From: an uncultured Gammaproteobacteria bacterium
GTDB taxonomy: Bacteria; Patescibacteriota; Patescibacteriia; 2-12-FULL-60-25
Length of the DNA: 64,000 bases
Assembly: GCA_964437285.1 (NCBI GenBank)
Contig: CAYTGF010000002.1
Span: forward strand, 3,543 to 67,542
Direction of reading: 5' to 3'
Shown: positions 1 through 64,000 of the stretch, piece after piece
Numbering within the stretch: the stretch's first letter is position 1
How the letters are laid out: each line of letters opens with the position of its first letter
Position numbers and translations under genes: made by a program
The notes under the pieces: model-generated
Seen by the model: the letters and a program-made list of their open reading frames with translations, nothing else
The model's database searches: none
What the model was told of the DNA's origin: nothing

Positions 1-636
1 TCGACTATGAAAACACTCGGTCCGATTACCGGAGAAGCTGGATGGTTGCCAGAACTCGTGATTAAGGGCAATCAAACCCTTCCGGAATTCGGTGGCGGCC
101 TCTGCCAAATCGGCACGACCGCGTTCCGCGCTGCGCTCAAAGCAGGCATGCCCATCACGGAACGGCGTAACCATAGCTATCGTGTTCGATACTATGAACC
201 CGCTGGAACCGATGCTACGCTCTACGACCCAGCTCCTGACTTTAAATTCAAAAATGACAGCGCACACCACATCCTGATCACGAAAGACCTTCGTAAAGAT
301 GATGTTTCATTCTTGATCTGGGGAACAAGCGATGGCCGCATCGCGAGCACCACGACGCCACTCGTGACAAACATCATCCAACCCCCTCCAAAAAAGACGA
401 TTGAAACCACGGATCTGAAACCTGGCGAGGTAAAATGCACGGAAAGCGCGCATGCCGGCGCAACCGCCTCCTTCAACTACTCCGTCCTGTATGCCGATGG
501 CCGCCAAGCCACCAGCACCTTCCGGAGCGTCTATCGTCCATGGCAAGCGGTGTGTCTCGTGGGCGTCGAAAAACTCTCTACCCCTGAAGCTCCCGTAAAC
601 GGACCAGACGAAACAGGCCTCAACAGCCCAGGCTAA
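1..636 (+). CDS. VanW-family protein, C-terminal part (5' end outside window)
   Basis: Frame open from base 1. GGGLCQIGTTAFRAALKAG..ITERRNHSYRVRYY..GTDATLY..DFKFKND resembles the VanW domain signature. A hairpin terminator follows. Confidence 0.7.
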   Translation, partial: STMKTLGPITGEAGWLPELVIKGNQTLPEFGGGLCQIGTTAFRAALKAGMPITERRNHSYRVRYYEPAGTDATLYDPAPDFKFKNDSAHHILITKDLRKDDVSFLIWGTSDGRIASTTTPLVTNIIQPPPKKTIETTDLKPGEVKCTESAHAGATASFNYSVLYADGRQATSTFRSVYRPWQAVCLVGVEKLSTPEAPVNGPDETGLNSPG

Positions 637-639
637 ACC

Positions 640-668
640 AAAACCCGCGATTCCGCGGGTTTTGTCTT
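640..668 (+). terminator. intrinsic terminator
   Basis: AAAACCCGCG-ATTC-CGCGGGTTTT hairpin followed by a T-rich tract. Confidence 0.7.
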
Positions 669-695
669 GACAAAACAGAGGCTTTCGGCTAGAAT
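667..695 (+). promoter_or_regulatory. sigma70-type promoter
   Basis: TTGACA (667-672), 17-nt spacer, TAGAAT (690-695). GGAGG and ATG 728 lie downstream. Confidence 0.6.
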
Positions 696-727
696 CAGTC
701 ACCTCATCACACCGCTACGGAGGCATT

Positions 728-1660
728 ATGGGAGCGGAACTTCCGTCCATCATTGACTCGTGCCCAGTCATCGACTCTCTGGAGAAAGTCATCGTCTCTC
801 CTTGGCTAACGAACCCGGCTTGGCGGCTGGTCAAGATCCCAGCCATCCTTCTCTTCAAGACGAGGCTCTTCAAAAAGCATCCGTGGATCCGTAAGATCAC
901 GAAAGCCGTCGGCTCCATCTACGTCCTCGAAGGGATCAACGGCGAGCCGATCGACTGGCCTGCCGGTCACTTCGGCACGTACTTCCGCTGCACCCCGCGA
1001 CGCAAGTACGAGAATCCCTACATCGAGGATCTCTACTGGTTGCACGAGATTTACCACCTCTACACCTGGCTTCCGGGAGCCCGTCAGGTGACGCCGCGGG
1101 AACACGAGAGCTGGCACAACTGGCAGCAGCGCATGATGCGCTCGGAGATTCGCGCGGCATGCGCCTCGGAATGTATGAGCCATATCCTGCTCCCTGGACT
1201 TCGCAAGGAGACCTTCAAGCACCCCATCTGGGTGGATCGGTTCCTTAAGAACAGGGCCTGGGTCGAGGCGGTGCGCAGCGGCAAGATCTCCCACAACGAG
1301 GCGTTCAAGCAGGTGAAGCGGGCCCGCCGTCACTGCCTCGAGCAGCCCCGGTATGACGACTACGTTGAGGCACAGATCCATGGCTACTACCAGTCGAATC
1401 TGGACTGGGTGAAGCTCTGGGCCATCGAGCTGGTCACGATCGGTGGGGTCGAAACCCCGGCATTCCGCGCCGTGGAAGCCCATGTAAAGGCAATGCACTA
1501 CGGCCAAATGAGCGACGATGAGCATGCTGCATGGCTCATCGATGCTTGCGGTACCGGGTCGCGACGTGAGCGCGTACCATTCCACTCTCTCGCGGCCACC
1601 TTCGAAGCTCGATTTAAGCGGTACTATGCCGAGTTCGGGAACCAGGTATTTCTCGCCTGA
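728..1660 (+). CDS. hypothetical protein (contains HEIYH, an HExxH-like motif)
   Basis: 310-aa ORF with own promoter, GGAGG 5 nt upstream of the ATG, and GC-rich composition. The opposite-strand ORF 806..1585 looks like an antisense shadow. Confidence 0.6.
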   Translation: MGAELPSIIDSCPVIDSLEKVIVSPWLTNPAWRLVKIPAILLFKTRLFKKHPWIRKITKAVGSIYVLEGINGEPIDWPAGHFGTYFRCTPRRKYENPYIEDLYWLHEIYHLYTWLPGARQVTPREHESWHNWQQRMMRSEIRAACASECMSHILLPGLRKETFKHPIWVDRFLKNRAWVEAVRSGKISHNEAFKQVKRARRHCLEQPRYDDYVEAQIHGYYQSNLDWVKLWAIELVTIGGVETPAFRAVEAHVKAMHYGQMSDDEHAAWLIDACGTGSRRERVPFHSLAATFEARFKRYYAEFGNQVFLA

Positions 1661-1715
1661 TCCCCTTCATTTTGGGGGTCGTTTTTATTTCATGCCCTCC
1701 CCTGGCTCGGTTCAC

Positions 1716-1744
1716 TTGACAACTCTTTGCTTTTCAGGTGTAAT
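1716..1744 (+). promoter_or_regulatory. sigma70-type promoter (upstream of two in tandem)
   Basis: TTGACA (1716-1721), 17-nt spacer, TGTAAT (1739-1744). Confidence 0.45.
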
Positions 1745-1769
1745 GAGATGACCGTTCAGATCATATCCC

Positions 1770-1798
1770 TTGACAAGACCGCCGGGGTTTGATAGATT
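1770..1798 (+). promoter_or_regulatory. sigma70-type promoter
   Basis: TTGACA (1770-1775), 17-nt spacer, TAGATT (1793-1798). Confidence 0.5.
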
Positions 1799-1804
1799 CG
1801 TGCC

Positions 1805-1963
1805 ACTTTTGACAAACGTTGCAGCAATCCGCATCCACGACAAGCATGGGACCTTTTTGCAGGAAGACGCTGGTCTTCGGACTCGCCCTCTCCTCTGAAA
1901 AGGTTTCTTGGGTGCGGATTGCTCCAGCGTTGGTCTCAAAAACAGCCTTAAACGGCTGTTTTT
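1805..1963 (+). ncRNA. candidate structured small RNA (family unknown)
   Basis: About 160 nt between a consensus promoter and a terminator, with no SD-led ORF. A 23-bp closing helix pairs 1815-1837 with 1909-1931 and includes two U-G wobbles valid only on the + transcript. An inner helix pairs 1848-1858 with 1897-1908, and the apex is GUC-UUCG-GAC. Confidence 0.35.
1937..1963. terminator. bidirectional intrinsic terminator (sRNA candidate / trxB)
   Basis: ACAGCC-TTAAAC-GGCTGT hairpin flanked by an A-run and a T-run. Confidence 0.7.
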
Positions 1964-1983
1964 CTGTTTCTTCGCACCAATGG

Positions 1984-2919
1984 TTATTCGTGACCCGCGA
2001 GATACCGCTCTGCTTCAAGGGCGGCCATGCACCCGGTTCCTGCCGCGGTAATTGCTTGACGGTAGATTCGGTCTTGCACGTCGCCGCAGGCAAAGAGCCC
2101 CGGCACGGTTGTTTGCGTTGTTCCTGGTTTGGTCTTGATATAGCGCTGCTCATCAAGTTCAACGAGACCTTCGACAAGGCTGACATTCGGCTCATGGCCG
2201 ATGGCGGCAAATACCCCATCGATGGGCCTTTCTTCCGTTGCTCCCGTCTGGGTATCGCGCAAAACAACGCCCGTCACATACCCAGCTTCTTTTCCCAAGA
2301 TGTCCGTTACCTCCCGGTTCCAGAGCACCGTAATTTTTGGATTTGCCATGACACGGGCCTGCATGATTTTTGACGCCTTAAACGTATCCCGGCGATGCAC
2401 GATCACGACTTCCGTGGCGAAGCGAGTGAGAAACATCGCTTCTTCCATCGCGCTATCTCCTCCACCGACTACCATCACGCGCTTTCCACGGAAGAAGAAC
2501 CCGTCACAGGTTGCGCACGCGGACACACCTTTGCCGTAGAGCGCTTTTTCTGAGTCGAGCCCCAAACGGCGCGCGGTCGCTCCCGTTGCGAGAATAACGG
2601 TTTGCGCCGTTACCTGCTCGCCCTTTTCCGTCGTGAGCAAAAATTTCCCATCGGGCTCTCGAACAAGTGATTGGATGCGTTCGCTCTTTACTTCCGTTCC
2701 AACGCGAACAGCCTGAGCGCGCATCACTTTCATGAGCTCAGGCCCCTGAATCCCATGTTCAAACCCAGGAAAGTTCTCGACATCTGTCGTGGTCATGAGC
2801 TGACCTCCGGGTTCTGATCCCTCAAATACAAGAGGCTGCACGTTTGCACGAGCGGCATACACCGCCGCAGTCCAACCCGCTGGGCCGGATCCGATAATCA
2901 CCACTTGTCTATCGGCCAT
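1984..2919 (-). CDS. trxB: thioredoxin-disulfide reductase
   Basis: 311 aa. N-terminal GSGPAGWTAA FAD motif, CATCDG redox-active site, second GGGDSAMEEA dinucleotide motif. Confidence 0.95.
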   Translation of the reverse strand: MADRQVVIIGSGPAGWTAAVYAARANVQPLVFEGSEPGGQLMTTTDVENFPGFEHGIQGPELMKVMRAQAVRVGTEVKSERIQSLVREPDGKFLLTTEKGEQVTAQTVILATGATARRLGLDSEKALYGKGVSACATCDGFFFRGKRVMVVGGGDSAMEEAMFLTRFATEVVIVHRRDTFKASKIMQARVMANPKITVLWNREVTDILGKEAGYVTGVVLRDTQTGATEERPIDGVFAAIGHEPNVSLVEGLVELDEQRYIKTKPGTTQTTVPGLFACGDVQDRIYRQAITAAGTGCMAALEAERYLAGHE

Positions 2920-2922
2920 AGT

Positions 2923-3246
<324 letters not shown>

Positions 3247-3306
3247 AGAAACAATAACAACGAGTAACACGGTGATACTACTCGTGCGGTTTCGAGATCG
3301 CAAGCC

Positions 3307-3873
3307 TTATTCAAGATCCTCTCCGTACAACATCGCGTGTTCGTAGACAGAGAGCATTCCTGGCGCCGTTTTTCCGTGCAGAGCGGTTTTGTATCGAGCG
3401 CGCTCCGCTTCTGCTTGATCAACCAAAGCTTTCATATCGGCATGATGCTCGCGCCACAGGAGAGCGAATATCTGCGGCATGAGGAGATCGAACTCGACGT
3501 TCTCGGCCTCATGAAAGGCGAAATCCGCCTGAGGAGAACGCCTAAGATCGGAAAAACGTGAATGCCCCTCGCGTTCTGCGAGCCTACGCAACAACACCTG
3601 TGTTGTCGGAAGACAGCGCGGCACGAGCGCTTCCCACACGAGCTCGGGATGCGTCTCCGCGAATATTCGAGCGGCACGACGGGCGGGCCAGCTCGCTTCT
3701 GCATACCGCAAGAACTCGGCTTCTTGCGCTTGCGTCCATTCGTCTCGCTTTGCCTCTTCGATAAGCGCCTCAATACTCGCGCGCAAAGACCCCTCCGTGA
3801 AGGGCCACCACGCCATAAGAGCATCCACGCGCACGCGCTTTGCTTCGTCTGATAAAGAGCGAGAAGAGGACAT
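3307..3873 (-). CDS. hypothetical protein
   Basis: 188-aa ORF co-directional with trxA-trxB, with an extended -10 seven nt upstream of the ATG. Confidence 0.6.
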   Translation of the reverse strand: MSSSRSLSDEAKRVRVDALMAWWPFTEGSLRASIEALIEEAKRDEWTQAQEAEFLRYAEASWPARRAARIFAETHPELVWEALVPRCLPTTQVLLRRLAEREGHSRFSDLRRSPQADFAFHEAENVEFDLLMPQIFALLWREHHADMKALVDQAEAERARYKTALHGKTAPGMLSVYEHAMLYGEDLE

Positions 3874-3880
3874 GGAGTAC

Positions 3881-3888
3881 AGTATACA
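3881..3888 (-). promoter_or_regulatory. extended -10 element (TG-TATACT) 7 nt upstream of ATG 3873
   Basis: Minus strand reads TGTATACT-GTACTCC-ATG. No clear -35 and no SD. Confidence 0.4.
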
Positions 3889-4000
3889 GGAAAGGTAGAC
3901 AAATTTCCCCAGATACTGGTATGCTCTCGCCTAGCTCCCCCTTTCGTCCCGGATGTTTTTCCGTTCCTGTGCCATTCTTGACGTTCTGAGCGAGTTTCCT

Positions 4001-5584
4001 ATGACTTTTATCACTATTTTTCTGCCGGTGCTTGGTTTAGGTTTGGGGGCGGTTCTTGGCTATGCTTGGCGTACGCACCTCGCAACCCAAGGAAAAACGG
4101 CTGTCGAACAGCAAGCGATCGCGATACTTCGGGATGCAGAACAAAAACACAGCGAACGCCTTCAATCCATGGAGGCGCAACTTAAAGATGCCGAGGGAAA
4201 ACACCAGGATATCTTGCAACGCGCAAAAGAAAAAGCGATCAAGATTCTTGAAGAAGCTCGTCTTGAAGAAAAGCAGGCGATTGAGACCCTAAAACAGCAA
4301 CAGGCTGAGCTCGTGGCACGCGAACAAGAATTTGCCCAAAAACTCATCGATATTGATACCGAACGAAGGCAGTTCGACACTCTCAAACAGACCATCGAAA
4401 CCCAACGCGCAGAAGTGGAACGGCTTCAAATACAATGGCAAGAGGAGCTCGTGCGCGTAGCCGGACTCAGTCGAGAAGTCGCTCTGGAGCAACTCCTGAA
4501 AGATATTGAAAGCGAACAGGCCGATACACTCCTTGGACGCATTCGAAAACTCGAAAGTCACGCAAGCGAAGAGCTCGAGCTTCGAGCGAAGAACCTGCTC
4601 GCCACCATGATTCAACGACAGGCTGCCTCCCATGTCGCAGAAACGACGACGACCTACGTGGAGCTCCCAACAGATGAAATGAAGGGGAGAATTATTGGTC
4701 GCGAGGGGCGCAATATTAAAGCGATCGAACTTCTGACGGGCTGTGAACTGATTATTGACGAGAGCCCGAATCTCGTGACGGTTTCCGGATTTTCGCCCAT
4801 TCGTCGCCAAGTCGCCAAACGCGCCCTGGAAAAACTCATCGCGGATGGACGCATTCATCCTGGCCGTATTGAAGAGTTCGTGGACGAAGCGAAAAAAGAT
4901 CTTGCTATTGATATTAAAAAAGCCGGTGAAGACGCCCTTTTTCAACTCGGTATTTCTCCTGCAGAAATCGATCCAAAGTTTACGCAGATTCTTGGTCGCA
5001 TGAAATTCCGTACGAGCTACGGACAAAATGCGCTCTTACACTCCCTGGAGGTCGCGCAGCTCTCGGTCGCCCTCGCAGAAGAGCTCGGTGCGGACGTAGA
5101 AATTTGTCGTAAGGGCGGACTCTTTCATGATATCGGCAAAGCCGTCGATCATGACTTACAAGGCAGTCACCCAGAACTTGGGTATCAGATCATGAAGAAG
5201 TACGGATTCTCAGAAGACATCTGCTACCAATCCATCGGCCACCACGAAGACAAGCCACGGACGCTCGAGGCGATTATTGTAAAAGCCGCCGACGCGATCT
5301 CCGGAGCGCGTCCCGGTGCTCGAAAAGACTCTCTTGAGTTTTATATCAAGCGTCTCGAAGGACTCGAGAAAACCGCGAAGTCCTTCGAAGGGGTCGAGAA
5401 AGTCTATGCGATTCAAGCCGGTCGTGAAATTCGCGTCTTCGTCAATCCTAAGCAAGTGGATGATCTCGTCGCCGAAAAACTCGCCCGCGCGATCGCCAAG
5501 AAAATCGAAAGCGAACTCAAATACCCGGGCGAAATTCGCGTGACCCTCATCCGCGAAACACGGGTAGTAGAGGTGGCACGATAA
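4001..5584 (+). CDS. rny: ribonuclease Y
   Basis: N-terminal TM helix, long coiled coil, KH motif GRIIGREGRNIKAIE, HD motif LFHDIGKA..GHHE. An alternative upstream ATG is at 3953. Confidence 0.93.
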   Translation: MTFITIFLPVLGLGLGAVLGYAWRTHLATQGKTAVEQQAIAILRDAEQKHSERLQSMEAQLKDAEGKHQDILQRAKEKAIKILEEARLEEKQAIETLKQQQAELVAREQEFAQKLIDIDTERRQFDTLKQTIETQRAEVERLQIQWQEELVRVAGLSREVALEQLLKDIESEQADTLLGRIRKLESHASEELELRAKNLLATMIQRQAASHVAETTTTYVELPTDEMKGRIIGREGRNIKAIELLTGCELIIDESPNLVTVSGFSPIRRQVAKRALEKLIADGRIHPGRIEEFVDEAKKDLAIDIKKAGEDALFQLGISPAEIDPKFTQILGRMKFRTSYGQNALLHSLEVAQLSVALAEELGADVEICRKGGLFHDIGKAVDHDLQGSHPELGYQIMKKYGFSEDICYQSIGHHEDKPRTLEAIIVKAADAISGARPGARKDSLEFYIKRLEGLEKTAKSFEGVEKVYAIQAGREIRVFVNPKQVDDLVAEKLARAIAKKIESELKYPGEIRVTLIRETRVVEVAR

Positions 5585-5590
5585 AAAAAA

Positions 5591-5611
5591 GAAGCCTTCG
5601 CTTCTTTTTTT
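5591..5611 (+). terminator. intrinsic terminator
   Basis: GAAGC-CTTC-GCTTC hairpin plus a T7 run, preceded by an A-run. Confidence 0.75.
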
Positions 5612-5684
5612 ATACCAAGACCAGATTGACAACGACAACTATCAAATACATACTCTCAGAGGAGCGAACAAGAAAGGACGGAAC

Positions 5685-5897
5685 ATGAAGGACATACCCC
5701 TGCTCCCACTGTTTCTCATCACGATGTGTGGAGTCATGCTCGTCGATACCTTCGTATTCGAGCTACTCGAAATACCGCCCTCCACCGACACCTCCCTGCT
5801 CTACGTCGGCACGCTGCAGGGTGCCGCGTGCATGTTTGCAGTTACTTCCGTATGGCTGTTTATCGTGAATCGGAGGCGTCGACAGCCACCGAAGTAA
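5685..5897 (+). CDS. small hypothetical membrane protein
   Basis: 70 aa, two hydrophobic segments, C-terminal RRRRQPPK. TTGACA at about 5627 lies upstream. Confidence 0.4.
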   Translation: MKDIPLLPLFLITMCGVMLVDTFVFELLEIPPSTDTSLLYVGTLQGAACMFAVTSVWLFIVNRRRRQPPK

Positions 5898-5923
5898 CCT
5901 TATCCTGTGTCACACAGGTTTTT

Positions 5924-6421
5924 TTATAACCACGCAGTATACGGAATAGCACTCGGCCGGAGTGGAATCTTCCCTTCTTTTATATCTTGCTTGTCGATCC
6001 AGATAGCGCGCCAAGTTTTCCCAAATTCTTTAATCAAGATCTCTTCTTGTTCTAATAACGCGATTTTTACGAGTTTTCCTCGGAAGATAAAGATCACTTG
6101 ATGACGTGTATTCCCCTGAAATGGGAACACATGCTCGCACACCGTCAAAAACTCAATATCTTCAAGCTCACTCCCAAGCTCTTCCCGAATCTCGCGAATA
6201 ACAGCGTCGCGAGCATATTCTCCTTTTTCGATTGCTCCCCCCAAAAAACGAACGTAGCGTTCATGAGTTTCCGGATGAAAAAACTCTTGCATCAGCCAGC
6301 GTCCCTGATGCTCGATCAGACAAAACGCCTTTACTTCGATCCCGTCTGGATACCAGTACATAGGAAGATGAGTGTAGCCAAAGAGAAGTCGCTTTACCAG
6401 ATAAGACATACCCCACCCCAA
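5924..6421 (-). CDS. NUDIX hydrolase
   Basis: Nudix box GGAIEKGEYARDAVIREIREELG. Confidence 0.85.
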   Translation of the reverse strand: MGWGMSYLVKRLLFGYTHLPMYWYPDGIEVKAFCLIEHQGRWLMQEFFHPETHERYVRFLGGAIEKGEYARDAVIREIREELGSELEDIEFLTVCEHVFPFQGNTRHQVIFIFRGKLVKIALLEQEEILIKEFGKTWRAIWIDKQDIKEGKIPLRPSAIPYTAWL

Positions 6422-6490
6422 AATTGCCTAAAATAAGCGGATATGGTATTGTGCAACTGCATTTATTCTTGTTGTTCGTGTTTCACACCT

Positions 6491-6787
6491 ATGAACAAGG
6501 CGGAACTCATTGCCGCGCTCGCGGAACGCGTAGAAGGTATTTCTAAGAAGCAGGCCGAGGAGTGCATGGAAACGTTTGTCCGACTCGTGACGGACACGCT
6601 CAAGTCTGGCGGCGAAGTGAATATTGCCGGATTCGGAGCGTTCATGGCTAAAACCCGCGCTCCACGCATGGGCGTCAACCCTCAGTCGCCAACGGAAAAA
6701 ATCCAAATTCCTGCGGTCACGGTTCCAAAGTTCAAAGCGGGAAAAGGTCTCAAAGATGCGCTCAAACACAGTCATCAGACCGTGTAA
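6491..6787 (+). CDS. hup: DNA-binding protein HU
   Basis: MNKAELIAALAE..GFGAF..RAPRMGVNPQS..I.IPA...PKFKAGK, a classic HU/IHF pattern. ATG at 6491 lies within the longer ORF. Confidence 0.93.
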   Translation: MNKAELIAALAERVEGISKKQAEECMETFVRLVTDTLKSGGEVNIAGFGAFMAKTRAPRMGVNPQSPTEKIQIPAVTVPKFKAGKGLKDALKHSHQTV

Positions 6788-6793
6788 CGCAAA

Positions 6794-6816
6794 AACCGAG
6801 CCTCGCTCGGTTTTGT
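6794..6816 (+). terminator. intrinsic terminator
   Basis: AACCGAGC-CTC-GCTCGGTT hairpin plus T-run. Confidence 0.75.
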
Positions 6817-6858
6817 TGTCGCGCGATACACCAAGCTCCGCTCGAAGATGCGAGTTTT

Positions 6859-6888
6859 TTGACAAAACTCCGTGCTTTGTGGTATAAA
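6859..6888 (+). promoter_or_regulatory. sigma70-type promoter
   Basis: TTGACA (6859-6864), 18-nt spacer ending in TGG, TATAAA (6883-6888). Confidence 0.6.
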
Positions 6889-6924
6889 TAATCACCCTTC
6901 CGCCAGAAGCACACAGGAGTCACC

Positions 6925-7368
6925 GTGACCACAACCGTTCTGCAGCGCACGCACGAACCCTTGCCCGGTTACTGCGCCCACATCCCCAACGATCAGGCGC
7001 TCGGAGACGCCATACCACTCACAACCCTTCTCCATGCCGAACGGAGCGCCGCACTCGCAGCCATCGATGATCTGCTCAAGATGGACGACGTCGCTCGCCA
7101 GGAATGCGAGGTGCTGACGAAGGCGACGCTCAAGCTCATCCGAAAGAGCACTCGATCCTTCAAGTTGGGCGCAACTCCGGAGGTGAACCGGCGAGCGTTC
7201 CTGGGGGTCCTCGAAACATGCGGCGGTCTCCGTTGGAGGCTTGAGGACCTGCGCACCGTAGAACAGGACCCCGTCTACCTCACTCGTCGCGAACTCGAAG
7301 CGTACCGGAACGCGGCCATGGCCGCACTCGGCAACGACCGACCGTTCAAGGTCACACACACCCCCTGA
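6925..7368 (+). CDS. hypothetical protein (GTG start)
   Basis: 147 aa, AGGAG upstream, own promoter and terminator, GC-rich. Confidence 0.55.
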   Translation: MTTTVLQRTHEPLPGYCAHIPNDQALGDAIPLTTLLHAERSAALAAIDDLLKMDDVARQECEVLTKATLKLIRKSTRSFKLGATPEVNRRAFLGVLETCGGLRWRLEDLRTVEQDPVYLTRRELEAYRNAAMAALGNDRPFKVTHTP

Positions 7369-7380
7369 GCCCTCGGGCTG

Positions 7381-7403
7381 ACACGCAAACCGCGTGTTTT
7401 TTC
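7381..7403 (+). terminator. intrinsic terminator
   Basis: ACACGC-AAACC-GCGTGT hairpin plus T-run. Confidence 0.7.
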
Positions 7404-7448
7404 TTTTGTGCCGGGCACACCCAGGCCCACTAGGCACCTGAGCGTTTC

Positions 7449-7477
7449 TTGACAAAATACGCACTTTTTGTCATCAT
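7449..7477 (+). promoter_or_regulatory. sigma70-type promoter
   Basis: TTGACA (7449-7454), 17-nt spacer, CATCAT (7472-7477). The track ORF start at 7449 is the -35 hexamer itself. Confidence 0.5.
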
Positions 7478-7508
7478 GGGCCATCGTCCTTTTCATGCGG
7501 AGGCCTTC

Positions 7509-8261
7509 ATGCGTCCACTTTCAGAGCTGCTGCAGGATGGAATCAAGGCGGTTCGACTCATCCGATCGATTCCGCCTACGCACCGACCCACCGTCTACAC
7601 CGTCGAGGGAACCACCACAACTGTTCGGCCTCACGCGGATTTCACGATCTACGCGTTCACCAGGACCTACTGGGAGACCATCTCGGAAGAAGCGCTCTTC
7701 CTCGTGACCAACGACGGGCTCTTCTTCCCTCTCGACGTGCGGGACGTGCCCCTCATCAACAACCGCGTTCCGCTCATTGGCGAGTACGTGGATCGGTTGT
7801 GTGGGAGACAACCGAAGCACGCCCAACTCGAGGATGAGCGACTGAACGATGGCTCGTACGCGGCGGTAAGCTTCAAGCGATCCCTGATGCGCATTCCCGA
7901 GAAGCTCCTTCCCACCGACAAGCGCGATCACTTGATCACCGCTCTGAACACGACCCAGAGCCAGGTACGCGCGCAAACGAGTCCCGTTGGTGTGGGCGAT
8001 GCGTTCAAGCGTCTCCTTGCCGCTCGTATCGAGCAGTGGAGCGCGCTTCACCCAGCGGACAGTCAGCGTCGTACGGTCACGGCATGGTTCAACGCCAAGG
8101 ATCATCTCATCGCATTTGGACTCTCATGGCGGTCGTCCCAGCGGTTCGAGGCTCCGATGCATCATCTCGTACTCGTCGGCGGTCAGCGCTATCGCGGCGT
8201 GAAGGCAGAATCCCTCCTCAACACCACCACGCTCACCAACATGAGGTACGTTCATGCGTAA
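7509..8261 (+). CDS. hypothetical protein
   Basis: GGAGG 6 nt upstream of ATG 7509. 250 aa, GC-rich. Confidence 0.6.
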   Translation: MRPLSELLQDGIKAVRLIRSIPPTHRPTVYTVEGTTTTVRPHADFTIYAFTRTYWETISEEALFLVTNDGLFFPLDVRDVPLINNRVPLIGEYVDRLCGRQPKHAQLEDERLNDGSYAAVSFKRSLMRIPEKLLPTDKRDHLITALNTTQSQVRAQTSPVGVGDAFKRLLAARIEQWSALHPADSQRRTVTAWFNAKDHLIAFGLSWRSSQRFEAPMHHLVLVGGQRYRGVKAESLLNTTTLTNMRYVHA

Positions 8262-9156
8262 CCCATCCACCTACAGGCGTTTCAGGGAGCAGACCCTGGA
8301 CGCAGCCAGCCGCCTCTACATCAGTTTCCTCGAGAAGACGGGAGGGTACGGAATCCTCCTCGTCGCTCAGGTCGGTGCCCCGGCACTTGTCCTGCAGAAG
8401 TGTTACGGGGAACGGTACGCCCCCACAGAGGTCAAGGTCCTGGAAGGCGCAACCTTTGACGAGCGCTCTCCCACTTGGCACACTCTTGTGTTCACCGCGC
8501 GCATCGGTGACAAGGAGACGCGGCAGGAGATCGTGCTCGATCGCGTCCGGCGAACAATGGAGTCTTCGCAAGGAGATCCTCCCTTGTTCACCCTTCCGTA
8601 CGTGCACGAGGGGTCCGGGGTGATTGGCCTGATCGCAATGGGGATCATCCCCGCGGCGGTGCTCGGTGCGGTTGCAGGACTACCGATCTACGGGGTACGT
8701 CAGCTCTACTTCAAAGCGCTCGAAGCCGCCGCTCGCAGGCACGGCCTCGATGCGGCCAAGTACGCCCTCGCCAAGGCACTCGCTCCCCACCTCGCCACCG
8801 ACGTACACGAGCTCCTCCTCGAAGCTCTCTGCGCTCGTCAGAAGGACGAGGATGGTGAGCCGAGTCCCATCATCGGAGGGGTCATGGTGTTCGCAGATTT
8901 TCTTCGCACCGCACACCGCGTCCAGGTCTCTGGGTTCTATCCGTCAGATCCTCCCGACTACCAATGGTGGCGCGATGACCGCCTCATCGCCACCGCGACC
9001 TGGAATCCGGACAGGAAGGAGAACGCCTCCCCCACGGACTACCTCTTCGAGCCAACGAGAGACCTCTTCGAGTGGAGCGAGCCCGAACCCACCCTGACCC
9101 CCAGGGAGGTGGAGATCCTCCTCACATGCTTCTCCTCCACGAAGCCCCTCCCTTGA
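8254..9156 (+). CDS. hypothetical protein with a central TM segment
   Basis: 300 aa. The ATG overlaps the upstream stop (ATGCGTAA, 8-nt overlap). Hydrophobic GVIGLIAMGIIPAAVLGAVAGLPIYG. Confidence 0.6.
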   Translation: MRNPSTYRRFREQTLDAASRLYISFLEKTGGYGILLVAQVGAPALVLQKCYGERYAPTEVKVLEGATFDERSPTWHTLVFTARIGDKETRQEIVLDRVRRTMESSQGDPPLFTLPYVHEGSGVIGLIAMGIIPAAVLGAVAGLPIYGVRQLYFKALEAAARRHGLDAAKYALAKALAPHLATDVHELLLEALCARQKDEDGEPSPIIGGVMVFADFLRTAHRVQVSGFYPSDPPDYQWWRDDRLIATATWNPDRKENASPTDYLFEPTRDLFEWSEPEPTLTPREVEILLTCFSSTKPLP

Positions 9157-9163
9157 ACACCAA

Positions 9164-9190
9164 GCCCCGATGCAAGATCGGGGCGTTTTT
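9164..9190. terminator. intrinsic terminator between convergent genes
   Basis: CCCCGAT-GCAAG-ATCGGGG hairpin plus T5. Confidence 0.7.
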
Positions 9191-10448
9191 ATTTGGTGAA
9201 TTGGTCGAGGAGGTTTTCTGTTTTTATCAGCGTCGCTTCTGCTTCGTTGCGACGTTTTACTTCTGCGGCGCCTTCGGCGAGGGTTTTTTCCGAGAAGAGG
9301 ACGCGGATTGGGAGACCAAGAAGGTCTGCGTCGGCGAGTTTTTCGCCTGGCGAGGCGTCGCGATCATCCCACAAGACTTCCGTTTTTTGGGCGAGAAGTT
9401 CGTCGTAGAGTTCTTGCGCGGCCGCATCGATGCGCGCTTGCGATTCTTCTGTTTTGCCCTTGAGCGTGACCAAGTGCACACGAAATGGCGCGACGGATTC
9501 AGGCCACACAATCCCACGCGCATCGTGACATGCTTCCACAATGGTTCCGACCAAACGACTCACACCAATGCCGTAGCATCCCATGATCACCGGCTGCTTG
9601 GTGCCGTCTTCGGCGGTGTAGGTCATGCCAAACGCTTCGGTGAACCGCGTTCCAAGCTGGAAAATATTTCCGACTTCGACGCCCTTTTGCCATTCGAGTC
9701 TCTCCGTTGGATGATCTGGACAGGCATCACCCTCTTTTAACGTCGCGACTTCTTGGTTTTGTCCGTATTTCCAGGAAGGCGAGGTGAGAATCAGATCTTC
9801 TCCCGCATTCGTGAGCACCTGAAATTCATGCGAAAACTTGTCAGAAAAGATCCCTCCGGACGCTTCGACGATTTTTACACGAGTTCCACAACGTTCGAAG
9901 ACACGAACATACGCCTCGATCACCCGTTTGTAGTACGCGTCGAGGTCTTCTTGCGTACGATGAAACGAGTACATGTCCTTCATCACGAATTCACGACCAC
10001 GAAGCACACCGCTCTTTGCACGGAGCTCATCACGAAACTTCGTCTGAATTTGATACACACAGGTAGGCAAATCTTTGTACGATTGCACATACGACTGCAC
10101 GAGCGGCGTCACGATTTCTTCATGAGAACACCCAAGCGCGTACTCTTTTCCGGTCTGAGAAGGCACTTTAAACAAAATATCCACGGTATCCCAACGCCCG
10201 GTGGTGATCCAGTGCTCTTTTGGCTGAAGGGCGGACATGAGAATCTCCTGTGCGCCCACGACGTTCATTTCTTCACGCACAATCGCCTCTACCTTGCGCA
10301 ATACACGAAGCCCCAGCGGCAACCAAGAATATACTCCCGCCATTTCCTGACGCACAAATCCTCCTCGCAGGAGGAGCTGTGCATTGATAGATTCCGCGTC
10401 CTGAGGCGCGGAACGAAGGGTCTTCACCCCAAGACTTCGATATCGCAT
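9189..10448 (-). CDS. proS: proline--tRNA ligase (short form)
   Basis: 419 aa. N-terminus RYRSLGVKTLRSAPQDAESINAQLLLRGGFVRQEMAGVYSWLPLG, class II motifs, anticodon-binding C-terminus. Confidence 0.93.
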   Translation of the reverse strand: MRYRSLGVKTLRSAPQDAESINAQLLLRGGFVRQEMAGVYSWLPLGLRVLRKVEAIVREEMNVVGAQEILMSALQPKEHWITTGRWDTVDILFKVPSQTGKEYALGCSHEEIVTPLVQSYVQSYKDLPTCVYQIQTKFRDELRAKSGVLRGREFVMKDMYSFHRTQEDLDAYYKRVIEAYVRVFERCGTRVKIVEASGGIFSDKFSHEFQVLTNAGEDLILTSPSWKYGQNQEVATLKEGDACPDHPTERLEWQKGVEVGNIFQLGTRFTEAFGMTYTAEDGTKQPVIMGCYGIGVSRLVGTIVEACHDARGIVWPESVAPFRVHLVTLKGKTEESQARIDAAAQELYDELLAQKTEVLWDDRDASPGEKLADADLLGLPIRVLFSEKTLAEGAAEVKRRNEAEATLIKTENLLDQFTK

Positions 10449-10491
10449 ACCCCCGGAGTGTAGGGAATACGAGCGAAAAGCTCAAGCCGAC

Positions 10492-11394
10492 CTATTTTTC
10501 CTGAAACCGCTCGATCGTCCAACGGAGGAGGGCGTCATTAGGTATCAGACCGTGTGCTGTAAAGAGATAGTTCTGTTCCCGACCAAATACCTCGTACGAA
10601 ATACTCCCGCCTTCACAGCCACGATCCTCAAGCCGCAGCGCTCTAAACGTCCCGATACGAACGATGTCGGTTGGTATTGCTCGACGACCGCGCGATCCAC
10701 ACCACTCTTCGCCAACAAAACTGTCCTCATCCGCAAGGGCCTCCGCCTCTGTTCGCTTGTCTGCTGACCTGAAGTCGATCGGTCGCTGAACTCCTACCAT
10801 CTCATTCTCTAAGTGTGTGATGGGACCAAACACGGTAAACACGCCCTCCTCTCCCCCGGAGAGCTCGTACGGGCGAACGCCAAAGCGTGCATTTCCCCAA
10901 TGAACATCATAAGGCACCGTCAGAACGTACCCTTCTTGATCAACGCGGATAGGTCTAAGATTACTCAGGTCTATGCCTTCATACCAGCCCCGAGAGATCG
11001 CCAACTCTTCCGGCAAACTCCAGCCCTCCCTCACCAAAAACTCTGCGAGACCTATTGTTAAGAGCGGTCGGTGCTTCTCGTCTCTCGGAGCCAAGAGAAG
11101 CTCGGTGATATTTGCCGTGACCCGCTCTCCACTCTCGAGCTTACGACGCGCTTCTTCGAGCGTAAACAGATACCCCTGATTCACTACGGGCTCGGGCGTC
11201 GATGCAGAAGGAAGCGTGTCTCTCGTAGAAGTGGGTTGGGGATATTCCTGGTTTTGCTGTACCCATACCCTCTCCGCGTGTCGTTGAGCTCTCCATCCTA
11301 AAAACTCACCCAAGCCTACCAATGCAATGATAGGCCAGAGCATGACAACAAAAATAGCTAACGTGATTTTCAAAGAACGCGATAAAATAATCAT
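10492..11394 (-). CDS. hypothetical membrane-anchored protein
   Basis: N-terminal hydrophobic anchor from ATG 11394; the ORF extends to 11415. Confidence 0.6.
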   Translation of the reverse strand: MIILSRSLKITLAIFVVMLWPIIALVGLGEFLGWRAQRHAERVWVQQNQEYPQPTSTRDTLPSASTPEPVVNQGYLFTLEEARRKLESGERVTANITELLLAPRDEKHRPLLTIGLAEFLVREGWSLPEELAISRGWYEGIDLSNLRPIRVDQEGYVLTVPYDVHWGNARFGVRPYELSGGEEGVFTVFGPITHLENEMVGVQRPIDFRSADKRTEAEALADEDSFVGEEWCGSRGRRAIPTDIVRIGTFRALRLEDRGCEGGSISYEVFGREQNYLFTAHGLIPNDALLRWTIERFQEK

Positions 11395-11483
11395 ATAAAC
11401 ACAATGATAACACACGCGATTGACTTCCCCGTGTTTTTTGTGATAGAGGTGTGGCGTCTCTTTGTCACCGGAGGAGGTGTCGA

Positions 11484-12074
11484 ATGTTGACTCACGAGAC
11501 CTTGGAACGGATTCCGGCCATCACCCCTCACCGGGATGCGCCCGCGCTGAAACTGACCGTCACCCGGCAAACGAAGAACATGCTGGTACAACGGCACTTT
11601 CGCGGGCGATCTGTGGCTCGTGCGGGGAACTTCAAGCGCTGGGATACGATGCGCGCCTGTCTCCGAACGGTTCGGGATGATGTGGTGCGCGCGGCCATCG
11701 CCACGCTTCGAGAAATGCTTCTGAAGGAGGAGGTGGAGGGGGTCGACAGCGTCGAGCTCACCCTCCCCTACCCTGTGGGATGGGATACCGTGGCCGATCT
11801 AGGTCCAAAGAACGAGGATCTATTCGAGTATCGCTCGATTCGAGGACATCAAGCGGTGGCGTGGTTCTTTCATCCGAGAAGCCCAACCCTCGCTCCTCTC
11901 ACGAGAACCATGACGGTCGTGTACCGCATCCACCATCCTCGACGATCAAACGGGTGGACCTGCACGATTCTCACCATTCGACCAGGACCCGACCTCGGCG
12001 TCCTAAAAGGCCATGTCACTGAAAAGCTCGGTATCGCCCTCTTCGACTGGGATCATCCCGGCGTCACCCGCTAG
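11484..12074 (+). CDS. hypothetical protein, tandem paralog 1
   Basis: GGAGGAGG 6 nt upstream of ATG 11484. Shares RHF..ARAG.F..W, DSVELT, P.GW, LAPLT..TV.YR, GW.C..L..RPG.DL and HPG blocks with 12190..12777. Confidence 0.6.
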   Translation: MLTHETLERIPAITPHRDAPALKLTVTRQTKNMLVQRHFRGRSVARAGNFKRWDTMRACLRTVRDDVVRAAIATLREMLLKEEVEGVDSVELTLPYPVGWDTVADLGPKNEDLFEYRSIRGHQAVAWFFHPRSPTLAPLTRTMTVVYRIHHPRRSNGWTCTILTIRPGPDLGVLKGHVTEKLGIALFDWDHPGVTR

Positions 12075-12132
12075 CTCTTCCCGACGTCACGTCGGGATGT
12101 TTTTTAAGGAGCACGGCGGAATAAGCTTTGAC

Positions 12133-12161
12133 TTGACAAAGCCTCGTAAAACAGGTACAAT
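12133..12161 (+). promoter_or_regulatory. sigma70-type promoter
   Basis: TTGACA (12133-12138), 17-nt spacer, TACAAT (12156-12161). Confidence 0.6.
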
Positions 12162-12189
12162 TTCTCGTTCCTTCCACCAGGGAGAACCC

Positions 12190-12777
12190 ATGCTGTTGCA
12201 CCGGAGCGACCGGATTCAGACGCTCGAGAACACCACCATCACCTACCTGATTGGCGATCGGGAACGGAATCTTCTGCTCAAGCGTCACTTTTCTGATCCC
12301 GGCGCCGCCCGCGCCGGGAGCTTTCGTGACTGGGGGTCCATTCACCGCGCCTTCTACGCGCTGCACACGGAGCTCGAGCCGCACGTCATCGAGACGGCGC
12401 AGGAGGTCGCCCTGGGCAGCACCGGAGCGGAAGGCGACGAGCCCGACAGCGTGGAGCTGACCTTCGGACGTCCGATCGGTTGGTCCTGTACGCGGCTTCT
12501 GAACGCGTTCAGCGGAGAGCGGTTTGACATCGTCAAGTTGTCCGCGCGTCGCACCGGTTGGATGATTCCGGAGCATCGCACGGACCTCCTCGCCCCGCTC
12601 ACCAACCAGGTCACCGTGATCTACCGCGTGTGCCGCGATCGTCACGGACCTGGGTGGTGCTGTTTTCTTCTGAATCTCCGCCCCGGCGAAGATCTCGACG
12701 CCGATGACGGTGACATGACCGAGCAGACCGGCGTCGTCTTCTACCCCTTCGGCCACCCGGGCGAACCGCTCGCGTAA
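12190..12777 (+). CDS. hypothetical protein, tandem paralog 2
   Basis: GGAGAA upstream of ATG 12190; paralogous to 11484..12074. Confidence 0.6.
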   Translation: MLLHRSDRIQTLENTTITYLIGDRERNLLLKRHFSDPGAARAGSFRDWGSIHRAFYALHTELEPHVIETAQEVALGSTGAEGDEPDSVELTFGRPIGWSCTRLLNAFSGERFDIVKLSARRTGWMIPEHRTDLLAPLTNQVTVIYRVCRDRHGPGWCCFLLNLRPGEDLDADDGDMTEQTGVVFYPFGHPGEPLA

Positions 12778-12795
12778 CACGACAAGGAGATCAAT

Positions 12796-13116
12796 ATGGC
12801 AACAACACTGTTTCTGTTTTTCCCTCCTGATCAACGCGAAGCCGCCCTGCTGGCCATTCGCGACCTCTGGCGATCACCCCTGTTTCGCTCTACGAGTCTC
12901 TCGAAAAAGGAGGGCTCTCTCGAGTACTGGTCTCGAGAGCTTACGGGGTGGGAGCATCGAACACGGACAGGACCGCAGCTGGACGGATCCCTCAAGGTCA
13001 CCATCGAGGTTCGTCCCGACGTTCGCGAGTTCAGCGAGGCGGAACTGACAGCGATTCGTTCCATCACCGCCTTCAACGTCTGCCTGGAAACACCCGAGCG
13101 TAACCAAGCGCTGTAG
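12796..13116 (+). CDS. small hypothetical protein (family A, copy 1)
   Basis: 106 aa, AAGGAG upstream; paralogous to 13420..13743. Confidence 0.5.
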   Translation: MATTLFLFFPPDQREAALLAIRDLWRSPLFRSTSLSKKEGSLEYWSRELTGWEHRTRTGPQLDGSLKVTIEVRPDVREFSEAELTAIRSITAFNVCLETPERNQAL

Positions 13117-13161
13117 ACGCCACGACCGCTAAGGAGAAACCCCCTCCCCGCTGAGGTCGCC

Positions 13162-13398
13162 ATGCTCGACGATCGTCAGCACCCGGGCTGGCTCGACGGC
13201 CTGCGTCGAAGCGGCGTCTACCTCACCCCGGCCGCGCTCCACACCTGGCACGAGCGTCGAGCGTTGGGCGAGAACGGCTGCATTATCAACATCGGCGCGG
13301 TCGACAACAGCGAGCTCGACCCCGAGATCGTCGAGTATCTGAGGGAGAACGCGCCCTACCAGACCGCGTACACCGAGCAGACCGTCACCCTGTCCTGA
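13162..13398 (+). CDS. small hypothetical protein
   Basis: 78-aa ORF, co-directional in the array, weak SD. Confidence 0.4.
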   Translation: MLDDRQHPGWLDGLRRSGVYLTPAALHTWHERRALGENGCIINIGAVDNSELDPEIVEYLRENAPYQTAYTEQTVTLS

Positions 13399-13419
13399 AC
13401 AGGACTTAGGAGCAGCATC

Positions 13420-13743
13420 ATGCCCAGCACATTCTGGTTCTTCTTCGACACAAGCGAGCGCATCGAGGCGCTCAAGGCGATCCGGGAGTTCTGGTACCTC
13501 GCTGATCCTTCCGGTCCGCCATTCGGAAGCCCGTCGGAGCTCGACTAGCCCGAGTTCTGGGCTCAGAATCTGACGCACGGCGCCTTCCGAACCCGCCTGG
13601 TGCCGGAGCGGCATCAGCTCACCGTCTTCCTGACCATCTACAGCCGATACAGGAAGTTCACCTCAGCAGAGGTGGAGCTGCTGCGCCAGATCCCTTCCCT
13701 GCTCATTCGGTTGGAGAACCCCGACAGGCACTCCAAAGAATAG
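13420..13743 (+). pseudogene. family A copy 2 interrupted by an in-frame TAG at 13546-13548
   Basis: AGGAG 7 nt upstream of ATG 13420. The 107-codon frame aligns end to end with 12796..13116 (FWFFFDTSERIEALKAIREFW vs LFLFFPPDQREAALLAIRDLW). Codon 43 is TAG. A terminator follows. Confidence 0.5.
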
Positions 13744-13746
13744 CCT

Positions 13747-13774
13747 CCCCGATGATGATTCATCGGGGATTTTC
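13747..13774 (+). terminator. intrinsic terminator
   Basis: CCCCGATGA-TGAT-TCATCGGGG hairpin plus ATTTTC. Confidence 0.65.
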
Positions 13775-13786
13775 TATGCGAGAATA

Positions 13787-13815
13787 TTGACAAAATGAGT
13801 GATTGTAGGTACAAA
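13787..13815 (+). promoter_or_regulatory. sigma70-type promoter
   Basis: TTGACA (13787-13792), 17-nt spacer, TACAAA (13810-13815). Confidence 0.55.
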
Positions 13816-13844
13816 CATTCAGTTCTTTTCCCCAGGAGACACCC

Positions 13845-14765
13845 ATGAAGAACGCCCTCAAGAACCTGTTCCAGTCGGCAACACGGAACGCCATTCGAGC
13901 GCTTCCCGACACGGTACTCCTCCATCTGATCGCCATCCGCGATGCCTGGCAGCCGCGCTCCAAGGTCACCGTGTCCGAGGTGGTGGGCGGAGATGTCCTT
14001 CGACCTGACCAGAACGGCCGGCACACGATCGAGTTCTGGACCCAACAAAGCGACCAGGGCGACCCCGTCAAGAAGAACCGCGTCGTTCTCAACCTGACGC
14101 ACAAGGTGATCGATTTCAGCCAGACGAGATACCCCTACCTCCATGACCGCCACCCAGAGGAAGGCCTCGCGGGCTGGGCGCTGGAAGGATCTCTGGTACT
14201 GCGTGCCCTTCAACCCGTGTTCGACCTTCGCCAGAAGCACCTCAACCAACTCGAGACGCGTGCACAGGCGGAGACCGGAACCGATGCACGGACGGCCGCC
14301 TTTCAGCGAGCGCTTTGCGCGCAACTGAGCGACGAGGTACGAGAAGCGTTCCTGCTCTGCCAAGGGAATACCGATCGGTTCATGGATCGTGTCAAGCGGT
14401 GCACCGATGGCGATGAGGCGCGTGCCCTGCTGCAAGAGTGCGACCGCGCCCCTGCGCCGAGCTACCGGTCCGCCGAGTTCAAGCCGCACATCGAAGAGCT
14501 GCGCTGGATCCATCCCTGCGGCCTCGAAATTGCGCGAGCGGTGCTGACGTACCCTCGACATCCAGCGGGCTGCCGCACCAATCCCGAGGTGCTCATTCAG
14601 CTCAGGATCGGCGAGTCCGGCGAAGTCTTCTTCGAGGACTTCGAGCGTCACAACAGCGTCGAAGAGGCGAACGCACAGGGGCTGATCGGAGTCTATCGGG
14701 ACACGCTTCCGCATCATCCGCAAGACGACAAGCTCAACCCCTTCGCCGACGACATCCCGGCCTGA
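13845..14765 (+). CDS. hypothetical protein
   Basis: 306 aa. AGGAG upstream, promoter and terminator on the + strand. The longer opposite-strand ORF 13638..14768 has antisense-type L/R/V/G-rich composition. Confidence 0.6.
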   Translation: MKNALKNLFQSATRNAIRALPDTVLLHLIAIRDAWQPRSKVTVSEVVGGDVLRPDQNGRHTIEFWTQQSDQGDPVKKNRVVLNLTHKVIDFSQTRYPYLHDRHPEEGLAGWALEGSLVLRALQPVFDLRQKHLNQLETRAQAETGTDARTAAFQRALCAQLSDEVREAFLLCQGNTDRFMDRVKRCTDGDEARALLQECDRAPAPSYRSAEFKPHIEELRWIHPCGLEIARAVLTYPRHPAGCRTNPEVLIQLRIGESGEVFFEDFERHNSVEEANAQGLIGVYRDTLPHHPQDDKLNPFADDIPA

Positions 14766-14769
14766 CACA

Positions 14770-14793
14770 CCCCGCTCATTGAACGGGGTTTTT
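14770..14793 (+). terminator. intrinsic terminator
   Basis: CCCCG-loop-CGGGG hairpin plus T5. Confidence 0.6.
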
Positions 14794-14801
14794 CTTTTGG
14801 G

Positions 14802-14836
14802 TAAGAATCCTTTTTATGGAGTTTTGTGAAGACTCC
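14802..14836. repeat. degenerate half-copy of the TAAGGAATC-type element end
   Basis: TAAGAATCC + TTTTTAT + hairpin GGAGT-TTTGTGAAG-ACTCC, the same layout as the left ends of elements A-D. Confidence 0.35.
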
Positions 14837-14841
14837 CAGCT

Positions 14842-14899
14842 GCGTAACACAAAACCGGCTTTAGGGCCGGTTTTGGGGTGGTGCAGCGGCTGGGAATCG
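14842..14899. repeat. 58-bp direct repeat copy 1 (tRNA-Lys 3' 21 nt plus its terminator)
   Basis: Identical to 14980..15037 except one G/C difference. Confidence 0.85.
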
Positions 14900-14979
14900 C
14901 CTCGCTGACCGCTCGGACCTGGGCGCACATAGATTTACTCACACGGTGAGTTCGATATGCGCCCGTTCGATTGCTAGTC

Positions 14980-15037
14980 GCGTAACACAAAACCGGCTTT
15001 AGGGCCGGTTTTGGCGTGGTGCAGCGGCTGGGAATCG
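14980..15037. repeat. 58-bp direct repeat copy 2 (overlaps the genuine tRNA-Lys 3' end)
   Basis: 57/58 match to 14842..14899. Confidence 0.85.
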
Positions 15038-15092
15038 TACCCAGAACCTTGGGCTTAAGAGGCCCCTGCTCTACCGATTGAGCTACCGCTGC
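15017..15092 (-). tRNA. tRNA-Lys (anticodon CTT)
   Basis: Hand-folded cloverleaf GCAGCGG..GCTC-AATCGGTA-GAGC..CTCTTAA..CTGGG-TACGATT-CCCAG-CCGCTGC-ACCA. Encoded CCA. T-loop reads TAC instead of TTC, with one G-A mismatch at the base of the anticodon stem. Confidence 0.8.
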
Positions 15093-15187
15093 ATTTACAA
15101 GCTTTTGTGCCGGTAGGATACAGGGACGAAGCTTGCTTGTCAATGGAAAAACCGGTACGCTCGCCAAGCAAGAAAAACCCCATTCAC

Positions 15188-15264
15188 GCACCCGTAGCTC
15201 AGCTGGATAGAGTACTTCCCTCCGAAGGAAGGGGTCAGACGTTCGAATCGTCTCGGGTGCACCA
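15188..15264 (+). tRNA. tRNA-Arg (anticodon CCG), copy 1
   Basis: GCACCCG-TA-GCTC..GAGT-A-CTTCC-CTCCGAA-GGAAG..AGACG-TTCGAAT-CGTCT-CGGGTGC-ACCA. Confidence 0.9.
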
Positions 15265-15270
15265 TAAAAA

Positions 15271-15296
15271 ATACGACTTATGGAGTCGTGTTTTTA
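15271..15296 (+). terminator. intrinsic terminator after tRNA-Arg copy 1
   Basis: ACGACT-TATGG-AGTCGT hairpin plus T5. Confidence 0.65.
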
Positions 15297-15337
15297 TTTC
15301 TATGAACAGAAAATGTAAAGGCTCTACCTGGTTTCAT

Positions 15338-16507
15338 TTATCGAGTCAAAAAAGATAAAGCTCTTCTTAGCCTTGAAACACCATCCGAAGAAGCAGGAAC
15401 CTGCGATGAAGCGATCTGCCGCAACTCCTCTTGAATAGAGGACAGCGTCTTATTTTGACTCAAAATACCATGTAGTTCTTTTTTAAGACGTTTTCGTATA
15501 GCATCCTTTGTAGACTCATCAAGCGTTAAATCCTGATCAAGCTCTGCTAGACGTTGAGACATTTCATGAGCGATACGCCATGTTGCCCGCGAGTGAAGTG
15601 GGCGGTGAAAGTTCGAGTTCCAGTCCGTGACCTGTGTATGAAGCTTTTGCCATGGCGGGCCGCAGTCCCCTCTGTGTCGTGGGTTAAAGATAGGATGTTT
15701 AAACGAGGAAAATGCCAAACTTTCAACCTCCCCAAACCCATCTTCATTCGGAAAGGCGTGGCGCAGAAGAAGCTCCACAAACCATTTACTAAAAATACGT
15801 GTACGTCCCGTATGCTCATAATCATCAATAATGCAGGTCTTTGCATGATGCATGCGAAGCAAAGATACATGATAGACACGAGCTACTTCGTCTAGCTTTG
15901 TAAAATACATCTCTGCCTTCGCTTCTTTATCGGAGAGACTCCTAAGAAGCGCCTCGAATAACAATGGATTCTGCGTACTTCCTAGGCTATTTCTCACTTG
16001 CTCTTTTAGCTCAGGATCACTTGATGTGGCAGCCATTCGCATTCGTTCAACGGCTCGTTCCGCAGAACGAACCTGCTCCATCAGGTCCTCTCTATGCGCA
16101 AGTTTATCGAGTTCCTGCTTAAAGGATGAAGACCAATGAGCGCAATTCTCTGGAGAGGCGAAGAGCTTTTCAATCGCGCGATTCAATAAACCAATTCCAT
16201 CCGATCGCGTGACCTCCTGGCCTATATTCATGTACGTGATGTGAGGACCTTGCTTCGTAGGATAAAGCCTGGCCCATGTTTGCCGGAAAAGTACCGTCAA
16301 CGGACGTGCGGACTTATCCAGTAAGATGAGGTTGCGAATATTTTTGTCATGAAAATACTTGACTAAGGCTTCTGCGCGTTCTCGGATACGTTTTCGCTCT
16401 TGAGGGTCGGTAAAAATTGTTCCATCTTCTACTTCCTTCTTCGCGGATAATTTTTCTGACATAAATATATGATAGAACTTTTTTAGAGTTTGATCCATTA
16501 AAAGCAT
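15338..16507 (-). CDS. phosphoribosyltransferase-like protein with a long helical insertion
   Basis: 389 aa, AT-rich. NLILLDKSARPLTVLF and a PRPP-loop-like CIIDDYEHTGRT are separated by about 150 helical residues. Confidence 0.5.
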   Translation of the reverse strand: MLLMDQTLKKFYHIFMSEKLSAKKEVEDGTIFTDPQERKRIRERAEALVKYFHDKNIRNLILLDKSARPLTVLFRQTWARLYPTKQGPHITYMNIGQEVTRSDGIGLLNRAIEKLFASPENCAHWSSSFKQELDKLAHREDLMEQVRSAERAVERMRMAATSSDPELKEQVRNSLGSTQNPLLFEALLRSLSDKEAKAEMYFTKLDEVARVYHVSLLRMHHAKTCIIDDYEHTGRTRIFSKWFVELLLRHAFPNEDGFGEVESLAFSSFKHPIFNPRHRGDCGPPWQKLHTQVTDWNSNFHRPLHSRATWRIAHEMSQRLAELDQDLTLDESTKDAIRKRLKKELHGILSQNKTLSSIQEELRQIASSQVPASSDGVSRLRRALSFLTR

Positions 16508-16552
16508 TGGGGTTATTAACGACTATGCGCTATGTTTTTGTATATTCCCCAA

Positions 16553-16577
16553 CAAAAAACCTCGCCATACAGGCGAG
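16553..16577 (-). terminator. intrinsic terminator
   Basis: Minus strand reads CTCGCC-TGTAT-GGCGAG plus a T-run. Confidence 0.6.
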
Positions 16578-16583
16578 ACAGCT

Positions 16584-17540
16584 TCAGCGCTTGATGCGTG
16601 CCTTCACGATGTCGCGGAGCTGATCGTTCGTGAGACCCGTCCCCAGGCTTCGCGACGAGCCGCCGACGATGTCCGAGCCGTTCCAGCCGGTCTGCCGCGT
16701 CAGCCCGTCGGCCGCGTTCAGATCATCGTAGATGAGCGGGAGCGGAAAGTGCGTGACCCACTTCGAGTACCGACCGATGGAACACACCCGTCGACCATCC
16801 GTACGCTCCGCGATGATGGCGATGAATGCCTTCATCCCCTTCGAAAATAGCTTGTAGCGCTCGGGGCTTCCCCAGGTTTCGCGGTAGATCGTGAAGTCGT
16901 CGTCGCGATAGAGGATATTATGCCCAAGCTCCTTGGGCTGATTGACCCTGCCACCTCGATTCATCATGAAGTCCTGAAGACGACTCGCGACCGCCACATA
17001 GTTATCACGCAGCTGATAGCCGCTTGCTCGCGCCAGTTCGCCCGACGTCCGCAGATCCATGTACGGCTCGAAGATCCAGTTGTGCTGGGCGAGTAGATCG
17101 TCGTCGAGATTCATGGGGAACGCGCCGCCCGTGATATCGAGACGATCCGTGAGAGCGAGTAGCCGGTTGAGATGGGGGATGCTGTTCGTCCCTTCGAAAC
17201 GCTCGTGATTCAGCAGAAGCCAGAGCGCGAGCGATGTGTCCTGATCCGTGTCGTTGACCCAGACTTGGATATCGCCCTTAAGCGCGTCGACCATCCCGCC
17301 CTTGATGGCGAAGTAGATCTGATTCGCCGTCGACATGGTTGCTTCACGAATCACTCCGTCGTGGTGGTCAAAATTGAAGTGCAGCGTTTCGAAGTTATCG
17401 TACGGGCCTCCACGCACCGAACCGTCGAGGGCGATCGAGTTCGGCGGCGTCAACGCCTCGAACTCTTCACGCGTCCAGCCGACCCGCGGCACGAAGTGAA
17501 TGACCCATCGATCCTTACGATACGTGACTGATTCTTCCAT
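16584..17540 (-). CDS. hypothetical protein with His/Asp-rich motifs (FNFDHHDG, VNDTDQDT)
   Basis: 318 aa, GC-rich, own promoter and terminator. The motifs suggest a metal-dependent phosphoesterase, but the motif order does not match canonical DHH. Confidence 0.55.
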   Translation of the reverse strand: MEESVTYRKDRWVIHFVPRVGWTREEFEALTPPNSIALDGSVRGGPYDNFETLHFNFDHHDGVIREATMSTANQIYFAIKGGMVDALKGDIQVWVNDTDQDTSLALWLLLNHERFEGTNSIPHLNRLLALTDRLDITGGAFPMNLDDDLLAQHNWIFEPYMDLRTSGELARASGYQLRDNYVAVASRLQDFMMNRGGRVNQPKELGHNILYRDDDFTIYRETWGSPERYKLFSKGMKAFIAIIAERTDGRRVCSIGRYSKWVTHFPLPLIYDDLNAADGLTRQTGWNGSDIVGGSSRSLGTGLTNDQLRDIVKARIKR

Positions 17541-17574
17541 GGTTCACCGCTCCGCTCATTGGATATGAGCTTTG

Positions 17575-17604
17575 TCAGTATGATCCTCTTTAGGGAATTG
17601 TCAA
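17575..17604 (-). promoter_or_regulatory. sigma70-type promoter
   Basis: Minus strand reads TTGACA, 18-nt spacer, TACTGA. Confidence 0.5.
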
Positions 17605-17616
17605 TGCAGCTGGATG

Positions 17617-17638
17617 GGTCCGGAGTTGACTCCGGACC
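17617..17638. repeat. GGTCCGGAG-N4-CTCCGGACC hairpin (family member 1)
   Basis: Near-identical 27-nt block GGTCCGGAGTnnACTCCGGACCATTTT also occurs at 33165..33191. Confidence 0.7.
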
Positions 17639-17649
17639 ATTTTGTTTAC

Positions 17650-17726
17650 GCACCCGTAGCTCAGCTGGATAGAGCACTTCCCTCCGAAGGAAGGGGTCAG
17701 ACGTTCAAATCGTCTCGGGTGCACCA
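17650..17726 (+). tRNA. tRNA-Arg (anticodon CCG), copy 2
   Basis: Differs from copy 1 at two positions (D-stem T/C, T-loop G/A). The similar terminator hairpin is also duplicated. Confidence 0.9.
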
Positions 17727-17731
17727 TGGAA

Positions 17732-17758
17732 ACACGACCTATGCCGGTCGTGTTTTTA
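17732..17758 (+). terminator. intrinsic terminator after tRNA-Arg copy 2
   Basis: ACACGACC-loop-GGTCGTGT hairpin plus T5. Confidence 0.65.
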
Positions 17759-17766
17759 TGGGGAAG

Positions 17767-18174
17767 CTAATATCGAAATGGCTGTTCTACAGCTGCGTTC
17801 TGGGCCCGCTGATCGACAAATTTATAGCCGCATGAAAATATGATGATAAGGGTATAAATGACAAAGATCAAAAAGAAAGGCCAAGATCGAGCACGATTTT
17901 CCTTTGCCACAAAACCAAGGAAGAAAGAGAGGATCGCAAAAGGAACTGCGAAAAATACACTAAAGTAGTAGGTGAAGCGATAAAAGAAAGTTCCTGCATC
18001 GTCTGATACTGAATGCTTAATCCCAAACAGGCTAAGTAAGATAAGCAACCAGATAACGCCATAAGGAATAAGACCCACGAGGCTAACCCAAGGTCTCTTG
18101 TAAAAGAATTTTTGTATCATAATTGAAAGCTTACCAATCCTGTCTCTCTCGAGCAATATCACCACCGCACCCAA
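17767..18174 (-). CDS. hypothetical multi-pass membrane protein
   Basis: 135-aa AT-rich ORF with four hydrophobic segments. An alternative ATG is at 18120. Confidence 0.5.
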   Translation of the reverse strand: MGAVVILLERDRIGKLSIMIQKFFYKRPWVSLVGLIPYGVIWLLILLSLFGIKHSVSDDAGTFFYRFTYYFSVFFAVPFAILSFFLGFVAKENRARSWPFFLIFVIYTLIIIFSCGYKFVDQRAQNAAVEQPFRY

Positions 18175-18200
18175 GCTGTTCCCATATAGCCGTTAGAACT

Positions 18201-18220
18201 TCGTCTCTTAGGGTGCACCA
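18201..18220 (+). repeat. tRNA-Arg 3'-end fragment
   Basis: TCGTCTC-tta-GGGTGCACCA matches the last 17 nt of tRNA-Arg (TCGTCTCGGGTGCACCA) apart from a 3-nt insertion. Confidence 0.65.
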
Positions 18221-18222
18221 TG

Positions 18223-18254
18223 AAAAGGTTCCGGAGACGTCTCCGGAACCTTTT
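18223..18254. repeat. 32-nt perfect palindrome (GGTTCCGGAG variant of the hairpin family)
   Basis: AAAAGGTTCCGGAGAC|GTCTCCGGAACCTTTT. Confidence 0.8.
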
Positions 18255-18276
18255 GTCTATTCTGTTTCAAGCACGA

Positions 18277-18305
18277 TTGACAAAGTGCGTATTTTCTGGT
18301 AGATT
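18277..18305 (+). promoter_or_regulatory. sigma70-type promoter; ATG lies 9 nt after the -10
   Basis: TTGACA (18277-18282), 17-nt spacer, TAGATT (18300-18305). Confidence 0.6.
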
Positions 18306-18314
18306 CGAATCACT

Positions 18315-19085
18315 ATGTCGATTCGTGAACGATTGCAGGATCTTGGTCTCACCCCTACTGAAGCCACGATTTACCTCGCTGGATATAAACGAGTTGGGAT
18401 TGATATTCAGACGCTCGTCAAAGAAACCGATCTCAAGCGTCCAACTATTTACCACGCGCTTGAAACCCTTGTTCAAAAAGGACTTGTCGCGAAAAGCGGA
18501 TCGGAGAAGAAGCGGTTGTTTGTAATGGCTTCACCGGAGCGATTGGGCGGCTATCTGGATACACAAATCCAACAGCTCACTTCAAAAAAGGCGCTTCTCG
18601 GCGAACTCGGTTCCCTGCTCACGACAAGCGACGGCCGATCCAGCGCCATCCGCTCAGAACAATATGACGGCTTGCAAGGTGTGAAAACCGTGATGGAAGA
18701 AGCGCTGTACTGCAAGTCCCGTACTTGGAGCATCATCGCCCCGGCGCGCAACATCCTCAGTGATATGGACCCCGAGTATCAGCGCTACTACCTTCGCCAA
18801 CGCTCGACGCGCGGCATTAAGACTCGCACGTTATGGGAACGAAAATCCACCCCTGGAAAGCGCGGCCTCTCCCCCGCCGATCTCGCGCTCCGCAACCCTC
18901 GCTACCTTCCAAAAGCCCTTCAAGGACGTTTTCCCTCAATGATTATCCTGTTCGATGAGAAGATCGCCTTCTTCGGCACGAAAGAGACGCCGAGCGCAGT
19001 TTTGATCACCTCTGCCGAGTTGCACGCACTCGTCCTCGCGATGTTTGATGGAATTTGGGAGGTGTCGGAACCGTATAAGCAATAA
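18315..19085 (+). CDS. TrmB-family transcriptional regulator
   Basis: N-terminal wHTH LGLTPTEATIYLAGYK..IQTLVKETDLKRPTIYHALETLVQKGLV, typical of TrmB. Confidence 0.8.
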   Translation: MSIRERLQDLGLTPTEATIYLAGYKRVGIDIQTLVKETDLKRPTIYHALETLVQKGLVAKSGSEKKRLFVMASPERLGGYLDTQIQQLTSKKALLGELGSLLTTSDGRSSAIRSEQYDGLQGVKTVMEEALYCKSRTWSIIAPARNILSDMDPEYQRYYLRQRSTRGIKTRTLWERKSTPGKRGLSPADLALRNPRYLPKALQGRFPSMIILFDEKIAFFGTKETPSAVLITSAELHALVLAMFDGIWEVSEPYKQ

Positions 19086-19087
19086 AA

Positions 19088-19111
19088 CACCCCGACTTCG
19101 TGTCGGGGTTT
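19088..19111. terminator. bidirectional terminator
   Basis: CCCCGAC-TTCGT-GTCGGGG hairpin between convergent genes. Confidence 0.65.
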
Positions 19112-19114
19112 CAG

Positions 19115-20416
19115 TTACGCCGTCAGTCCATCTGTGCGACCGGCGAGGTCGACGTTCGCCTCGATGAAGGCGATGACCTTAGCGGGGTCCATCGTCTTCG
19201 GAAAGACGATGTTCGGGCCGTGCTTGTCGAGCATGACGGCGTGGATGCCATCGAAGTTCGCGAGCCCATCGTTCGTGTTGCGTCCGCATTCGTGCGAGCC
19301 GCATTCGTACGGCCGCTGCTCGCGTACCGGCACCATCGATCCAGGACGGAGCGGGCTGTGCATGTGCACGATGCAGTCGAGCTCAGGATGCGCCTCGAAG
19401 ATGATGCGCTGGCTCTGGCCACCCACGGACGGCTTGAAGCCGCGCGCGATCACCTCGTCCTCCCCACGCGGCTCGATGAGCACGAGTCCCGTCTCGTCCA
19501 GACGGTTGAAGTCCGTCTTGCGACGCGAAGTGAGGATGTTGCCGTTCGGCCCGCGCGAAGCGAAGTGGCCGACCGTCACACCGTTGAACGGCTTGTAGGC
19601 GCCGCGCGCGATGCAGTGGTTCACGACTTCGCGCAGCGACGGTGCCACCAACTCCGATCCCCACGACACCGCCTCGCCCGGCACGATCGTGGCCCGCGTG
19701 AACGTGAGCTGGGAACGCAGCGCGATCATCTCCGCGAGGCCAGCGAGCGCCTCGGCACGATTCGTCGTCTCGTGGTAGCGTGCCTGCTCAGGCGTGATCA
19801 CCATGTTCAGGCGCGTCTTGAGGTCATTCGCAAGTACCAGATTGCAACTCGCACCCTTCACGAGCGCCAGACCACGCAGATACTGCACGTCCGCCTCGAC
19901 TCCCGATGTCGTCTTGAAACCGACGAGGAACAGATCCTTGCGCTCACGACGAATGCTCGCAAGTACCTTCGGCGTCGACTTCGCCTCGATGACGAGCGAC
20001 TTCGACGATTCGAGCCGCGAACGCTCGCGACCCACCTGGCTCGAGGGATGACCGTCGACAATCAGCCGCGAAGGCTGAAAATCGGTGAGCGCCGCGGCGA
20101 GGACGATACCCTTCGTCGTCGGATCGGCGACGAGATGGTCGACGAGACGCTGAACGTCTTCGTTCGTGCGCAGATCCTTGATGCCGACACGAGCGAAGAA
20201 CGCCCGTTCCTCCGTCGAACGCTCCGCCCCACCGAGTGCCATCCGCGTCAGCACGAGCTGAACGCGGGCGTCCGGCTGCCCAAGGCGCACAAGCGCCTCC
20301 GCGAGCAGCGGAGCGAGCTCGCGCCCCACCGTCCCAAACGCCGGCGCCGAGAAGCTGAAGTGCGGCGCAACCTCCACAAACGTTCCACCCGCGATGACGT
20401 AGAAGATCCTGTCCAT
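19115..20416 (-). CDS. fusion protein: CoaB-like (phosphopantothenate-cysteine-ligase fold) N-domain plus class II aldolase/adducin-like C-domain
   Basis: 433 aa. N-domain: VIAGGTFVEVAP, AAALTDFQP, LVGFKTT, LVLANDL (CoaB-like blocks). C-domain: GHFASR..ILTSRRKTDF..KPSVGG..IIFEAHPELDCIVHMHSP (aldolase II-like with HxH). GGAGG upstream. Confidence 0.65.
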   Translation of the reverse strand: MDRIFYVIAGGTFVEVAPHFSFSAPAFGTVGRELAPLLAEALVRLGQPDARVQLVLTRMALGGAERSTEERAFFARVGIKDLRTNEDVQRLVDHLVADPTTKGIVLAAALTDFQPSRLIVDGHPSSQVGRERSRLESSKSLVIEAKSTPKVLASIRRERKDLFLVGFKTTSGVEADVQYLRGLALVKGASCNLVLANDLKTRLNMVITPEQARYHETTNRAEALAGLAEMIALRSQLTFTRATIVPGEAVSWGSELVAPSLREVVNHCIARGAYKPFNGVTVGHFASRGPNGNILTSRRKTDFNRLDETGLVLIEPRGEDEVIARGFKPSVGGQSQRIIFEAHPELDCIVHMHSPLRPGSMVPVREQRPYECGSHECGRNTNDGLANFDGIHAVMLDKHGPNIVFPKTMDPAKVIAFIEANVDLAGRTDGLTA

Positions 20417-20523
20417 GACAGCCTCCGTTGGAATGAGCCTGTAAGGCGGTTAATCACCTTACAACTCCTACGGTAACCAAAACCCCGCAGAAGCAGAACG
20501 CATGTTCATCACGAATGATGAAC

Positions 20524-20547
20524 AAAAGAAAAAGGAGCAGTTGCTCC
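20524..20547 (-). terminator. intrinsic terminator
   Basis: Minus strand reads GGAGC-AACT-GCTCC plus TTTTTCTTTT. Confidence 0.6.
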
Positions 20548-20552
20548 AGATA

Positions 20553-21011
20553 TCAGATGTCCCCGTCTCGGCCCTTACCCGAGTTCTTCCCCTCAAGATA
20601 GCAACTAGCATAGTGCTCGGAGAAGAAGACGTGGATACGATAGACGAATCTATGCGGTGCTTTGCCCTTATCCAGCCAATCGATGAACGTTAGAGCGTGT
20701 TCGTTGGGGGTCAGGTGAAAACGCGTGACGTTTTCTCCATCCCCAACAGCGATCCATACACCAGGCGATGCTTTCGTCGTACTTCGCCAGATCTTCAGGT
20801 CCAAGCATCTGCCCCACGCCGCGTCTTCTCGAATGCCGATCACTCCACGTTCAGCATCCTTTCTTTTTCGCCTGAACAAAGCGTTTGGCGCCACGTCCGT
20901 CGGCTTCTTGAGCGCGATCCGCTCAACTACTACCCAAAGCGGCTTCCGCGCCCCAGGCGTACACACCGCAGACCGAACCGTTCCAATCTCCTCCGTTTCT
21001 GCCATCTCCAT
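20553..21011 (-). CDS. hypothetical protein
   Basis: 152 aa with own promoter and terminator on the minus strand. Confidence 0.5.
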   Translation of the reverse strand: MEMAETEEIGTVRSAVCTPGARKPLWVVVERIALKKPTDVAPNALFRRKRKDAERGVIGIREDAAWGRCLDLKIWRSTTKASPGVWIAVGDGENVTRFHLTPNEHALTFIDWLDKGKAPHRFVYRIHVFFSEHYASCYLEGKNSGKGRDGDI

Positions 21012-21043
21012 ACCAGCACCCCTTTGTTGAGTAGCGCTAAGGA

Positions 21044-21072
21044 ATCCTAACCAAACACTCGCAAACCGTCAA
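21044..21072 (-). promoter_or_regulatory. sigma70-type promoter
   Basis: Minus strand reads TTGACG, 17-nt spacer, TAGGAT. The -10 lies inside TAGGATTCCTTAG, which matches the element-end motif. Confidence 0.5.
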
Positions 21073-21085
21073 TGGAGTGGATAGT

Positions 21086-21113
21086 AAAACACCCCTCAAA
21101 CAGGGGTGTTTTT
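21086..21113. terminator. intrinsic terminator downstream of ileS
   Basis: ACACCCC-TCAAACA-GGGGTGT hairpin with A/T runs on both sides. Confidence 0.7.
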
Positions 21114-21114
21114 C

Positions 21115-24090
21115 TTACCTCACCACCTTCAATGCCACCTTCCCCTTCGCCTCTCCAACTTCAACGTCACTCGTATGCTCGTATTCGCTCACCCAATTCT
21201 CAACGAGATTCACGCTCTCCGCGCGGAGATCCTTCGCGAGCGATCCGTTTCCTTCGAGAATCGCCTCACGCGTTTCACCGGCCGGGAAGAAGAAAAGCAC
21301 ATGCGCTCGATCCTTCGGCTCAAGTCTCGCCTGCTTACGAAGCGCCATGACGTGTCGCGAGAATTCGCGGCGGTAGCCTTTCTTGCGCAGATCTGGTGTG
21401 AGGACCGTGTCGAGTTCGAGTTCCCAGGCGTTGAGCAATCCGCTCTTGCCTTCGAGCATAATCGTATCGACGTTCAATTCTTCACGCAGCACTTCGAGAA
21501 GCGATTTTTTGGTCTGCCAGTATTCAAGCTTTTCTGGTTCGGCAAAAGAAATCTTGAGTGAAGCGAGCGCCTGACGAATCGGCATCGCGTGCTTCACGCG
21601 GAGTTCGAGCGCCGTGGAAGCGATATCGCGAATCCACTGCATATCCGTCTCTAACGTTTCGTCTTGGACACGAGCGGCGGGCTTTGGCCATGCTTCGAGG
21701 TGAACCGAGGTCTTCATGCCACCAATTTCCTGATACACCTTCTCCGCCAAGAACGGGATGAACGGCGCGCAGAGTTTTGTGAACTCTTCAAGAACTTCGC
21801 GAAGCGTCTTGAGCGCATCGTTTCGCTCGAAAGCGTTGTCCGACTTCAAGCGATCACGAGATCGACGGAGCCACCAGGTGGAAAGCTCGTCGATAAAGTC
21901 TCGGAGCGGTCGCGTGGCTTTGAGGACCTCGTATCCGTCCATGGATTCTGTGATTTGCGCGGTGAGATGAGACAAGCGGGACAATATCCATCGGTCCATC
22001 ACATGACCGCTCCGTGGTTTTTCGAGTTTTACTCCTTCTCCGGCGTAGGTTTTGTAGAACGCGACGATATTCCAATACAAATTCAGGAACGTACGCGTCA
22101 CCGTCTGCACGTCTTTTTCGGAAAAATTCAAGGCTTCTGCTTCAACGATCGGCGACGTGAGGAGGTAATACCGCAAGGCATCCGCGCCATGGTTCGCGAA
22201 TAAATCCCAGGGGTCTGTATAGTTCTTCAAGCTCTTCGACATTTTTCGACCATCTTCCGCGAGCATCATTCCTGTGACGATCACGTTTTTGAACGCCGGC
22301 TTATTAAACAGCGCCGTCGAAAGCACATGGAGCGCGTAGAACCAACCACGGGTTTGATCTTGCCCTTCCGCAATGAAGTCCGCAGGTGAATGCGCATCAA
22401 AGAAGCGCTTCTGCTCAAACGGATAGTGGAGTTGTGCGACCGGCATCGATCCCGACTCAAACCAGCAGTCAAACACTTCGGTTGTACGCTTCATGGTTCC
22501 ACCGCAGGCGCAAGGAATCGTGACATTGTCAATGTGGGGTCGATGGAGATTTTGCGTATCGGTACACGTTCCGGGCGTCGCGAGCTTTTTGAGTTCTTTG
22601 AGCGAGCTCACGATCTTGGTTTCGGCGCAAGAATCACAGTGCCAGACAGGAATTGGGGATCCCCAAAACCGTGAACGGGAGATATTCCAATCTGGGGCTG
22701 TTTCAAGCCCCTTTCCAAAACGACCTTCACGAAAATGTTCGGGATGCCAATGAATTTTCTGTGCAGTCTTGAGCATTTTCTCTTTTATCGACGTCACATT
22801 CACAAACCAAGCTGGTTGTGCCTTGTACATGAGCAGCGTCGAACAACGCCAACAAATCGCGACACTGTGCGTGATGGTTTCTGCACGATAAAGCAACCCT
22901 CGCTCACGAAGATGATTCACGATGAGCGGATCTGCTTCTTTGATAGGTACACCCGCAAACTCGCTGCAGATAGGCATCATGCGACCTTCCTCGTCGACCA
23001 TTTCTATGATCGGGAGATTATGCTCGCGAGCCATCTGCAAGTCTTCTTCGCCATACGCAGGAGCGGTGTGTACAATCCCCGTTCCATCATCTGCCGTCAC
23101 ATGCGTACCAGAAACCACGCGATACGCCTGATCATCCGCTTCCACGAACGAGAATAACGGCTCGTAGCGTTTGCCCACGAGATCAAAGCCCTTCATACGC
23201 TCGATGACGAGCACCTTCGCGACCCCCGCTTCAAGCCCTCCCCACTCTTTCAGCACCTCTTCCGCACGCGACGTGGCAAAAATCAGCGTGTCACCCGTTT
23301 CTTGAATACGCACCTTCATGTATTCTAATTCTGGATGGACGGAAAGCCCCGTATTCGCGGGTAAGGTCCAAGGCGTGGTCGTCCAAGCGAGGAAATAGGT
23401 TTTCTCTTCGTCTTTTACTGGGAACTTCACGTACACCGCCGGGTCTTCACGATCGACATACGAATTCCCCATCGCGATCTCAAAGTTGGAGAGCGGCGTT
23501 GAACAACGCGGACAAAACAACGACACGCGCGTACCGCGATAGACCAGCTCTTTTTTATAGAGCTCTGAAAATACCCACCACACCGATTCGATGTAGTCGG
23601 TCTTCATGGTCATGTACGGATCTTTAAAATCCACCCATCGACCAATGCGATCAATATACTTTCCCCAGTCAGACTCATGTCGCAACACAGACGCTTCACA
23701 TGCGTCGTTGAACTTCTCGATGCCATGCGCCTCAATGTCACGTTTTGACTTGAGCTTCAATTCTTTTTCGATCAGATTCTCGACCGGCAACCCATGACAA
23801 TCCCATCCCCAACGACGCGGCACGCGATATCCTTTCATCGTCCAATACCGTGGCACCGCATCTTTCAAGACTGATTGAAGCAAGTGCCCCGCATGCGGTA
23901 ATCCGGTCGCAAATGGCGGACCATCATAAAATACAAATGTCTTACGAGGGGAACGCTCTGAAATTGTGCGTTCAAACACGTTCTGTTCTTTCCAGTACGC
24001 CAATACCTCTTCTTCCATCTTTGGGAACGGAGAACGGCGTTTTTCCTCATTTTGGGACGCTGAAGCGCCCGACGAAGCGTGGTCGGCCAT
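21115..24090 (-). CDS. ileS: isoleucine--tRNA ligase
   Basis: HIGH-type motif PFATGLPHAGH, KMSKS motif, editing domain. Start taken at ATG 24090; the ORF extends to 24192, so the start is uncertain. Confidence 0.93.
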   Translation of the reverse strand: MADHASSGASASQNEEKRRSPFPKMEEEVLAYWKEQNVFERTISERSPRKTFVFYDGPPFATGLPHAGHLLQSVLKDAVPRYWTMKGYRVPRRWGWDCHGLPVENLIEKELKLKSKRDIEAHGIEKFNDACEASVLRHESDWGKYIDRIGRWVDFKDPYMTMKTDYIESVWWVFSELYKKELVYRGTRVSLFCPRCSTPLSNFEIAMGNSYVDREDPAVYVKFPVKDEEKTYFLAWTTTPWTLPANTGLSVHPELEYMKVRIQETGDTLIFATSRAEEVLKEWGGLEAGVAKVLVIERMKGFDLVGKRYEPLFSFVEADDQAYRVVSGTHVTADDGTGIVHTAPAYGEEDLQMAREHNLPIIEMVDEEGRMMPICSEFAGVPIKEADPLIVNHLRERGLLYRAETITHSVAICWRCSTLLMYKAQPAWFVNVTSIKEKMLKTAQKIHWHPEHFREGRFGKGLETAPDWNISRSRFWGSPIPVWHCDSCAETKIVSSLKELKKLATPGTCTDTQNLHRPHIDNVTIPCACGGTMKRTTEVFDCWFESGSMPVAQLHYPFEQKRFFDAHSPADFIAEGQDQTRGWFYALHVLSTALFNKPAFKNVIVTGMMLAEDGRKMSKSLKNYTDPWDLFANHGADALRYYLLTSPIVEAEALNFSEKDVQTVTRTFLNLYWNIVAFYKTYAGEGVKLEKPRSGHVMDRWILSRLSHLTAQITESMDGYEVLKATRPLRDFIDELSTWWLRRSRDRLKSDNAFERNDALKTLREVLEEFTKLCAPFIPFLAEKVYQEIGGMKTSVHLEAWPKPAARVQDETLETDMQWIRDIASTALELRVKHAMPIRQALASLKISFAEPEKLEYWQTKKSLLEVLREELNVDTIMLEGKSGLLNAWELELDTVLTPDLRKKGYRREFSRHVMALRKQARLEPKDRAHVLFFFPAGETREAILEGNGSLAKDLRAESVNLVENWVSEYEHTSDVEVGEAKGKVALKVVR

Positions 24091-24134
24091 ATGGTTACCA
24101 TCTTGGCCTGAACGAGCTGGGCGGTCAAGAACTC

Positions 24135-24164
24135 TTGACAACTGAGCCAATTTTTGGCAGTATT
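24135..24164 (+). promoter_or_regulatory. sigma70-type promoter
   Basis: TTGACA (24135-24140), 18-nt spacer, AGTATT. Confidence 0.45.
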
Positions 24165-24211
24165 CCATCTTGCCCTTTCCGTTCCTTTCCAACCACGCTC
24201 ACGGAGGCGTC

Positions 24212-25549
24212 ATGTATCAGGGAACCCCGCTCACACTCAGGCCCGAAGCCCTCGAAGCCGCCGAGACCGGCAAGCGCGTCATCACCAAGTTCGAAAGGTT
24301 CGGGGAACGATACGTCTGGGTATTCTATCCGAATGGGTTGCAGGTGATGTTCGAGCTTCGCAAGCTGCCGTTCGTCCACATCAACATCGGGATTCGTACT
24401 GGGGCCTTCGATGACGAAATCCCTGGCACGGCCCACGCCCTCGAGCACATGCTGGTGAAAGACCCGCTGATTGAGGGTGATCACCCGGTCCTTCAGCCGC
24501 TTGCACCCTACGGGCTGGAAGTGAATGCATCGACCGATTACGAAACCGTCGAGCTTTACGGAAAAACTGCTTATCGCAAATGGCGAGAACTACTGAAAAG
24601 CTTGCTTACAATGATGTTTCAGGCAAACACGATCGATGAGAAACGCTGGCAAAAGGAACGACCGGCGATCGAGCAGGAGATCCACTCTTTGAAAGAAGAG
24701 AAGCTCCTCGACGGAGCACTCCGCGAGCTTCTTCATCCCCACGTTCCTCAGCTCCATCCTCGGTCCTTCGGTACGCTCGCATCCGTCCTCAGCCTTAGTG
24801 CTGAACGGCTTCGTGAGCGATACGAACGTGACTTTCATCCTGACAATGCGGTCATCGTGTTTCACGGGATAACGGATTATGAACGAGCGCTCACACGCCT
24901 TGAAGAAGACGTTTCTCTCGTCACACGGTCATCGACAGAGCGTAGACCGCCGCGCGCCGTGCTACCTTATCTCGCGCAGCACGTGAATGCCGAACTGAAG
25001 TTCAAAGGCAGCTCCTCCGTCGAACGAGTGATCGGCTACGCTCAGCTCCGCAATGACGGGACCAGCATTCCCTTGGAAACAGTGCACGTCCTTCGGGTGT
25101 GTCTAAACGATGGCGGCATTCTGCGGGATGAATTGCGCCGCAAGCGCGGCTGGACGTACAGCCAAGGCTGCAGCGTCCAGACCCAGCGAGACGACCTCAT
25201 TGTCCTCAATATCAGCGCACAAATGCGTGCAGAGTTTCATTCAGCTGCCAAGACGGCCGTGCGGAACCTCTGGCGCGAAACGTGTGAACAATTGGGCAAC
25301 CAAGATCCTGCATGTACGTACGCCCTGAAACGCGCTCGAGGAGCTCATGCTCTGCGGTACATGCAACGAAACCTCGATCGAGGCGAGCTGAGCGTCAACT
25401 TCCTTGTAAGCACCTGGCTCGAGCAACGTCTCCCCAAACACCGTCCCTTCATCGAAATCCCACCCGACGAGTTCCCCGCCATCGCCCGCCACGCTCCCAA
25501 GCTCGCGGATCTCGACTGGCACATGATCTCTGTCGTGCAGGACACCTGA
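24212..25549 (+). CDS. M16-family (pitrilysin-like) zinc peptidase
   Basis: HxxEH motif GTAHALEHML. GGAGG upstream of ATG 24212. Confidence 0.8.
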   Translation: MYQGTPLTLRPEALEAAETGKRVITKFERFGERYVWVFYPNGLQVMFELRKLPFVHINIGIRTGAFDDEIPGTAHALEHMLVKDPLIEGDHPVLQPLAPYGLEVNASTDYETVELYGKTAYRKWRELLKSLLTMMFQANTIDEKRWQKERPAIEQEIHSLKEEKLLDGALRELLHPHVPQLHPRSFGTLASVLSLSAERLRERYERDFHPDNAVIVFHGITDYERALTRLEEDVSLVTRSSTERRPPRAVLPYLAQHVNAELKFKGSSSVERVIGYAQLRNDGTSIPLETVHVLRVCLNDGGILRDELRRKRGWTYSQGCSVQTQRDDLIVLNISAQMRAEFHSAAKTAVRNLWRETCEQLGNQDPACTYALKRARGAHALRYMQRNLDRGELSVNFLVSTWLEQRLPKHRPFIEIPPDEFPAIARHAPKLADLDWHMISVVQDT

Positions 25550-25590
25550 CGCTTTTTCTCATTCGAGAGGAAGCGTCTTTTTTGTTTTCG

Positions 25591-25599
25591 TGGTATCCT
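25591..25599 (+). promoter_or_regulatory. extended -10 (TGgTATCCT) 8 nt upstream of the rpiB ATG
   Basis: TGGTATCCT-TAGGCTAT-ATG, no SD. Confidence 0.35.
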
Positions 25600-25607
25600 T
25601 AGGCTAT

Positions 25608-26045
25608 ATGTCGACGTTCATTCTTGGGGCGGATCATGGGGGTTTTGCCCTCAAAGAACACCTCAAGCGCACCTTAGAGCACAAGGGAATCGCCTATCAG
25701 GATGTGACGGAAGATCTGCAAGACGGCGATGACTATCCTCCGATCGCGCAACATGTCGCGCAACTCGTCAAGGATCGAAGCGACACGTTTGGACTGCTCA
25801 TTTGTCGATCCGGTATCGGTATGGATATTGCGGCGAATCGTTTTCGAGGGATTCGCGCAACCACCATTCGTAACGCCGAAGAAGCTCGGATGGCACGTGA
25901 GCATAACCATGCGAATGTTCTTGTATTGGGAGCGGACTTTACCTCTCCAAAACAGGCAGAGCACATCCTCATAACCTGGCTTGACGCTCGTCCATCGTAT
26001 GCGCAGCGTCACGTTCGACGCGTTCATCAACTCGACACGCTATGA
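25608..26045 (+). CDS. rpiB: ribose-5-phosphate isomerase B
   Basis: ILGADHGGFALKEHL, CRSGIGMDIAANR, VLVLGA motifs. TGA stop overlaps the rpe ATG. Confidence 0.9.
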   Translation: MSTFILGADHGGFALKEHLKRTLEHKGIAYQDVTEDLQDGDDYPPIAQHVAQLVKDRSDTFGLLICRSGIGMDIAANRFRGIRATTIRNAEEARMAREHNHANVLVLGADFTSPKQAEHILITWLDARPSYAQRHVRRVHQLDTL

Positions 26046-26701
26046 GTCACCTCGCCCCGGAAATTATCCCAGCTATTCTCGTTCACTCAGTGCAAGAAGC
26101 GCACAACGCCTGGACGAATGTTGCGGAAGCTGAATGGATTCAGCTGGATTGCTTGGACGGAACCCTCGTACCAAATACAAGCTTTTTTGATGCACGAGAC
26201 TGGCCCACAGAAGGCCCAATGATCGAACTCCACATCATGACCGAGCGACCACGGCAGGTCATCGAGTCGTGGGTCGAACATCCGCTCTGTAAACGCGCTG
26301 TGTGGCATATCGAATCTCACATCGATCACGAAGAACTTATTCGCTGGTGTCACGAGCAGAATCTCGAAGCAGGCATCGCCCTCAATCCAGACACGCCGCT
26401 CGCGCAAGCGTTTTCCCTGTTCCCACAGGTCGATCTTCTTCTGCTCCTTGGCGTGCAACCGGGCTGGAGTGGGCAGCCATTTGTTCCAACCGTGATGGAT
26501 AAACTTCGCGCAGCCCATGCGAGCGAACCAAGTCTCGCGCTCGGTATTGATGGCGGCGTGACGGAAGACCGTATTCCAGAACTGCTTCAAGCGGGCGTGA
26601 GTCATTTTTACGTAGGTTCTCAGATTTTTCGTCACGAACACCGCACTCCGGCTGCTGCCTTGCAACAATTCACCCGTTTAGCGCATGATGCTTCTATATG
26701 A
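26042..26701 (+). CDS. rpe: ribulose-phosphate 3-epimerase-like
   Basis: IQLDCLDGTLVPNTSF (cf. H.D.MDG.FVPN), GIALNPDTP, GVQPGWSGQ, IDGGV blocks. Confidence 0.8.
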   Translation: MSHLAPEIIPAILVHSVQEAHNAWTNVAEAEWIQLDCLDGTLVPNTSFFDARDWPTEGPMIELHIMTERPRQVIESWVEHPLCKRAVWHIESHIDHEELIRWCHEQNLEAGIALNPDTPLAQAFSLFPQVDLLLLLGVQPGWSGQPFVPTVMDKLRAAHASEPSLALGIDGGVTEDRIPELLQAGVSHFYVGSQIFRHEHRTPAAALQQFTRLAHDASI

Positions 26702-28122
26702 TCCGAACCTTCCTCGCTGCTGCCGTGAGTTTTGCGGCGCTTACCCCATTGTTTGCGTCAGCACTGAGTCCAGCACAACCAAAGCTCATTCGCGCACCAA
26801 TCTCAAGCGCTGTTTATTACGCCATGCCTGATGGTCGTCGTTTCACGTTTCCAAATGAGCGCATCTACCGCAGCTGGTTCAATGATTTTTCAATCGTAGA
26901 ATATGTAACCGATACACAACTCGCCTCGTACCGACTCGCGGGAGCCGTTGTCTACCATCCTGGCCAGCTAGTAAAAATTACGACCGATCCAAAAGTCTAC
27001 GTTGTCACAGAAAACGGGGTTTTACGGTGGATTGAAACAGAATCCACCGCTCGTCGCGTCGCTGGCAGCGATTGGGCTTCGCTCATTCATGATCTTCCAG
27101 ACGAGCTTTTTTCGAGCTATTCTGTTGGCTCGCCTGTTCGCGAAAGCGACACGCAGTTTAGCCTCGCACCCCTCCTCGCCGCGAGTCAGTCCATCGCTCT
27201 CAACCAGCGACTTCTCACAGAGATGAACACGCAACCAGAAGCACTAAGCGTCACCCCAACCTCTACCCCGGTCACGGTTGCGCCAGACATTCTTTTACGA
27301 ACCAGTGACCGTCGTGGAATTCTTCCGGCGGATACACTGAATATAACCGTGTTTGGCAGTGGAGAGATTCCTGAAAATACCCGGATTTATATCAACTCAT
27401 TGCTTGTCCAGTCGTGTACGCAACGTCCATCGTGTACCTATACCCTTTCTCATCCAACGCAATCTTCCGTTCAGAGCTATACCCTCCGCGCAGAAGGGGT
27501 GTTTTCCAATGGGAGGATTGCGACACAAACCCTTGTCGTGCCTGTTCGCGACCCGGAGGCGGGAGCCCTTCGACTGCTTCTTTCAAACACGCAAGGGCGT
27601 ATCAACACCCCGATTGATGTCCGCGCCGAATGGAAAGACTTTCTCGTAGGAGCGCAGCGTACGCAGCTCATCATTGATGGATTAGAACAAAAAGTCTGCT
27701 TTGACACGACGACTTGCACGCTCTCGTTTCCGCTTGCAAAAGCCGCCGGACAAACCTATACGGTTGTTGCGCTTGTCGATGACCGATCCGGAAAGCGTTG
27801 GACGAGTCCAACGACTACGATTGAAGTCGTCACGAATGCTTCGCCGTCCGTCACCGCAGGCATCAACGCTTCGACCATCTACGTGGGTGAAGTCATCGAG
27901 GTGAATGCGCAAGCGAGCGACGATGACGTGATCACCAACATGACTATTTGGCGAAATGACGTCCAGGTCGCCACGTGTGCTCGCGCGCATTGTACCTACC
28001 GAAGTGAATTGACGACCCAAGCTCGAGAAGAGACATTTTCCGTGACGGCAACGGATCTTCACGGAAATACCACCCGTTATGCCCTCGATCCAATCGTCGT
28101 CTTGCCACAAATTCCAAGCTAG
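26698..28122 (+). CDS. secreted hypothetical protein with three Cys-pair beta-sandwich-like repeats
   Basis: Signal peptide. N-domain paralogous to the next gene. Repeated ..C-x5-7-C.Y.. modules. Confidence 0.7.
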   Translation: MIRTFLAAAVSFAALTPLFASALSPAQPKLIRAPISSAVYYAMPDGRRFTFPNERIYRSWFNDFSIVEYVTDTQLASYRLAGAVVYHPGQLVKITTDPKVYVVTENGVLRWIETESTARRVAGSDWASLIHDLPDELFSSYSVGSPVRESDTQFSLAPLLAASQSIALNQRLLTEMNTQPEALSVTPTSTPVTVAPDILLRTSDRRGILPADTLNITVFGSGEIPENTRIYINSLLVQSCTQRPSCTYTLSHPTQSSVQSYTLRAEGVFSNGRIATQTLVVPVRDPEAGALRLLLSNTQGRINTPIDVRAEWKDFLVGAQRTQLIIDGLEQKVCFDTTTCTLSFPLAKAAGQTYTVVALVDDRSGKRWTSPTTTIEVVTNASPSVTAGINASTIYVGEVIEVNAQASDDDVITNMTIWRNDVQVATCARAHCTYRSELTTQAREETFSVTATDLHGNTTRYALDPIVVLPQIPS

Positions 28123-28138
28123 CGTACGGTGAAGGTAT

Positions 28139-28927
28139 ATGAAAACACTCCTATCAATGCTCTTGGCGGGTGTGCTCCTTGTACCATCACTCCCTGTTCT
28201 TGCCGCTGAACAGAGCGCATTTAACCCGGGTGATCTCATTAAGTCTACGTCAAATTCGGCGGTATACTACTTCGCTCAGGATGGAAAGCGCTATGTTTTT
28301 CCCAATGAAAAAACGTATTTCACGTGGTACGCAAACTTTTCTGGGATCAAGATCGTCTCTCCTCGCGTTCTTGCGGCCGTGCCTATCGGTGGAAACGTGA
28401 CCTACAGACCAGGCCGAAAGATGCTCAAAATCACAACAGATCCAAGAGTCTACGTGGTTGATCAAGGCGGCATCTTACGTCATGTCACAACCGCATCGAT
28501 TGCGGAAAGCCTCTACTCGATCAGCTGGAAAAACCAGATCGATGACCTTCCGGATCAGCTCTTCACGAACTATCGCCTTGGTACCGCGGTCAATGACACT
28601 CGCGACTTCACCCCGGCGAACGTCATGACACAAACCCCAACCGTCGCGCATGACAAGCAGATGCCCACAGAAATGGCGAACGTGACGATCAGCGAAATGA
28701 ATACGGGATTCGTTCCCGCCACGATGACCATCAAGCGCGGAACAACGGTAACCTGGACCAACCGTGATATCACCAATCACACGGTGACAGGGCCAAGTGC
28801 TACCCTCGCCTCAGGGAACCTCTTACCAACGGGCACCTACACCAAAACCTTCAACACCGTTGGATCCTTCGACTACAACTGCTCGATCCACCCAGGCATG
28901 CAGGGCACCATCAACGTGATTCCGTAA
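28139..28927 (+). CDS. secreted protein with a C-terminal cupredoxin (blue-copper) domain
   Basis: Signal peptide. Shared N-domain (SAVYY..DG.R..FPNE..Y..W...F..I). C-terminus TVTWTNRD.TNHTV...CSIHPGMQG, a His/Cys/His/Met ligand pattern. Confidence 0.75.
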   Translation: MKTLLSMLLAGVLLVPSLPVLAAEQSAFNPGDLIKSTSNSAVYYFAQDGKRYVFPNEKTYFTWYANFSGIKIVSPRVLAAVPIGGNVTYRPGRKMLKITTDPRVYVVDQGGILRHVTTASIAESLYSISWKNQIDDLPDQLFTNYRLGTAVNDTRDFTPANVMTQTPTVAHDKQMPTEMANVTISEMNTGFVPATMTIKRGTTVTWTNRDITNHTVTGPSATLASGNLLPTGTYTKTFNTVGSFDYNCSIHPGMQGTINVIP

Positions 28928-28945
28928 ACAAAAAGGTACAAAAAA

Positions 28946-28970
28946 CATCCAACAAACGTTGGATGTTTTT
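28946..28970 (+). terminator. intrinsic terminator
   Basis: CATCCAAC-AAAC-GTTGGATG hairpin plus T5. Confidence 0.75.
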
Positions 28971-28983
28971 ATTTTTGCTTAGA

Positions 28984-29155
28984 ATAAGGAATCTTTTCTT
29001 ATTTTTTATAGCTCGCTTCGCTCGCTATAGGTTTATACACGCATGAGATACAAGCGACCATTATTAAAAGATGCCTGGCACGTGCCAGGCACCTTGAAAC
29101 CACAACATGAAGCCGAGCGAAGTGAGGCTTCAGAAAAAAGAAAAAAGATTCCTTA
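28984..29155. mobile_element. MITE-like non-coding element, copy A
   Basis: TIRs ATAAGGAATCTTTTCTT / AAGAAAAAAGATTCCTTA. Hairpins at 29007-29029 and 29109-29131. Central palindrome TGCCTGGCAC|GTGCCAGGCA at 29072-29091. Confidence 0.6.
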
Positions 29156-29181
29156 ACGAGCTTATTCGAAGTTTCACCGCG

Positions 29182-29190
29182 TGCTATACT
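29182..29190 (+). promoter_or_regulatory. extended -10 (TGcTATACT) 6 nt upstream of the tkt ATG (leaderless geometry)
   Basis: TGCTATACT-TCGTTC-ATG. Confidence 0.45.
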
Positions 29191-29196
29191 TCGTTC

Positions 29197-30051
29197 ATGC
29201 GCTCTTTATCGATTCAAGAACTCGAACTCATGGCGAATACGATTCGTCAGGATATTATTAAAGCGCTTGTTCGCGCCACGAGTGGGCATTCTGCGGGACC
29301 GCTTGGCATGGCGGACATTTTCACTGCCCTCTACTTCCATATTTTACATATTGATCCAAAGAACCCAACGCTTCCGGATCGCGATCGTCTCGTACTCTCA
29401 AACGCACACATCTGCCCGGTATTGTATGCAACCCTGGCTCGGCGTGGGTTTTGCTCCGTGGATGCATTTCATCAAACCCTTCGCGCCTTCGGATCGCCAT
29501 TCCAAGGACATTCAAACAACCACTTTGGCATTGGCATAGAAACATGCGGCGGCCCACTCGGACAAGGAATCTCGCAGGCCGTAGGGATGGCGTACGCTGC
29601 AAAAATGGATCGCGCTCGCTGGCGAACCTACTGCCTGATGGGTGATGGCGAACTCAATGAGGGCCAATGCTGGGAAGCGTTTTTGTTCGCAGGAAAAGCG
29701 AAGCTCCATCAACTTACCGTTATTATTGATCGAAACAATATTCAAATCGATGGCTTTACCGAAAGCGTTATGCCCCTCGAACCACTCGAAGAAAAACTCG
29801 AAGCGTTCGGGTTTCACGTGATCGAGGTCGATGGTCATAACATGCGCAGAGTGATTGATGCACTAGAAGAAGCTCAGGCGGTGTATGAACGTCCTACCGC
29901 TATTATCGCGCACACCATCCCAGGGAAGGGCGTGAGTTTTATGGAGGCCGATTTTACCTGGCACGGAAAACCTCCCGATGACGCCCAAGCACGACGTGCC
30001 CTCCACGAACTGCGAACCCTTGCCGGCGCCATAGAATCCGAACACGAATAA
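29197..30051 (+). CDS. transketolase, N-terminal (TPP-binding) subunit
   Basis: GHSAGPLGMADIF, GDGELNEGQCWEA motifs. The track start at 29107 lies inside element A. Confidence 0.9.
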   Translation: MRSLSIQELELMANTIRQDIIKALVRATSGHSAGPLGMADIFTALYFHILHIDPKNPTLPDRDRLVLSNAHICPVLYATLARRGFCSVDAFHQTLRAFGSPFQGHSNNHFGIGIETCGGPLGQGISQAVGMAYAAKMDRARWRTYCLMGDGELNEGQCWEAFLFAGKAKLHQLTVIIDRNNIQIDGFTESVMPLEPLEEKLEAFGFHVIEVDGHNMRRVIDALEEAQAVYERPTAIIAHTIPGKGVSFMEADFTWHGKPPDDAQARRALHELRTLAGAIESEHE

Positions 30052-30052
30052 T

Positions 30053-31021
30053 ATGCTGCATCCCGACCTTTTTACCGAACGCCAACAGTCCATTCCAACG
30101 CGAAATGGCTATGGTGACGCCCTTCTCCAACTTGGTGATGACGAACGAGTTGTTGTGTTAACGGCTGACCTTGCAGAATCTACACGCGTTCACGAGTTTC
30201 GTGAAAAGTACCCTGAGCAGTTCATTGAATGCGGCGTATCAGAACAGAACATGGTGGGCATGGCCGCCGGTCTCGCGCTCAGTGGAAAGATTCCGTTCGT
30301 AAGTTCGTATGCAACCTTTATGCCCGGCCGCACCTGGGACCAGGTGCGCGTTTCCGTTTGCTACACCAATGCAAACGTGAAGCTGGTTGGAGCGCATGCT
30401 GGGCTATCCGTCGGACCAGATGGCGCTACACATCAAGCTCTTGAGGATATCGCCATTACCCGCGTTCTACCAAATATTGTCGTGATCGTTCCCTGTGATT
30501 ATCACGAAACCAAGCAAGCAACCCTCGCGATGGCGGGCATGGAAGGCCCTGCATATATTCGGTTTTCGCGTGAAAAAAGCCCCCTTATTCTCGCAGAAGA
30601 AGCGCCGTTTATTATTGGCAAGCACGTAGTGTTGCGTCCTGGAACAGACGTGACGATTGTCGCGTGCGGGCCGCTTGCATACGAAGCGCTCGAAGCCGCA
30701 CGTCAGCTCGAAAAACGAGGTGTAGACGCGGAAGTGATCAACGCTTCAACTCTCAAACCCTTTGATGAAAAAACCCTCCTAAAAAGCGCCAAGAAAACCG
30801 GCTGTATCGTGACCGTGGAAGAACATCAAATCCACGGGGGACTCTTTGGAGCCGTGAGCGAGATTCTTGCTCGAGCGCTCCCAACCCCTGTCGAGGCTAT
30901 CGCGATGCCTGATAGCTTTGGCGAATCCGGCGAGCCCGCCGAACTTCTTCATGCCTACGGCCTCACGAGTGCAGAAATCGTAAAAGCCGCAAAAAAAGCC
31001 ATTTCCAGACGGGATACTTGA
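30053..31021 (+). CDS. transketolase, C-terminal (pyrimidine-binding) subunit
   Basis: FIECGVSEQNMVGMAAGLA, GPDGATHQALEDIA motifs. Starts 2 nt after the N-subunit stop. Confidence 0.9.
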   Translation: MLHPDLFTERQQSIPTRNGYGDALLQLGDDERVVVLTADLAESTRVHEFREKYPEQFIECGVSEQNMVGMAAGLALSGKIPFVSSYATFMPGRTWDQVRVSVCYTNANVKLVGAHAGLSVGPDGATHQALEDIAITRVLPNIVVIVPCDYHETKQATLAMAGMEGPAYIRFSREKSPLILAEEAPFIIGKHVVLRPGTDVTIVACGPLAYEALEAARQLEKRGVDAEVINASTLKPFDEKTLLKSAKKTGCIVTVEEHQIHGGLFGAVSEILARALPTPVEAIAMPDSFGESGEPAELLHAYGLTSAEIVKAAKKAISRRDT

Positions 31022-31088
31022 TTAAACCAGCAAGGTACTCTACACTCGTCTTCTCCTCGAACCCCTTTCAGGAGAAGAAGGATTTTGC

Positions 31089-31505
31089 ATGGAAGAACCA
31101 TCGGAACGGCTCAGGCGTATTCTCGAAGAGCTGACCGTCACCCGTGTTGAGGACGGGCAGCCGAACATCATCCACCTCAATCGCGCATACAACGAACTGT
31201 CCCGACTCTGGGCAGTCACGCGACGCGCCGAACGTGGAGAGCTCGCCGCGCCTGAACTCGCCCATCAACCGGTCGTTCGTCTCACGATCTGGAACCGTCA
31301 CAAGCGACTCCGATCGCTGTGCGATGAGTTCTTTCGGAACGGATCGCCGGACACCTTTGCGCGAACCCACGTGACCTCCCTCGGTCGGCACCACTTCGGC
31401 GGTACCCGAGACGACCAGACGGGTGCCCCCACTCACACGGTTTACACCTTCGCTCTCACCTCCCCCGAGACGAACAAAGACCTCCCCCGTTGCCGACGGC
31501 CCTAA
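31089..31505 (+). CDS. hypothetical protein
   Basis: 138 aa, GC-rich, AGGAGAAGAAGG upstream, terminator downstream. Confidence 0.5.
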   Translation: MEEPSERLRRILEELTVTRVEDGQPNIIHLNRAYNELSRLWAVTRRAERGELAAPELAHQPVVRLTIWNRHKRLRSLCDEFFRNGSPDTFARTHVTSLGRHHFGGTRDDQTGAPTHTVYTFALTSPETNKDLPRCRRP

Positions 31506-31527
31506 CCCCGTCAGAACACCCCCTCTC

Positions 31528-31549
31528 ATGAGCGAAAGCTCATTTTTTT
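31528..31549 (+). terminator. intrinsic terminator
   Basis: ATGAGC-GAAA-GCTCAT hairpin plus T-run. Confidence 0.7.
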
Positions 31550-31568
31550 CTTCAAAAAAATCTCATCA

Positions 31569-31787
31569 TAAGGAATCTTTTCTTATTTTTCACCGCCTCG
31601 CTTCGCTCGGCTGTGATTATTTACTCTAACGCAACCACCCTCTCAAACCAGCCAAGCAAAGCGAGGCTAAAAAAGCATTTCACCTCCCAATTAAACCAGC
31701 CGAGCGAAGGCGTTATGGCATGCGCCATTCTTTCTTCAACCCAGCCGAGCGTAGCGAGGCTGTAAAGAAAGAAAAGATTATTCCTTA
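31569..31787. mobile_element. MITE-like non-coding element, copy B
   Basis: TIRs TAAGGAATCTTTTCTT / AAGAAAAGATTATTCCTTA. One forward and three reverse GAGCGAAG-type units. The right end overlaps the last codons and stop of 31778..32365. Confidence 0.55.
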
Positions 31788-32365
31788 TTCGGTTGGTGCT
31801 CGAAAACGTGGAGAGCAACGTCAGCGAGCATACGAACCATTAAAAACAAGAACATCGCATTTCGTACAACCGGAAATAGCACCAGCGTTCCATGCATCGG
31901 TAAGATTCGCGTATACGGATTGGAAAGTTGATTTGTTTTTTGTTCTCGATGATAAAAAAACGCATGAAGATGATGCAGAAAAAACATGACCGCCCCCACC
32001 CCCATCCAAAGATACTCCGCCGATGGCGGCATCCCAAAGAACTCACGTATGAACAAGAAATACACAAGGTGGAACCCTCCGTAATGCAGAATAAACACCC
32101 CCACGGATACCATATTTCCCAAGAATCGAGTCATAGAGTCCAGTACTCCATATCCATACTCCGTCTTGGTTTCCCCTATCAGAATCCGCACTATCCCTAC
32201 CACACCGATAGCCACGCTCTGCCCCCAATACACCCATAATGCCGTAGCGAAATCCCATTTTTGCGTCAGAGCAAACAAAATCACTATGATATTCACCCCG
32301 ATCAACGTCCAAAGGGAGGGATCCTGGAACCAAGCCCTTTTCTGCACAAGAGATAACATATCCAA
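31778..32365 (-). CDS. hypothetical multi-pass membrane protein
   Basis: 195 aa, AT-rich, 5-6 hydrophobic segments. Confidence 0.6.
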   Translation of the reverse strand: MDMLSLVQKRAWFQDPSLWTLIGVNIIVILFALTQKWDFATALWVYWGQSVAIGVVGIVRILIGETKTEYGYGVLDSMTRFLGNMVSVGVFILHYGGFHLVYFLFIREFFGMPPSAEYLWMGVGAVMFFLHHLHAFFYHREQKTNQLSNPYTRILPMHGTLVLFPVVRNAMFLFLMVRMLADVALHVFEHQPNKE

Positions 32366-32422
32366 AGTATACCATCTCTTGCCAAACCCTTGCGTACTCA
32401 GTAGGCTGTGGCCACCACTCCT

Positions 32423-32509
32423 GGGTGGATACCGAAGCGGTCAAACGGGACAGACTGTAAATCTGTTGGCCCTGCGCCTTCGAAGGTTCGAATCCTTCTC
32501 CACCCACCA
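32423..32509 (+). tRNA. tRNA-Tyr (anticodon GTA)
   Basis: GGGTGGA..CCGAAGCGGTCAAACGGG..ACTGTAAATC..long variable arm..GAAGGTTCGAATCCTTC-TCCACCC-ACCA. Confidence 0.9.
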
Positions 32510-32515
32510 TAAAAA

Positions 32516-32540
32516 ACACCCTCAAAGGAGGGTGTTTTTT
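32516..32540 (+). terminator. intrinsic terminator
   Basis: ACACCCTC-AAAG-GAGGGTGT hairpin plus T-run. Confidence 0.75.
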
Positions 32541-32553
32541 GATTCCCCCAATC

Positions 32554-32582
32554 TTGACAAGTCCTCCGCTCCATGATAGCGT
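32554..32582 (+). promoter_or_regulatory. sigma70-type promoter
   Basis: TTGACA (32554-32559), 17-nt spacer, TAGCGT. Confidence 0.45.
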
Positions 32583-32613
32583 TTGCGAGCTCAAAGACGA
32601 GCAAGGAGGCCTC

Positions 32614-33054
32614 ATGCAAACTGATCACGCGTCCAACACGCCTACCCAAGCGCTCCGCTCCTTCTTTCGGCTCGAGGACGCGACCAAGAACGCCCTCATC
32701 CAGATGGCGATGGCTCACGAGCTCGTCTACACGGGACCGAATGGAGAGCCCCTCCTGACGGCGGGTGCGCGCAGCCGGCTCCTCAACATCGGCTTCACGC
32801 GCAGCCTCCGCTCGATCGCACAACGACGCGACGGGAACCCGTTCTCCTCAACGGAGAGACTCTCTCCGGAGTCGACCATGCACACGATCTACAAGCGGCT
32901 CGTGTCTGATCAGCCGAATGCGATCCAGGAGCTGTTCACGACGCACCTCGAAGATCTCCGCGCCTATCTCGAAGCCTCTGCGCTCCCTCGCACTACATTC
33001 CTCTTCGTCTGCAGCCTCTTCGTCATCGACGCGCAGAGCTCGCAACCTTCCTGA
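32614..33054 (+). CDS. hypothetical protein
   Basis: AAGGAGG 5 nt upstream of ATG 32614. 146 aa, GC-rich, terminator follows. Confidence 0.5.
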   Translation: MQTDHASNTPTQALRSFFRLEDATKNALIQMAMAHELVYTGPNGEPLLTAGARSRLLNIGFTRSLRSIAQRRDGNPFSSTERLSPESTMHTIYKRLVSDQPNAIQELFTTHLEDLRAYLEASALPRTTFLFVCSLFVIDAQSSQPS

Positions 33055-33061
33055 CCCCCTC

Positions 33062-33086
33062 CCCCGGTGATCCACCGGGGTTTTTT
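33062..33086 (+). terminator. intrinsic terminator
   Basis: CCCCGGTG-ATC-CACCGGGG hairpin plus T6. Confidence 0.75.
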
Positions 33087-33087
33087 A

Positions 33088-33315
33088 TAAGGAATCTATG
33101 TTTTTTTCATGGCTCGCTTCGCTCGCCATGGGTTTATAGAGAAAACAGCTCGTATAGAGAAGGTGGTCCGGAGTGAACTCCGGACCATTTTAAAGATAGC
33201 TAAACAAGAGACGAACGAAGTGAGTCTCTTATAAAAAAGCACGATTCCTTAGATGTGTGGATACCCGAGAGACAAGCGAAGCGAGTCTCTCAAGAAAAAG
33301 AAAAGAGATTCCTTA
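33088..33315. mobile_element. MITE-like non-coding element, copy C
   Basis: TIRs TAAGGAATCTATGTTTTT / AAGAAAAGAGATTCCTTA. Forward hairpin at 33108-33130, central GGTCCGGAG hairpin at 33164-33187, reverse hairpins at 33207-33229 and 33267-33291. Confidence 0.6.
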
Positions 33316-33365
33316 TTCTGAACGAAAAAACAAAAACACCCCGAAGTCCTTCGAGATGTTTTTTG

Positions 33366-33441
33366 TGGAGCCGTTGACCGGGATTGAACCGGTGACCTCA
33401 TCCTTACCATGGATGTGCTCTACCAGCTGAGCTACAACGGC
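33366..33441 (-). tRNA. tRNA-Thr (anticodon GGT)
   Basis: GCCGTTG-TA-GCTCAGCTGGTAGAGC-A-CATCC-ATGGTAA-GGATG..ACCGG-TTCAATC-CCGGT-CAACGGC-TCCA. Confidence 0.9.
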
Positions 33442-33501
33442 GTAAAAAGATGTGAGCAGACGAGCCGCAAAAGCCTATCAATTCCCCTCTTGATCGTCAA
33501 A

Positions 33502-33743
33502 TAAGGAGTTTTTCTATTTTTTTATGGCTCGCTTCGCTCGCCATGGGTTTATGTGGAAAAGGTGCCAGGCACGTGCCTGGCACGTGCCTGGCACCTTTTC
33601 CACATGAGAAACGAGGCAAGCGATACAGATATACGAGAGACGAACGAAGTGAGTCTCTCAAAAAAGAAACGAGAGTCCTTAGCTGTATGGATACACAAAA
33701 GACGAGCGAAGCGAGGCTCTCAAAATAGAAAGAGAATTCCTTA
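33502..33743. mobile_element. MITE-like non-coding element, copy D
   Basis: TIRs TAAGGAGTTTTTCTATTTT / AAAATAGAAAGAGAATTCCTTA. Forward hairpin at 33524-33544, 55-nt palindrome, reverse hairpin at 33635-33659 plus a further unit near 33700. Confidence 0.6.
33551..33605. repeat. 55-nt perfect palindrome
   Basis: ATGTGGAAAAGGTGCCAGGCACGTGCC-T-GGCACGTGCCTGGCACCTTTTCCACAT. 27-nt arms checked base by base. Confidence 0.9.
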
Positions 33744-33772
33744 TAAAAAAACCCGGTGAGAGATCACCGGGG
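33744..33772 (-). terminator. intrinsic terminator of the kinase-like/vWA cassette
   Basis: Minus strand reads CCCGGTGA-TCTC-TCACCGGG plus a T-run. Confidence 0.75.
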
Positions 33773-33778
33773 AAAGAG

Positions 33779-34771
33779 TCAGCGCGAGGCTTCGCGGCGC
33801 TTGCGGCGCTCGTGCGGAGTGCCGCTTGAGGGGGTCACGGGCTGTGCGGGGCGCTCGGGGGCGCCGCGGAGGATCGAGTGGGCGTAGGCCTCGATCGGCA
33901 GGATGATGCGCGTAGCGACGTCGCCTGAACGACCGAGCCTGAGCAGTCCCTGCTGGAGCTCTCCGAGGCTTGTGACCGCTCCGGTCTGAATGGCCGTCAG
34001 CGCACCAGCGATATCGCAGATGTCATCATATCTCTGCGCGACGATGACACGCTCACCGAGCACCTCCCGCCAGGAATGCTCGCACTCACGGGCACGCGAC
34101 GCATCGGGAATGATGCAAAAGATGTCCCACGTCTGCGAGGCACGCTCGAAGATCGTCTTCACGGTCTCGGTCGTATCAGAGATGTCTCCAAACACGACCG
34201 ACATGTCCCTGGGGCGGCATGACGGGAAGAGGTTGTCGTCACCCGTGATGAAGGCGACCCCCTTCTGTCCACGCCTCTCGAAGCAGTCGATCGACGTTCT
34301 GGAGGCGAGCATCTCCGCGAAGAGGTGGTAGGACTCTCCGCCGTTCCCTCCGCCATTGCAGAAATCGACGACCGCCATGCCCGTCAACGTACGGTTCATG
34401 AGCTCCGCCGTTGATTCGAACTGCCCGACCTGAAAGGCGTTGCGACCATCCGTTGCGACGTCCCCAATGCCGGCGAAGAGCGGCTGGGGGTCCTGAACCC
34501 CGAGCGTCACGAGCACCTGCATGAAGTTCGGGAGCGACTTCTGCGCCATATTGATGGGAATGTGTTCCATCGATCCGGTAAGGTCGAGACCGAAGGCGAT
34601 CGCGATTGAGCGCGGATGCTCGGCGCTGTCACGACTCTCACGCACCTTCATGCGGTACGCGAGCATGGTCTTCGAGACCTCGGTCTCCTTGAACACCTCA
34701 CGTGCCGGCGCTCGAGCCTGGCTCGTGGTGATCTTCTGATGCGCTTCGTGACTGTAGGACCCGTATCCCAT
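33779..34771 (-). CDS. von Willebrand factor A (vWA) domain protein
   Basis: 330 aa. MIDAS-type motif IAIAFGLDLTGSM (DxTxS), later GDVATDG and ITGDD acidic motifs. GAGAGG upstream. Confidence 0.75.
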   Translation of the reverse strand: MGYGSYSHEAHQKITTSQARAPAREVFKETEVSKTMLAYRMKVRESRDSAEHPRSIAIAFGLDLTGSMEHIPINMAQKSLPNFMQVLVTLGVQDPQPLFAGIGDVATDGRNAFQVGQFESTAELMNRTLTGMAVVDFCNGGGNGGESYHLFAEMLASRTSIDCFERRGQKGVAFITGDDNLFPSCRPRDMSVVFGDISDTTETVKTIFERASQTWDIFCIIPDASRARECEHSWREVLGERVIVAQRYDDICDIAGALTAIQTGAVTSLGELQQGLLRLGRSGDVATRIILPIEAYAHSILRGAPERPAQPVTPSSGTPHERRKRREASR

Positions 34772-34810
34772 GGTGGACCTCTCTTCTCTGCGTGGTGGAT
34801 GATCCAGTGG

Positions 34811-36472
34811 TCAGGAGTGACGCGCTGGCAAGTGGAAGGGAATGTAGCGAGGCTTCCCGTGAGCGGCTTGTACCGCTTGTCGGTAGGGCAAGAATACGTC
34901 GTTGTAGGTATTGGACACGCTCGGGAGCGTATCGTACCCAGCGAGAGAGCGTAGATAGTCAGAGAACGGATCTCGCTCAAGGCGCTCAAGCACACCCGAC
35001 CGAGTTTCTTCCCCCGTCAGCGCCCAGAGCAAGCACCGCGCGGCCATAGTGACGTCGTGGGCACGGGTGGCTTCCTCCCCATCAAGAATCTCTTTTGGGT
35101 AGAAGGCCTTCCTGTGCGTCACGTGCAGATCGATCGGCTGTCCAGCGCTTGCAGCGTAGCTATGGTCGATGATCGTGGCGTAGTGCATGAAGGGGTGCAG
35201 GAGCACGTGCTCGGGAACGATCGCTCCGTGAACGACACCGAGTTGGTGCATCCAGGCGATCTCCTCAAACATGCGCCGACCAATCCAAGCGACGGCGTGT
35301 GAGGGCAGACCCTCAGGATACTCCGTCAGAGCCTCCGCAAGGTTCCAGTCATACCCAGGCTTTGCCACAAACACGAGCGCCTGTACGGACTCCCCGGTGT
35401 CACCGCGTAGGAGCTCTCCCCGATCTGCCACTCGGCGGATCCGGCGACGATAGACGCTCGTGGCTTCCGAGGTCGTGTCTGCCCCCAGTCGCTCGAGCAT
35501 CCGCGCTTCTCGTGCAAATCGCTCCGGAGCCAACGGGTCATCCGCGAGCTTGATGATCACGCTCAGCGGCGGATTGTAGAGACGATGGGCACGAAAGACC
35601 TGCGACTTCTCGCCTCTACCAACCCTCCCCTCCACGAGGTACTCGACCCCGTTCAGGGTCCAGGTCGGCGCGTTGGGCTGCTCGCGGCGCAGGAGAGCGG
35701 CGCGCAAAGTGTGTTCGCGGCCGTTCCATTGCTCACGCTGTACACCAAAGGCAACTGACTGCAGTACCAGCGCTCGAATTGCCGCAAGATCCGCAAAACC
35801 GTAGTCCTGCGGCTTGCACAAGAACTCAGGAACCTCGTCAAATGAACGCAGGCACCGAACGTGCCCAGGTCCATGAAAGAGATACGCAAGCAGCACGTAG
35901 AGCGACGCGGAGAGCTCTGTGAGCTGTCGCTCGAGCTCTGGGTGCACACGCGCATCTGCCCAGCGTCGAATCCCCTCGTCCGTGAGTGGAATCGTGGCGC
36001 CAGGAACCGTGCTCACATCCTTTCCAGCTTGTGGATCGGTCAGCTCACCCGTAGTCCACGCAATCTTGCGGAGACATATCGGAGGAAGTACGACCACACC
36101 AACGTGACAGACGGGGCACTGGTTTCCCTCTTCGAATTCCCAGGTGCGACCACCGACATTCGCGAGCATCAGCTCCTGACAGGACGAACACTGGCGCGTT
36201 TCCGGCGAGACCTTGGCGAGCAGCTGCGCTACTTCGCGCAGTCGCACGAGCGACTCCGCCTCGAGATGTTCGAGCTTGAGCGCATCGCGCAGCTCGTCCT
36301 CCCCAACCAGTGCCAGTCGACCAAAGGTCAGCTCTTCGCCGAAGAGCCGACGATAGAGACGGTTCGCTTGGCGAGCATCCGCTGACGTCAACAGGCGAGC
36401 GAGCAGTCGCTCGATCCCCTGCGTAAACGTCGACGGGATGAGAACAGAACGGATATCCAACGCGTGCGCCAT
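34811..36472 (-). CDS. zinc-ribbon plus protein-kinase-like protein with non-canonical catalytic loop
   Basis: CSSCQ-x18-CPVCH. G-loop GRGEKSQVF, VIIK, EARMLE, HGAIVPEH in place of HRDLKPxN, DHS in place of DFG, DVTMAARCLLWALTG. Start at ATG 36472; the ORF extends to 36538. Confidence 0.65.
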   Translation of the reverse strand: MAHALDIRSVLIPSTFTQGIERLLARLLTSADARQANRLYRRLFGEELTFGRLALVGEDELRDALKLEHLEAESLVRLREVAQLLAKVSPETRQCSSCQELMLANVGGRTWEFEEGNQCPVCHVGVVVLPPICLRKIAWTTGELTDPQAGKDVSTVPGATIPLTDEGIRRWADARVHPELERQLTELSASLYVLLAYLFHGPGHVRCLRSFDEVPEFLCKPQDYGFADLAAIRALVLQSVAFGVQREQWNGREHTLRAALLRREQPNAPTWTLNGVEYLVEGRVGRGEKSQVFRAHRLYNPPLSVIIKLADDPLAPERFAREARMLERLGADTTSEATSVYRRRIRRVADRGELLRGDTGESVQALVFVAKPGYDWNLAEALTEYPEGLPSHAVAWIGRRMFEEIAWMHQLGVVHGAIVPEHVLLHPFMHYATIIDHSYAASAGQPIDLHVTHRKAFYPKEILDGEEATRAHDVTMAARCLLWALTGEETRSGVLERLERDPFSDYLRSLAGYDTLPSVSNTYNDVFLPYRQAVQAAHGKPRYIPFHLPARHS

Positions 36473-36553
36473 GGAAGACCTCGCAGTTCTTTCTGTATAG
36501 GGGTGAAAGGAACGATCGTTTGTGTGAAAAATACACACCTAGACGATACTCGT

Positions 36554-36582
36554 TTTATACCAAAAATCTTCCCTCCTGTCAA
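36554..36582 (-). promoter_or_regulatory. sigma70-type promoter of the kinase-like/vWA cassette
   Basis: Minus strand reads TTGACA, 17-nt spacer ending in TGG, TATAAA. The -35 overlaps the stop region of the upstream TPR gene. Confidence 0.6.
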
Positions 36583-37565
36583 GCATTTTTTCCCTTTTTG
36601 GCACGACGTTTTTTAAGCGCTGGTTCTTCCGCCGGCGTAGCCGTCACACTCGAACTCGTCACGGGTTCACGAAGAGCATTTTCAAGACTCTCGACTTTCT
36701 CACGCCAGAACTGAAATCGTGATCGGTCATCTGAAAGCAAACGAAAACGCTGGTACCGGTTGCGGGCCTCCGTGGCGTCACCTAGCCGAAGAGCGATATC
36801 AAGCGCTTGTTCCGCATACTTTGCGCTGTTTGGCTCGAGTTCTGTGGCGCGTTTTACAGGGGTCCAAGCCTTCAGCAAATCATTCGTGTTCACATAAAAC
36901 TCTGCGAGCTCTGCATGTCGACAGGCTTGCTTTCCGCCCAGTTCCACGGCTTGCAATCGATACAGCTCCGCTTCATGTTGATTCCCCGCCACGGCCTCTA
37001 TTTCTGCGAGCGCCGCGTACACCGCATCATCCGCCTTCTTCATTTTTACGATAAACATGAACGTGTCTCGCGCTTGTTGGTGGATTTTTTGTTTCAAATA
37101 TATCGTCCCGAGACCCTTGTATGCTTCAACATTATGAGGATCGACCGTAAGCACTTCCAGAAACCGTTTTTCTGCTTCTGACCACTTGTTATCACGCGCA
37201 AACGACTTCGCCTCAAGTAAAAGAGCCTTTATTCGTTCTTGCGCGGTTGGTGCAATCGCGGAAAAAGGACTTTTTCCTGCTCCGTAGACTTCCTCCATGG
37301 TCTGCAAGCGTTGCGCTAAACTTTCGTAGAGCGCATCAAATGAACGAGCGATGGAACGACTAAAACGACGCAGCGGCTGAGAACGCTCAGAACGCATCCG
37401 TTCAAATCGCTTACGAATCATCTCTTCGCGCTTCAAGCGGTGACGCTCTTCCTTGATGGTGAGTGGATCGAGGAGCCGAACATCTGTCCAGCGACGCGCG
37501 ATCAAGAACACCGCCCAGGCAAGACAGCCGAGCCCAAGGACAAGAAAGATGAGAGGAGCGATCAT
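36579..37565 (-). CDS. TPR-repeat protein with N-terminal membrane anchor
   Basis: 328 aa. N-terminal hydrophobic helix, then several 34-aa A/Y/L-patterned repeats. Confidence 0.7.
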   Translation of the reverse strand: MIAPLIFLVLGLGCLAWAVFLIARRWTDVRLLDPLTIKEERHRLKREEMIRKRFERMRSERSQPLRRFSRSIARSFDALYESLAQRLQTMEEVYGAGKSPFSAIAPTAQERIKALLLEAKSFARDNKWSEAEKRFLEVLTVDPHNVEAYKGLGTIYLKQKIHQQARDTFMFIVKMKKADDAVYAALAEIEAVAGNQHEAELYRLQAVELGGKQACRHAELAEFYVNTNDLLKAWTPVKRATELEPNSAKYAEQALDIALRLGDATEARNRYQRFRLLSDDRSRFQFWREKVESLENALREPVTSSSVTATPAEEPALKKRRAKKGKNA

Positions 37566-37574
37566 GAGAAAAGC

Positions 37575-38342
37575 CTACGCCGTGGACGATGCGCGACACA
37601 ACATGCCAAAGACACGAGGGTCAAGCGAAGCACTCCCAACCAATACCCCGTCGATAGATGTCGTCGAGAGGTAGTCGGCAACATTGCGTGGGTCTACCGA
37701 TCCACCATACACGATTTGCACGCGTTCCGCGAGTGGCGCCCCAAGCTTTTTTGCGATCGTTTCTCGAATAAGCTCATGCATATCTTTCGCCTCTTGCGGA
37801 GGACAGGCCTTCCCGGACCCAATCGCCCAAACGGGTTCATACGCAAACATTGGGATGAGATCTTTTTCTCCCCAAGCGGCGGCGGCGATAATCGCCTGTA
37901 CCTGTGTTCGTACCACTTTTGATGCTTCCGCCTTCCCCTTTTTACGCTGCGATTCTGTTTCGCCAACGCAGACAATCGGTTGAATATTTGCTTTTTGCAA
38001 TGTCACCACTTTTTTTGCGATCATGTCATCCGTTTCTCCAAGATGCATACGGCGTTCGCTGTGCCCAACAAGACACAAAGACGCGCCAACTTCCGTAAGC
38101 ATGGACGTCGAGATTTCTCCCGTCATGGCCCCATCATCCATCCAAGACACGTTTTGCGCGCCCAATACAGGCACAGAAGCACGGCCAAGCGAGGCTTTTG
38201 CCGCAGGCAAAGACACGTGTGGAACCACCACGGCGATATCAACATCTTTTGGCAAACGTTCGCGGCGAAAGGCGCGAATCCAAGACCCGGCTTTCACCGG
38301 ACCGTACATCATTTTCCAGTTCGCAATAATCAGTTTTCGCAT
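37575..38342 (-). CDS. tpiA: triose-phosphate isomerase
   Basis: IANWKM, VGHSERR, YEPVWAIGSG motifs. AGGGGGGAA SD upstream of ATG 38342. Confidence 0.93.
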   Translation of the reverse strand: MRKLIIANWKMMYGPVKAGSWIRAFRRERLPKDVDIAVVVPHVSLPAAKASLGRASVPVLGAQNVSWMDDGAMTGEISTSMLTEVGASLCLVGHSERRMHLGETDDMIAKKVVTLQKANIQPIVCVGETESQRKKGKAEASKVVRTQVQAIIAAAAWGEKDLIPMFAYEPVWAIGSGKACPPQEAKDMHELIRETIAKKLGAPLAERVQIVYGGSVDPRNVADYLSTTSIDGVLVGSASLDPRVFGMLCRASSTA

Positions 38343-38469
38343 AGAAATTCCCCCCTTTCCTACCTTATTTTTCGCCACTTGGCAATGGCCAAGTAAAAAA
38401 CCCCCATTTCTGAAGGTTTTTGACCGAGCAGGAACTTCCCAGGCGCCACAAGACGGGCGTACCCGTAGC

Positions 38470-38478
38470 TGCTACACT
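38470..38478 (+). promoter_or_regulatory. extended -10 (TGcTACACT) 10 nt upstream of ATG 38489
   Basis: Same TGnTACACT-N10/11-ATG geometry as at 46181 and 63192. Confidence 0.35.
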
Positions 38479-38488
38479 ACAGACGATT

Positions 38489-39091
38489 ATGACCCTGGAA
38501 GGATACAACCAATTGCTACTAGCGATTCAAGAAATCTCGAAAGATGACCTACAAGCGAATCAACGAGGTCTCCTATCAGAGCATCAAGGTCACCAGCTGG
38601 GCTATCATCTTCGAAAACGAGCGATACTTGCAGTACTTACCGTCCTCATGTCCTCCTATGCTCTCTGGCCACTTATTCAAAAACTTACTTCAATCCCGCT
38701 CGCTCCGCTTCCAGATGCGCGTCTCATCGGTCCACTAGGATTCCTATTCTATTGGAATGTTCTTCTACCAGGCATAAACGCACAACTTCGGACACATGTC
38801 GAAATACTTGAAGGAACGGCGCTGGATGCTCAGCGTAAAAGACTTACGTTTCAAACAACATCCATCATTCCGCTTCTCACCAAGGGGACGCGATACCGAT
38901 TTTTTCTACTCGCTAGCACCGTGATCGCCGTTGAAGCTCTTTCTGCACCGACAAGTGAGATAGATCGCGAGCTCTGTACAAAGGGTAGAACCGCAACTTT
39001 CAAACCCGCTTATCTGTTTATTGGTATCCTCGTGACAGTAGCCATTATCGTACCCACCGCTATCGCCGTAATACTGTTTGCGTCAAAGTAA
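38489..39091 (+). CDS. hypothetical membrane protein
   Basis: 200 aa from ATG 38489, with three hydrophobic segments. Confidence 0.5.
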   Translation: MTLEGYNQLLLAIQEISKDDLQANQRGLLSEHQGHQLGYHLRKRAILAVLTVLMSSYALWPLIQKLTSIPLAPLPDARLIGPLGFLFYWNVLLPGINAQLRTHVEILEGTALDAQRKRLTFQTTSIIPLLTKGTRYRFFLLASTVIAVEALSAPTSEIDRELCTKGRTATFKPAYLFIGILVTVAIIVPTAIAVILFASK

Positions 39092-39126
39092 TCCCAAGAG
39101 CTGCTTTAGCCGCAAAATCAACCCCT

Positions 39127-39150
39127 AAAAACACCCAAAGGGTGTTTTTT
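39127..39150. terminator. bidirectional terminator
   Basis: ACACCC-AAA-GGGTGT hairpin with A5/T6 flanks. Confidence 0.75.
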
Positions 39151-40435
39151 AAAACCAATCTTCGATTTCCTTCGCTGAAGCGAATGGGCCGACGACGGAG
39201 ACGGCGTAGTTTTTGCGGGTGAAGAGTTCTTTTGCGACGGCTTGAATCTGTTTTGGAGTGACGGCTTGAACACGTTTCATGCGCTCTTCTGGACTGACCC
39301 AGTCTTTGCGGTACCGAAGTTGATCCCCGTACCAGTCTGCCTGCACAAACGGATCTTCAAATTCGAGGTAGAATTTCCCGCGATGAAAATCTTTCGCTCG
39401 CGTGAGTTCTTGCGCGGTTACGCCTTTTTTTATGATGCTATCAAGTTCTTTCCAGATGACTTCGATCGCTTCTTTTAAGCGCGTTTTCTCCAGGCCGGCA
39501 ACAATACGGAACGTGCCAATATCTTCAAAGCTCGAACGGCTTGCCGAAATGTGGTAACAGAGACCTCGCTTTTCACGGACCTCCGTAAACAGCCGCGATG
39601 ACATCGTGCCACCAAGAATCACCGCGAGCAAACGCGCCGCGTCATGCCGTGGATCAAGCATTGGATACGTCAAAAACGACATACCGAGCTGCACCTGTTC
39701 GATCTTTTTTTGTTGAAATGACAAGCGCACGCCGCTTACCGCCGTCGATGAGAAAAGCTCCGTTGGTGGCACTTCAAGCGCTTTTGGCGTTTTTTTCCAC
39801 GTTCCAAAAGTCGATTCGAGTAGTGGCCATACTCCTTTTGGAATGCGTCCTGCGACAGCGATAATCATGTGCTCTGGATTGTAGAATCGCGCGCGATAGT
39901 CGAGGACCGTTTCTCGTGGGACACTCCGAATGATCTCGCGCGTTCCCGCAATATTCCAGCCGAGCGGATGCGTCGAACCAAACGTCATTTCATCCAACAA
40001 ATCCATCATCTGACTTTGTGGGTTATCTTCATACATGTTGATTTCTTCCACAATCACCCCACGCTCACGGTCGATGTCTTCTTTCTTAAACGTGGAATTC
40101 GCGAGCATGTCATGCAGTACTTCAATCGCAAAAAGCGATTGATCTGCTTCGATTTTGATGTAGTACGAGGTGTGATCCTTACTTGTTGAAGCGTTATAAT
40201 CCGCCCCAAAGCGATCCAAATCCCGACTCACGTCTTGCGCAGTCTTACGCTTCTTTGTCCCTTTAAACATCAAATGCTCGATGAAATGCGATACGCCCAT
40301 GATGTCAGGCGTTTCGTGACGCGAACCGACCCGGAAAAAGACATTGATCGCACACGCGGTGCTCGCTGGATTCTCGATCCAGGCCACACGGACGCCATTT
40401 TTCAGCTTCCGCAAACGAGGTTTGATGGTACGCAT
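39149..40435 (-). CDS. M16-family zinc peptidase
   Basis: HxxEH motif VSHFIEHLMFKGT. 428 aa. Confidence 0.88.
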   Translation of the reverse strand: MRTIKPRLRKLKNGVRVAWIENPASTACAINVFFRVGSRHETPDIMGVSHFIEHLMFKGTKKRKTAQDVSRDLDRFGADYNASTSKDHTSYYIKIEADQSLFAIEVLHDMLANSTFKKEDIDRERGVIVEEINMYEDNPQSQMMDLLDEMTFGSTHPLGWNIAGTREIIRSVPRETVLDYRARFYNPEHMIIAVAGRIPKGVWPLLESTFGTWKKTPKALEVPPTELFSSTAVSGVRLSFQQKKIEQVQLGMSFLTYPMLDPRHDAARLLAVILGGTMSSRLFTEVREKRGLCYHISASRSSFEDIGTFRIVAGLEKTRLKEAIEVIWKELDSIIKKGVTAQELTRAKDFHRGKFYLEFEDPFVQADWYGDQLRYRKDWVSPEERMKRVQAVTPKQIQAVAKELFTRKNYAVSVVGPFASAKEIEDWF

Positions 40436-40441
40436 AGAAGA

Positions 40442-41788
40442 TTAGACGAGACGTTCAGCGATCCAACCCGGCACTTCGTCGATAGACACACGAACCTGCT
40501 CCATAGAATCACGATCGCGGATAGTGACGGTGCGTTGCGCGACAGAATCGAAGTCGACCGTGATACACCATGGCGTACCGATTTCATCCTGACGGCGATA
40601 GCGTTTCCCAATTGATCCAGACTCATCGTATTCAATCATCCAACCTCGCTTGCGCAACATGGCAGCGAGTTCTTTCGCGAGTTCTGGCTGACCATCTTTT
40701 TTCTGAAGCGGGAACACCGCCGCCTTCACCGGCGCGAGACGTGGCGGCAAGCGCAACACCATGCGTGGCTCCGTTTCTCCACTCACGGCTTCCGCTTCGT
40801 CCACATCGAAATGCGCGGCGAGCACCGCCAATACTGTACGCGTCAATCCCCAGGATGGCTCAATAACGTGCGGAATAAAGCGCTCCCCCGTTTCCGGATC
40901 AAGCCAACGCAAGTCCTCCTTGGAGTGTTCTTGATGGCGAGAGAGGTCGTAGTCTGTGCGATTTGCGAGACCGTAGAGCTCTTTCGTGCCGAATGGGTAC
41001 GCAAACTCCACATCGATCGTGCGCTTCGAGTAAAAGGCGCGATCAGCATCAGGGATCTCGTGATAGACAACCTTGTCCGCAGGCAACTTCAACACGTCGT
41101 GGACCCAGACCTTCATCTGTGCGAGCCAGTGTTCGAACATCTCGTCAGCAAGCGCCGGTGGAACGAAGTACTCGATTTCCATTTGCTCGAATTCGCGGGT
41201 GCGGAAAATGAAGTTCCCTGGCGTGATTTCGTTGCGGAACGCCTTGCCGACCTGCGCGATGCCGAATGGAAGCTTTTTACGCATCGTGTCACGAACATTC
41301 TTGAAGGCCGTGAACATACCCGCAGCCGTTTCAGGACGAAGGTAGGCCGTCGCGGTCGCGTCTTCGTTTACACCAATAAACGTCTTCAGCATCAGGTTGA
41401 AGTTGCGAACATCGGTAAATTCGCCCCCACATTCTGGACAGCTCATCTCCTGTATATCTTTGCCCGAGGCTTCCATGAGGTGATCGGCGCGGAAGCGCTT
41501 TTTACACTTCTTACAGTCGACGAGTGGATCGGTAAACGTCGCGAGGTGTCCCGACGCCTCCCAGACCTTCGGGTTCTGAACAACAGGCGTATCAATTCCC
41601 ATCATATCATCGCGTTCGCGTACAAACATCTGCCACCAGGCGTCGCGGATGTTATTTTTGAGTTCGGTGCCGTATGGACCGTAATCCCAGGCGTTCGCAA
41701 ATCCCCCGTAAATATCGGAGTCCGGATACACAAATCCGCGTCGCTTGCAGAGCGAAACGAGCAACTCCATTGTTTTGGCCGATTCCAT
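40442..41788 (-). CDS. glyQS: glycine--tRNA ligase (homodimeric type)
   Basis: RRGFVYPDSDIYGGFANAWDYGPYG N-terminus, class II motifs, anticodon-binding C-terminus. Confidence 0.95.
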   Translation of the reverse strand: MESAKTMELLVSLCKRRGFVYPDSDIYGGFANAWDYGPYGTELKNNIRDAWWQMFVRERDDMMGIDTPVVQNPKVWEASGHLATFTDPLVDCKKCKKRFRADHLMEASGKDIQEMSCPECGGEFTDVRNFNLMLKTFIGVNEDATATAYLRPETAAGMFTAFKNVRDTMRKKLPFGIAQVGKAFRNEITPGNFIFRTREFEQMEIEYFVPPALADEMFEHWLAQMKVWVHDVLKLPADKVVYHEIPDADRAFYSKRTIDVEFAYPFGTKELYGLANRTDYDLSRHQEHSKEDLRWLDPETGERFIPHVIEPSWGLTRTVLAVLAAHFDVDEAEAVSGETEPRMVLRLPPRLAPVKAAVFPLQKKDGQPELAKELAAMLRKRGWMIEYDESGSIGKRYRRQDEIGTPWCITVDFDSVAQRTVTIRDRDSMEQVRVSIDEVPGWIAERLV

Positions 41789-41843
41789 AGTTCTCGCACT
41801 ATTTCATATCAGGGAAAAAATGAAAAGAGGATCCAGCCCCAGG

Positions 41844-41872
41844 TTGACAAAAACAAAAAAATACGGTATACG
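41844..41872 (+). promoter_or_regulatory. sigma70-type promoter
   Basis: TTGACA (41844-41849), 17-nt spacer, TATACG. Confidence 0.5.
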
Positions 41873-41906
41873 AGGGAAGCGCTTCGACCCCCCCACAGGA
41901 GTCCTC

Positions 41907-43583
41907 ATGAGCACGGAACCAAGTCTCTCGAACAAGCTTGAAGTGCCGAGCTGGTACAAGCAGCTTCTGCTCCCCAGCGTACGCGACGGCAAGCATCACA
42001 TATTTCTCCTCACGGGAGAGGTAGGCGTCCCGAACAGCGACGGCGCCATTGCCCAAGGCGATGCTACCCTGCCACTCGAGAAATTTCTCGAGCACGCCCT
42101 GCAGTCACGACCGGTCCTGGTCATCATCGATAGTCAAGGCAAGGTGCGCGTGACCATGACAAAGGAAGGTCAGCAGGACCACCAGGCACGGGAAGCTCTT
42201 AAGCGGCTCGGCCCCGAGCCAAACCTGGGCCGCCACGCCTGGGATCTCAAGAATCTGCTCGAAAAAGGCAACCGCGTCGCCCTCGTTCTGATAGAGGTCG
42301 ACGAAGCCCTCGCCATGCCCCGCTGCTCACACGGTGAAGCGCAACTGTTCTGGGAATACCTCGGTCAGATCGCGTCCAGCCAAGCCATTCGTCGCAATGG
42401 CGGACTCGTCCTCCTGCAGAGCTCACAGCGCAATCTCCCTCTCACCCAGCACACCACCCTCGCTCAGATGCGTGGCGACCTCAGGAACCACATCGAGTGC
42501 ATCCCGGTCGAGCGACCGACGTTCGAAGAACGGCTTCGGTGCTTCCGACTCTGCCTCCCTCGTGAAGACGAGTCGTTCTGTCGGCAGTTCGCCCTGGATT
42601 CCCATGGGTGGCCGCTCGATAAGCTCGACCAGATGCTGCAAACCGCTCAGCACTCAACGAAGGCAGCGAGCGCACGAGAAGCTATCATCCACCGCCTCTA
42701 CTCCTACGAAGAAGGCCTCGCCCACACGAACTTCTTCGCCGAGCGTCCCTCGACGCCGACTCACGCACCGACTCTGATTCACGGACATCCACACGTGGCT
42801 CGCTACGCGCAGACTGTTCGTGAACACATGAAAGCTACCACACGATACCAACCGCACCTACTGCGGATCGTGGGGACTCCAGGCAACGGCAAGGCGCTTG
42901 CCGCCGAGGCGATCGCCTGCGAACTCGGCGCTCAATTCGTGCGACTGAAGCCCTCCGCGCTTCGCGATGCCCTCGATACCATCGACCGTCGTGTGCAGCT
43001 GCGAGACACGCTCATCGCTCTCGCTCCGATCGTGGTCTTCACTGGTGAGAACGTGAAGCCTCTTCAGGAGCTCTTCACCGGGTACAAGCTGAGTCAGCCC
43101 ATCGTCATCGTCAGCGGCGTATCAAGTCTCGCTACGGTGCAATCGCCGCACTTCATGGACGGGATCGACGAATGTCTCGTACTCCCTGCTTTCAGCCTGG
43201 AAGAACGCGCTGACGTGATCGAGGCTTACTGCAAGCAGCAACAGCTCCCGATCCCCGCTGAGCCGACGCTGCGCGAGATCGCTGGCCTGACGGAGGGGTA
43301 CACCTACAAGGAGATCCTGTTGGCACTCCAAGACCGTCCCTGGCTCCTTCAACCGAGGGACGCATGGGACAGTGTTACGGCCGCCAAGCGTCAGCTGGCA
43401 CCGGCAAGAACTCTCCAGACGGACGCGGACATGCTCACGCTCTACAGCCTCTTTCACACGAAGGAGCCTGAACACTTTCCGCAGCTCGCCCACGTGCTCG
43501 TACGAGCGATTCGTGAGCGACACGAGTTCACTCCCAAAATCACTGCCGCCCTCAAGACGCTCGACGATCGTCTCCCCCGCTAG
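41907..43583 (+). CDS. tandem AAA+-like protein with degenerate nucleotide-binding motifs
   Basis: AGGAG upstream of ATG 41907. Module 1: HHIFLLTGEVGVPNSDG, VALVLIEVDEA, IPVERPTFEERL. Module 2: LLRIVGTPGNGKALAAEAIA, PIVVFTGEN, LVLPAFSLEERADVI. Confidence 0.55.
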   Translation: MSTEPSLSNKLEVPSWYKQLLLPSVRDGKHHIFLLTGEVGVPNSDGAIAQGDATLPLEKFLEHALQSRPVLVIIDSQGKVRVTMTKEGQQDHQAREALKRLGPEPNLGRHAWDLKNLLEKGNRVALVLIEVDEALAMPRCSHGEAQLFWEYLGQIASSQAIRRNGGLVLLQSSQRNLPLTQHTTLAQMRGDLRNHIECIPVERPTFEERLRCFRLCLPREDESFCRQFALDSHGWPLDKLDQMLQTAQHSTKAASAREAIIHRLYSYEEGLAHTNFFAERPSTPTHAPTLIHGHPHVARYAQTVREHMKATTRYQPHLLRIVGTPGNGKALAAEAIACELGAQFVRLKPSALRDALDTIDRRVQLRDTLIALAPIVVFTGENVKPLQELFTGYKLSQPIVIVSGVSSLATVQSPHFMDGIDECLVLPAFSLEERADVIEAYCKQQQLPIPAEPTLREIAGLTEGYTYKEILLALQDRPWLLQPRDAWDSVTAAKRQLAPARTLQTDADMLTLYSLFHTKEPEHFPQLAHVLVRAIRERHEFTPKITAALKTLDDRLPR

Positions 43584-43606
43584 CCTCCTGCTACGGGGGA
43601 TTTTTT
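43574..43606 (+). terminator. intrinsic terminator
   Basis: CCCCCG..CGGGGG hairpin plus T6. Confidence 0.65.
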
Positions 43607-43609
43607 ATC

Positions 43610-44164
43610 TTACACCTTCATGATTTCTTCTTCTTTTTCTTTTGCGATGGCTTCGATTTTTTCGTTTTGTTCAGCGACAGCTTTATCGAGCTGTTCGAGG
43701 AAGCGTCGACGATCATCTTCAGAGATAGCCTTGGCTTTTTCATCATCCGTGATGAGTGACTTCACTTTTTCACGTACATTCCGTACGCAGATGCGTGCGT
43801 CTTCCGTCTTTGATCGGAGGGTTTTCACGAGGTTTTTTCGGCCCTCTTCCGTTGTTGGAGGCATGACGAGACGAATGACGGTGCCAGCTGTGTTTGGCTG
43901 CATCCCCAAAGAAGCATCGATCAACGCCTTTTCAATATCTTTCACGATGGATTTGTCCCAAGGCTCGATTTGCAGGGTTTTCGCATCAGGTGTCGTGATG
44001 GAGGCAACGCCTTTCAAGTCCATCATCTGACCGTACGACTCGACACGGATATTTTCCACGAGTTGAGCGCTCGCACGACCAGTGCGGAGCGATGTCAGAT
44101 CGCGCTGAAAATGCTCAATAACCCGGGCAAACTCCGAACGATGTGCATCAAGATGAGTAGACAT
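43610..44164 (-). CDS. frr: ribosome recycling factor
   Basis: LRTGRASAQLVENIRVESYGQ..TLQIEPWDKS, a classic RRF pattern. ATG at 44164. Confidence 0.93.
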   Translation of the reverse strand: MSTHLDAHRSEFARVIEHFQRDLTSLRTGRASAQLVENIRVESYGQMMDLKGVASITTPDAKTLQIEPWDKSIVKDIEKALIDASLGMQPNTAGTVIRLVMPPTTEEGRKNLVKTLRSKTEDARICVRNVREKVKSLITDDEKAKAISEDDRRRFLEQLDKAVAEQNEKIEAIAKEKEEEIMKV

Positions 44165-44200
44165 AGATAGCGGCAAGGTGCCACACAAGGACCGGGCTCG

Positions 44201-45241
44201 TCAACGCGGCACGGTGCCTAGGTACAGGTTGCTCTGCGCCGATTCGTCGAACATGAGGAAGGACGCGGCGCGGGAGGTGGGGAGTTTTTTTGGGGTCCAG
44301 GTTTGGCCGAGGTCGTCCGTGAAGACGACGGACGTGTCTGTGGCGTAGACGAGAAGACTTGGGTTTCTTGGATGGAGCGCGAAGGCACGAATATTGGTTT
44401 GTGCCGATGGCGTTGGGAGGCTTAAGGCTTGCCAGGTCGCGCCCGTATCGGTTGAGCGCAAAATACCGTTGCGTGATATGTGGAAAAGCGTGTTTGAATT
44501 CGAGGGATCGATCACCACCATCATGGGCCGACGAGCTCCGTCGACATTGTCGAGCTGAGCACGAATTTCCTCCCACGTTTCACCGCGATTGGTAGATTTC
44601 AAAATTCCTGCTCCATTGGTCGCGATGTAGAGCGTATTTGAAGCGCGGCGATCAATCGTGATGGCGTTAATGCGCGCATCCGCACGATAGAGCACGCGCC
44701 AACTCGCGCCGCCGTCTTCAGAACGAAGAATATCTCCATCGATATTTCCCGCGTAGATTGTCATCGAGTTCGCGGGATCGACGGCGACGCTCGTGTATTG
44801 TTGCGCCGTGCGAGGATCGTAGTAGATCTGGTTCCAATCACGTCCACAGGTATCGGTTTTGAGGAGCTGGTTCAATCGGGCGACAAAGACGGTGCATTTA
44901 TCTCTTGGATCAACCGCGACAGAAGCGACTTGTCCACTCGTGAGTCCTCGCGCTTGCTGCCACGACTGACCGCCATCAAGTGTCATGAGCAATCCGTTTT
45001 GCGTGGTTCCAACGTAGACCGTCGACGCTTCTTGTGGGTCAAATGTGGCAGATACGGTCGCCACGTTTCCGATACTCCCTAGTTTTGCGCCTTGATTCAG
45101 CACGGTGAGCTGCGTCCACACCCCTCCAAGGTTAGACGTTTTATAGAGTCCTCCATCTGGTACGGAACTCGTGGTTGATGAACAGCCGGCCCCCATGAGA
45201 ACAAGGGCTCCGGCAACGAACGAAAGAGCGAGGCGCTTCAT
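44201..45241 (-). CDS. lipoprotein with BNR/Asp-box beta-propeller repeats
   Basis: Lipobox LMGAGC. Repeated S/TxDxGxxW boxes (TLDGGQSW, SEDGGASW, STNRGETW, STDTGATW, TDDLGQTW). Confidence 0.75.
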   Translation of the reverse strand: MKRLALSFVAGALVLMGAGCSSTTSSVPDGGLYKTSNLGGVWTQLTVLNQGAKLGSIGNVATVSATFDPQEASTVYVGTTQNGLLMTLDGGQSWQQARGLTSGQVASVAVDPRDKCTVFVARLNQLLKTDTCGRDWNQIYYDPRTAQQYTSVAVDPANSMTIYAGNIDGDILRSEDGGASWRVLYRADARINAITIDRRASNTLYIATNGAGILKSTNRGETWEEIRAQLDNVDGARRPMMVVIDPSNSNTLFHISRNGILRSTDTGATWQALSLPTPSAQTNIRAFALHPRNPSLLVYATDTSVVFTDDLGQTWTPKKLPTSRAASFLMFDESAQSNLYLGTVPR

Positions 45242-46113
45242 ATGGAAGACAGTATAGCACGTTTGTCGAACGTCCGCCCCTCGGCAAATGCGAGCTCCAT
45301 TCCAATACGTGCCGGCACGGAAGATTCGAATAAGCGCCACGTCTCCACAAGAGCGATTCCAACTCTTGGTTCAGGCGCGGATCGCCACCGTTCCATGAGT
45401 ACTAAAAGTAAGATCCGCCATTCTTGTTCTGCGCTCGGCAGTTTTTCGATCGCTCTTTGCCATTCATCAAGCGCTGCAATCACCAAGCCGAGCTCTTCGC
45501 CCCGGAGAGCTGCATCCAGTTTTTTTGCGTGTGTCATGATGCGTTCCCACATAGCAGGATCTTCTTCGCGCCGAACAAGTAAGCCCGGCCGACCCATCGC
45601 CTCATGCGCCCAGGCAAGCGGCGCATGAAGATGCTCCGCGACGGCTGCAAGCTCTGCCGATGAAAGCAAAGAGAACGAAAGAGGCACCAGCCGAGACCGA
45701 AGCGTCGCAGGAAGCATTCCCGCGCGTCCAGCGATTAAGAGAAATACCGCTCCCTGACGAGGCTCTTCCACGTCTTTTAAGAGCGCATTCATCCCAGAGG
45801 CATTCAGCGCATCCACATGATCGATTAAGAATACGCGACGGCCTCCGTACGCAGAGGTTTGATGCGCTTGGGCAAGAAACGCTTTTATTTCATCTACACT
45901 CCCCTCAGCACGAGCATCAAGAATAAGCACGTCTGGATGAGCGGTAAGCGGCATAGACGCGGGCATCCCAACGAGTTGACGAGCGAATCCTTCCGCAACC
46001 CCTCGTTTTCCGACATGTTCCGGACCAAAAAAGCCATACGCGGAGGCCGGGGTTACAGCCGCGCGTTCAAGGAGGGCTTGAATCGCTCCATGTCCAATAA
46101 TAGGCGATGCCAT
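45238..46113 (-). CDS. holB: DNA polymerase III subunit delta'
   Basis: GHGAIQALLE..AYGFFGPEHVGKRGVA..VFLIDHVDALN..LLKDVEEP..FLLIA..LPATLRSR pattern. Confidence 0.8.
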   Translation of the reverse strand: MASPIIGHGAIQALLERAAVTPASAYGFFGPEHVGKRGVAEGFARQLVGMPASMPLTAHPDVLILDARAEGSVDEIKAFLAQAHQTSAYGGRRVFLIDHVDALNASGMNALLKDVEEPRQGAVFLLIAGRAGMLPATLRSRLVPLSFSLLSSAELAAVAEHLHAPLAWAHEAMGRPGLLVRREEDPAMWERIMTHAKKLDAALRGEELGLVIAALDEWQRAIEKLPSAEQEWRILLLVLMERWRSAPEPRVGIALVETWRLFESSVPARIGMELAFAEGRTFDKRAILSSI

Positions 46114-46180
46114 GTCGCCACAATACCGGGGAGACCCCCACTTGCCAACCAACACGCCGCTGGAACCCTACGTTCGACCC

Positions 46181-46189
46181 TGATACACT
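46181..46189 (+). promoter_or_regulatory. extended -10 (TGaTACACT) 10 nt upstream of ATG 46200
   Basis: TGATACACT-TCGCATATCT-ATG, no SD. Confidence 0.4.
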
Positions 46190-46199
46190 TCGCATATCT

Positions 46200-47621
46200 A
46201 TGCGTCGTCTCGATCTCGCTTTTACCGCCCTCCAAGTCCCCGTCGACGTGTTTGCGCTCATCGCCGCCGCCGTTACCGCGTATATTCTCCGCTTTTCCCA
46301 ACCCTTCCTCGAAGCCCGTCCTATTATTCAAGAGATCACCTTTGCGCAATACGCGGGATCTGCAAGTATTTTTATTGCGGCTTGGATGGTGTGCTTTTGG
46401 CTTGCGGGACTCTATCCCACACGTCAGCGTCCCGCGTGGCAGGAACTTTCTCGTATTCTCCTTGGAAGTACTGCCGGAATGATGGTGGTGATAGCCACCG
46501 TGTTTTTTCGACGAGAAGTGACCGCTTCACGTTTTCTCGTGCTTGCCGTTTGGGTACTCGCGATTGTGTATGTGTGGGCAGGACGTCTCTTGCTTCGCTT
46601 TGTTCGGTACCATCTTCTCACAAAGGGCATCGGGCATCAGCGCCTTGTGGTGATTGGAGGGAGCAATGCCGCCGCAACTCTCAAGACCCTCTACCTCCAA
46701 AAACCTTCGTTTGGCTACACGGTGGTAAAAAGCTTTAAAACATGGAATGCGGACGTGGAACAAGAAGTTATCAAGCTCCGCGCCGCACAAAAAATCGATA
46801 GCATTCTCCTTGCGGAACCGCGTGTCAGCAAAGAACAGGCGCTCGGCCTCATCAATTTCACCGAAGAGCACCATCTGACCTTTCGGTATCTCGCGGATCT
46901 TTTTGCGGCGAAATTCACAAACATTGAAGTAACAACGGAAGCCGGTATTCCCCTCATTGAGCCAAAGCGCACTCCTCTTGATGGGTGGGGACGTATCGCA
47001 AAGCGTCTGTTTGATATTGTGGTTGGTGGGGTGCTGCTTATTTTCGCCTCTCCCCTCATGGTGATGACCGCTATCGCGATTAAACTTGATAGTCGTGGCA
47101 CGGTCCTGTTTTCAACGCTCCCGGATGGATCGCCTGTGCAGCGTATGGGAGAGCGCGCAAAGCCCTTTCATTATTTCAAGTTTCGTTCGATGGTTATGGA
47201 TCGCCATTTTGATCGATACGACAAACTCGCCCACAAAGATCTCCGCAAAGATGGTCCGCTCGTAAAGATTCAAGATGATCCTCGCATCACCCGTGTTGGT
47301 CGTCTCATTCGCGAATGGTCGATTGATGAACTCCCAGAACTTATTCTTGTGATCCTAGGACGCATGAGCCTCGTTGGACCACGTCCACACTACCCAGAAG
47401 AAGTCGAGCGCTATAAACCAGAACAGCGTCGTGTGCTCGCCATTAAGCCCGGCATCACCGGGATGGCTCAGGTTTCAGGGCGCAGCGATCTCACATTTGA
47501 TGAGGAAGTACGTCTTGATAGCTGGTACATCGAAAATTGGTCGATTTGGCTCGATCTCATCATCCTTCTCAAAACTCCTTTTGCGGTTCTTAGTCATCGA
47601 GGAGTAGAACGCGGGACGTAA
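46200..47621 (+). CDS. polyprenyl-phosphate sugar phosphotransferase (bacterial sugar transferase family)
   Basis: Multi-TM N-terminus. C-terminus FKFRSM, DELPQL-like DELPELILV, MSLVGPRP, KPGITGMAQV motifs. Confidence 0.88.
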   Translation: MRRLDLAFTALQVPVDVFALIAAAVTAYILRFSQPFLEARPIIQEITFAQYAGSASIFIAAWMVCFWLAGLYPTRQRPAWQELSRILLGSTAGMMVVIATVFFRREVTASRFLVLAVWVLAIVYVWAGRLLLRFVRYHLLTKGIGHQRLVVIGGSNAAATLKTLYLQKPSFGYTVVKSFKTWNADVEQEVIKLRAAQKIDSILLAEPRVSKEQALGLINFTEEHHLTFRYLADLFAAKFTNIEVTTEAGIPLIEPKRTPLDGWGRIAKRLFDIVVGGVLLIFASPLMVMTAIAIKLDSRGTVLFSTLPDGSPVQRMGERAKPFHYFKFRSMVMDRHFDRYDKLAHKDLRKDGPLVKIQDDPRITRVGRLIREWSIDELPELILVILGRMSLVGPRPHYPEEVERYKPEQRRVLAIKPGITGMAQVSGRSDLTFDEEVRLDSWYIENWSIWLDLIILLKTPFAVLSHRGVERGT

Positions 47622-47640
47622 GCCTGCTAGGCTGACACCG

Positions 47641-48723
47641 ATGCGGATAGCCCTTGTTCACGATTATTTTCTCCAAGATGGAGGCGCGGAACGAGTCGTG
47701 CTTGCGTGGCAACGATTGTTTCCTCGTGCGCCAGTCTACACGCTCCTCAGTGATCCAAAGACGTTTCCGGAGGGCTTTGCTCGTGATCGACTCGTCACCT
47801 CTCCTCTCCAGCAAGCGCTTCTTCACCCGTCGATCTACCCGATCCTCACCCCCTTCATGCCGATGGCGATCGAGCATTTTGATCTCTCGAGGTTTGATTG
47901 CGTGCTTATTTCTTCGTCCAGCTTCGCAAAAGGGATTATTGCGCCCCCTCACGTAAAAACCCTGTGCTACCTGCACACTCCCACAAGGTTTTTTTGGGAA
48001 GAACGACACCATTACGCAAAAGAACGTGGCTGGTCAAAGCTCGCCAGGCTCCCGCTGCATGCCGCATTTCATGGATTGCGCACGTGGGATTACGCGGCGG
48101 CGCAACGCCCAAGTCAGCTCCTCACCAACAGTAAAACCTCACAAGCACGCATCGCTCGCTACTATTCCCGAAGCGCGGAAGTCCTTCACCCGCCCATTGA
48201 TCTTGCGAATACCCCTTTTTCTCCCCATCGAACACCTTCGTTTTGGGTGACCGGTGGTCGACTTGTTCCATATAAGCGATTTGATCTCTGTATTCAGGCG
48301 GCAAACGCGCTGCGCACACCATTAAAAATCTTTGGACGAGGACCCGAAGAAGCTCGTTTGCGGGCGATCGCGGGACCCACGGTGGAATTTCTCGGCACGA
48401 TATCCGACGCGAAAAAATTTGAACTCTTGCATCATGCCTACGCCTTTTTGCATCCGCACACGGAAGATTTTGGGATGACCATTCTTGAAGCGCTCGGCAG
48501 CGGCACTCCCGTCATCGCGTACAACGCGGGCGGTGCCCAAGAAACCATACAGCCAGGGATAAACGGGCAGCTCCTGCCCACCTCAACCGCCTCCGCCCTC
48601 GTGGAAGCGCTCCGCGCCTTTGATCCACACGTGTTTGACCCTGAAGCCGTACGTGCCAGCGCTGCACCGTTTGATCTTCCTCGGTTTCATGAGCAGATTT
48701 TGCGGTATGTCCACGCTGATTGA
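47641..48723 (+). CDS. glycosyltransferase (GT-B, family 4-like)
   Basis: MRIALVHDYFLQDGGAERV N-terminus; EDFGMTILEALGSGTPVIA E-x7-E region. Confidence 0.85.
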   Translation: MRIALVHDYFLQDGGAERVVLAWQRLFPRAPVYTLLSDPKTFPEGFARDRLVTSPLQQALLHPSIYPILTPFMPMAIEHFDLSRFDCVLISSSSFAKGIIAPPHVKTLCYLHTPTRFFWEERHHYAKERGWSKLARLPLHAAFHGLRTWDYAAAQRPSQLLTNSKTSQARIARYYSRSAEVLHPPIDLANTPFSPHRTPSFWVTGGRLVPYKRFDLCIQAANALRTPLKIFGRGPEEARLRAIAGPTVEFLGTISDAKKFELLHHAYAFLHPHTEDFGMTILEALGSGTPVIAYNAGGAQETIQPGINGQLLPTSTASALVEALRAFDPHVFDPEAVRASAAPFDLPRFHEQILRYVHAD

Positions 48724-49681
48724 TGGGTCATCGCTTCTCGCGGTACACCCAACCGGCGTCTCTTTTGCGGTCCGCGAACTCCTGAGCCAACATCTTCTCC
48801 CCATCGAGACCGACGCGACTATCGGAACCGTTCGCACACGATTTGCATCTCATCCATTGCCCGACGCAGGCTACGCTCACCTCCATCGATCTCTCCCCAG
48901 CCGAGCCGTCCATGCCTATTGCCGAGCAGGAGGCTCTCTCGCGTCGCTTTTTCCTGGAATATGGACACGCCTGTTTCTTCCCAATATCAATATCGTGGGG
49001 GTTCCTCGCCTTCCGTATGATCTTCTCGTACACGATCTCTCGTTTTTGATTCACCCTGGATGGTTTCCGGGCAAAACCCGTCTCTGGCACCACCTCGCAC
49101 AGCCAAAAAAGCTCATCACAGAAGCAGAGCGCCTCTTTGCCGTTTCCCCACAAACCAAGCGCGCGCTCGTCGAGCTTCTGGCGATTCCAGAACACCGCAT
49201 CACCCTCGTCCCGCTTCATACCCAAAAAACCGTCCCAACCACGCTCCCAAGACCCATTCCAGACCCCTATTTCTTGCTCCTCACCGCAAACGATCCAAGA
49301 AAAAACAGCTCCTGCGCTGAACGAGCCTTTCTCGCTTTTGCAAAAGATCATCCTGATTGGAAGCTTGTACTGGTGGGTACTCAGAAAGCCCCCGCCCATC
49401 CAAACATCCTCACTCTGCCCTATCTCGCAAATGAGGCAAGAATCCAGTGGATGCAGCACGCGGCCGCACTCCTCTACCCTAGCTGGTACGAAGGCTACGG
49501 CCTCCCCATGCAAGAAGCCTATGATCTCGGCGTTCCCGTCCTCGCCTCAAGCGCCGCAACCGTGGCAGAAACCGCTCCCACAGGAACGGTCCTCATCCCC
49601 CCATTTTCTCCAACCTTATGGACGGGGGGGTTGCGTGGGGTGGTGCAAGAGCCGACCAAAAAACTGTTCAACCTTGGTTGA
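48707..49681 (+). CDS. glycosyltransferase (GT-B)
   Basis: YPSWYEGYGLPMQEAYDLGVPVLAS motif. ATG 48707 overlaps the upstream gene by 17 nt. Confidence 0.75.
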   Translation: MSTLIDGSSLLAVHPTGVSFAVRELLSQHLLPIETDATIGTVRTRFASHPLPDAGYAHLHRSLPSRAVHAYCRAGGSLASLFPGIWTRLFLPNINIVGVPRLPYDLLVHDLSFLIHPGWFPGKTRLWHHLAQPKKLITEAERLFAVSPQTKRALVELLAIPEHRITLVPLHTQKTVPTTLPRPIPDPYFLLLTANDPRKNSSCAERAFLAFAKDHPDWKLVLVGTQKAPAHPNILTLPYLANEARIQWMQHAAALLYPSWYEGYGLPMQEAYDLGVPVLASSAATVAETAPTGTVLIPPFSPTLWTGGLRGVVQEPTKKLFNLG

Positions 49682-49706
49682 CAGACTCGTGTCTTTTCTG
49701 TATACT
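49678..49706 (+). promoter_or_regulatory. sigma70-type promoter
   Basis: TTGACA (49678-49683), 17-nt spacer, TATACT (49701-49706). Confidence 0.6.
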
Positions 49707-49749
49707 CCTCGAGCGTCAAATAGGTGACGCCATCGCTGTTCGGAGACTC

Positions 49750-50631
49750 ATGACCACACAGATCACTGGCAAGTTGCTGCGGGACCGGGTACGAGCGTAT
49801 CGGGAGAAGCGGCCGGAACGGCCGTTCACGACGGTCGAGAAGATTCTGATCGCGGCAGAAGTCGTGAAGCGCGAGAGTCGGCCCAAGAGGGGCCAGAACT
49901 CCGCGATGAACGACGCAGACCTCATCCACGCCTGCTTCGGACTCTTCTCCGACTATGACGGCTGCGACAAGGACCTGTACCTTCGCGGGAAGGCCCCTAC
50001 GACGATTCCCATGGTTCGACCAACGCTCGTCCGCGACCTGATCTTCGGCCGCAACGCCCCGCTCAAGCGCTGGATGAGGCACGATCCCAAGACTGGTACC
50101 TACCTTCTCACCGCCGCGGGATCGGTCCACGTCCATACCCTCCTCCTGAGCGAAGGCCGACGCCGGAAGCCTCCCCTCAAGCGAGTCGATCCGCTCCCCG
50201 GTACGGCCGCCCCGTTCACGATGTCGAAGCCGACGCTCGAACAGCTCGAGGCTCTTCAGCAAACGTGCTGGCGAGACCGTAGCTTCATCAAGGATCTCCG
50301 CCGACTCGACTTCGTAAAGAAGCCGACGCTCCGCATGATCAACGACATCGAGCGCCTCCTTCAAGTGATCAACCGCCACCGCGGACCGGAGGCGCCCCCA
50401 GCCCGGGAGTACCTTCGTCAGTCGATTGAGCGGATGAAGACCCTGGTGATGGCCGAAGCCCTGTTCGACGGAACTCCTGAGAGTCTCGAGGCGGGTGAAC
50501 GCAAGACGCGATCGCTCGACATCCTCTTCAGCCTCACGGACACCGTTCTGCGAAAGGACGTTCTCCCCCCTCCGCTGCACCAGCGCTACCAGAAGCCCCG
50601 TTCCGGACACGCTCTGCGCGTCAACGCGTAA
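49750..50631 (+). CDS. hypothetical protein
   Basis: 293 aa from ATG 49750 (GGAGA upstream). GC-rich, with promoter and terminator on the + strand. The opposite ORF 49519..50610 is judged a shadow. Confidence 0.55.
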   Translation: MTTQITGKLLRDRVRAYREKRPERPFTTVEKILIAAEVVKRESRPKRGQNSAMNDADLIHACFGLFSDYDGCDKDLYLRGKAPTTIPMVRPTLVRDLIFGRNAPLKRWMRHDPKTGTYLLTAAGSVHVHTLLLSEGRRRKPPLKRVDPLPGTAAPFTMSKPTLEQLEALQQTCWRDRSFIKDLRRLDFVKKPTLRMINDIERLLQVINRHRGPEAPPAREYLRQSIERMKTLVMAEALFDGTPESLEAGERKTRSLDILFSLTDTVLRKDVLPPPLHQRYQKPRSGHALRVNA

Positions 50632-50639
50632 CCCCCTTC

Positions 50640-50663
50640 CCCGAGTATCCCTCGGGTTTTTTT
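50640..50663 (+). terminator. intrinsic terminator
   Basis: CCCGAG-TATCC-CTCGGG hairpin plus T7. Confidence 0.75.
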
Positions 50664-50672
50664 ATCCCCCTG

Positions 50673-50702
50673 TTGACGAAACCCCTCTCTCTTTTGTATC
50701 AT
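50673..50702 (+). promoter_or_regulatory. sigma70-type promoter of tRNA-Gln
   Basis: TTGACG, 18-nt spacer, TATCAT. The tRNA 5' end lies 10 nt downstream. Confidence 0.55.
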
Positions 50703-50712
50703 CTCCCTGCAT

Positions 50713-50786
50713 TCCGGGGTCGTCTAACGGTAGGACGCTTGGTTCTGGCCCAAGTAATTGAGGTTCAAATCCTTGCCCCGGAGCCA
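50713..50786 (+). tRNA. tRNA-Gln (anticodon CTG)
   Basis: TCCGGGG..GTCTAACGGTAGGAC..CTTGG-TTCTGGC-CCAAG..GGTTCAAATCC..CCCCGGA-GCCA. Confidence 0.88.
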
Positions 50787-50790
50787 ATAC

Positions 50791-50816
50791 AAAACATCCC
50801 ATAAAAGGGATGTTTT
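50791..50816 (+). terminator. intrinsic terminator
   Basis: CATCCC-ATAAAA-GGGATG hairpin plus T4. Confidence 0.65.
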
Positions 50817-50839
50817 GTATTGAAATCAGGTTCTTTTTC

Positions 50840-51400
50840 CTATTTTTTTTCCGAGACGGGCACGTAACCAGGAGTTCGATCGCGCATCGTAGTCGTTGGA
50901 ACCTGATCACGCGTGGTGGTTGGGCGGTTGTTGCGGAGGAGTTCGCGCTCGGCTTCGGTGATTGGAGCGGCGGCGGGAGCGGCTTCGCCTCGGCAGGCGC
51001 GACGGGTGTCGAGCATGAGGCCCTCAAGACGGTTAAGACGCTCTATGAGTTGCGCATTTTCTGAGCGAAGACCGTTTGCGGTGCTTGTTGCGGCTCGTTC
51101 TGTGCGCGCTTGAGCGGTCTGAAAGACCATGGCTCCCGTGAGCACGATCGCGAATCCGGTGATGATTGATGCAGACCAAATATGACTCACCCCTTGTGCA
51201 GCATGTAATGCGTGGTGATCGCGGATATGAGAGACAGGGCCAACGTAGCGGACGTTGCAGCTCCGTTCACACCCACTGTGACCACAGGCCGATGAACCCA
51301 TCGGTTCGACGGGAGGCGCTCCGCCTTCGGCAGACGACGATGAAGCAGCGCTCATTGAGCGGCGCCTCGACACGGAACGCTTGCGGATTTCCTCCGACAT
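50840..51400 (-). CDS. hypothetical single-pass membrane protein
   Basis: One TM segment (IWSASIITGFAIVLTGAMVF) plus a coiled-coil tail. TGgTATACT lies upstream of ATG 51400. Confidence 0.4.
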   Translation of the reverse strand: MSEEIRKRSVSRRRSMSAASSSSAEGGAPPVEPMGSSACGHSGCERSCNVRYVGPVSHIRDHHALHAAQGVSHIWSASIITGFAIVLTGAMVFQTAQARTERAATSTANGLRSENAQLIERLNRLEGLMLDTRRACRGEAAPAAAPITEAERELLRNNRPTTTRDQVPTTTMRDRTPGYVPVSEKK

Positions 51401-51525
51401 AGAAAAGAAAGAACTTAAGAGTAGACAGAACAAAGTATACCACACATCTCGTGTGTCTGCCTACAACGAATTATGCACACAACTCGCTAGACAACGCTCT
51501 GCGCCCGTTTTACCAAGAAGAGCGT

Positions 51526-53367
51526 ATGCTTTCCCCTCGTTTTTTCCGCCCACGTCTGCTGGGCCTCAGTGCCTTTCTCTTGGCTGTTGGTTGTTTATTC
51601 GCTCTTCAAGGTCAAGCGGCGCAACCGTGGCAACTCCAAGATCTTCGTCCAGCGCTCACTTCTCGCGCAGGAGCGCTCACCGCGATGGCCGGACGAGGTT
51701 CTGACTGGCTTGCAAGCGATGGTCAGAATCTCTGGTCGCTCTCCACTAATAGCGATGTCACCGACTATACGGATAAAGCCCGCGAATCCGGGACCATTGC
51801 GGCGATCGGCACAGATGGCACGCAGTATCTTATCGGCTGGAATCAGGGCAACCAACTCCGTTTTAGCGTCACAAATCTCACAACTTGGTCCTTGGTTGAT
51901 GGTCCTCGCTTCAACGATCGTACGATCCAGGCCATCCACGGCCTCAATGGTCGTTGGGCGGTTCTCTCGGAAGACCGGGCGTCTACAGGATCCCTCCCAC
52001 GAAGCTGGAACATCACCACGTGGCAAAACGGCATGATTCCAGAAACGCTGCTTTTGCCCACCGGAGCCTCAAGTTTTGTTTCTGGATGTTTTAAAGAGCT
52101 TTCCGGAGCGAGCATTTGTACCGGTCGTGCAGCATTCGTCCCTCTTCAGAACGAGTGGTATCTCATCGCGGGTGGATCAGAAACGCGCGCCGCTGACGGT
52201 CGTACTCAGCAAGAAGCATCCGTGAAAATTTGGAAATGGAAGGGCGAATCAACGTTTGAGGCTCTTTCTTCTGCCCCAACCGCACGTTTTGTGAGCGGTG
52301 TCTGGTCAGGCGAAAACCAGCTCTTGCTCGCGACCACAAACGCCGTCACCAATCCCTTCGCCGCTGACACCTACTGGACCTTTGATGGCCGCTCCTTCCG
52401 ACCATATAGAGAAGGGCCGCTTGCCGCAGGACTCCTGTCCGTTGATACCCGAGCCGTCCGCGCCGCTTGGAATGGCCAAGGCTGGACCATGACCGCTGGT
52501 GCGTCGCTCATTCGATTTGAACGCGGATCTTTCCAAGTTGAAGGCACCTTGCGCGACCTCCCTACGCAGATGAGCGGCTCAATAAACGGTGCAAGCCTTA
52601 TCGCGAGCGACACGAGCTTGCTCTTGGTGAAAAAGACGGTTACTCATGACCAATCCACGAGCTTCATTCGACCACTCATTACCCCAGAACCAAACAGCAT
52701 TACCACGTTTACGCTGAATGCCACCCCTGGAAATGCGACGATTGAAAATGGCTCCACCTTCACCTTTCGCGCGAGCGCGCATGATGAAGACGGTGTCGAA
52801 AAGGTGGAGATCTACGTACACAACACAAAAATCAAGACCTGTGAAAGTGATGCTTGCTCCTACACGCAAACATTTTGGACAACACAGCCCACCTCTACAG
52901 AAACCCTGTTCTTTGCTCGAGCCTATGATCGACGCGGAAATGCGGCTGATAGTCAGCTCATCCGGTTAACCGTAAAAAGTGGACCTGTGAACGAAGCCAC
53001 GTTTATAGCAAAGAGCGACCCCGGACGTATGCCCGCTGGTCTCCGCTGGGAAAAAGACACGAACTCAGGCGTGAGCTACACACTCTGGTCAACCCCTTCA
53101 AGCACACCAAATACCCTGTACGCCGAAGATCTTCGAACGCTCTCCGTTGCCGCCATGCACCCACAAGGCATCGAACAGATGGAGTTCTGGGTGAATGGTC
53201 GCGTCGAGCGCATCTGTCACGACGAAGAATCCGGTATCTCTTTCTGTCAGGTTCCCCTCCTCGGACGGAATTTTCCCATCGGCACAGAAGTCTTCATCAA
53301 CGCCAAAATCACCACAAAAGATGGTCGTGAAGCCTGGACCAAGGCCACACGTCTCCAACGCCAGTAA
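51526..53367 (+). CDS. secreted hypothetical protein (beta-propeller-like N-region plus two Cys-pair beta-sandwich modules)
   Basis: Signal peptide from ATG 51526. C-terminal modules resemble those of 26698..28122. Confidence 0.65.
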   Translation: MLSPRFFRPRLLGLSAFLLAVGCLFALQGQAAQPWQLQDLRPALTSRAGALTAMAGRGSDWLASDGQNLWSLSTNSDVTDYTDKARESGTIAAIGTDGTQYLIGWNQGNQLRFSVTNLTTWSLVDGPRFNDRTIQAIHGLNGRWAVLSEDRASTGSLPRSWNITTWQNGMIPETLLLPTGASSFVSGCFKELSGASICTGRAAFVPLQNEWYLIAGGSETRAADGRTQQEASVKIWKWKGESTFEALSSAPTARFVSGVWSGENQLLLATTNAVTNPFAADTYWTFDGRSFRPYREGPLAAGLLSVDTRAVRAAWNGQGWTMTAGASLIRFERGSFQVEGTLRDLPTQMSGSINGASLIASDTSLLLVKKTVTHDQSTSFIRPLITPEPNSITTFTLNATPGNATIENGSTFTFRASAHDEDGVEKVEIYVHNTKIKTCESDACSYTQTFWTTQPTSTETLFFARAYDRRGNAADSQLIRLTVKSGPVNEATFIAKSDPGRMPAGLRWEKDTNSGVSYTLWSTPSSTPNTLYAEDLRTLSVAAMHPQGIEQMEFWVNGRVERICHDEESGISFCQVPLLGRNFPIGTEVFINAKITTKDGREAWTKATRLQRQ

Positions 53368-53395
53368 AAAAAGAGGCTCTCGAGCCTCTTTTTTC
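53366..53395. terminator. bidirectional terminator
   Basis: AGAGGCTC/GAGCCTCT hairpin with A7/T6 flanks. Confidence 0.75.
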
Positions 53396-55219
53396 TTATT
53401 TTTTGTTCTGTACTCGTTCGCGGATAAGGGTGAGGAGCTGGTCACGATCAAGGACGTGCTGTTCTTGTTCACCGCGTACACGGACGGTAAATGGTTGACC
53501 TGAAGCTTCTTTTTCTCCAATGACGAGGGTCACCGGAATTTTCATTTGCTCTGCTTTTCGAATCTTTTTTCCGACGGATTCAGATGAGTCGTCGGTTTCG
53601 ACACGAATCCCTGATGCTCGGAGCCATCCGGCGATTTCGTGGACATTCTCTGTGAAGCGATCGGCGACGGACGCGACCATAACCTGCGTTGGAGCGAGCC
53701 AGAGCGGGAATGAACCGGCGTAGTGCTCGATCGCGATTGCGAGGAACCGCTCAATTGAGCCCATGATCGCGGCGTGGATCATGACGATACGTTCACGCTC
53801 TCCTTGCTCGTTCACACAGACCAGATCAAACCGTTCTGGCATGTTCATATCGAGCTGAATCGTCGCGACTTGCCACTCACGGCCTAACGAGTCCTTTGCC
53901 ATAAAGTCGAGTTTTGGCCCGTAGAAAGCGGCTTCGCCAATGCCATCAAAGGCATCCGCTCCTTGTTCTTTTGCGATATCGCGGAGCAATCCTTCCGCGA
54001 GCGCCCAACGCTCAGGATCGCCGAGGTACTTTTCTGAATGTTCAGGATCGTGGAGAGAGAGTCGGACGCGCAGATGGAATCCGAATGAACCGTAGAACTC
54101 GTACACAATCTTCCAAATACGGAGAAACTCTTCCTTTGCTTGGCTCATGCGGCAAAAGACGTGGGCGTCGTCTTGGGCGAAGGCGCGCACGCGTGACAAG
54201 CCGGAAAGCTCGCCGGACTGTTCATCGCGATAGCACGTCGTGGTATTTGCGTACCGTTGCGGTAATTCACGATAACTCCAAAGTTTGCGCGCGTAAATCT
54301 GAGTGTGGTGAGGGCAGTTCATCGGCTTCATCGCAAACTCATGCCCTTCACGCGTCACAACGCGAAACAAATCATCTTTATATTTTTCCCAGTGTCCACT
54401 GGTGATATAGAGCTCCTTCTTCGTGATGTGCGGAATTTCGACACGAACATACCCCTGACGTTCACGCAACTCCCAAACATAGGCGTCGAGTAAGTTGCGC
54501 AAGAGTGTTCCACGAGGCGTCCAAAGCGGCAAACCCGGACCCACAAGATCCGAAAACGTGAACAGATCGAGCTCTGGACCAAGTTTTTTGTGGTCTCGTT
54601 TTTCTGCTTCTTCGACCATCTTCGCGTGGGCATCAAGCTCTTCCTGCGTGGAAAAACACCAGCCGTACACGCGCTGAAGCTGAGGATTCGTGTCTTTCCC
54701 TCGCCAATAGGCCCCGGCGATCTTTGTGAGTTGTACGGCACCAATTTGATTTGCTGTTTCCACGTGTGGACCACGGCATAGGTCCACGAATGAACCTGTT
54801 CGATACACGCTCACCGAATCAACATTCGCCGCGTCAAACTCCTCGCCCACGTCTTTGACCGCAGTGGTGCCCTTCGTTTTTAAATCGTTCAATAATTCAA
54901 CTTTATAGACCTGCTCGAGACCTTCAAATAGGGCAATTGCCTCATCGATTGTCAGTTCTTCGCGAATAAACGCAGGGTTTTCTTTCACGATAGTGGTCAT
55001 TGTCTCTTGAATGCGCGACAAATCCTCCGTCGTGAACGGACGAGAGAGGTCAACATCGTAATAAAATCCATGCTCGATCGTTGGACCAACGCCAAATTTT
55101 GCATCGGGAAAAAGACGCTGAATCGCCGCGGCCATGACATGGGCGGCGCTGTGACGACGCATTTCAAGAGAGATAGACATACGCCCTGGCATCTTGCCAG
55201 GGCGTTCGTGGATGGTCAA
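53396..55219 (-). CDS. thrS: threonine--tRNA ligase (no TGS domain)
   Basis: Begins at the RHSAAHVMAAAI editing/SAD region, then class II core and anticodon-binding domain. TTG start abuts the upstream stop, so the start is uncertain. Confidence 0.93.
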   Translation of the reverse strand: MTIHERPGKMPGRMSISLEMRRHSAAHVMAAAIQRLFPDAKFGVGPTIEHGFYYDVDLSRPFTTEDLSRIQETMTTIVKENPAFIREELTIDEAIALFEGLEQVYKVELLNDLKTKGTTAVKDVGEEFDAANVDSVSVYRTGSFVDLCRGPHVETANQIGAVQLTKIAGAYWRGKDTNPQLQRVYGWCFSTQEELDAHAKMVEEAEKRDHKKLGPELDLFTFSDLVGPGLPLWTPRGTLLRNLLDAYVWELRERQGYVRVEIPHITKKELYITSGHWEKYKDDLFRVVTREGHEFAMKPMNCPHHTQIYARKLWSYRELPQRYANTTTCYRDEQSGELSGLSRVRAFAQDDAHVFCRMSQAKEEFLRIWKIVYEFYGSFGFHLRVRLSLHDPEHSEKYLGDPERWALAEGLLRDIAKEQGADAFDGIGEAAFYGPKLDFMAKDSLGREWQVATIQLDMNMPERFDLVCVNEQGERERIVMIHAAIMGSIERFLAIAIEHYAGSFPLWLAPTQVMVASVADRFTENVHEIAGWLRASGIRVETDDSSESVGKKIRKAEQMKIPVTLVIGEKEASGQPFTVRVRGEQEQHVLDRDQLLTLIRERVQNKK

Positions 55220-56566
55220 TTATCGTACTTCCATCTTGATTCGATCGGTGAGGCGAGGGATTTTGCCGATCCAGCCCGGCTTGAGGGTGATATCTACCGC
55301 CTCTACTCCCTCGATACCCCTCAGATACTGCTCTGCTGTGCTCTTGGACTTTCCCGCGATCTCTGTTGAAGCGAGAGCTGGGGTGGTTGGAACTAACCGG
55401 TATTCTGCATTGGTGATGACACGTAAACGAGCTCGCTCCCCTTCTTTGTCCACGGATTCAGGGACGTACACAAAGTCTTGCTCTTCAAATGGGAGAAACT
55501 CTTGCCCTTCTGGAAGTTTTTCGCGCAACCGTGAGCGGATGAGCTGCTGCATATCGTCTGCGGAGTAGAACACCCCGATCACTTCTACATCTACTTGCGC
55601 GGTAAACGCACTTGCCGTCTGCCCCGCACGAGCGGTGGCAGATTTTGCCGTCGTATTCACAAAATAGGCTGCACCTGTAAATCGCGCATCGTTCATATTG
55701 GCAAGGAGCAGCTTTTTCGCCTGCTCTACCACTTGTTGCGTAAGCGCTTCATAGGCTTCATCCAAATTCTGCTGGGTGACGATTGCTCGATCACTGCGAG
55801 GAATAGTGGATGTCGCAACAGGGCTGGGCGTAGGAGCTGACGCAGGCGCCACCGGAGCCGATCCTGCTTTCATGGTAAATGCCTCTGATGATTCCGCGTA
55901 GATCAAGGGCTGCAAATCAATCCAAAGCCCTGGGATCGTGAACTTCGTGGGAGCGATCGCATACGCTTCCCCTGGCTGGTCTGCGGTGACCGCGACACTC
56001 GCTCGACCTCCTGCAGGCACCACTACACGACGATCAATACGATACAGTTGGTTATCTTTCGTGAGTAACCGCGTCTTTTCTACGAGCGTTTGTGGTTTTG
56101 AGTAGGTATTCACAATCGTCACCTGGCCACGAGCATAGGTGCTTGCGGTACCTGTAGACGGGGTAGAGGTGGCGAGCTTTGGAGATTCGGTTGTGGTGGA
56201 AACGGGAACAGAAACGACTGGTGCACTTGATGAGGCCGCGACCTGAAATTCTTGCGTTTTACGCATCGGCACAGAAAGCACCCGGCCCGCAATCTGCGCA
56301 GCCCCTGATGGCTGCGGCGTAATTTCGACGACGCTCTCCCCACGAACTGGCGTGCGACGCACACGAACGGCCACTTCCGCCTCAACGGAGGAAAGCCATA
56401 AAATCCCAACCAGAATCAACGCCGTGAGTCCAAAAAACGTATACGCGATGCGACGATAAAACGCCGCGTGCGAAGGAGGAGCAAACGTTGGAGCGGTAAT
56501 GGGAACGATCGGGGTTCGGCGCGGGCCACGGACAGTCATAGGAAGGAACTTGTAAGAGTATACCAC
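55220..56566 (-). CDS. hypothetical membrane-anchored protein
   Basis: 448 aa with an N-terminal TM helix. In operon upstream of thrS. An alternative ATG is at 56539. Confidence 0.6.
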   Translation of the reverse strand: MVYSYKFLPMTVRGPRRTPIVPITAPTFAPPSHAAFYRRIAYTFFGLTALILVGILWLSSVEAEVAVRVRRTPVRGESVVEITPQPSGAAQIAGRVLSVPMRKTQEFQVAASSSAPVVSVPVSTTTESPKLATSTPSTGTASTYARGQVTIVNTYSKPQTLVEKTRLLTKDNQLYRIDRRVVVPAGGRASVAVTADQPGEAYAIAPTKFTIPGLWIDLQPLIYAESSEAFTMKAGSAPVAPASAPTPSPVATSTIPRSDRAIVTQQNLDEAYEALTQQVVEQAKKLLLANMNDARFTGAAYFVNTTAKSATARAGQTASAFTAQVDVEVIGVFYSADDMQQLIRSRLREKLPEGQEFLPFEEQDFVYVPESVDKEGERARLRVITNAEYRLVPTTPALASTEIAGKSKSTAEQYLRGIEGVEAVDITLKPGWIGKIPRLTDRIKMEVR

Positions 56567-56569
56567 GTT

Positions 56570-56854
56570 CTATTCTCCAAGGCGAAATACGATGAACTCT
56601 GGACGATTCCAGAGCCTCGTCACAAGCGGGACACCAAAGACGAGTACCGCCTGTACGCACAAAATCGCAGGCGCAACAAGCGCTACGTGCACAAGCCATC
56701 GTGCCTTTGAGGGGCGCGTGATAGCTGTTCGTGAAGCCCGTGTATCAAGAGCGTAAAGTCCTTCAAGCTCCTGTTGCAAAGCACGCTCATGAGGCGAAGA
56801 ACGGCGTACTTTACGAGTACGAGCACGAGCTGGTTTACGGGTTCGAGGAGGCAT
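56570..56854 (-). CDS. small hypothetical membrane protein
   Basis: 94 aa from ATG 56854. Basic N-terminus and one TM helix. Overlaps the upstream gene end by 20 nt. Confidence 0.4.
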   Translation of the reverse strand: MPPRTRKPARARTRKVRRSSPHERALQQELEGLYALDTRASRTAITRPSKARWLVHVALVAPAILCVQAVLVFGVPLVTRLWNRPEFIVFRLGE

Positions 56855-59615
56855 ATCGAGAGAAAAGAGCGAAGAGCGTTTGATCGCGGGTGAGCGATGG
56901 TTGTTCCCATTCAATAACCCCTGGTTTTGTACGCGTCATCCCTGGCCCAAGTCGCACAATCTGCCACGTCGCTGGATAGGTGATTTGCAGATGGTGCCGA
57001 CGAGGGGCTCCTGACTGTGAATAGAGCTCCAGAACGTACGCATCCGTAACCGATTGATCTCCTGTTCCGTCAAGGAGCGCATGCGCCATATCTTCCGTTG
57101 ATCGTGCGAGCTTATACGAAAAGGCGGTTTCACGGCTCATCCCTGGACGCAGCTGTATCCAACCTCCTGCAACCGATCGCCCACGTTCTTGGCTGAGATC
57201 CATCTGTTCTCCGCTCGAAGTGAGTGCGCGCGTAGTGGTAGGACTCCCAGGAAATACGGTTTCTTTTTCGGTTGGCACCTCAAAGAGCGTAGAGCTCGGC
57301 ACCTCAAACCCTTCGGCATCCGTAAATACGGTTCCTGGAGAGGTGTACAGTCTGAGATACTGCACGTTATTCGCCCCTTGAAATATCTGTCCCGCGACCC
57401 CCCTATGCTCGCGTGCAAGCAAAACCCGCTCCTCAACAGCTCCCTGCTCGTTAATAGAGACGAGTTGATGAACCTCTTCTTGAATAACGGTATCGGATTT
57501 TTGCCCCGCAATATTCGCTCCCACGACCCCGAGAGACGCAAACACTTCCGTCGCGCGCCACTCACCGGTCCACCCAAATGATCTCGCTGCCTCCTGCTCT
57601 GCCGCTCGAGAAAACCAGAGCTGAATCTCTTTTGCTTCAAGCGATGCGGCAAGCAAACTTGCGACCTCGGGCCATCGCTCAGGGCCGAGACTCTGTAAAC
57701 GAGCCATCACCTCTTTATTCAAATCTCCCACAAAGGCTTTTGGTGTATTCACTGTTCGATCATATTCGAGCTCAACGGCTTTTTGTGTTTCAAAAATCAC
57801 ATTCTCCGCTGTTACCCGCTTGTTGTACGCCGGCATCTCGATCGGACCCGTAAGCTTGAGAAGCTTTGGCAAAATCGTGGAATTCACGGCGATAATCCCA
57901 TCCACTGTTGGCTGACCTGCGGCACTCCAAAAACGTCCGACGGTCATCGCGGTTTCTTGAAAATCTGGTGACCAGTTCGCGTCTTGAAACTCCCAACGCT
58001 GCCCCACAAGACGTAACGGCTCCGGTGGACGCCAGCGTGCACGCAGCTGACTGCGTAAATCATAAGGTCCGCCCCCAGGAACATGCAGTTTACGAATCAC
58101 TCCTCGATCAAGCGTGACTTCCGCATATGACCCCATGAACCCTCCGCTTGGACGGAGCTCACCGGTATTTTGAAACAGTACAAGATACGTACGAGACTGC
58201 TCATGCCCCACCATCGCGAGAAGAAGCGACGCGAGCTTCTCTGCGGATGCGAGCATGGGCTCGAGAGTAAAAAGCATGGTTTGCACCTCCGTCACCTGGC
58301 CGCGGAGCGCTTCAGGGAGAGTTTCGGGGCGAATCTGATGCGCGGCGAGAAAAAGCCGATCGATATACGGCTGTGCCTCGCGCAGATACTTCTGAAATCG
58401 AACGAGACGCTCATCCGGGGTTGCAACGTCTCCGTCAGAGAGTCGCGCTACTCCAAGGCTCACGAGCCTCGCTGCTTCCGCGCCCTCTTGTGCGGCCGTG
58501 AGAAGGGCTTGGGCGGTTTTCGCGGCGGCTCGCGTCGATGGAACGAGTTGCGCAAGCGAAAACGCCATCCCATGCGTCTGCTCAAGATTCTTGGTGATGC
58601 TTTCAAGGTCCGCCATGCGATCTGACCACGAAGCGAAATCCGCTATTGAGCTCAAAGATCTAGGCCTGAGCTCGGATGCAACAGAACGCGTTTCTTCGAG
58701 AGAGCGGGTAAAAGACCTCGACCAGGACACCGCGCCCGCAGGCATCGCGACAAGACACAACAGTCCAAAAAACGCGATCACCACTCGTCCAGGACGAATA
58801 CTCGCTTGCACATAGGGAGCTTTCCATGCTTCTTCCACGTCTTCCACCAATTCTTGCTCCCGTTCTCGCGCCCCCGCCCAGCGCTCACCAAGTGATTGTC
58901 GCCATCTAGCAAAAAGAGAAGCTGTTTTTTTGTTTTCTGGCTGCGCCAGTTGCTCGGATTCCAGAAGCGCAATATCTACGCTATCCGGTTGTTCTAATGG
59001 TTCACACTGATTGCATTCATCGGATCCAAGAAAAGAGATATGTGCTTCGTTGAACGGTTTCGTGTCGGGGGTGACGATCTCGATGTTTTCAAAAACTTTT
59101 TTTGAAACCGGTGGAGGAGCGGGTGTCCAACGGATAAACGGCTTTCGTAGCCGAGTCCAAAGGCCTCGTCGACTTTCACGAAGTGCCTCGTCAGGATCAC
59201 CCGGAGTGAACTGGCAGGAAAAATAGTCTGGATCTACCGCATCAATCCACAAATCACTCGTACGCACGAGGACCGCATTCACATCAACCCCATCAAGCAT
59301 GGGCGTTTGCCAACGGTGCATCGAGCGATGAAATGGCTCGCGCACTTCTTCTACCGGCTTTGCAACAACCCCCTCCAGTCGAATCAGATGCTCGCTCGCT
59401 TCATGTGGTTCATGGTGAATAGACACGGGGACGCGGCGTGTACGCTTGGCCTCCTGTCGAATATCTTGCGCAATTTGAATATCGCGCTCGCTCTCAGGGA
59501 GAGAGTGAGTGAATATCGAGACCGTCTCACGTTCAAGCACGTCTTCAAGTTGTGCTTCGAGACGTTCTTGGCGTGATCGACGTTTTTTTGGAGCAGGAGC
59601 GTCCTGAAAGTTCAT
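56835..59615 (-). CDS. DUF4012-like large membrane-anchored protein
   Basis: 926 aa. The central block NTGELRPSGGFMGSYAEVTLDRGVI..HVPGGGPYDL resembles DUF4012 proteins as I recall them. Confidence 0.7.
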   Translation of the reverse strand: MNFQDAPAPKKRRSRQERLEAQLEDVLERETVSIFTHSLPESERDIQIAQDIRQEAKRTRRVPVSIHHEPHEASEHLIRLEGVVAKPVEEVREPFHRSMHRWQTPMLDGVDVNAVLVRTSDLWIDAVDPDYFSCQFTPGDPDEALRESRRGLWTRLRKPFIRWTPAPPPVSKKVFENIEIVTPDTKPFNEAHISFLGSDECNQCEPLEQPDSVDIALLESEQLAQPENKKTASLFARWRQSLGERWAGAREREQELVEDVEEAWKAPYVQASIRPGRVVIAFFGLLCLVAMPAGAVSWSRSFTRSLEETRSVASELRPRSLSSIADFASWSDRMADLESITKNLEQTHGMAFSLAQLVPSTRAAAKTAQALLTAAQEGAEAARLVSLGVARLSDGDVATPDERLVRFQKYLREAQPYIDRLFLAAHQIRPETLPEALRGQVTEVQTMLFTLEPMLASAEKLASLLLAMVGHEQSRTYLVLFQNTGELRPSGGFMGSYAEVTLDRGVIRKLHVPGGGPYDLRSQLRARWRPPEPLRLVGQRWEFQDANWSPDFQETAMTVGRFWSAAGQPTVDGIIAVNSTILPKLLKLTGPIEMPAYNKRVTAENVIFETQKAVELEYDRTVNTPKAFVGDLNKEVMARLQSLGPERWPEVASLLAASLEAKEIQLWFSRAAEQEAARSFGWTGEWRATEVFASLGVVGANIAGQKSDTVIQEEVHQLVSINEQGAVEERVLLAREHRGVAGQIFQGANNVQYLRLYTSPGTVFTDAEGFEVPSSTLFEVPTEKETVFPGSPTTTRALTSSGEQMDLSQERGRSVAGGWIQLRPGMSRETAFSYKLARSTEDMAHALLDGTGDQSVTDAYVLELYSQSGAPRRHHLQITYPATWQIVRLGPGMTRTKPGVIEWEQPSLTRDQTLFALFSRYASSNP

Positions 59616-60718
59616 GAAACCCGTAGAAGGTGAGCGAAATCACGAGTCGCCTGATCCCAGCGATGTCGTGCGCGAATATCCTCACAGCCGGCCGGAACTT
59701 CCGCTTGTAGAGTGCTGCGAGTCTGCAAAGCCTCCTTCCACCTCTCTATCATATCAGCTTCATCTCCGTTTCGAAAGAAGCGGACACCCTTTTTTGGCAA
59801 CACTTCCACCAAGCACGGCGTATCACTCGCGAGCACAGGACATCCCATCATGAGCGCTTCAAGCGGCGGCAAGCCAAATCCTTCTTCAGACGAGGCAAAA
59901 ACAAAGAGCTCCGCATCACGACACCAGGTCACAAGCTCTTCATCCGTCACGCGACCCACGAATTTCACACGCGGAATCCCTTCACGGATAACTCGCTCTT
60001 CGTACCGCTTCATAAACACATCTCGCTCCCCCGCGAACACAAGCGCGTGTTCTGGATACGCGAGCGCAAGCACTTTCCAAGCGCTCAGCACAAGATCTAC
60101 TCGCTTATGTGGGTACACGGAGCCCAGCAATAAACAGTACGGACTCGCATACAACCGTCCTCCAAAAGCAGGCCTTGGAAGATCCACTCCCTCGCCCACC
60201 ACCTCTACGACCGTCTTCGCCCAGGGGAAAAGCTGGTGCAAGTCCTGCTTAACGTAATGTGTTGGAACCCCAATCGCGGAGGAACGCCACACAACAAATG
60301 GAACGAGTTGTCGTTGGACAACATTCTTGAATTTTGCGATCCACGGATGACGCAAACTCAGCTTTGAAGCGACGGGTTGGTGGAATAAGAGAAAATCATG
60401 CAAAAAGCACACCATCTTTCCAGGCCAGAGCACGGGAATATTCCAGTGAAAAAACAGGGCAAGCGAGGGACGCTCCCGCGACAAAAGCCCCGCCACCAGA
60501 AACTGCTCCGCGAATCCATACCACCCAATATCACGCCGAATAATCCGCACGTTTGGGAGTTTGGGAATCATGGCAATTTGCTCCGGATACCGGACCAAAA
60601 TACACCACTCATGCTCCGGCAAAAGGTGGATAAGTCTGGGCAAAATCGACTCTACAACCCGCCCAATTCCCCTGGTCACCGTCGCCCCGATCATACGGGC
60701 ATCAACAAAAACTTTCAT
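59612..60718 (-). CDS. glycosyltransferase (GT-B, family 4-like)
   Basis: SSEEGFGLPPLEALMMGCPVLAS motif. Start at ATG 60718; the longer track ORF runs antisense through tRNA-Pro. Confidence 0.85.
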   Translation of the reverse strand: MKVFVDARMIGATVTRGIGRVVESILPRLIHLLPEHEWCILVRYPEQIAMIPKLPNVRIIRRDIGWYGFAEQFLVAGLLSRERPSLALFFHWNIPVLWPGKMVCFLHDFLLFHQPVASKLSLRHPWIAKFKNVVQRQLVPFVVWRSSAIGVPTHYVKQDLHQLFPWAKTVVEVVGEGVDLPRPAFGGRLYASPYCLLLGSVYPHKRVDLVLSAWKVLALAYPEHALVFAGERDVFMKRYEERVIREGIPRVKFVGRVTDEELVTWCRDAELFVFASSEEGFGLPPLEALMMGCPVLASDTPCLVEVLPKKGVRFFRNGDEADMIERWKEALQTRSTLQAEVPAGCEDIRARHRWDQATRDFAHLLRVS

Positions 60719-60793
60719 ACGTCCAGCATAGGAACTACGCACCCCCTTGGCAAAACACTCCCCATCATGCATACTACCCGAGCAAAACCTTGT

Positions 60794-60870
60794 CGGGGCG
60801 TAGCTCAGTTGGCTAGAGCGCCTGGTTTGGGACCAGGAGGTCGCAGGTTCAAGCCCTGTCACCCCGACCA
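60794..60870 (+). tRNA. tRNA-Pro (anticodon TGG)
   Basis: CGGGGCG-TA-GCTCAGTTGGCTAGAGC-G-CCTGG-TTTGGGA-CCAGG..GCAGG-TTCAAGC-CCTGT-CACCCCG-ACCA, with one C-A mismatch in the acceptor stem. Confidence 0.88.
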
Positions 60871-60918
60871 TCAAAAACCTTTGCTAGTATGCGAGGGTTT
60901 TTTGATAGTCGACCGTAT

Positions 60919-62088
60919 CTACGAAAGATAGCTCTCTCGTGTTGACATCTCACGAATATGGTCATCCAATAGTCCTAGATCTGTGTTTCCGTACTTGCCG
61001 TTTAGACGTTCATGATAATACTTCGCTGAGAGGCGCAGGTAAGACACCATTTTATGAAGTGGAACATCGAGCAGCGAGGCAACGAGGAGCTCACGAGCAT
61101 GCGCATGAGCCGAGGGCGATTCAAGATGGATCAAGGGGTGATCAGCGAGGACAAAAACGATCTTTTCAAGAACCTTTTCCAAATACAGCGAGTACTTATC
61201 GGGAAAGAGGTGCTTATACACAGGCAAAAGAAGAGATGCGTACATCTGGCTCGGAGAGCGGCCGTCCCGCAGATACGCAAGCACCTCGTCCTTCAATAAG
61301 CGTCGGGCAGCCGCTAGCTCCGGCGAAGAACCGTCATTCTTTTGCTCCCAGCCCAACAGGGGGCTCTTCTTCTGTCTTGAAGCAAGGCAATGATTGAGAA
61401 GATGTTGCGTTTCATGTCTCACAAGACTCGGATCGACCTGAGGCGCATGAAATGCTACCAATGGTATCCGATCACCATCAGCAAATACTTTCGCATCATT
61501 CGTATAGTACGGGGTCACAGGATCCGTCTCTTTCGAGAATGGAACTGATCGTAGGGTAAACAAACGCCATTCGCTCGCATGCTCAAAAACAAGCAGAAGA
61601 ATCGGCCCTCGTATAACCGCCCGCACCATCCCCTCAGGCGAGTGACCCATACTTGATTTGAAGAGCTTGGCACCAAGATCTTCCGGAGACCAGCGACGCC
61701 AGTCGTCTACCCCAAGCCCTTCTGCGAGTACAGCCAACTGACGATGGAGAGAACGCGTTCTAGAAGACCACTGATCCCACGCCAGCATGCAGGCTTTCTG
61801 AACCTCGGACGGAAGATCGCGAACGTGGTCAGCGAGAAATTGGCTGTAGAGCGCCTCATCGCCTGGACTCAAGTCCCCCACATCCGTCCATCGACGCGGC
61901 GTCGTTTCAACAGGAGCTTCTTCCATGGCACGAAAAAATCCCACCAAAGCCCAAGCGCGCCGCTCCCTCTGATCAAAGAATTCTCGCACACGCATTGGGA
62001 GCTCTGATTTCGACGGCTCTTGCCGGTCTTGCGAAGACTTGCTCGAGCGTCTAACGGGTTCTGATGTGAGTGATACCTGTTGCTCCAT
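60919..62088 (-). CDS. hypothetical protein with an HExxH motif (VRHETQHLLNH)
   Basis: 389 aa from ATG 62088, immediately downstream of rsmE. Confidence 0.55.
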   Translation of the reverse strand: MEQQVSLTSEPVRRSSKSSQDRQEPSKSELPMRVREFFDQRERRAWALVGFFRAMEEAPVETTPRRWTDVGDLSPGDEALYSQFLADHVRDLPSEVQKACMLAWDQWSSRTRSLHRQLAVLAEGLGVDDWRRWSPEDLGAKLFKSSMGHSPEGMVRAVIRGPILLLVFEHASEWRLFTLRSVPFSKETDPVTPYYTNDAKVFADGDRIPLVAFHAPQVDPSLVRHETQHLLNHCLASRQKKSPLLGWEQKNDGSSPELAAARRLLKDEVLAYLRDGRSPSQMYASLLLPVYKHLFPDKYSLYLEKVLEKIVFVLADHPLIHLESPSAHAHARELLVASLLDVPLHKMVSYLRLSAKYYHERLNGKYGNTDLGLLDDHIREMSTRESYLS

Positions 62089-62098
62089 AAAATAGTCC

Positions 62099-62830
62099 TT
62101 ATTTCTGCACCGACATGAGTTCATACCCCACCACTATCCCCGCAGTTTCCCCCTTGAGAATACTCGAGCCTACGGTAACGAGAGGATAGTTGTATTCATT
62201 TGTAAAAAAGGCTCGTTCTTCATCCGACCAGCCACCTTCTGGACCGACAAATACCGCGGTGGCTTGGGTGTGCTTGAGGGTATCTGAGAGCGTTTTGAGG
62301 TTTTTGCCTGTATCCGCCACAACGGCTTTTACGCCAGATCGGGTGAGCGTGCGTACCGCTCCCATGATATCCACGGGCGCGTGGATGGTCATCGCTCGGG
62401 CTTGTTCAGATTGTTCCATCGCTTCACGAGCGATGGTTTCTAGTCGATCAAGTCTTACCTCTTTTTTGATCGTTCGCGCAGTCACGAGCGGAATCAGGTC
62501 GCTCACACCAAGTTCTGCCAGTTTTTCCGTGAGCCATTCAAAATGATCTTTTTTTAAGATCGCCGCGCACACATACGTGCGTATGTGTGACGCAGGCGCT
62601 ACATGCAAGACTGGTTCTTTTTTTGTCTCTTGTACTCGCACTTCAACGCTCCGTTCTGAATACCCCACGATTTCGGCCTCGACACGCTCCCCCGCCCCAT
62701 CCACGAGCGTGATCTCTTCGCCGATGCGCAATTTTAAGACCCGCACGATCTGATGAACGAGCGCTGGCGCACGAATAGACCACGTCGTTCCTGACGGAAA
62801 CGGCGCCAGCGTAAAGACGTGGCGCTTCAT
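62099..62830 (-). CDS. rsmE: 16S rRNA (uracil1498-N3)-methyltransferase
   Basis: N-terminal PUA-like HQIVRVLKLRIGEEITLVDG; C-terminal VFVGPEGGWSDEE..LKGETAG. Confidence 0.85.
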   Translation of the reverse strand: MKRHVFTLAPFPSGTTWSIRAPALVHQIVRVLKLRIGEEITLVDGAGERVEAEIVGYSERSVEVRVQETKKEPVLHVAPASHIRTYVCAAILKKDHFEWLTEKLAELGVSDLIPLVTARTIKKEVRLDRLETIAREAMEQSEQARAMTIHAPVDIMGAVRTLTRSGVKAVVADTGKNLKTLSDTLKHTQATAVFVGPEGGWSDEERAFFTNEYNYPLVTVGSSILKGETAGIVVGYELMSVQK

Positions 62831-62833
62831 AGG

Positions 62834-63172
62834 TTAGACGCGTTTATCAATATACTTTTTCATGACGCCCCATTGCTTACGAAGCTCCCGTCGAAGTTCT
62901 GGAAGCTCTTCTTTTGCGACGGTTTTGCTTTTTGCATAGGCGACAAGAACCTCATCAACAAGGTCTTCATACTTCTCTTGCGTGAGCTCTTCGATGAGTT
63001 CTACCCGTGCAATCAACTGTTTTTGCAAGAGTCTTGCCTTTAGCTCTACGTCTTTCTGAAGTTTTTTTCCCTTGTCAGAACGGAGAAACAGCCCTGCCGC
63101 TAACCCAAGCACCACACCTGCCGCTAACCCAGCACCAGCAGACTTTACGCGTGAAGGACGTCTGTGCAGCAT
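62834..63172 (-). CDS. YtxH-like small protein
   Basis: Gly/Ala-rich hydrophobic N-segment followed by a charged helical region. ATG at 63172. Confidence 0.55.
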   Translation of the reverse strand: MLHRRPSRVKSAGAGLAAGVVLGLAAGLFLRSDKGKKLQKDVELKARLLQKQLIARVELIEELTQEKYEDLVDEVLVAYAKSKTVAKEELPELRRELRKQWGVMKKYIDKRV

Positions 63173-63191
63173 AGAAAAAAGAGAAAAAGAG

Positions 63192-63200
63192 TGATACACT
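63192..63200 (+). promoter_or_regulatory. extended -10 (TGaTACACT) 11 nt upstream of ATG 63212
   Basis: The nonamer is identical to that at 46181. Confidence 0.4.
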
Positions 63201-63211
63201 GAAAGTGTACC

Positions 63212-64000
63212 ATGACTGCTCGTTCATCAACACCTCGCCGCCCTTTAAAGAGCCCTGTTCTCGATGTATTTGCAATCGGCGATACGGTGCTCGATACATT
63301 TATCAACGTCCAAGATGACGCCGTGCACTGCAACCTTAATCGATCTGCTTGCCAAATCGCCTTTACGCTCGGCGAAAAAGTGCCCGTAGACGGCCTCACA
63401 AAAATTCCCGGCGCGGGCAATGCGTCAAACGCCGCCGTCGCATCTAAGCGACTTGGCCTCACGAGCGCGATTTATGCGACGATCGGCCGGGATGAGGTCG
63501 GACGATCGATTCTTGCGCGTTGGAATGAAGAGGGCGTCCAGACGACCTTCGTCGCAAAGTCCCACGAATTTGAAACGAACCATCATATTGTTCTCAGCTA
63601 TAAAGGAGAACGAACGATTCTTATTTGCCATAACCCGTACCACTACGAACTTCCTAAGCGCTTGCCGCGCATCAAGCGCCTGTACTACACCTCGCTCGGT
63701 AAAAACCACCAAGCGCTTGAACATGAGCTTCTGAGCTATCTCGAGGCACACCCAGAAGTGCGCGTGACGTTTCAGCCGGGCACGCACCAGCTTCAGCGAC
63801 TCGCTCGAGGCCTCACAAATGTCTTGGTGCGTACGGATATTCTCGCTATGAACCGCGAAGAAGCCGAACTCTTTCTTGAACAACCTAAAGGCGCCGATCT
63901 CCACGATCAACTCAAGCGACTGATCGACCTTGGTCCGCGTATTGCGATTATCACAGATGGTGAGCATGGCTCCTACGCAAGCGATGGAACGCAAGCCTGG
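63212..64000 (+). CDS. PfkB-family carbohydrate kinase (3' end outside window)
   Basis: Absent from the ORF track because it has no stop. My translation: MTARSS..VLDVFAIGDTVLDTFI..IPGAGNASNAAVASKRLGL..RTDILAMNREEAE..IITDGEHGSYA. Open through base 64000. Confidence 0.8.
   Translation, partial: MTARSSTPRRPLKSPVLDVFAIGDTVLDTFINVQDDAVHCNLNRSACQIAFTLGEKVPVDGLTKIPGAGNASNAAVASKRLGLTSAIYATIGRDEVGRSILARWNEEGVQTTFVAKSHEFETNHHIVLSYKGERTILICHNPYHYELPKRLPRIKRLYYTSLGKNHQALEHELLSYLEAHPEVRVTFQPGTHQLQRLARGLTNVLVRTDILAMNREEAELFLEQPKGADLHDQLKRLIDLGPRIAIITDGEHGSYASDGTQAW

Follow-up and report, generated by a model that had tools for sequence, protein, structure and literature searches.

The tycheposon islands of Prochlorococcus are tRNA-linked islands that arise from repeated integration (bioRxiv 10.1101/2020.12.28.424599). 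Hot spots that lack mobile elements have been described as well, their genes being turned over by homologous recombination at the flanks (Oliveira et al. 2017, PMC5635113), and transformable bacteria are known to combine one-sided homology with an illegitimate join (homology-facilitated illegitimate recombination during natural transformation; PMC3240628 and references therein). Here, we analyzed a locus that resembles each of these systems in part, found in a 64-kb stretch of DNA (hereafter the window). In our best reading, the region between the tRNA-Arg(CCG) gene and a TrmB-like gene is a tRNA-linked hot spot of gene turnover in one candidate-phyla (Patescibacteria-like) lineage, and on balance we lean towards an old integration scar plus two versions of the locus set in tandem by recombination between lineages. 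Because their genomes are tiny and few mobile elements can be recognised in them, the exchange of accessory genes among candidate-phyla bacteria is, to our knowledge, poorly documented. The locus therefore offers a case resolved by comparison, with six contents among near relatives at one tRNA-flanked site and one integration scar. A 2.4-kb block is 99.96% identical between lineages whose flanks differ by about 20%, and three uncharacterised families come and go: a DHH-like phosphoesterase without a Pfam model, a PRTase-like orphan that evolves fast, and an orphan membrane ORF.

ARAGORN detected tRNA-Arg(CCG) twice on the plus strand, at 15188-15264 (copy 1, in the native position beside tRNA-Lys) and at 17650-17726 (copy 2, intact and without the native upstream region), with Rfam scores of 63.1 and 65.5 bits, respectively. 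The copies differ at exactly two positions, 15213 (T/C) and 15245 (G/A); read on the cloverleaf, both differences are compatible with a working tRNA, as they give G10-U25 versus G10-C25 and leave a purine at position 57 of the T-loop. The repeat begins 5 nt before the tRNA and extends through a related terminator (ACGACT..AGTCGTGTTTTT after copy 1, ACGACC..GGTCGTGTTTTT after copy 2), with only 19/36 positions identical in the terminator portion. Terminator 1 (15267-15295) is a bidirectional hairpin common to copy 1 and the convergent 389-aa gene, and hairpins homologous to it were found in the related loci L002 and L025. Terminator 2 (AAACACGACC..GGTCGTGTTTTT, 17730-17757) is most similar to the one located behind the only tRNA-Arg of L025. 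No promoter-like site was detected upstream of copy 2, and a permissive Rfam search of 14700-18400 returned no RNA family besides tRNA. The 9-mer TTGTCAATG, present upstream of both tRNA copies, corresponds to the -35 box (TTGACA) of minus-strand promoters and was rejected as a sign of extended homology.

Conserved genes flank the locus on both sides. To the left lies the divergent partner of tRNA-Arg, tRNA-Lys(CTT) (15017-15092, minus strand; ARAGORN and Rfam), and the pair is kept in 13/16 distant loci; to the right lies the gene of the TrmB-family regulator (18315-19085, plus strand), with its promoter at 18277-18305. The final 21-23 nt of tRNA-Lys, together with its terminator, occur a second time at 14831-14899 (minus strand; 69 nt, 91% identical to 14969-15037), a duplication that the preliminary description had missed and that recurs in the same layout in L008.

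A third, partial copy of the tRNA-Arg 3' end, TCGTCTC-TTA-GGGTGCACCATGAAAA, was located at 18201-18226 (plus strand) by pattern count and local alignment. The pattern TCGTCTC-N0-4-GGGTGCACCA gave 3 matches against 0.00 expected from 100 shuffles, and the local alignment of the fragment scored 32 against a shuffle maximum of 27; this third copy is non-chance. Together with copy 2, it forms the direct repeats that bound a 474-bp segment carrying a membrane ORF (17767-18120, minus strand; 117 aa, or 135 aa from a TTG start at 18174), with three TM segments and a GC content of 40.1%. Since this ORF is a singleton orphan, it is a candidate gene whose status is unproven. The fragment abuts a hairpin with a T-tail (hairpin B, 18223-18259, plus strand) just as the tRNA end abuts its own terminator in L008, where the site is empty; hairpin B thus sits where the empty site has the tRNA's own terminator, and the fragment is what integration at a tRNA 3' end would be expected to leave as a scar. 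Comparison with L002, L026 and L008 identifies hairpin B as the allelic counterpart of hairpin A (GGTCCGGAGTTGACTCCGGACC ATTTTGTTTA, also with a T-tail; 17617-17648, plus strand), which is the last stretch 100% common with L001 and differs from hairpin B at 6/33 positions. The recurring hairpin TCCGGAG-N4-CTCCGGA is present in three copies, each a 22-bp terminator-like stem followed by a T-run. These hairpins prompted us to consider an integron cassette array, which was rejected: an attC-like site measures 57 bp or more, which the 22-bp stem does not fit, and no integrase was found among the ~58 ORFs of the window.

Two minus-strand genes of very different composition lie between the tRNA copies, in a window that averages 54.3% GC. 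The AT-rich gene (15338-16507; GC 44.8%) encodes 389 aa, or about 374 aa (15338-16462) if translation begins at the conserved start MSEKLS. It belongs to an orphan family with only three full-length relatives among 5.8 billion proteins; about 280 distant relatives, unannotated, were found for its N-terminal 80 aa. A PRPP-loop-like motif, CIIDDYEHTGRT, is conserved in the family alignment, and the low-confidence structural model (pLDDT 61) showed weak local matches to HGPRT over 56-60 residues (probability ~0.5); no match was obtained in Pfam or, by sequence, in the PDB. The GC-rich gene (16584-17540; GC 58.8%) encodes a 318-aa protein whose family, putative DHH-superfamily-like phosphoesterases, occurs widely among candidate-phyla bacteria (484 homologs at ~55% identity). 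This protein also had no Pfam match and no PDB sequence match. Its AlphaFold model (pLDDT 91.8) gave PAP phosphatase, RecJ2 and PggH as best Foldseek matches, and the comparison with the DHH enzyme 8a8k reached an E-value of 4.7e-4 and a probability of 0.99 but a TM-score of only 0.35. The invariant residues of the family (D39, H59, H60, D97, D99 and D101) fit His/Asp metal-binding motifs.

We searched for signs of mobility in and around these genes. Integrase, resolvase, recombinase and transposase domains were absent from the islet genes and from the ~58 ORFs of the 64-kb window, and the islets would therefore now be passive cargo. PADLOC and PHROGs returned no matches for the cargo genes, and known phages or plasmids matched the tRNA itself only. 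In viral contigs, the 389-aa family was absent, the 318-aa family occurred in only six large contigs, and a scan for the 3' 32-mer of the tRNA found nothing. No other contig was found with an exact match to the TrmB, membrane ORF or 389-aa protein of the window. These results agree with the preliminary description, which had reported two tRNA-Arg copies with two differences and similar terminators (ARAGORN, Rfam and alignment concur), two minus-strand genes of unlike composition between them, an AT-rich membrane ORF enclosed by copy 2 and a 3' fragment, and no recognisable integrase; its caution that the fragment could be a chance match no longer applies, given the shuffle scores.

The content of the locus was then compared among relatives. 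All 21 related loci (5 close and 16 distant) carry a single tRNA-Arg(CCG), and only the window has two. In seven related contigs, too, tRNA-Arg is single. Six configurations were observed between tRNA-Arg and the TrmB-like gene among the window and six close relatives (L001, L002, L008, L025 and, with one configuration, L026/L027). L008 has the empty site, with tRNA-Arg, its terminator and then TrmB 172 nt later, and no cargo remnants were found there. In L001 and L002, the 389 and 318 genes are followed by a hairpin and by TrmB, and a second tRNA is absent. A 3' remnant of the 318-aa gene accompanies an unrelated 384-aa gene in L026, and L025 has the 389 family only, without TrmB, the 433-aa gene or the 152-aa gene. 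In the 16 distant loci sharing the tRNA, the downstream genes differ too. If tRNA-Arg had been duplicated in tandem long ago and relatives had kept the genes in between, this could account for both genes occupying the same position in L001 and L002, but no relative, close or distant, has two tRNA copies and the gene content differs in nearly every one; refuted by these relatives, such a duplication is barely conceivable. The view of the preliminary description that the locus is a site of insertion and variation, rather than an ancient conserved duplication, was thus upheld (0/21 relatives with two copies), and the empty site with one tRNA-Arg that it led us to seek is present in L008. Its cargo was also recovered beside tRNA-Arg elsewhere, both genes in L001 and L002 and the 389 family in L025, though always with one tRNA.

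L001 and L002 share both genes and L026 keeps a remnant; the two-gene block has thus long resided at the locus, and within this group it has been inherited and not freshly integrated. The block is bounded by whole-tRNA repeats in the window only, and no significant tRNA scar was found at its far end in the window, L001, L002 or L025, the best candidate being the 9-mer CAGCTGGAT (p ~0.04). Repeated tRNA ends were significant in only one of the 16 distant loci, L009, where a serine recombinase follows the same tRNA after 89 nt and a degenerate 40-nt repeat of the tRNA end lies 4.85 kb away; L015 and L020 have a recombinase remnant beside this tRNA.

These observations bear on serial site-specific integration, in which two small, now integrase-less elements would have entered the same tRNA-Arg in succession, the newer pushing the older inward; the integrase would be encoded elsewhere or since lost, and the attachment site of the element with the 389 and 318 genes would include an entire tRNA-Arg. 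Copy 1, copy 2 and the fragment are direct repeats in accretion order, the terminators behind the two tRNA copies and behind the tRNA of L025 are homologous, AT-richness is common to the 389 gene and the membrane ORF, and the empty site of L008, the serine recombinase and degenerate repeat of L009 and the recombinase remnants of L015 and L020 all fit. Serial integration with degenerate remnants and partial tRNAs has, moreover, been described for tycheposons (bioRxiv 10.1101/2020.12.28.424599). However, the simple model does not predict that the middle repeat should be an entire tRNA with hairpin A, part of the chromosomal flank in L001 and L002, in front of it. The same block stands in L001 and L002 without a second tRNA or significant scar, and its remnant in L026 argues for vertical residence. 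The 318 gene is host-like in composition and its family is widespread and probably vertically inherited, and no recombinase was found within 64 kb. We therefore regard serial integration as unlikely, and the proposal of the preliminary description, insertions in series at the tRNA, fits the scar behind copy 2 and does not extend to the two-gene block, which is a tRNA-bounded unit in no relative.

What distinguishes the window is a specific 611-bp module made of tRNA-Arg copy 2, its terminator, the orphan membrane ORF, the tRNA scar and a hairpin. From 15236 through 17648, the window and L001 differ by 1 mismatch in 2434 bp (~100%; 99.96%), and the L001 contig, which is linear and whose ends do not overlap, stops within the tRNA. 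With L002, the islet is ~83-94% identical. In the 5' flank of TrmB, by contrast, the window is 95.7% identical to L002 and 80.9% to L001, a comparison that rests on a short stretch because only ~95 nt of right flank are available from L001. The nearest relative thus switches from L001 to L002, with the breakpoint at the copy-2 module. Hairpin A, chromosomal flank in both L001 and L002, is part of the L001-like segment, and the join precedes the mature 5' end of copy 2 by exactly 1 nt. The resulting junction, GTTTAC/GCACCC, is a new sequence that occurs in neither single-copy arrangement.

The same junction is what would be expected if the 2462-bp unit from tRNA to hairpin had been duplicated in place, with later divergence and gene replacement in the second copy: the hairpin tail is joined to the tRNA 5' end as in a head-to-tail copy, and tRNA, terminator and hairpin each occur twice, in the same order. 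Yet the terminators are identical at 19/36 positions and the hairpins differ at 6/33, while copy 1 through hairpin A is 100% that of another lineage; the stretch 17760-18200 has no similarity to the 389 or 318 genes, and neither the 3' fragment nor the change of nearest relative across the junction is explained. Such a duplication is quite improbable. An assembly artefact, two strain variants in one metagenome being joined head to tail by the assembler, was also weighed, as the source of the window is an 86.5-kb contig in a public assembly, its halves resemble different strains and tRNA repeats break related assemblies (L001 ends inside the tRNA). Because the junction sequence is new, however, a graph assembler needs reads across it, and the two alleles have no long k-mer in common at this point; we consider an artefact highly improbable.

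Recombination between lineages at a tRNA-linked hot spot, the reading towards which we lean, would have built the locus in three layers. An old integration at the tRNA 3' end would have left the scar at 18201-18226 beside the displaced original terminator (hairpin B), and would also have placed a new terminator and the AT-rich orphan ORF behind the restored tRNA, now copy 2. The repeat structure itself is observed, and its site-specific origin is the likely interpretation. The second layer would be the PRTase-like orphan and DHH-like phosphoesterase genes, a pair that usually occupies the locus in the closest relatives of the window and is inherited there. In the third, a very recent recombination between two diverged lineages would have put the L001-like version (copy 1 through hairpin A) directly upstream of the L002-like version (copy 2 through hairpin B and TrmB). 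The mosaic is evident from the alignments, and we infer that general or illegitimate recombination, not an integrase, produced the join, acting on DNA that had been taken up and with homology as its anchor on one side. Against this reading, a join at the 5' end of copy 2 is a suspicious coincidence for an illegitimate event and hints at a specific mechanism, and the homologous terminators fit related elements with a tRNA end and terminator in their attachment site. Both points would be explained if, in these reduced bacteria, the complete tRNA-Arg and its terminator were a portable docking module, with small cassettes that begin with it stacked or exchanged at the chromosomal tRNA without an element-encoded integrase, since this would account for a join exactly at the tRNA 5' end and for related terminators in different cassettes. 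Such a module could be served by the host's own recombination within the 77-bp tRNA once DNA had been taken up, or by a recombinase acting in trans like the serine type of L009; we think this distinctly unlikely.

Compared with the described systems, the locus resembles the mechanism of PMC3240628 in its sequence: the putatively acquired block has one end in conserved sequence and the other at a new junction with at most 3-4 nt shared (TTxA), although a junction at a tRNA 5' end is not predicted by that mechanism. As in tycheposon islands, a variable region in a small streamlined genome is seeded by a tRNA gene, with a complete tRNA at the proximal end, an incomplete one deeper inside, and orphan-gene cargo in integrase-less remnants. 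Unlike them, it has no integrase or replication module, its middle repeat is a complete tRNA placed after a host terminator, its islets span 0.5-2.4 kb only, and the nearest recombinase is of the serine type and found in distant relatives, none being found in the window. With the hot spots of PMC5635113, the locus shares rapid turnover between conserved flanks (tRNA-Lys/tRNA-Arg and TrmB or IleRS), the absence of mobility genes in the window and a mosaic that points to recombination with related lineages. It departs from their concept of double-crossover replacement in that two alleles are stacked with a duplicated tRNA, and the tRNA-end scar points to at least one event of the site-specific type. 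The locus is an ordinary kind of tRNA-linked variable region, not a new element type, and since the mechanism is of a known kind, its value lies in the example and the candidate source that it provides rather than in surprise.

We identified seven tRNA genes in the window with ARAGORN, including tRNA-Lys(CTT) (15017-15092, minus strand) and two plus-strand tRNA-Arg(CCG) genes, copy 1 at 15188-15264 and copy 2 at 17650-17726 (Rfam scores of 63.1 and 65.5 bits, respectively). The two copies differ solely at 15213 (T/C) and 15245 (G/A). The repeat starts 5 nt 5' of the tRNA and extends across a related terminator (15267-15295 and 17730-17757); the terminators are 19/36 identical and thus much more diverged than the tRNAs themselves. 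A third copy, a 3'-end fragment referred to as the scar, lies at 18201-18226 (TCGTCTC-TTA-GGGTGCACCATGAAAA), and its match to tRNA-Arg runs on 6-7 nt beyond CCA. The preliminary description considered that the match at 18201-18220 could be due to chance. This is not the case, as shuffles gave 0.00 expected chance matches and the alignment score exceeded those of all 300 shuffles. Overall, ARAGORN, Rfam, sequence comparison and shuffles confirm the two near-identical tRNAs, their related terminators and the 3' fragment.

The 389-aa gene (15338-16507, minus strand, GC 44.8% compared to a window mean of 54.3%) and the 318-aa gene (16584-17540, minus strand, GC 58.8%) show the contrast in composition reported previously. 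The 389-aa protein matched nothing in Pfam, NCBIfam or PADLOC and nothing meaningful in PHROGs, and a search of 5.8 billion proteins recovered three full-length relatives only, all at the same locus in close relatives. The CIIDDYEHTGRT motif conserved in this family, together with short and local structural matches to HGPRT, makes a PRTase-like function plausible. Approximately 280 distant proteins are related to its N-terminal 80 residues; the 10 that were scanned lacked a Pfam match. The 318-aa family comprises at least 484 proteins (~55% identity), is found widely across candidate-phyla bacteria and lacks a Pfam model; the host is called a candidate-phyla bacterium on the basis of the few members with names, which derive from bins of Uhrbacteria, Wolfebacteria and Moranbacteria. 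The structure model is confident (pLDDT 91.8), and its best structural matches are DHH-type phosphoesterases, in agreement with the His/Asp motif first noticed in this GC-rich gene. About 55 residues, including D39, H59, H60, D97, D99 and D101, are invariant in the window protein and homologs P0002-P0120. The 'Abortive infection protein' label of one member (a Wolfebacteria record) is unsupported by the fold. A search for the same cargo beside tRNA-Arg elsewhere had been proposed; outside this locus, the 318-aa family occurs in varied contexts, none beside tRNA-Arg(CCG). The membrane ORF (17767-18120, minus strand, GC 40.1%) had zero relatives in the search.

We compared this locus with its relatives. 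A related genome with a single tRNA-Arg and an empty site, as had been proposed for comparison, was found in L008, a genome bin of ~80% DNA identity that is collinear with window 19104-29681; here tRNA-Lys, tRNA-Arg and the terminator are followed, 172 nt further on, by the TrmB regulator gene (18315-19085, plus strand, in the window). In contig L001 (1 mismatch in 2434 bp against window 15215-17648), hairpin A (17617-17648) and its T-tail lead directly to the TrmB promoter and gene, and the second tRNA is absent. Contig L002, with 83-94% identity to the window in the islet, carries a single tRNA-Arg, then a terminator, a 396-aa gene, a 318-aa homolog, hairpin B (18223-18259 in the window) and TrmB. 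In L026, tRNA-Arg is followed by another terminator, the final 30 codons of the 318-aa gene with its terminator, an unrelated 384-aa gene, a hairpin and TrmB (91% protein identity). In L025, tRNA-Arg precedes a terminator resembling that of copy 2, a 375-aa member of the 389-aa family and, directly, the IleRS gene; the 318-aa gene, TrmB and two further genes are absent. Sixteen distant metagenome loci sharing the tRNA 3' half have one copy each, usually paired with tRNA-Lys, and unrelated downstream genes. Because gene content differs among these loci, the locus is a turnover hot spot, and in the group nearest to the window the two-gene block is its common occupant and is inherited. The tRNA-Arg duplication was observed only in the window among the relatives compared. 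An ancient tRNA-Arg duplication, the alternative raised against insertion, is therefore refuted: each relative has one tRNA-Arg, and gene content varies. The L026 remnant and a frameshift in L002 (1-nt deletion at 675, gene coordinate 55-56, codon 19), due either to gene decay or to an error in sequencing, suggest that the 318-aa gene is dispensable.

Logan contigs break at tRNA-Arg, L001 ending inside it (window 15215) and L026 starting at tRNA position 1. The L001 break point is a 31-mer common to both tRNA variants, which implies that sample DRR736439 also contains both. In L010 and L024, the 60 nt preceding tRNA-Arg(CCG) hold a 5' tRNA-like fragment, truncated (GATAGAGCGTCCCGATG...GGTCAGACGTTCGAAxCC), that abuts the intact gene.

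Other features surround the locus. Downstream of tRNA-Lys (14840-15016, minus strand; L008 2-175), the final 21-23 nt of the tRNA are present twice, as is the terminator, with a unique 69-nt stretch between the copies. This stretch folds as a long hairpin, in which the window and L008 differ by three compensatory pair changes, and an acceptor-like minihelix with a CCA end comes after it (MFE -42.7 kcal/mol, z -3.4). This feature had no Rfam match and was not found in the 16 distant loci; it may represent a small RNA derived from tRNA-Lys or the scar of an old integration. The T-loop of the window tRNA-Lys (UACGAUU) carries A at position 55, which is normally invariant; L008 has the usual UUCGAUU. 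On the 3' side of tRNA-Lys, a GC-rich block (11451-14765, 60.8%) contains ORFs without family match, including two neighbouring paralogs (11451-12074 and 12013-12777, which are 32% identical with E 2e-30); it may be a second variable region, the L008 contig stopping short of it. At 19115-20416 (minus strand), a 433-aa protein shows an unusual fusion of CoaB/DFP-like and class II aldolase domains; its gene has a very high GC3 (81%), and the protein is conserved in L008 (86% identical).

Compared to L001 and L002, the window possesses 611 bp extra, containing tRNA-Arg copy 2, its terminator, the orphan ORF, the scar and a second hairpin with T-tail, and flanked by allelic hairpins (27/33 identical). 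The passage from scar to hairpin B mirrors that from tRNA end to terminator in L008, the layout expected if an insert entered the tRNA 3' end and displaced the old end and terminator. Window 15236-17648 shares 100% identity with L001 and 70-98% with L002; over the 95 nt after the hairpin, identity was 95.7% for L002, 87.2% for L026/L027 and 80.9% for L001. This switch of nearest relative, for which 95 nt were compared on the right side, coincides with the copy-2 module. Hairpin A lies inside the L001-like tract and is ordinary chromosomal flank in L001; therefore, this tract was not transferred as an element after precise excision. The new junction, 1 nt 5' of copy 2, has only ~TTxA in common with the parental sequences. 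The hairpin TCCGGAG-N4-CTCCGGA occurs three times (17619-17636, 18230-18247 and 33167-33184; 0.01 expected), the third copy (GGTCCGGAGTGAACTCCGGACCATTTT), ~180 nt from the tRNA-Thr 3' end, closely resembling hairpin A; either a recurring type of terminator or a small repeat element could account for this.

The earlier failure to recognize an integrase was upheld by a domain search, which detected no recombinase or transposase domain in ~58 ORFs across the window. Neighbouring genes have housekeeping functions (aminoacyl-tRNA synthetases, RNase Y, pentose-phosphate enzymes), and only the tRNA itself matched known phages or plasmids. In the distant locus L009, a 282-aa serine recombinase (Resolvase and Recombinase domains, minus strand) lies 89-937 nt downstream of tRNA-Arg(CCG), and the tRNA 3' end recurs in degenerate form, over 40 nt, ~4.85 kb downstream. 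This combination suggests that a small element has integrated at the orthologous tRNA. In L015 and L020, a remnant of a recombinase (159 aa) lies ~2 kb downstream of the tRNA.

Taken together, these results best fit a hot spot where both known routes acted, site-specific-type integration and general recombination between lineages. The scar, supported by the recombinases in relatives, points to at least one probable integration at the tRNA, and the mosaic shows exchange between lineages, probably through general recombination. The tandem of two locus versions would most simply result from recombination anchored by homology on one side and completed by an illegitimate join (cf. PMC3240628). The serial tRNA insertions first proposed stand in part: the scar supports at least one integration, but the two-gene block is inherited, its far end has no scar comparable to 18201-18226, and L001 and L002 lack the second tRNA. 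Serial integration alone, of the kind seen in tycheposon islands, is less likely; it needs an attachment site with a whole tRNA, and L001 and L002 would both have undergone deletions since. An assembly artefact is unlikely. A tRNA-borne docking mechanism is improbable, and is given some room because the join coincides exactly with the tRNA 5' end and related terminators come after the tRNA in different cassettes. Exchange through general recombination, of the same kind as considered here, has been described for hot spots without mobile elements (PMC5635113). The locus adds one more case of an already known type of feature, few of which are documented in the candidate-phyla group.

Follow-up and report, generated by a model that had tools for sequence, protein, structure and literature searches.

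A CoaB-like/class II aldolase-like fusion enzyme shared by Patescibacteria, predatory bacteria and giant phages

A gene in a Patescibacteria (CPR) genome of 1.18 Mb, whose IleRS has its named relatives in Patescibacteria and Uhrbacteria, raises the question of what reaction might bring a CoaB-like domain and a class II aldolase-like domain together in one protein. The gene lies at 19115-20416 on the minus strand of the window, as we call the whole stretch of 64,000 nucleotides that was analyzed, and it is an open reading frame throughout, of 433 aa, with its stop codon at 19115-19117. All the motifs quoted in the sequence-only reading were recovered in its translation, both those of CoaB type (VIAGGTFVEVAP, AAALTDFQP, LVGFKTT and LVLANDL) and those of aldolase type (GHFASR, ILTSRRKTDF, KPSVGG and CIVHMHSP). 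The same reading had described the gene as GC-rich with a GGAGG Shine-Dalgarno sequence, which also holds: its GC content is 64.4% (GC3 81%), 10 points above the window average of 54.3% and against 52% for IleRS, and GGAGG is read at 20422-20426 (minus strand), with a 5-nt spacer to the ATG at 20416. An antisense ORF at 19100-20476 (plus strand) was rejected as a by-product of the high GC content, because the homology evidence is entirely on the minus strand. Comparison with the orthologue in a related genome, G065, demonstrated purifying selection (dN/dS 0.10 over 433 codons), and a search for riboswitches or other RNA clues upstream of the gene and in 11 homologous loci found tRNAs alone.

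Two re-tooled domains

The CoaB fold that had been proposed for the N-terminal half was borne out. Pfam DFP/CoaB (PF04127) matched residues 7-202 above its cut-off (E 1.9e-7, 31.5 bits, cut-off 22), and when the full-length AlphaFold2 model (pLDDT 95.6, pTM 0.92) was compared with the PDB by Foldseek, the best 50 matches were all CoaB/PPCS structures, including 2gk4 with an E value of 4.6e-13 and a TM score of 0.68-0.75 on the target. The domain comprises residues 1-235 (19712-20416, minus strand); its profile likewise found 2gk4 in the PDB (E 6.1e-15) and it matched phrog_35624 (E 7e-24), while the NCBIfam equivalogs TIGR00521 (coaBC), TIGR02114 (coaB_strep) and NF005231 gave 24-29 bits, below their cut-offs of 217-265. 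The fold is thus common to the domain and to CoaB/PPCS enzymes (2gk4 of S. pneumoniae, 5int, 6th2 of M. smegmatis and 1u7z of E. coli), and the GGT loop, the Asp of A-x-x-D-F/Y, the F-K/A-T strand and the N-L/I-V-A-N-D motif are kept. Unlike in these enzymes, however, the fusion partner of the domain is an aldolase fold in place of the CoaC flavoprotein; the gene is accessory, is carried by phages and has no CoA pathway around it.

The Gly-rich NTP loop of CoaB motif I corresponds to G10-G11-T12 (20381-20389, minus strand), which aligns with the GGT of 2gk4 and with AGPT in 5int; among 50 homologues G10 and G11 are invariant and T12 is conserved in at least 90%. From the full motif, G-G/P-T-x-E-x-I-D-x-V-R-x-I-x-N-x-S-x-G, the fusion keeps only GGT and the final Gly, its E, D, R and N being replaced by V14, A17, F20 and A24 in the alignment to 2gk4 and 5int, and His19 is a new invariant residue of the family. 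The Asn of motif I (N210 in E. coli) is needed for the cysteine-addition half-reaction of CoaB. At the position of the K-X-K-K loop the fusion reads R134-L-E-S, in which the first basic residue is an invariant Arg (20015-20017, minus strand; aligned to the first Lys of the loop in 5int NKMKK) and the rest are lost; 2gk4 itself reads K-I-S-S here, similar to R-L-x-S. In bacterial-type CoaB this loop binds the triphosphate, and D281 of M. smegmatis CoaB is the cation- and triphosphate-binding Asp (PMC7794376). Judging by the AAVADY motif of CoaB, with whose Asp it aligns, D112 in A-x-x-D-F (20081-20083, minus strand; at least 90% conserved) is probably the equivalent of this residue.

The C-terminal half, residues 236-433 (19118-19711, minus strand), had been likened to the aldolase/adducin fold, and here too the assignment was upheld. 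Pfam Aldolase_II (PF00596) matched residues 277-355 (E 1.1e-7, 32.3 bits, cut-off 22.2), the domain modelled alone reached a pLDDT of 94.9, and the first 49 Foldseek matches listed from the PDB all belonged to the class II aldolase superfamily, in the order AraD (1k0w, E 4.5e-6), DrdA, FucA, YgbL, POD and NovR (to 1e-3). As judged from these high-confidence models the two-domain fusion is real and both folds are confirmed, with the two domains packed rigidly in one protein. Compared with class II aldolases (AraD 1k0w, FucA 1fua, DrdA 6btd, YgbL 6vop; TM about 0.55-0.60), the same fold carries the HxH pair, the third His and the P-S of the phosphate loop, but the segment between the second and third His ligands is shorter and holds a new C-x4-C loop. 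The predicted HxH ligands are H351-M-H353 (19358-19366, minus strand), which are invariant and align with VHNH of FucA, where the profile alignment places His92 and His94 opposite His351 and His353. H399 of the HGPN motif (19220-19222, minus strand), also invariant, is the putative third metal His, matched to FucA H155 by its position in the fold. The family-specific Cys pair belongs to C372-G-S-H-E-C377 (19286-19303, minus strand), of which C372, G373 and C377 are invariant in 50 sequences and in 44 C-domain sequences.

It had been remarked that the usual PS-x-E reads PSVG in this protein, and the profile alignment to E. coli FucA agrees, since Glu73 of FucA (Asp76 of AraD) falls on Gly332 (19421-19423, minus strand), invariant in 50 homologues. 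In FucA, Glu73 is the catalytic and metal-binding acid, and phosphate is bound by Asn29, Thr43, Gly44, Ser71 and Ser72 (PMC11841055). Only Ser71 is kept (S330), and Asn29, Thr43, Gly44 and Ser72 correspond to H284, R298, R299 and V331; on this alignment the phosphate pocket has turned into a more cationic, His/Arg/Arg anion pocket formed by His284, Arg298/299 and Lys328. The His3 Fe(II) enzymes POD (8il8), NovR (9ryg) and TqaM (9m09) are also structural matches, with no sequence similarity beyond the fold. As the metal of POD, a pyruvic oxime dioxygenase, is held by three His only (PMC11841055), and as the acidic ligand at the Glu73 position is missing, the fusion family may have a POD-like His3 metal site. 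However, POD, NovR and TqaM use O2, whereas strict anaerobes (methanogen MAGs and CPR) are among the carriers of the family, which makes oxygenase chemistry unlikely. The alignments of both halves indicate that both active sites are re-tooled relative to CoaB and to class II aldolases. In the set of 50 homologues, down to 35% identity, 32 columns are invariant, which like the dN/dS value speaks for functional constraint.

A mobile family and its neighbors

The architecture had been called an unusual fusion. It is not rare, as more than 3,215 full-length matches were found, forming 138 clusters at 50% identity (E<1e-30); the claim stands in the sense that we found no paper on a CoaB-like/aldolase-like architecture and no characterized enzyme that has it, so that the family is common without being a characterized one. 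The gene is present in 199 viral contigs, many of them 200-570 kb, and in 113 species genomes of CPR, Bdellovibrio-like bacteria, Myxococcota and a few archaea, and a tree of the family intermixes CPR, Myxococcota, Gemmatimonadota, archaea and viral contigs. Carriage is 5/127 genomes in the order of the source genome and 4/9 in its genus. The gene is located in a variable interval that runs from IleRS to tRNA-Arg; G065 has it at the same site, the non-carrier G067 has different cargo there, and G068 and G070 have it elsewhere, with a divergently oriented regulator and an identity of just 63%. The gene is accessory in the source genome, and it encodes a functional, horizontally mobile enzyme that is passed among CPR bacteria, predatory bacteria and giant phages. 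A search of the longer homologues for extra domains gave nothing recognizable, and the BFVD viral structure library gave no significant match to the fusion. In PADLOC-DB the enzyme had no match and the regulator had weak HTH matches only; a known anti-phage defense system was excluded by the absence of a PADLOC match.

Stand-alone relatives of the N-terminal domain, 28-32% identical to it by tblastn, were found in Caulobacter phage CcrBL9 (gp053), Pseudomonas phage phiPsa374 (gp126) and a Variovorax megaplasmid (WP_068677301). These CoaB-like proteins of phages and plasmids (phrog_35624) share homology with the N-domain but have no aldolase-fold domain; their annotation is either hypothetical or a mistaken 'phosphopantothenoylcysteine decarboxylase'. 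A split form of the fusion was sought, and the genes that follow the stand-alone domain in CcrBL9 and in another contig, L178, are not aldolase-like. In the Variovorax megaplasmids the stand-alone gene overlaps a gene for an ArgC-like acyl-phosphate reductase, and in phiPsa374 it overlaps a DUF4326 gene; Iyer et al. 2022 (PMC9503650) proposed that DUF4326 strips ADPr products of their terminal phosphates. Both links would suit activated-acyl and phosphate chemistry, but they belong to the stand-alone relatives, at about 30% identity, and not to the fusion.

The neighbors of the fusion gene vary by lineage, with no universal partner, and in the source genome the regulator is the only one. In 7 CPR loci a MaoC/hotdog gene directly adjoins it or overlaps with it, and a His_Phos_1 phosphatase gene is found nearby in 10 loci, viral and cellular, both of which would be compatible with activated-acyl and phosphate chemistry. 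A His-rich small protein of about 110 aa is encoded beside it in 34 of 143 loci; it was rejected as an obligatory partner, being absent from the source genome and most CPR carriers.

Convergent with the fusion gene, at 18315-19085 on the plus strand, lies a gene for a TrmB-family regulator of 256 aa (Pfam TrmB, E 2.2e-10), which shares 44% and 31% identity along its whole length with the regulators that accompany two of the homologues (loci L001 and L043). TrmB-family regulators are classically sugar-responsive. Such a regulator adjoins the fusion gene in 26 of 71 non-redundant cellular loci and in none of 72 viral loci, and together the two genes make up a module of enzyme and ligand-sensing regulator. 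A GC-rich hairpin found by the terminator scan between the convergent stop codons (19089-19109) is likely a shared terminator. A perfect palindrome, TGTTCATCA-TTCG-TGATGAACA, is a candidate operator at 20503-20524, 87-108 nt 5' of the ATG, and is identical in 22/22 positions at the orthologous locus of G065, where the flanks diverge; the TrmB-like protein may bind it. No sequence common to the regulator promoter and the enzyme promoter was found as a shared operator, and at other loci the palindromes that lie between divergently oriented genes were heterogeneous.

Weighing the possible reactions

The sequence-only reading had offered two functions, a non-orthologous ligase-decarboxylase of CoA biosynthesis and a ligase for a different substrate, and it is the latter that we still infer to be the best reading. 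We give about even chances to an enzyme in which an NTP-dependent domain activates an acid and is rigidly joined to a His3-metal site whose target is a phosphorylated metabolite. The N-terminal domain keeps the NTP elements of CoaB, namely the GGT loop, the putative cation-binding Asp and the Arg at K-X-K-K, and has lost the CoaB residues for phosphopantothenate and cysteine, which points to the activation of a different phosphorylated acid; most likely it would spend CTP or ATP to turn the carboxylate of that acid into an acyl-nucleotide. The C-terminal domain would be neither an aldolase nor an epimerase, given the change of Glu73 to Gly, and its His3 metal site would lie beside the more cationic anion pocket and Cys372/Cys377. 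Most likely it would grip the phosphate and the hydroxy or oxo end of the substrate, or else the incoming nucleophile, and would then trap the acyl group once it is activated, perhaps as a thioester on Cys, giving an amide or thioester product. With E, D, R and N of motif I all replaced, carboxylate activation is an extrapolation from the fold, and the N-terminal domain could simply bind a nucleotide.

As for the other function, we consider it highly improbable that the fusion is an alternative CoaBC, with the N-domain as the ligase that adds cysteine to 4'-phosphopantothenate and the aldolase-fold domain as the decarboxylase of the resulting compound. Genuine CoaB enzymes are the nearest relatives of the N-domain, the aldolase-fold decarboxylases YgbL/OtnC and HMPDdc are among the Foldseek matches, and two carriers (G002 and G006) have CoaE in the absence of canonical CoaB and CoaC. 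Yet the four motif-I residues that are substituted are kept in both aligned CoaB structures, and the decarboxylation of phosphopantothenoylcysteine requires a redox cofactor (flavin), which is absent from the aldolase fold. The CoA genes of the source genome had been singled out as a check: no CoaE was found, nor a second DFP, CoaC or PanK (the search for PanK covering type III), and a CoaD-like gene was present below threshold only (79 bits, cut-off 103). Larger genomes that carry the fusion retain canonical CoaBC as well, 122 of the 127 genomes of the order do without it, it is abundant in phages, with its 199 contigs, and CoA genes are not among its recurrent neighbors. The fusion is therefore almost certainly not an enzyme of coenzyme A biosynthesis, and its substrate is almost certainly not 4'-phosphopantothenate. 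A sugar-phosphate enzyme of the isomerase, epimerase, dehydratase or decarboxylase type, with catalysis in the aldolase-fold domain, a CoaB-like domain serving as a regulatory or nucleotide-sensing module and a TrmB-controlled sugar regulon, would account for the regulator in 26 of the 71 cellular loci. The closest structures to the C-domain, AraD, DrdA, FucA and YgbL, use pentulose or deoxyhexulose phosphates, and RpiB and Rpe are encoded 5 kb away in the window, though such proximity is not seen in other loci. We nevertheless regard this enzyme as very unlikely, as an invariant Gly takes the place of the general acid/base Glu73 and four of the five phosphate-binding residues of FucA are changed, and as the N-domain, NTP loop included, is conserved as strongly as the C-domain, which favors catalysis over regulation.

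It was also considered that the enzyme processes ADP-ribose or a product of NAD+ breakdown, the Rossmann-like N-domain binding the ADP or nucleotide part and the metal site of the aldolase fold acting on the ribose- or ribulose-phosphate part, a function that could serve phages against NAD+/ADPr-based immunity and host-dependent bacteria for salvage. Within 5 kb in viral contigs, ADP-ribosylglycohydrolase genes were found in 10 of 72 non-redundant loci, NADAR in 6 and PARP+WGR in 4; the three types combined occur in 17/72 viral against 3/71 cellular loci. DUF4326, which overlaps the stand-alone gene of phiPsa374, is also near the fusion in one phage group, two other loci have Tpt1/KptA and NUDIX genes, and the enlarged cationic pocket could take a diphosphate. 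However, two syntenic phage groups account for most of the 17 viral loci, which leaves few independent events, and these regions also hold genes for RNA repair (Thg1, RNA ligase), as the auxiliary regions of large phages usually do. Nor is there such a neighbor in the source genome or in most CPR loci, and the best 50 Foldseek matches of the N-domain are CoaB ligases, with no NAD or ADPr binders. The survey of NAD-ADPr systems by Iyer et al. (PMC9503650) does not mention CoaB or aldolase domains. Replacement of the NAD synthetase NadE was rejected, as carriage and NadE presence are not anticorrelated: NadE is absent from the genus, from carriers and non-carriers alike, and other carriers have it. 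Altogether we hold a role in processing a product of ADP-ribose or NAD+ breakdown to be unlikely. It is a shade less likely still that an NTP-driven acyl-nucleotide step and the His3-metal/Cys2 site would together make or destroy a phosphorylated small molecule that stems from the breakdown of NAD+/ADP-ribose or nucleotides. If true, huge phages would use the enzyme to weaken host immunity that is based on NAD+/ADPr, host-dependent bacteria, both CPR epibionts and predatory lineages, would induce it through a dedicated TrmB-type sensor in order to salvage that compound from their hosts, and the reaction would be one described for neither CoaB nor the class II aldolase fold.

The strong conservation of the family and its free movement among lineages suggest that the reaction is self-contained, is useful under certain conditions and acts on a common metabolite. 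Thousands of its database entries go under the name 'class II aldolase/adducin family protein' or the erroneous 'phosphopantothenoylcysteine decarboxylase', and once identified, the reaction would put right a widespread misannotation that could cause the CoA pathway to be called too often in reduced genomes. CPR bacteria, whose metabolic maps are sparse, would gain an enzyme, and a new auxiliary or counter-defense function of phages might come to light. Through the paired TrmB-like regulator and the conserved palindrome, the ligand can be approached directly by experiment.

Domains, fold and active-site residues

The enzyme gene (19115-20416, minus strand) runs uninterrupted through 433 codons, and its translation contains all the motifs quoted in the sequence-only reading; the GGAGG Shine-Dalgarno sequence reported there was confirmed, with a 5-nt spacer to the ATG. 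A distance of 5 nt separates the end of the gene from a GC-rich hairpin, which is common to the convergent neighbour gene. Pfam places DFP/CoaB on residues 7-202 (31.5 bits, cut-off 22) and Aldolase_II on residues 277-355 (32.3 bits, cut-off 22.2), while the NCBIfam models for CoaB, CoaBC, FucA, AraD, MtnB and OtnC match weakly, all far under their cut-offs. An AlphaFold2 model of the full enzyme, for which an alignment of 50 homologues was the input, had a pLDDT of 95.6 and a pTM of 0.92, and because of this high pTM the two domains are predicted to be rigidly packed. When the full-length model was compared with the PDB by Foldseek, the best 50 matches were CoaB/PPCS structures throughout, and the C-terminal 198 residues, modelled separately (pLDDT 94.9), matched class II aldolase-fold proteins only, namely AraD, DrdA, FucA, YgbL and pyruvic oxime dioxygenase, as well as HMPDdc, adducin, NovR and TqaM. 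Pfam and these model matches thus confirm both folds that had been proposed, a CoaB-like N-terminal half and a class II aldolase-like C-terminal half.

In an alignment of 50 homologues, with identity down to 35%, 32 columns are invariant. When the N-domain (residues 1-235) was aligned to 2gk4 and 5int, both of them CoaB structures, it proved to keep the GGT glycine-rich loop, Asp112, the F-K-T strand and the N-L-V-L-A-N-D motif. In M. smegmatis CoaB an Asp is a ligand of the cation that sits on the triphosphate of CTP (PMC7794376), and Asp112 is taken to be the counterpart of this Asp by way of the common AAVADY motif. The position of the K-X-K-K triphosphate loop reads R134-L-E-S, in which the Arg is invariant, and resembles the K-I-S-S of 2gk4. 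Compared with CoaB motif I (GGTxE..ID.VR.I.N.S.G), the E, D, R and N have all been lost, and His19 is a new invariant residue. For the C-domain (residues 236-433), a profile alignment to E. coli FucA was used, with residue roles from PMC11841055. FucA His92/His94 and Ser71 correspond to His351/His353 and Ser330, whereas Ser72 is replaced by Val331, Glu73 by an invariant Gly332, Asn29 by an invariant His284, and Thr43/Gly44 by Arg298/Arg299. H399, in an HGPN motif, is a third invariant His beside His351/His353, and the Cys372-x4-Cys377 loop, also invariant in the family, is part of its site. The His3 site is retained without its catalytic acid. Judged from these alignments, the enzyme is not an orthologue of CoaB, and it is not a canonical aldolase or epimerase either; it has the look of an NTP-binding domain derived from CoaB and fused to a His3 metal centre whose anion pocket is more cationic.

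Distribution and mobility of the gene

The architecture had been described as an unusual fusion. No mention of a CoaB-like/aldolase-like protein was found in the literature searched; the architecture is, however, widespread. Of 8,000 proteins scored in a word-indexed search, at least 3,215 were significant, almost all of them full-length, and an exhaustive search of 50%-identity representatives matched 498 clusters (138 at E<=1e-30). The few annotated members are named 'class II aldolase/adducin family protein', 'phosphopantothenoylcysteine decarboxylase' or 'hypothetical protein'. With one genome per species and 185,579 species searched, 113 genomes were carriers; the 80 of these that were listed are all MAGs and include Saccharibacteria, Paceibacteria, other CPR phyla, Bdellovibrionota/Micavibrio-like bacteria, Polyangiaceae, and a few Methanosarcinales and Methanobacterium. 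The fusion gene is also carried by 199 IMG/VR contigs, many of them 200-570 kb, and cultured phages and plasmids (Caulobacter jumbo phages, Pseudomonas Otagovirus phages, Variovorax megaplasmids) have stand-alone N-domain relatives only. On one 218-kb phage-like contig (L177, 5001-6488) the gene is split into an N-domain ORF of 257 aa (5001-5774) and, after about 260 nt, a 150-aa ORF (6036-6488) that matches C-domain residues 55-198 (55% identity, hhalign E 2.8e-74) and lacks the first 55 or so; the split may come from an insertion, from an intervening sequence or from misassembly.

The genome holding the window (1.18 Mb, 96.7% complete) is a CPR genome, since the nearest relatives of its IleRS bear Patescibacteria or Uhrbacteria labels. 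Within the order just 5 of 127 genomes carry the enzyme gene, and within the genus 4 of 9 do. One of them, G065, has the same gene order as the window (M16, IleRS, orf152, enzyme, convergent TrmB, tRNA-Arg, tRNA-Lys); G068 and G070 have a copy with 63% identity on other contigs, where the regulator is divergent, and in the non-carrier G067 an ABC-F ATPase and two unrelated ORFs fill the interval from IleRS to tRNA-Arg. The gene had been noted as GC-rich, and indeed its GC content is 64.4%, 10 points over the window average of 54.3%, with a GC3 of 81%; the G065 copy likewise stands 10 points above its flanks, and the regulator gene is not GC-rich. In a maximum-likelihood tree the window sequence falls inside a clade of 21 rows with full support, in which members of its order stand among Uhrbacteria, Binatia, Gemmatimonadota, Enhygromyxa and phage-like contigs, and viral and cellular sequences are repeatedly interleaved in the rest of the tree. 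Limited carriage, differing loci, high GC and the mixed tree thus mark this gene as accessory and mobile. With a dN/dS of 0.10 against G065, which indicates strong purifying selection, it is a functional, laterally moving gene in a variable IleRS/tRNA-Arg interval.

Between IleRS and the enzyme gene lies a 152-aa ORF (20553-21011, minus strand), 68% identical in G065, with its own terminator-like hairpin at 20534-20547; it had no Pfam, PADLOC or PHROG family match and was absent from the other loci examined. Public MAG records deposited as 'uncultured Gammaproteobacteria bacterium' (L008, L009, L012/L013 and L007) coincide with Patescibacteria contigs of the window's genus and family (G068:C26, G070:C60, G133:C20 and G065:C171, respectively), with which they agree in length and from which they are separated by zero-length tree branches, so their taxon labels look wrong.

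Gene neighbours and regulation

ORFs within 5 kb of the gene were clustered at 165 loci, reduced to 143 at 90% identity (71 cellular, 72 viral). A TrmB-family regulator, orthologous to that of the window (18315-19085, plus strand), lies beside the fusion gene, usually divergently, at 26 of the 71 cellular loci and at none of the viral ones. Upstream of the enzyme gene, at 20503-20524, is a perfect 9+4+9 palindrome, TGTTCATCA-TTCG-TGATGAACA (= TGTTCATCATTCGTGATGAACA), which G065 has in identical form (22 of 22 positions) amid different neighbouring bases. As a candidate operator of the TrmB-like regulator it is a lead and not a result, because palindromes at other loci are heterogeneous, some being of a TGTT...AACA type. 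A riboswitch search found none.

A family of proteins of about 110 aa is found beside the gene at 34 of the 143 loci, viral and cellular (for example L014:4253-4579 and L001:9345-9695), with invariant P56, E60, W71, H74, N75, H79, P80 and H98. It was not found in the window's genome and has no Pfam match, and phrog_36447 matches its C-terminus only; it may act as a chaperone or as a small metal-binding subunit. Other neighbours are a His_Phos_1 phosphatase (10 loci), a cytoplasmic M23-like peptidase (7 loci, Micavibrio and Alphaproteobacteria) and a MaoC/hotdog protein (7 loci, Saccharibacteria and Paceibacteria), which mostly abuts or overlaps the enzyme gene. On a Saccharibacteria contig the fusion gene is immediately preceded by an Rfam tRNA-model match of 115 nt (L067:5847-5961, 54 bits), which exceeds the length of a normal tRNA.

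On four Variovorax megaplasmids a stand-alone N-domain gene overlaps a gene for an ArgC-like reductase; enzymes of this type reduce activated acyl groups, and the pair looks like acid activation followed by reduction. On plasmid 2 of Variovorax sp. SRS16 (NZ_LR594667.1; L176:5995-7567) the CoaB-like partner of the ArgC-like semialdehyde-dehydrogenase gene is annotated 'phosphopantothenoylcysteine decarboxylase'. Neighbours at phage loci include ADP-ribosylglycohydrolase, NADAR, PARP+WGR, DUF4326, a CYTH-like protein, Thg1 and RNA ligase. A 535-aa WGR+PARP catalytic-domain protein is encoded on huge-phage contigs (L125:4089-5696, and the related L099, L113 and L139) in one block with Thg1 or His_Phos_1, metallophosphoesterase, DUF4326 and NADAR.

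The proposed reaction and its alternatives

It had been suggested that the fusion might be a non-orthologous CoaBC, ligase and decarboxylase in one. Two carriers (G002 and G006) that have CoaE but neither CoaB nor CoaC keep this formally alive. However, the enzyme lacks those motif-I residues that the two aligned CoaB structures share, phosphopantothenoylcysteine decarboxylation requires a redox cofactor that the class II aldolase fold does not have, and the gene is accessory, abundant in phages and without a CoA gene among its recurrent neighbours, so that this half of the suggestion falls and we regard it as very improbable. A check of the window's genome for selected CoA-pathway genes found no second DFP domain, CoaE, CoaC flavoprotein or type III pantothenate kinase; the sole candidate was a CoaD-like cytidylyltransferase (G000:C6:50495-50959) at 79 bits, under the cut-off of 103. 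Canonical CoaBC occurs alongside the fusion in carriers with large genomes (Armatimonadota, Polyangiaceae, Alphaproteobacteria, Methanobacterium and a deltaproteobacterium).

The main rival is that the protein binds and processes ADP-ribose or an NAD-derived compound. ADPr-related genes are present at 17 of the 72 viral loci, and in phage phiPsa374 a stand-alone N-domain gene overlaps that for DUF4326, proposed by Iyer et al. (PMC9503650) to be a phosphatase for ADPr-derived ribose phosphates. This neighbourhood signal is real but phylogenetically narrow, coming mostly from two syntenic phage groups, and we give the rival roughly one chance in five. One specific version, in which the protein would replace NAD synthetase, was rejected on testing.

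The other half of the earlier suggestion, a ligase acting on a different substrate, stands. The N-domain, with its NTP-binding elements apparently retained, would use CTP or ATP to activate the carboxylate of a phosphorylated acid. In the C-domain, predicted to be packed rigidly against it, the metal and the cationic pocket may anchor the phosphate and the hydroxy/oxo end of the substrate, or a nucleophile, and this domain would next capture the acyl group, possibly via Cys372 or Cys377 of the new Cys pair. The hotdog, ArgC-like, His_Phos_1 and DUF4326 partners fit such activated-acyl and phosphate chemistry and do not prove it. The family is a large, conserved, mobile and uncharacterised one, in which two known folds are combined with altered active sites.

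Follow-up and report, generated by a model that had tools for sequence, protein, structure and literature searches.

REP, REPIN and BIME repeats, mobilised by RAYT (Y1) in Enterobacteria and Pseudomonas, are short extragenic imperfect palindromes that are non-coding and non-autonomous; REPINs are doublets in inverted orientation and fold as one long hairpin, and BIMEs are mosaics with other hairpin motifs, sited at gene 3' ends near terminators. Bacterial MITEs, such as the Neisseria Correia elements and IS630/Tc1-derived repeats, are intergenic, non-coding and hairpin-folding, lie next to promoters and terminators, and are bounded by terminal inverted repeats that have TA at either extremity. 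IS200/IS605 elements and their PATE derivatives have subterminal hairpins plausibly recognised as folded single-stranded DNA, and short non-autonomous derivatives exist. Four elements of 170-240 bp, A to D, share these likenesses in a 64-kb window (the whole stretch of DNA analysed) from a Patescibacteria (CPR) bacterium near Uhrbacteria.

The elements also depart from each of these systems. Unlike REPs and BIMEs, they have no GTAG-type 5' motif, no RAYT in the window and no sequence similarity to them; the hairpin core is conserved rather than the stem, the termini are long (an A-tract plus GATTCCTTA) with left and right ends differentiated, and, where REPs number tens to hundreds, no more than four copies are seen here, in a cluster. 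Unlike MITEs, they have at most a putative TA target duplication and no cognate IS or transposase identified among the window ORFs, are seen in low copy number, and end in modules that are tandemly duplicated and only 46-91% identical, so that there was no recent burst. IS200/IS605 elements lack terminal inverted repeats and carry both end hairpins on the same strand, whereas the ends of A-D are inverted, and neither TnpA nor TnpB was found in the window. On balance, A-D probably constitute a lineage-specific, non-autonomous foldback repeat of the MITE or REPIN-BIME kind. The finding is of modest novelty and not a new kind of system.

Four elements built from one hairpin module

The preliminary description proposed a family of four non-coding elements, bounded by terminal inverted repeats and packed with hairpins. 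All four copies lie where it placed them, with ends that can be aligned, and together they form a BIME-like mosaic. A coding signal was sought in A-D and none was found, and an Rfam search of the four gave no matching family. In an alignment of the four copies, every one starts with ATAAGGA(A/G)T and ends with (A/G)TCCTTA; the TA is a conserved part of these termini and comprises the same bases as any TA target duplication. Each element has one inverted left module, a GC-rich, terminator-like central hairpin, and then one to three right modules. Because the left module is inverted relative to the right ones, the termini are inverted repeats and both strands are able to fold end to end. The module itself, of about 48 nt, is a 5-7-bp stem of free sequence around the fixed core GA-GC-GAA-GC-GA, followed by an A-rich tract and the terminal GATTCCTTA. 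Bit scores below are from R1, a covariance model of the 48-50-nt module that was run over the 64-kb window.

28984-29155, unstranded: element A; inverted left module, central palindrome and one right module
28985-29033, minus: A-left module; stem TATAGC/GCTATA; R1, 66.4 bits
29073-29090, unstranded: A central palindrome, 18 nt, GCCTGGCACGTGCCAGGC
29105-29155, plus: A-right module; stem TGAAGCC/GGCTTCA; R1, 63.5 bits
31569-31787, unstranded: element B; inverted left module, two decayed hairpin units and one right module
31569-31618, minus: B-left module; R1, 67.3 bits
31647-31674, plus: B partial module, hairpin only, core AAGCAAAGCGAG; R1, 14 bits, E = 0.57; direct repeats D6 and D11
31737-31787, plus: B-right module, core GAGCGTAGCGAG; R1, 55.7 bits
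33088-33315, unstranded: element C; inverted left module, terminator-like hairpin and two tandem right modules
33088-33134, minus: C-left module; stem CATGGC/GCCATG; R1, 63.2 bits
33164-33187, unstranded: C central hairpin, GGTCCGGAG-TGAA-CTCCGGACC, then ATTTT
33203-33251, plus: C-mid module, core GAACGAAGTGAG; R1, 62.2 bits
33264-33315, plus: C-right module; R1, 65.4 bits
33366-33441, minus: tRNA-Thr(GGT), bracketed by C and D; context, outside the repeat
33502-33743, unstranded: element D; inverted left module, 55-nt perfect palindrome and two tandem right modules
33502-33549, minus: D-left module; R1, 55.6 bits
33551-33605, unstranded: D central palindrome, an A-tract, GGTGCCAGGCACGTGCC and onward, and a T-tract, in the form of a bidirectional terminator
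33632-33681, plus: D-mid module; R1, 66.5 bits
33694-33743, plus: D-right module; R1, 57.8 bits

The central palindromes reported for A, C and D were borne out, the arms of that in D being 27 nt long and 100% complementary in the inverted-repeat listing (I5). A hairpin of the type at the centre of C also occurs solitarily at 17617 and 18230.

R1 matched exactly ten full modules (55-67 bits) and one partial module (31647-31674) in the 64 kb, all of them within A-D. Shorter motifs were likewise enriched: the 19-mer TAAGGAATCTTTTCTTATT, at up to three mismatches, had 3 matches against 0.01 expected; ATTCCTTA had 10 against 1.14, with 8 of the 10 inside elements; and GAGCGAAGCGAG, at up to two mismatches, had 37 against 12.2, with all four exact matches and four of six one-mismatch matches inside elements. 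Two solo end motifs had also been proposed, and neither is a module: that at 14802 is inexact, that at 21038 is a bare 8-mer at chance rate, and R1 scores neither. The same is true of a bare 8-mer at 18062. Left-type modules are 74-75% alike among themselves and only about 50-62% alike to the right module of their own element, which indicates that whole elements with distinct ends were copied and not single units.

Folding of the modules

Hairpin partners covary across the modules. Pairing was found in 90.6% of cells, against 23-48% after the partners were slid, and both sides had changed in seven of nine pairs, including a GC-to-AT exchange in the 2-bp mini-stem, so that stems vary yet stay paired. 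The core of C-mid, GAACGAAGTGAG, carries this compensated GC-to-AT pair. The predicted fold of the module is a stem, a 2x2 GA/GA loop, GC/GC and a GAA triloop. When folded as single-stranded DNA, element A paired end to end (-41.1 kcal/mol, z = -9.0), as did element C (z = -5.7).

The d(GCGAAGC) mini-hairpin reportedly goes back to Hirao and co-workers. The invariant centre of all modules is this same GCGAAGC or its compensated form ACGAAGT; in the purine-rich strand GA/GA adjoins it on both sides, where tandem sheared G·A pairs are possible. d(GCGAAGC) is documented as a DNA mini-hairpin of extraordinary stability (PMC13037366, review). A mini-hairpin of this type may therefore form in the modules, as judged from the likeness of their centres. 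The motif is familiar from physico-chemical work and occurs in phage origins, but it is not known to form the core of any bacterial repeat family. Since the core is fixed and the stem need only pair, recognition of a folded state, either single-stranded or cruciform DNA, is suggested, and may resemble that in REP/RAYT and IS200/IS605-type systems.

Genomic setting

At five of the eight element ends a terminator is found 7-25 nt outside. Element A sits between the terminator of a cupredoxin-like gene and the putative tktN promoter, and the last bases of B are the final three codons and stop of a DUF6498 gene (31778-32365, minus strand). C lies between the terminator of a 171-aa ORF and that of tRNA-Thr, while D adjoins on its left the -35 of tRNA-Thr (TTGACG, a candidate read by eye) and is separated on its right by 8 nt from the terminator that belongs to the gene at 33779-34771. 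The sequences flanking C-left and D-right make up an inverted repeat of 23 nt, 96% complementary, that includes both terminators (I10). All four copies fall within 4.8 kb, a clustering with P about 0.0015 if placement were uniform, and neither the remaining 59 kb of the window nor about 100 kb of syntenic DNA from relatives contained another.

This setting would also fit non-mobile intergenic structures that serve the host, for example as transcription insulators or terminator boosters, mRNA 3'-end stabilisers, or sites for DNA- or RNA-binding proteins, and whose spread through duplication and gene conversion is purely local. We regard this as rather unlikely. All copies lie in one short stretch, each adjoins a terminator and carries a terminator-like centre, and the stems covary, although self-templating of palindromes can yield covariation without selection. 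The A-tracts of A-right and D-left stand at UP-element positions upstream of by-eye promoters, neither of which was called by a promoter scan. However, orientation to genes and promoters is inconsistent, with only two of eight ends facing a promoter; the module hairpins have no following T-run and so are not terminators themselves; and the lack of an Rfam match also counts against a host role.

Association with tRNA genes had been proposed for the family as a whole. It holds for C and D, which bracket tRNA-Thr, but A and B are not beside tRNAs, the end of B being 636 nt from tRNA-Tyr. Other tRNA-linked duplications occur in the window, at tRNA-Lys and tRNA-Arg. It is highly improbable that C, D and perhaps A and B are scars at a tRNA hot spot, that is, end or attachment leftovers of larger, since-deleted integrative elements. 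The direct repetition of C and D around tRNA-Thr, the 23-nt inverted repeat in their flanks, the tRNA-Lys and tRNA-Arg duplications, and the absence of D together with two unknown genes (33779-36538) from the syntenic relative L083 would agree with it. Yet A and B stand apart from tRNAs, all four elements are complete structures with inverted ends rather than half-sites, and no integrase or cargo remnants lie beside the elements (Pfam, window ORFs). As had been noted, the window holds no transposase, integrase or RAYT (Pfam, 62 window ORFs), nor any recombinase gene, and A-D are thus non-autonomous.

A recombinase unit with similar ends

A module-pattern scan of a genome collection returned 68 loci, about 24 of them Patescibacteria with one conserved sequence, in which CACCAG is followed by TAAGGAATTTGCAAGCGG and then by GGTTCGCC-TCGCTTCGCTC-GGCGACC. 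This sequence directly follows the CCA end of varied tRNAs (Leu, Lys, Arg, Glu, Tyr). At L012, L016 and L062, two such arms of 69-99 nt, inverted and 86-99% complementary, enclose a protein of 440 aa that carries Resolvase, Recombinase and Zn_ribbon_recom domains. This large serine recombinase (LSR) family is very large, and its identity of at least 83% across CPR lineages indicates horizontal movement.

A-D could be non-autonomous relatives of this CPR-wide unit, with its LSR binding the TAAGGAAT terminus plus hairpin and moving or rearranging them, but we find this doubtful. In both systems, each in a Patescibacteria host, the octamer TAAGGAAT stands at the outer end of inverted repeats; what comes before it is ACCAG in the LSR arms and A in the elements of the window. 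About 20 nt further in, both have a hairpin whose loop is a 12-mer (CTCGCTTCGCTC). C and D lie on either side of a tRNA, and the LSR unit abuts tRNA 3' ends. The search pattern itself, however, imposed the 8-mer, the 12-mer and the spacing that the two have in common, and the link is therefore speculative. Outside them the arms, of about 100 bp, differ from the window termini and do not align, and the 12-mer loop may be convergent, since unrelated hairpin repeats in other phyla have it too. The LSR unit (L012 162-1750, L016, L062) is 1.6 kb, protein-coding and always directly after a tRNA CACCAG, and is made more complex by a second, interleaved inverted repeat. By contrast, no window element adjoins a tRNA CCA end, C being about 50 nt away and past a terminator, and a tblastn search of the window for an LSR homologue found none. 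The LSRs known so far bind to half-sites in duplex form and do not require a hairpin. If the relationship were true, a T-rich TAAGGAATCT-type terminus would be expected on the LSR arms of Uhrbacteria-clade relatives.

Presence and absence in relatives

Presence/absence polymorphism, a check named in the preliminary description, was observed, with both empty sites and orthologues. All four sites are empty in the syntenic L083, and the site of A is empty in five relatives (L076, L077, L078, L080/L081 and L083, at the same intergenic site); the syntenic relatives without elements have 80-87% TktC identity. The left junction of D is exact, with cgtcaa followed by ATAAGGAGT in the window and by ctcagg in L083, and at the B site of L083, which has no B, the two flanking genes overlap. 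L001 and L002 contain B, L082 (94% TktC identity) has the left end of B, and L072 carries an orthologue of C with 88.5% identity plus indels. Carriage by these independent assemblies (L001, L002, L072, L082) rules out an assembly artefact. Absence from syntenic relatives, with orthologues of B and C in two closer ones, marks the elements as lineage-specific insertions. Complete inverted-end elements at four intergenic sites, with relatives lacking them, are also a pattern that simple tandem duplication in a host-functional repeat does not yield. No other genome yielded a copy at a site that is clearly non-orthologous, and actual transposition is thus unobserved.

The elements were inserted in the lineage of the host species and its closest relatives, into A/T-rich spacers that border intrinsic terminators on the outside; two of the sites are also immediately upstream of a by-eye promoter. 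Under the foldback-repeat reading, a recombinase or transposase encoded in trans, outside the window, may recognise the terminal TAAGGAAT and the nearby hairpin. The host would tolerate the elements and perhaps benefit mildly from added hairpins or terminators between transcription units. Local duplication, loss and homogenisation of modules followed, as comparison with L072 shows; the tandem right modules, swapped cores and inverted loop are examples.

C-left is 97.9% identical to its L072 orthologue, and the outer modules of C are 92-98% identical, above third codon positions (81.9%), a hint that they may do something for the host rather than drift selfishly, which would favour a host-functional, non-mobile repeat. 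Core variants were swapped between modules in L072 relative to the window, an exchange also compatible with that alternative, and the loop at the centre of C is inverted in L072 (TTCA).

Modular elements with inverted ends

The four non-coding inserts designated A to D have a modular structure with inverted ends, built on a structurally conserved hairpin, and are insertions relative to related genomes. A preliminary description, read from the sequence alone, had placed four copies of a MITE/BIME-like family near tRNA genes at the following coordinates; the copies are present there and their ends align, each starting with ATAAGGA(A/G)T and finishing with (A/G)TCCTTA.

28984-29155, element A; terminal inverted-repeat pairs I17 and I8
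31569-31787, element B; terminal inverted-repeat pairs I22 and I9
33088-33315, element C; terminal inverted-repeat pair I18
33502-33743, element D; terminal inverted-repeat pair I14

The elements are 172-242 bp long, and the arms of their terminal inverted repeats measure 20-31 nt with 76-86% complementarity within each element. Only short spurious ORFs overlap them, and they have no Pfam or Rfam matches. Over the whole window, Rfam returned tRNAs alone at the gathering score, and with E up to 1 it added trivial hairpin matches only. Membership in a known Rfam family was rejected, the sub-threshold miRNA-type matches on the D palindrome being trivial hairpins.

In the 64-kb window the 19-mer left end matched three times against 0.01 expected, and ATTCCTTA matched ten times against 1.14 expected, with eight of the ten matches inside the elements. 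The 12-mer GAGCGAAGCGAG was likewise enriched, and all four exact matches and four of the six one-mismatch matches lay inside the elements. A covariance model was built from the module alignment (A1) and used for an unfiltered scan of the 64 kb; full modules numbered exactly ten (55-67 bits), with a single partial module in addition, and all lay within A to D. The solo end motifs of the preliminary description (14802 and 21038) were not upheld, as the module model gave them no score; together with a site at 18062 they were rejected as solo ends, being bare 8-mers that occur at chance rate. Independent assemblies (L001 and L002) carry the same elements at 99.5-100% identity and two related loci (L072 and L082) also carry copies, and the elements are therefore not an assembly artefact.

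Module anatomy and folding

On the purine-rich strand, a module consists of a variable 5-7-bp stem around GA-GC-GAA-GC-GA, followed by an A-rich tract of 12-20 nt and GATTCCTTA. Pairwise identity among modules ranges from 46 to 91%, and stem sequences vary (TATAGC, CATGGC, CAGCC, GAGAGAC and others) with complementarity kept: 90.6% of cells are paired, as against 23-48% when the partners are slid. Both sides are changed in seven of nine pairs, including a GC-to-AT change in the two-pair mini-stem, which gives C-mid and D-mid the core GAACGAAGTGAG. Nearest-neighbour folding of the modules produced the expected stem, 2x2 loop, GC/GC pairs and triloop. The centre of the module, GCGAAGC, is a documented, extraordinarily stable DNA mini-hairpin (PMC13037366). 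On the purine strand, the GA/GA to either side of it may adopt tandem sheared pairing. The module is a compact natural case of structure-level conservation, with an invariant GCGAAGC core and freely covarying stems, and offers a direct test object for in vivo recognition of folded DNA or RNA.

At the left of each element stands a single inverted module, at the right stand one to three modules, and a GC-rich hairpin forms the centre. Folding pairs the two ends of the whole element, with -41 kcal/mol and z = -9.0 for A and z = -5.7 for C. Left-type modules are 74-75% identical to each other but only about 50-62% identical to the right module of their own element, which points to the copying of whole elements with differentiated ends. 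Among the element hairpins only the central ones look terminator-like, and these are members of other small hairpin families. A GCCAGG...CCTGGC hairpin occurs in A and D, and a related hairpin is found solitary at site A of the syntenic locus L076 and inside B of L082; a GGTCCGGAG-N4-CTCCGGACC hairpin occurs in C and is also solitary at window positions 17617 and 18230. The centres are thus drawn from other hairpin families, and the build of the elements is therefore mosaic.

Two other roles for the modules were rejected. The module hairpins are not intrinsic terminators, since on the purine strand the A-run comes after the hairpin and on the other strand the T-run comes before it, and TAAGGA(A/G) is not a Shine-Dalgarno sequence, since direct reading showed no start codon at the proper distance downstream. 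As a separate observation, the 4-nt loop of the central hairpin of C (33173-33176) reads TGAA in the window and, in L072, its reverse complement TTCA, an inversion of the kind made by intra-palindrome recombination or template switching.

Empty sites and orthologues in related genomes

From the source names of TktC homologues, the host was judged to be a Patescibacteria bacterium near Candidatus Uhrbacteria. Syntenic loci were taken from relatives with 80-87% TktC identity, and none of these loci contains a module. Site A, the gap between the cupredoxin gene and tktN, is 65-271 nt long in L076, L077, L078, L080/L081 and L083 and contains nothing but a terminator and a promoter. In L083, where synteny is kept across the whole region, A, B, C and D are all absent; the two genes flanking site B overlap, and the D-left junction is exact, with ...cgtcaa/ATAAGGAGT in the window against ...cgtcaa/ctcagg in L083 (the slash marks the junction). 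This is the sole exact empty-site junction, the right side having no counterpart for comparison, and with all element ends reading TA-AGGA...TCCT-TA a TA target duplication is indistinguishable from conserved termini. A degenerate second tRNA-Thr copy was also seen in this locus (L083:4500-4580), at the place that element C occupies in the window.

Closer relatives retain parts of the family. L082 (94% TktC identity) has the left end of B with a different centre, and L072 (86% nucleotide identity) has an orthologue of C. Between the window and L072 copies of C, indels comprise the loss of one module tail and 14-15-nt gaps, and core variants are swapped between modules. The preliminary description had named a lack of presence/absence polymorphism among related strains as grounds for refutation; the sites are in fact empty in syntenic relatives, with orthologues of B and C in closer ones. 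Together these comparisons indicate that A to D are lineage-specific insertions, since inherited and remodelled, and no ancient conserved spacers.

The four copies occupy four sites within 4.8 kb of the 64 kb (P ~0.0015 under uniform placement), and the outer modules of C are 92-98% identical to those of L072, compared with 82% for third codon positions in the adjacent ORF. Both the clustering of the copies and the conservation of the outer modules of C favor an alternative without mobility, in which the elements are functional structures that spread through local duplication and gene conversion; we consider it unlikely overall. Public-collection scans recovered orthologous copies only, and the genome and metagenome scans, which were pattern-limited, yielded none at a non-orthologous site in another genome; this result, the clustering and the divergence of the modules all limit the mobile reading. 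Element A had no match in the plasmid collection, and the module pattern had 0 matches in the viral collection. CPR (Patescibacteria) genomes, which are small, are generally portrayed as having few repeats and little mobile DNA; the present lineage-specific foldback family shows that they do gain and remodel selfish or semi-domesticated DNA in short intergenic gaps.

Placement beside terminators

The elements lie beside terminators, no enzyme for them is encoded in the window, and their modules turn over locally. Five of the element ends (A-left, B-left, C-left, C-right and D-right) have a predicted intrinsic terminator 7-25 nt beyond them. A terminator separates C-right from tRNA-Thr, which is 50 nt away, and B-right is the source of the final three codons and stop of the DUF6498 membrane gene. 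On direct reading, D-left adjoins a TTGACG that fits the -35 of a tRNA-Thr promoter, and A-right is just upstream of a candidate tktN promoter, although the consensus promoter scan called neither. A promoter or sRNA function of the elements themselves was rejected, with two promoter-like sites found against 3.6 expected from shuffles. That the elements are scars of integrative elements around a tRNA hot spot seems to us highly improbable.

The preferred reading is that of inserted elements moved in trans. A trans-acting enzyme would recognise the TAAGGAAT terminus and a folded hairpin, given that the core is fixed and the stem free. Insertion would take place into the A/T-rich tails of terminators, and the elements may be retained because they do no harm or because the extra hairpins they place between transcription units are of mild use.

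Comparison with known repeat classes

MITEs are non-coding, under about 500 bp, dispersed in copies with terminal inverted repeats and a target duplication, and have a cognate autonomous element. A to D are likewise small and non-coding with terminal inverted repeats, but no cognate autonomous element with matching ends was found among the 62 window ORFs or by tblastn with the large serine recombinase (LSR) treated below. REP, REPIN and BIME sequences have a conserved GTAG-type tetranucleotide, a RAYT gene usually flanked by REPs, and tens to hundreds of copies. A to D resemble these in having short imperfect palindromes in inverted pairs that form a larger hairpin and are mixed with other motifs; they differ in that no GTAG stands 5' of the stems in alignment A1 (AAACC, CATGA, CCCGA and similar are found instead) and no RAYT (Y1 transposase) gene lies within the window. 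IS200/IS605 PATEs have no terminal inverted repeats, and their subterminal hairpins point the same way at either end, whereas the end modules of A to D are inverted relative to each other. REPIN/BIME and TA-flanked MITEs such as Correia elements are closest in function and architecture, although no GTAG, RAYT or cognate IS was seen. Unlike these, A to D combine a fixed core with freely varying stems, their ends are differentiated and duplicated in tandem, and their centre resembles a terminator.

A serine recombinase unit at CPR tRNA 3' ends

The preliminary description had recognised no transposase, integrase or RAYT-like gene in the window, and this held: Pfam identified the 62 window ORFs as housekeeping genes or left them as unknowns, none of them being a transposase, integrase, RAYT or serine recombinase, and tblastn with the LSR was also negative. 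The collection scan used the pattern GAGCGAAGCGAG-N14-32-ATTCCTTA and matched 68 loci, about 24 of which come from a wide range of Patescibacteria lineages and share a single conserved sequence. Along the tRNA strand this reads ...CACCAG/TAAGGAATTTGCAAGCGG...GGTTCGCC-TCGCTTCGCTC-GGCGACC... and stands directly 3' of the encoded CCA of different tRNAs. In three loci, two inverted arms (69-99 nt, 86-99% complementary, starting ACCAG/TAAGGAATTTGCAAGC) surround a 440-aa LSR with Resolvase, Recombinase and Zn_ribbon_recom domains, forming a unit of ~1.6 kb.

L012:162-1750, LSR unit; second inverted pair at 21-52 and 1627-1658
L016:797-2480, LSR unit; second inverted pair at 664-689 and 2355-2380
L062:2128-3658, LSR unit; second inverted pair at 1955-1987 and 3557-3589

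The unit occurs in many Patescibacteria lineages, and in every case one of its arms directly adjoins a tRNA at the CCA end (Leu, Lys, Arg, Glu or Tyr). At E up to 1e-30 the LSR family comprises more than 7,800 clusters; it is at least 83% identical across CPR lineages, compared with only 25-30% identity to phage integrases; the viral collection yielded two truncated copies without arms. Our literature search found no description of the unit, of a CPR serine-recombinase IS, or of the 12-mer.

LSR arms and A to D have in common the outer end TAAGGAAT and, about 20 nt inside it, a hairpin with the loop CTCGCTTCGCTC, which was the search criterion. A to D might on this basis be short, non-autonomous, LSR-mobilised relatives of the tRNA-abutting unit, with the shared terminus and GA-GCGAAGC-GA mini-hairpin as a recognition or regulatory signal, but we regard this as doubtful. 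The octamer, hairpin position and loop were imposed by the search pattern, and blastn of the ~100-bp arm consensus against the window matched over the 18-nt loop region only. No window element directly joins a tRNA ...CACCAG 3' end, no LSR homologue was found in the window by tblastn, and in other phyla unrelated hairpin repeats have the same 12-mer as their loop. The link is accordingly kept as a lead. The highly conserved unit, placed exactly at tRNA 3' ends in many CPR lineages and with the same terminus and loop, offers a concrete candidate enzyme. If the link were true, A to D would be serine-recombinase-mobilised MITEs, with a folded-DNA feature as part of a serine-recombinase site.

The second inverted pair of the unit (AAAATATGGTTCGAGCCGATGTTTTT) is interleaved with the main arms, and a conserved stretch of ~125 nt ending ...GAATACAGCACCAG lies upstream. 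This second, interleaved repeat shows that the unit is more complex than a simple IS. A solo arm with GGGGAAAGAAAATTTTTAATC was seen directly upstream of unrelated genes, adjacent to tRNAs, in six loci (L004, L041, L052, L054, L056 and L075), at least two of these genes (L041 and L052) having a pilin-like N-terminus (NQKGFA / MNRGFA); the solo arm looks like a portable 5' region.

The 12-mer GAGCGAAGCGAG was also observed as the loop of GTCATT(C/T)C-...-GAAT hairpin repeats (L026, L028, L031, L040, L042, L045, L048, L061, L066 and others) in MAGs labelled Dormiibacterota, Acidobacteriota, KSB1, Hydrogenedentota, Firestonebacteria and other phyla. The wide recurrence of the GCGAAGC-core hairpin is possibly convergence. 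In Nealsonbacteria and Saccharibacteria loci (L050:5150-5290, L059:1080-1400 and L057:1-110), the 12-mer occurs within tandem repeats between genes; there it is flanked by AAGGTTCT repeats that are direct and not inverted, which makes this a different repeat family.

Other repeats and islands in the window

Several further features of the window were observed.

33073-33095 and 33736-33758, 23-nt inverted repeat, 96% complementary, flanking C-left and D-right on their outer sides
33744-36578, two genes of no clear family, one of 330 aa and one of 575 aa that has a weak kinase-like match, between D and the TPR gene
14831-14899 and 14969-15037, tRNA-Lys(CTT) 3' half and terminator, duplicated 138 nt apart at 91% identity
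15183-15270 and 17645-17732, tRNA-Arg(CCG) copies, 94% identity over 88 nt, 2,462 nt apart

The 23-nt inverted repeat takes in both neighbouring terminators (CCCCGGTGA..CACCGGGGTTTTTT), so that a larger inverted repeat encloses the segment made up of C, tRNA-Thr and D. Both genes of 33744-36578 are absent from the syntenic L083, so that D borders a small inserted island. The tRNA-Lys duplication resembles an attachment-site scar and adjoins a 60% GC block (about 10.5-14.8 kb) whose ORFs have no Pfam matches. The tRNA-Arg copies flank two ORFs with no assigned function (15338-16507 and 16584-17540), and the pair may mark an integrated element that brought its own tRNA copy.
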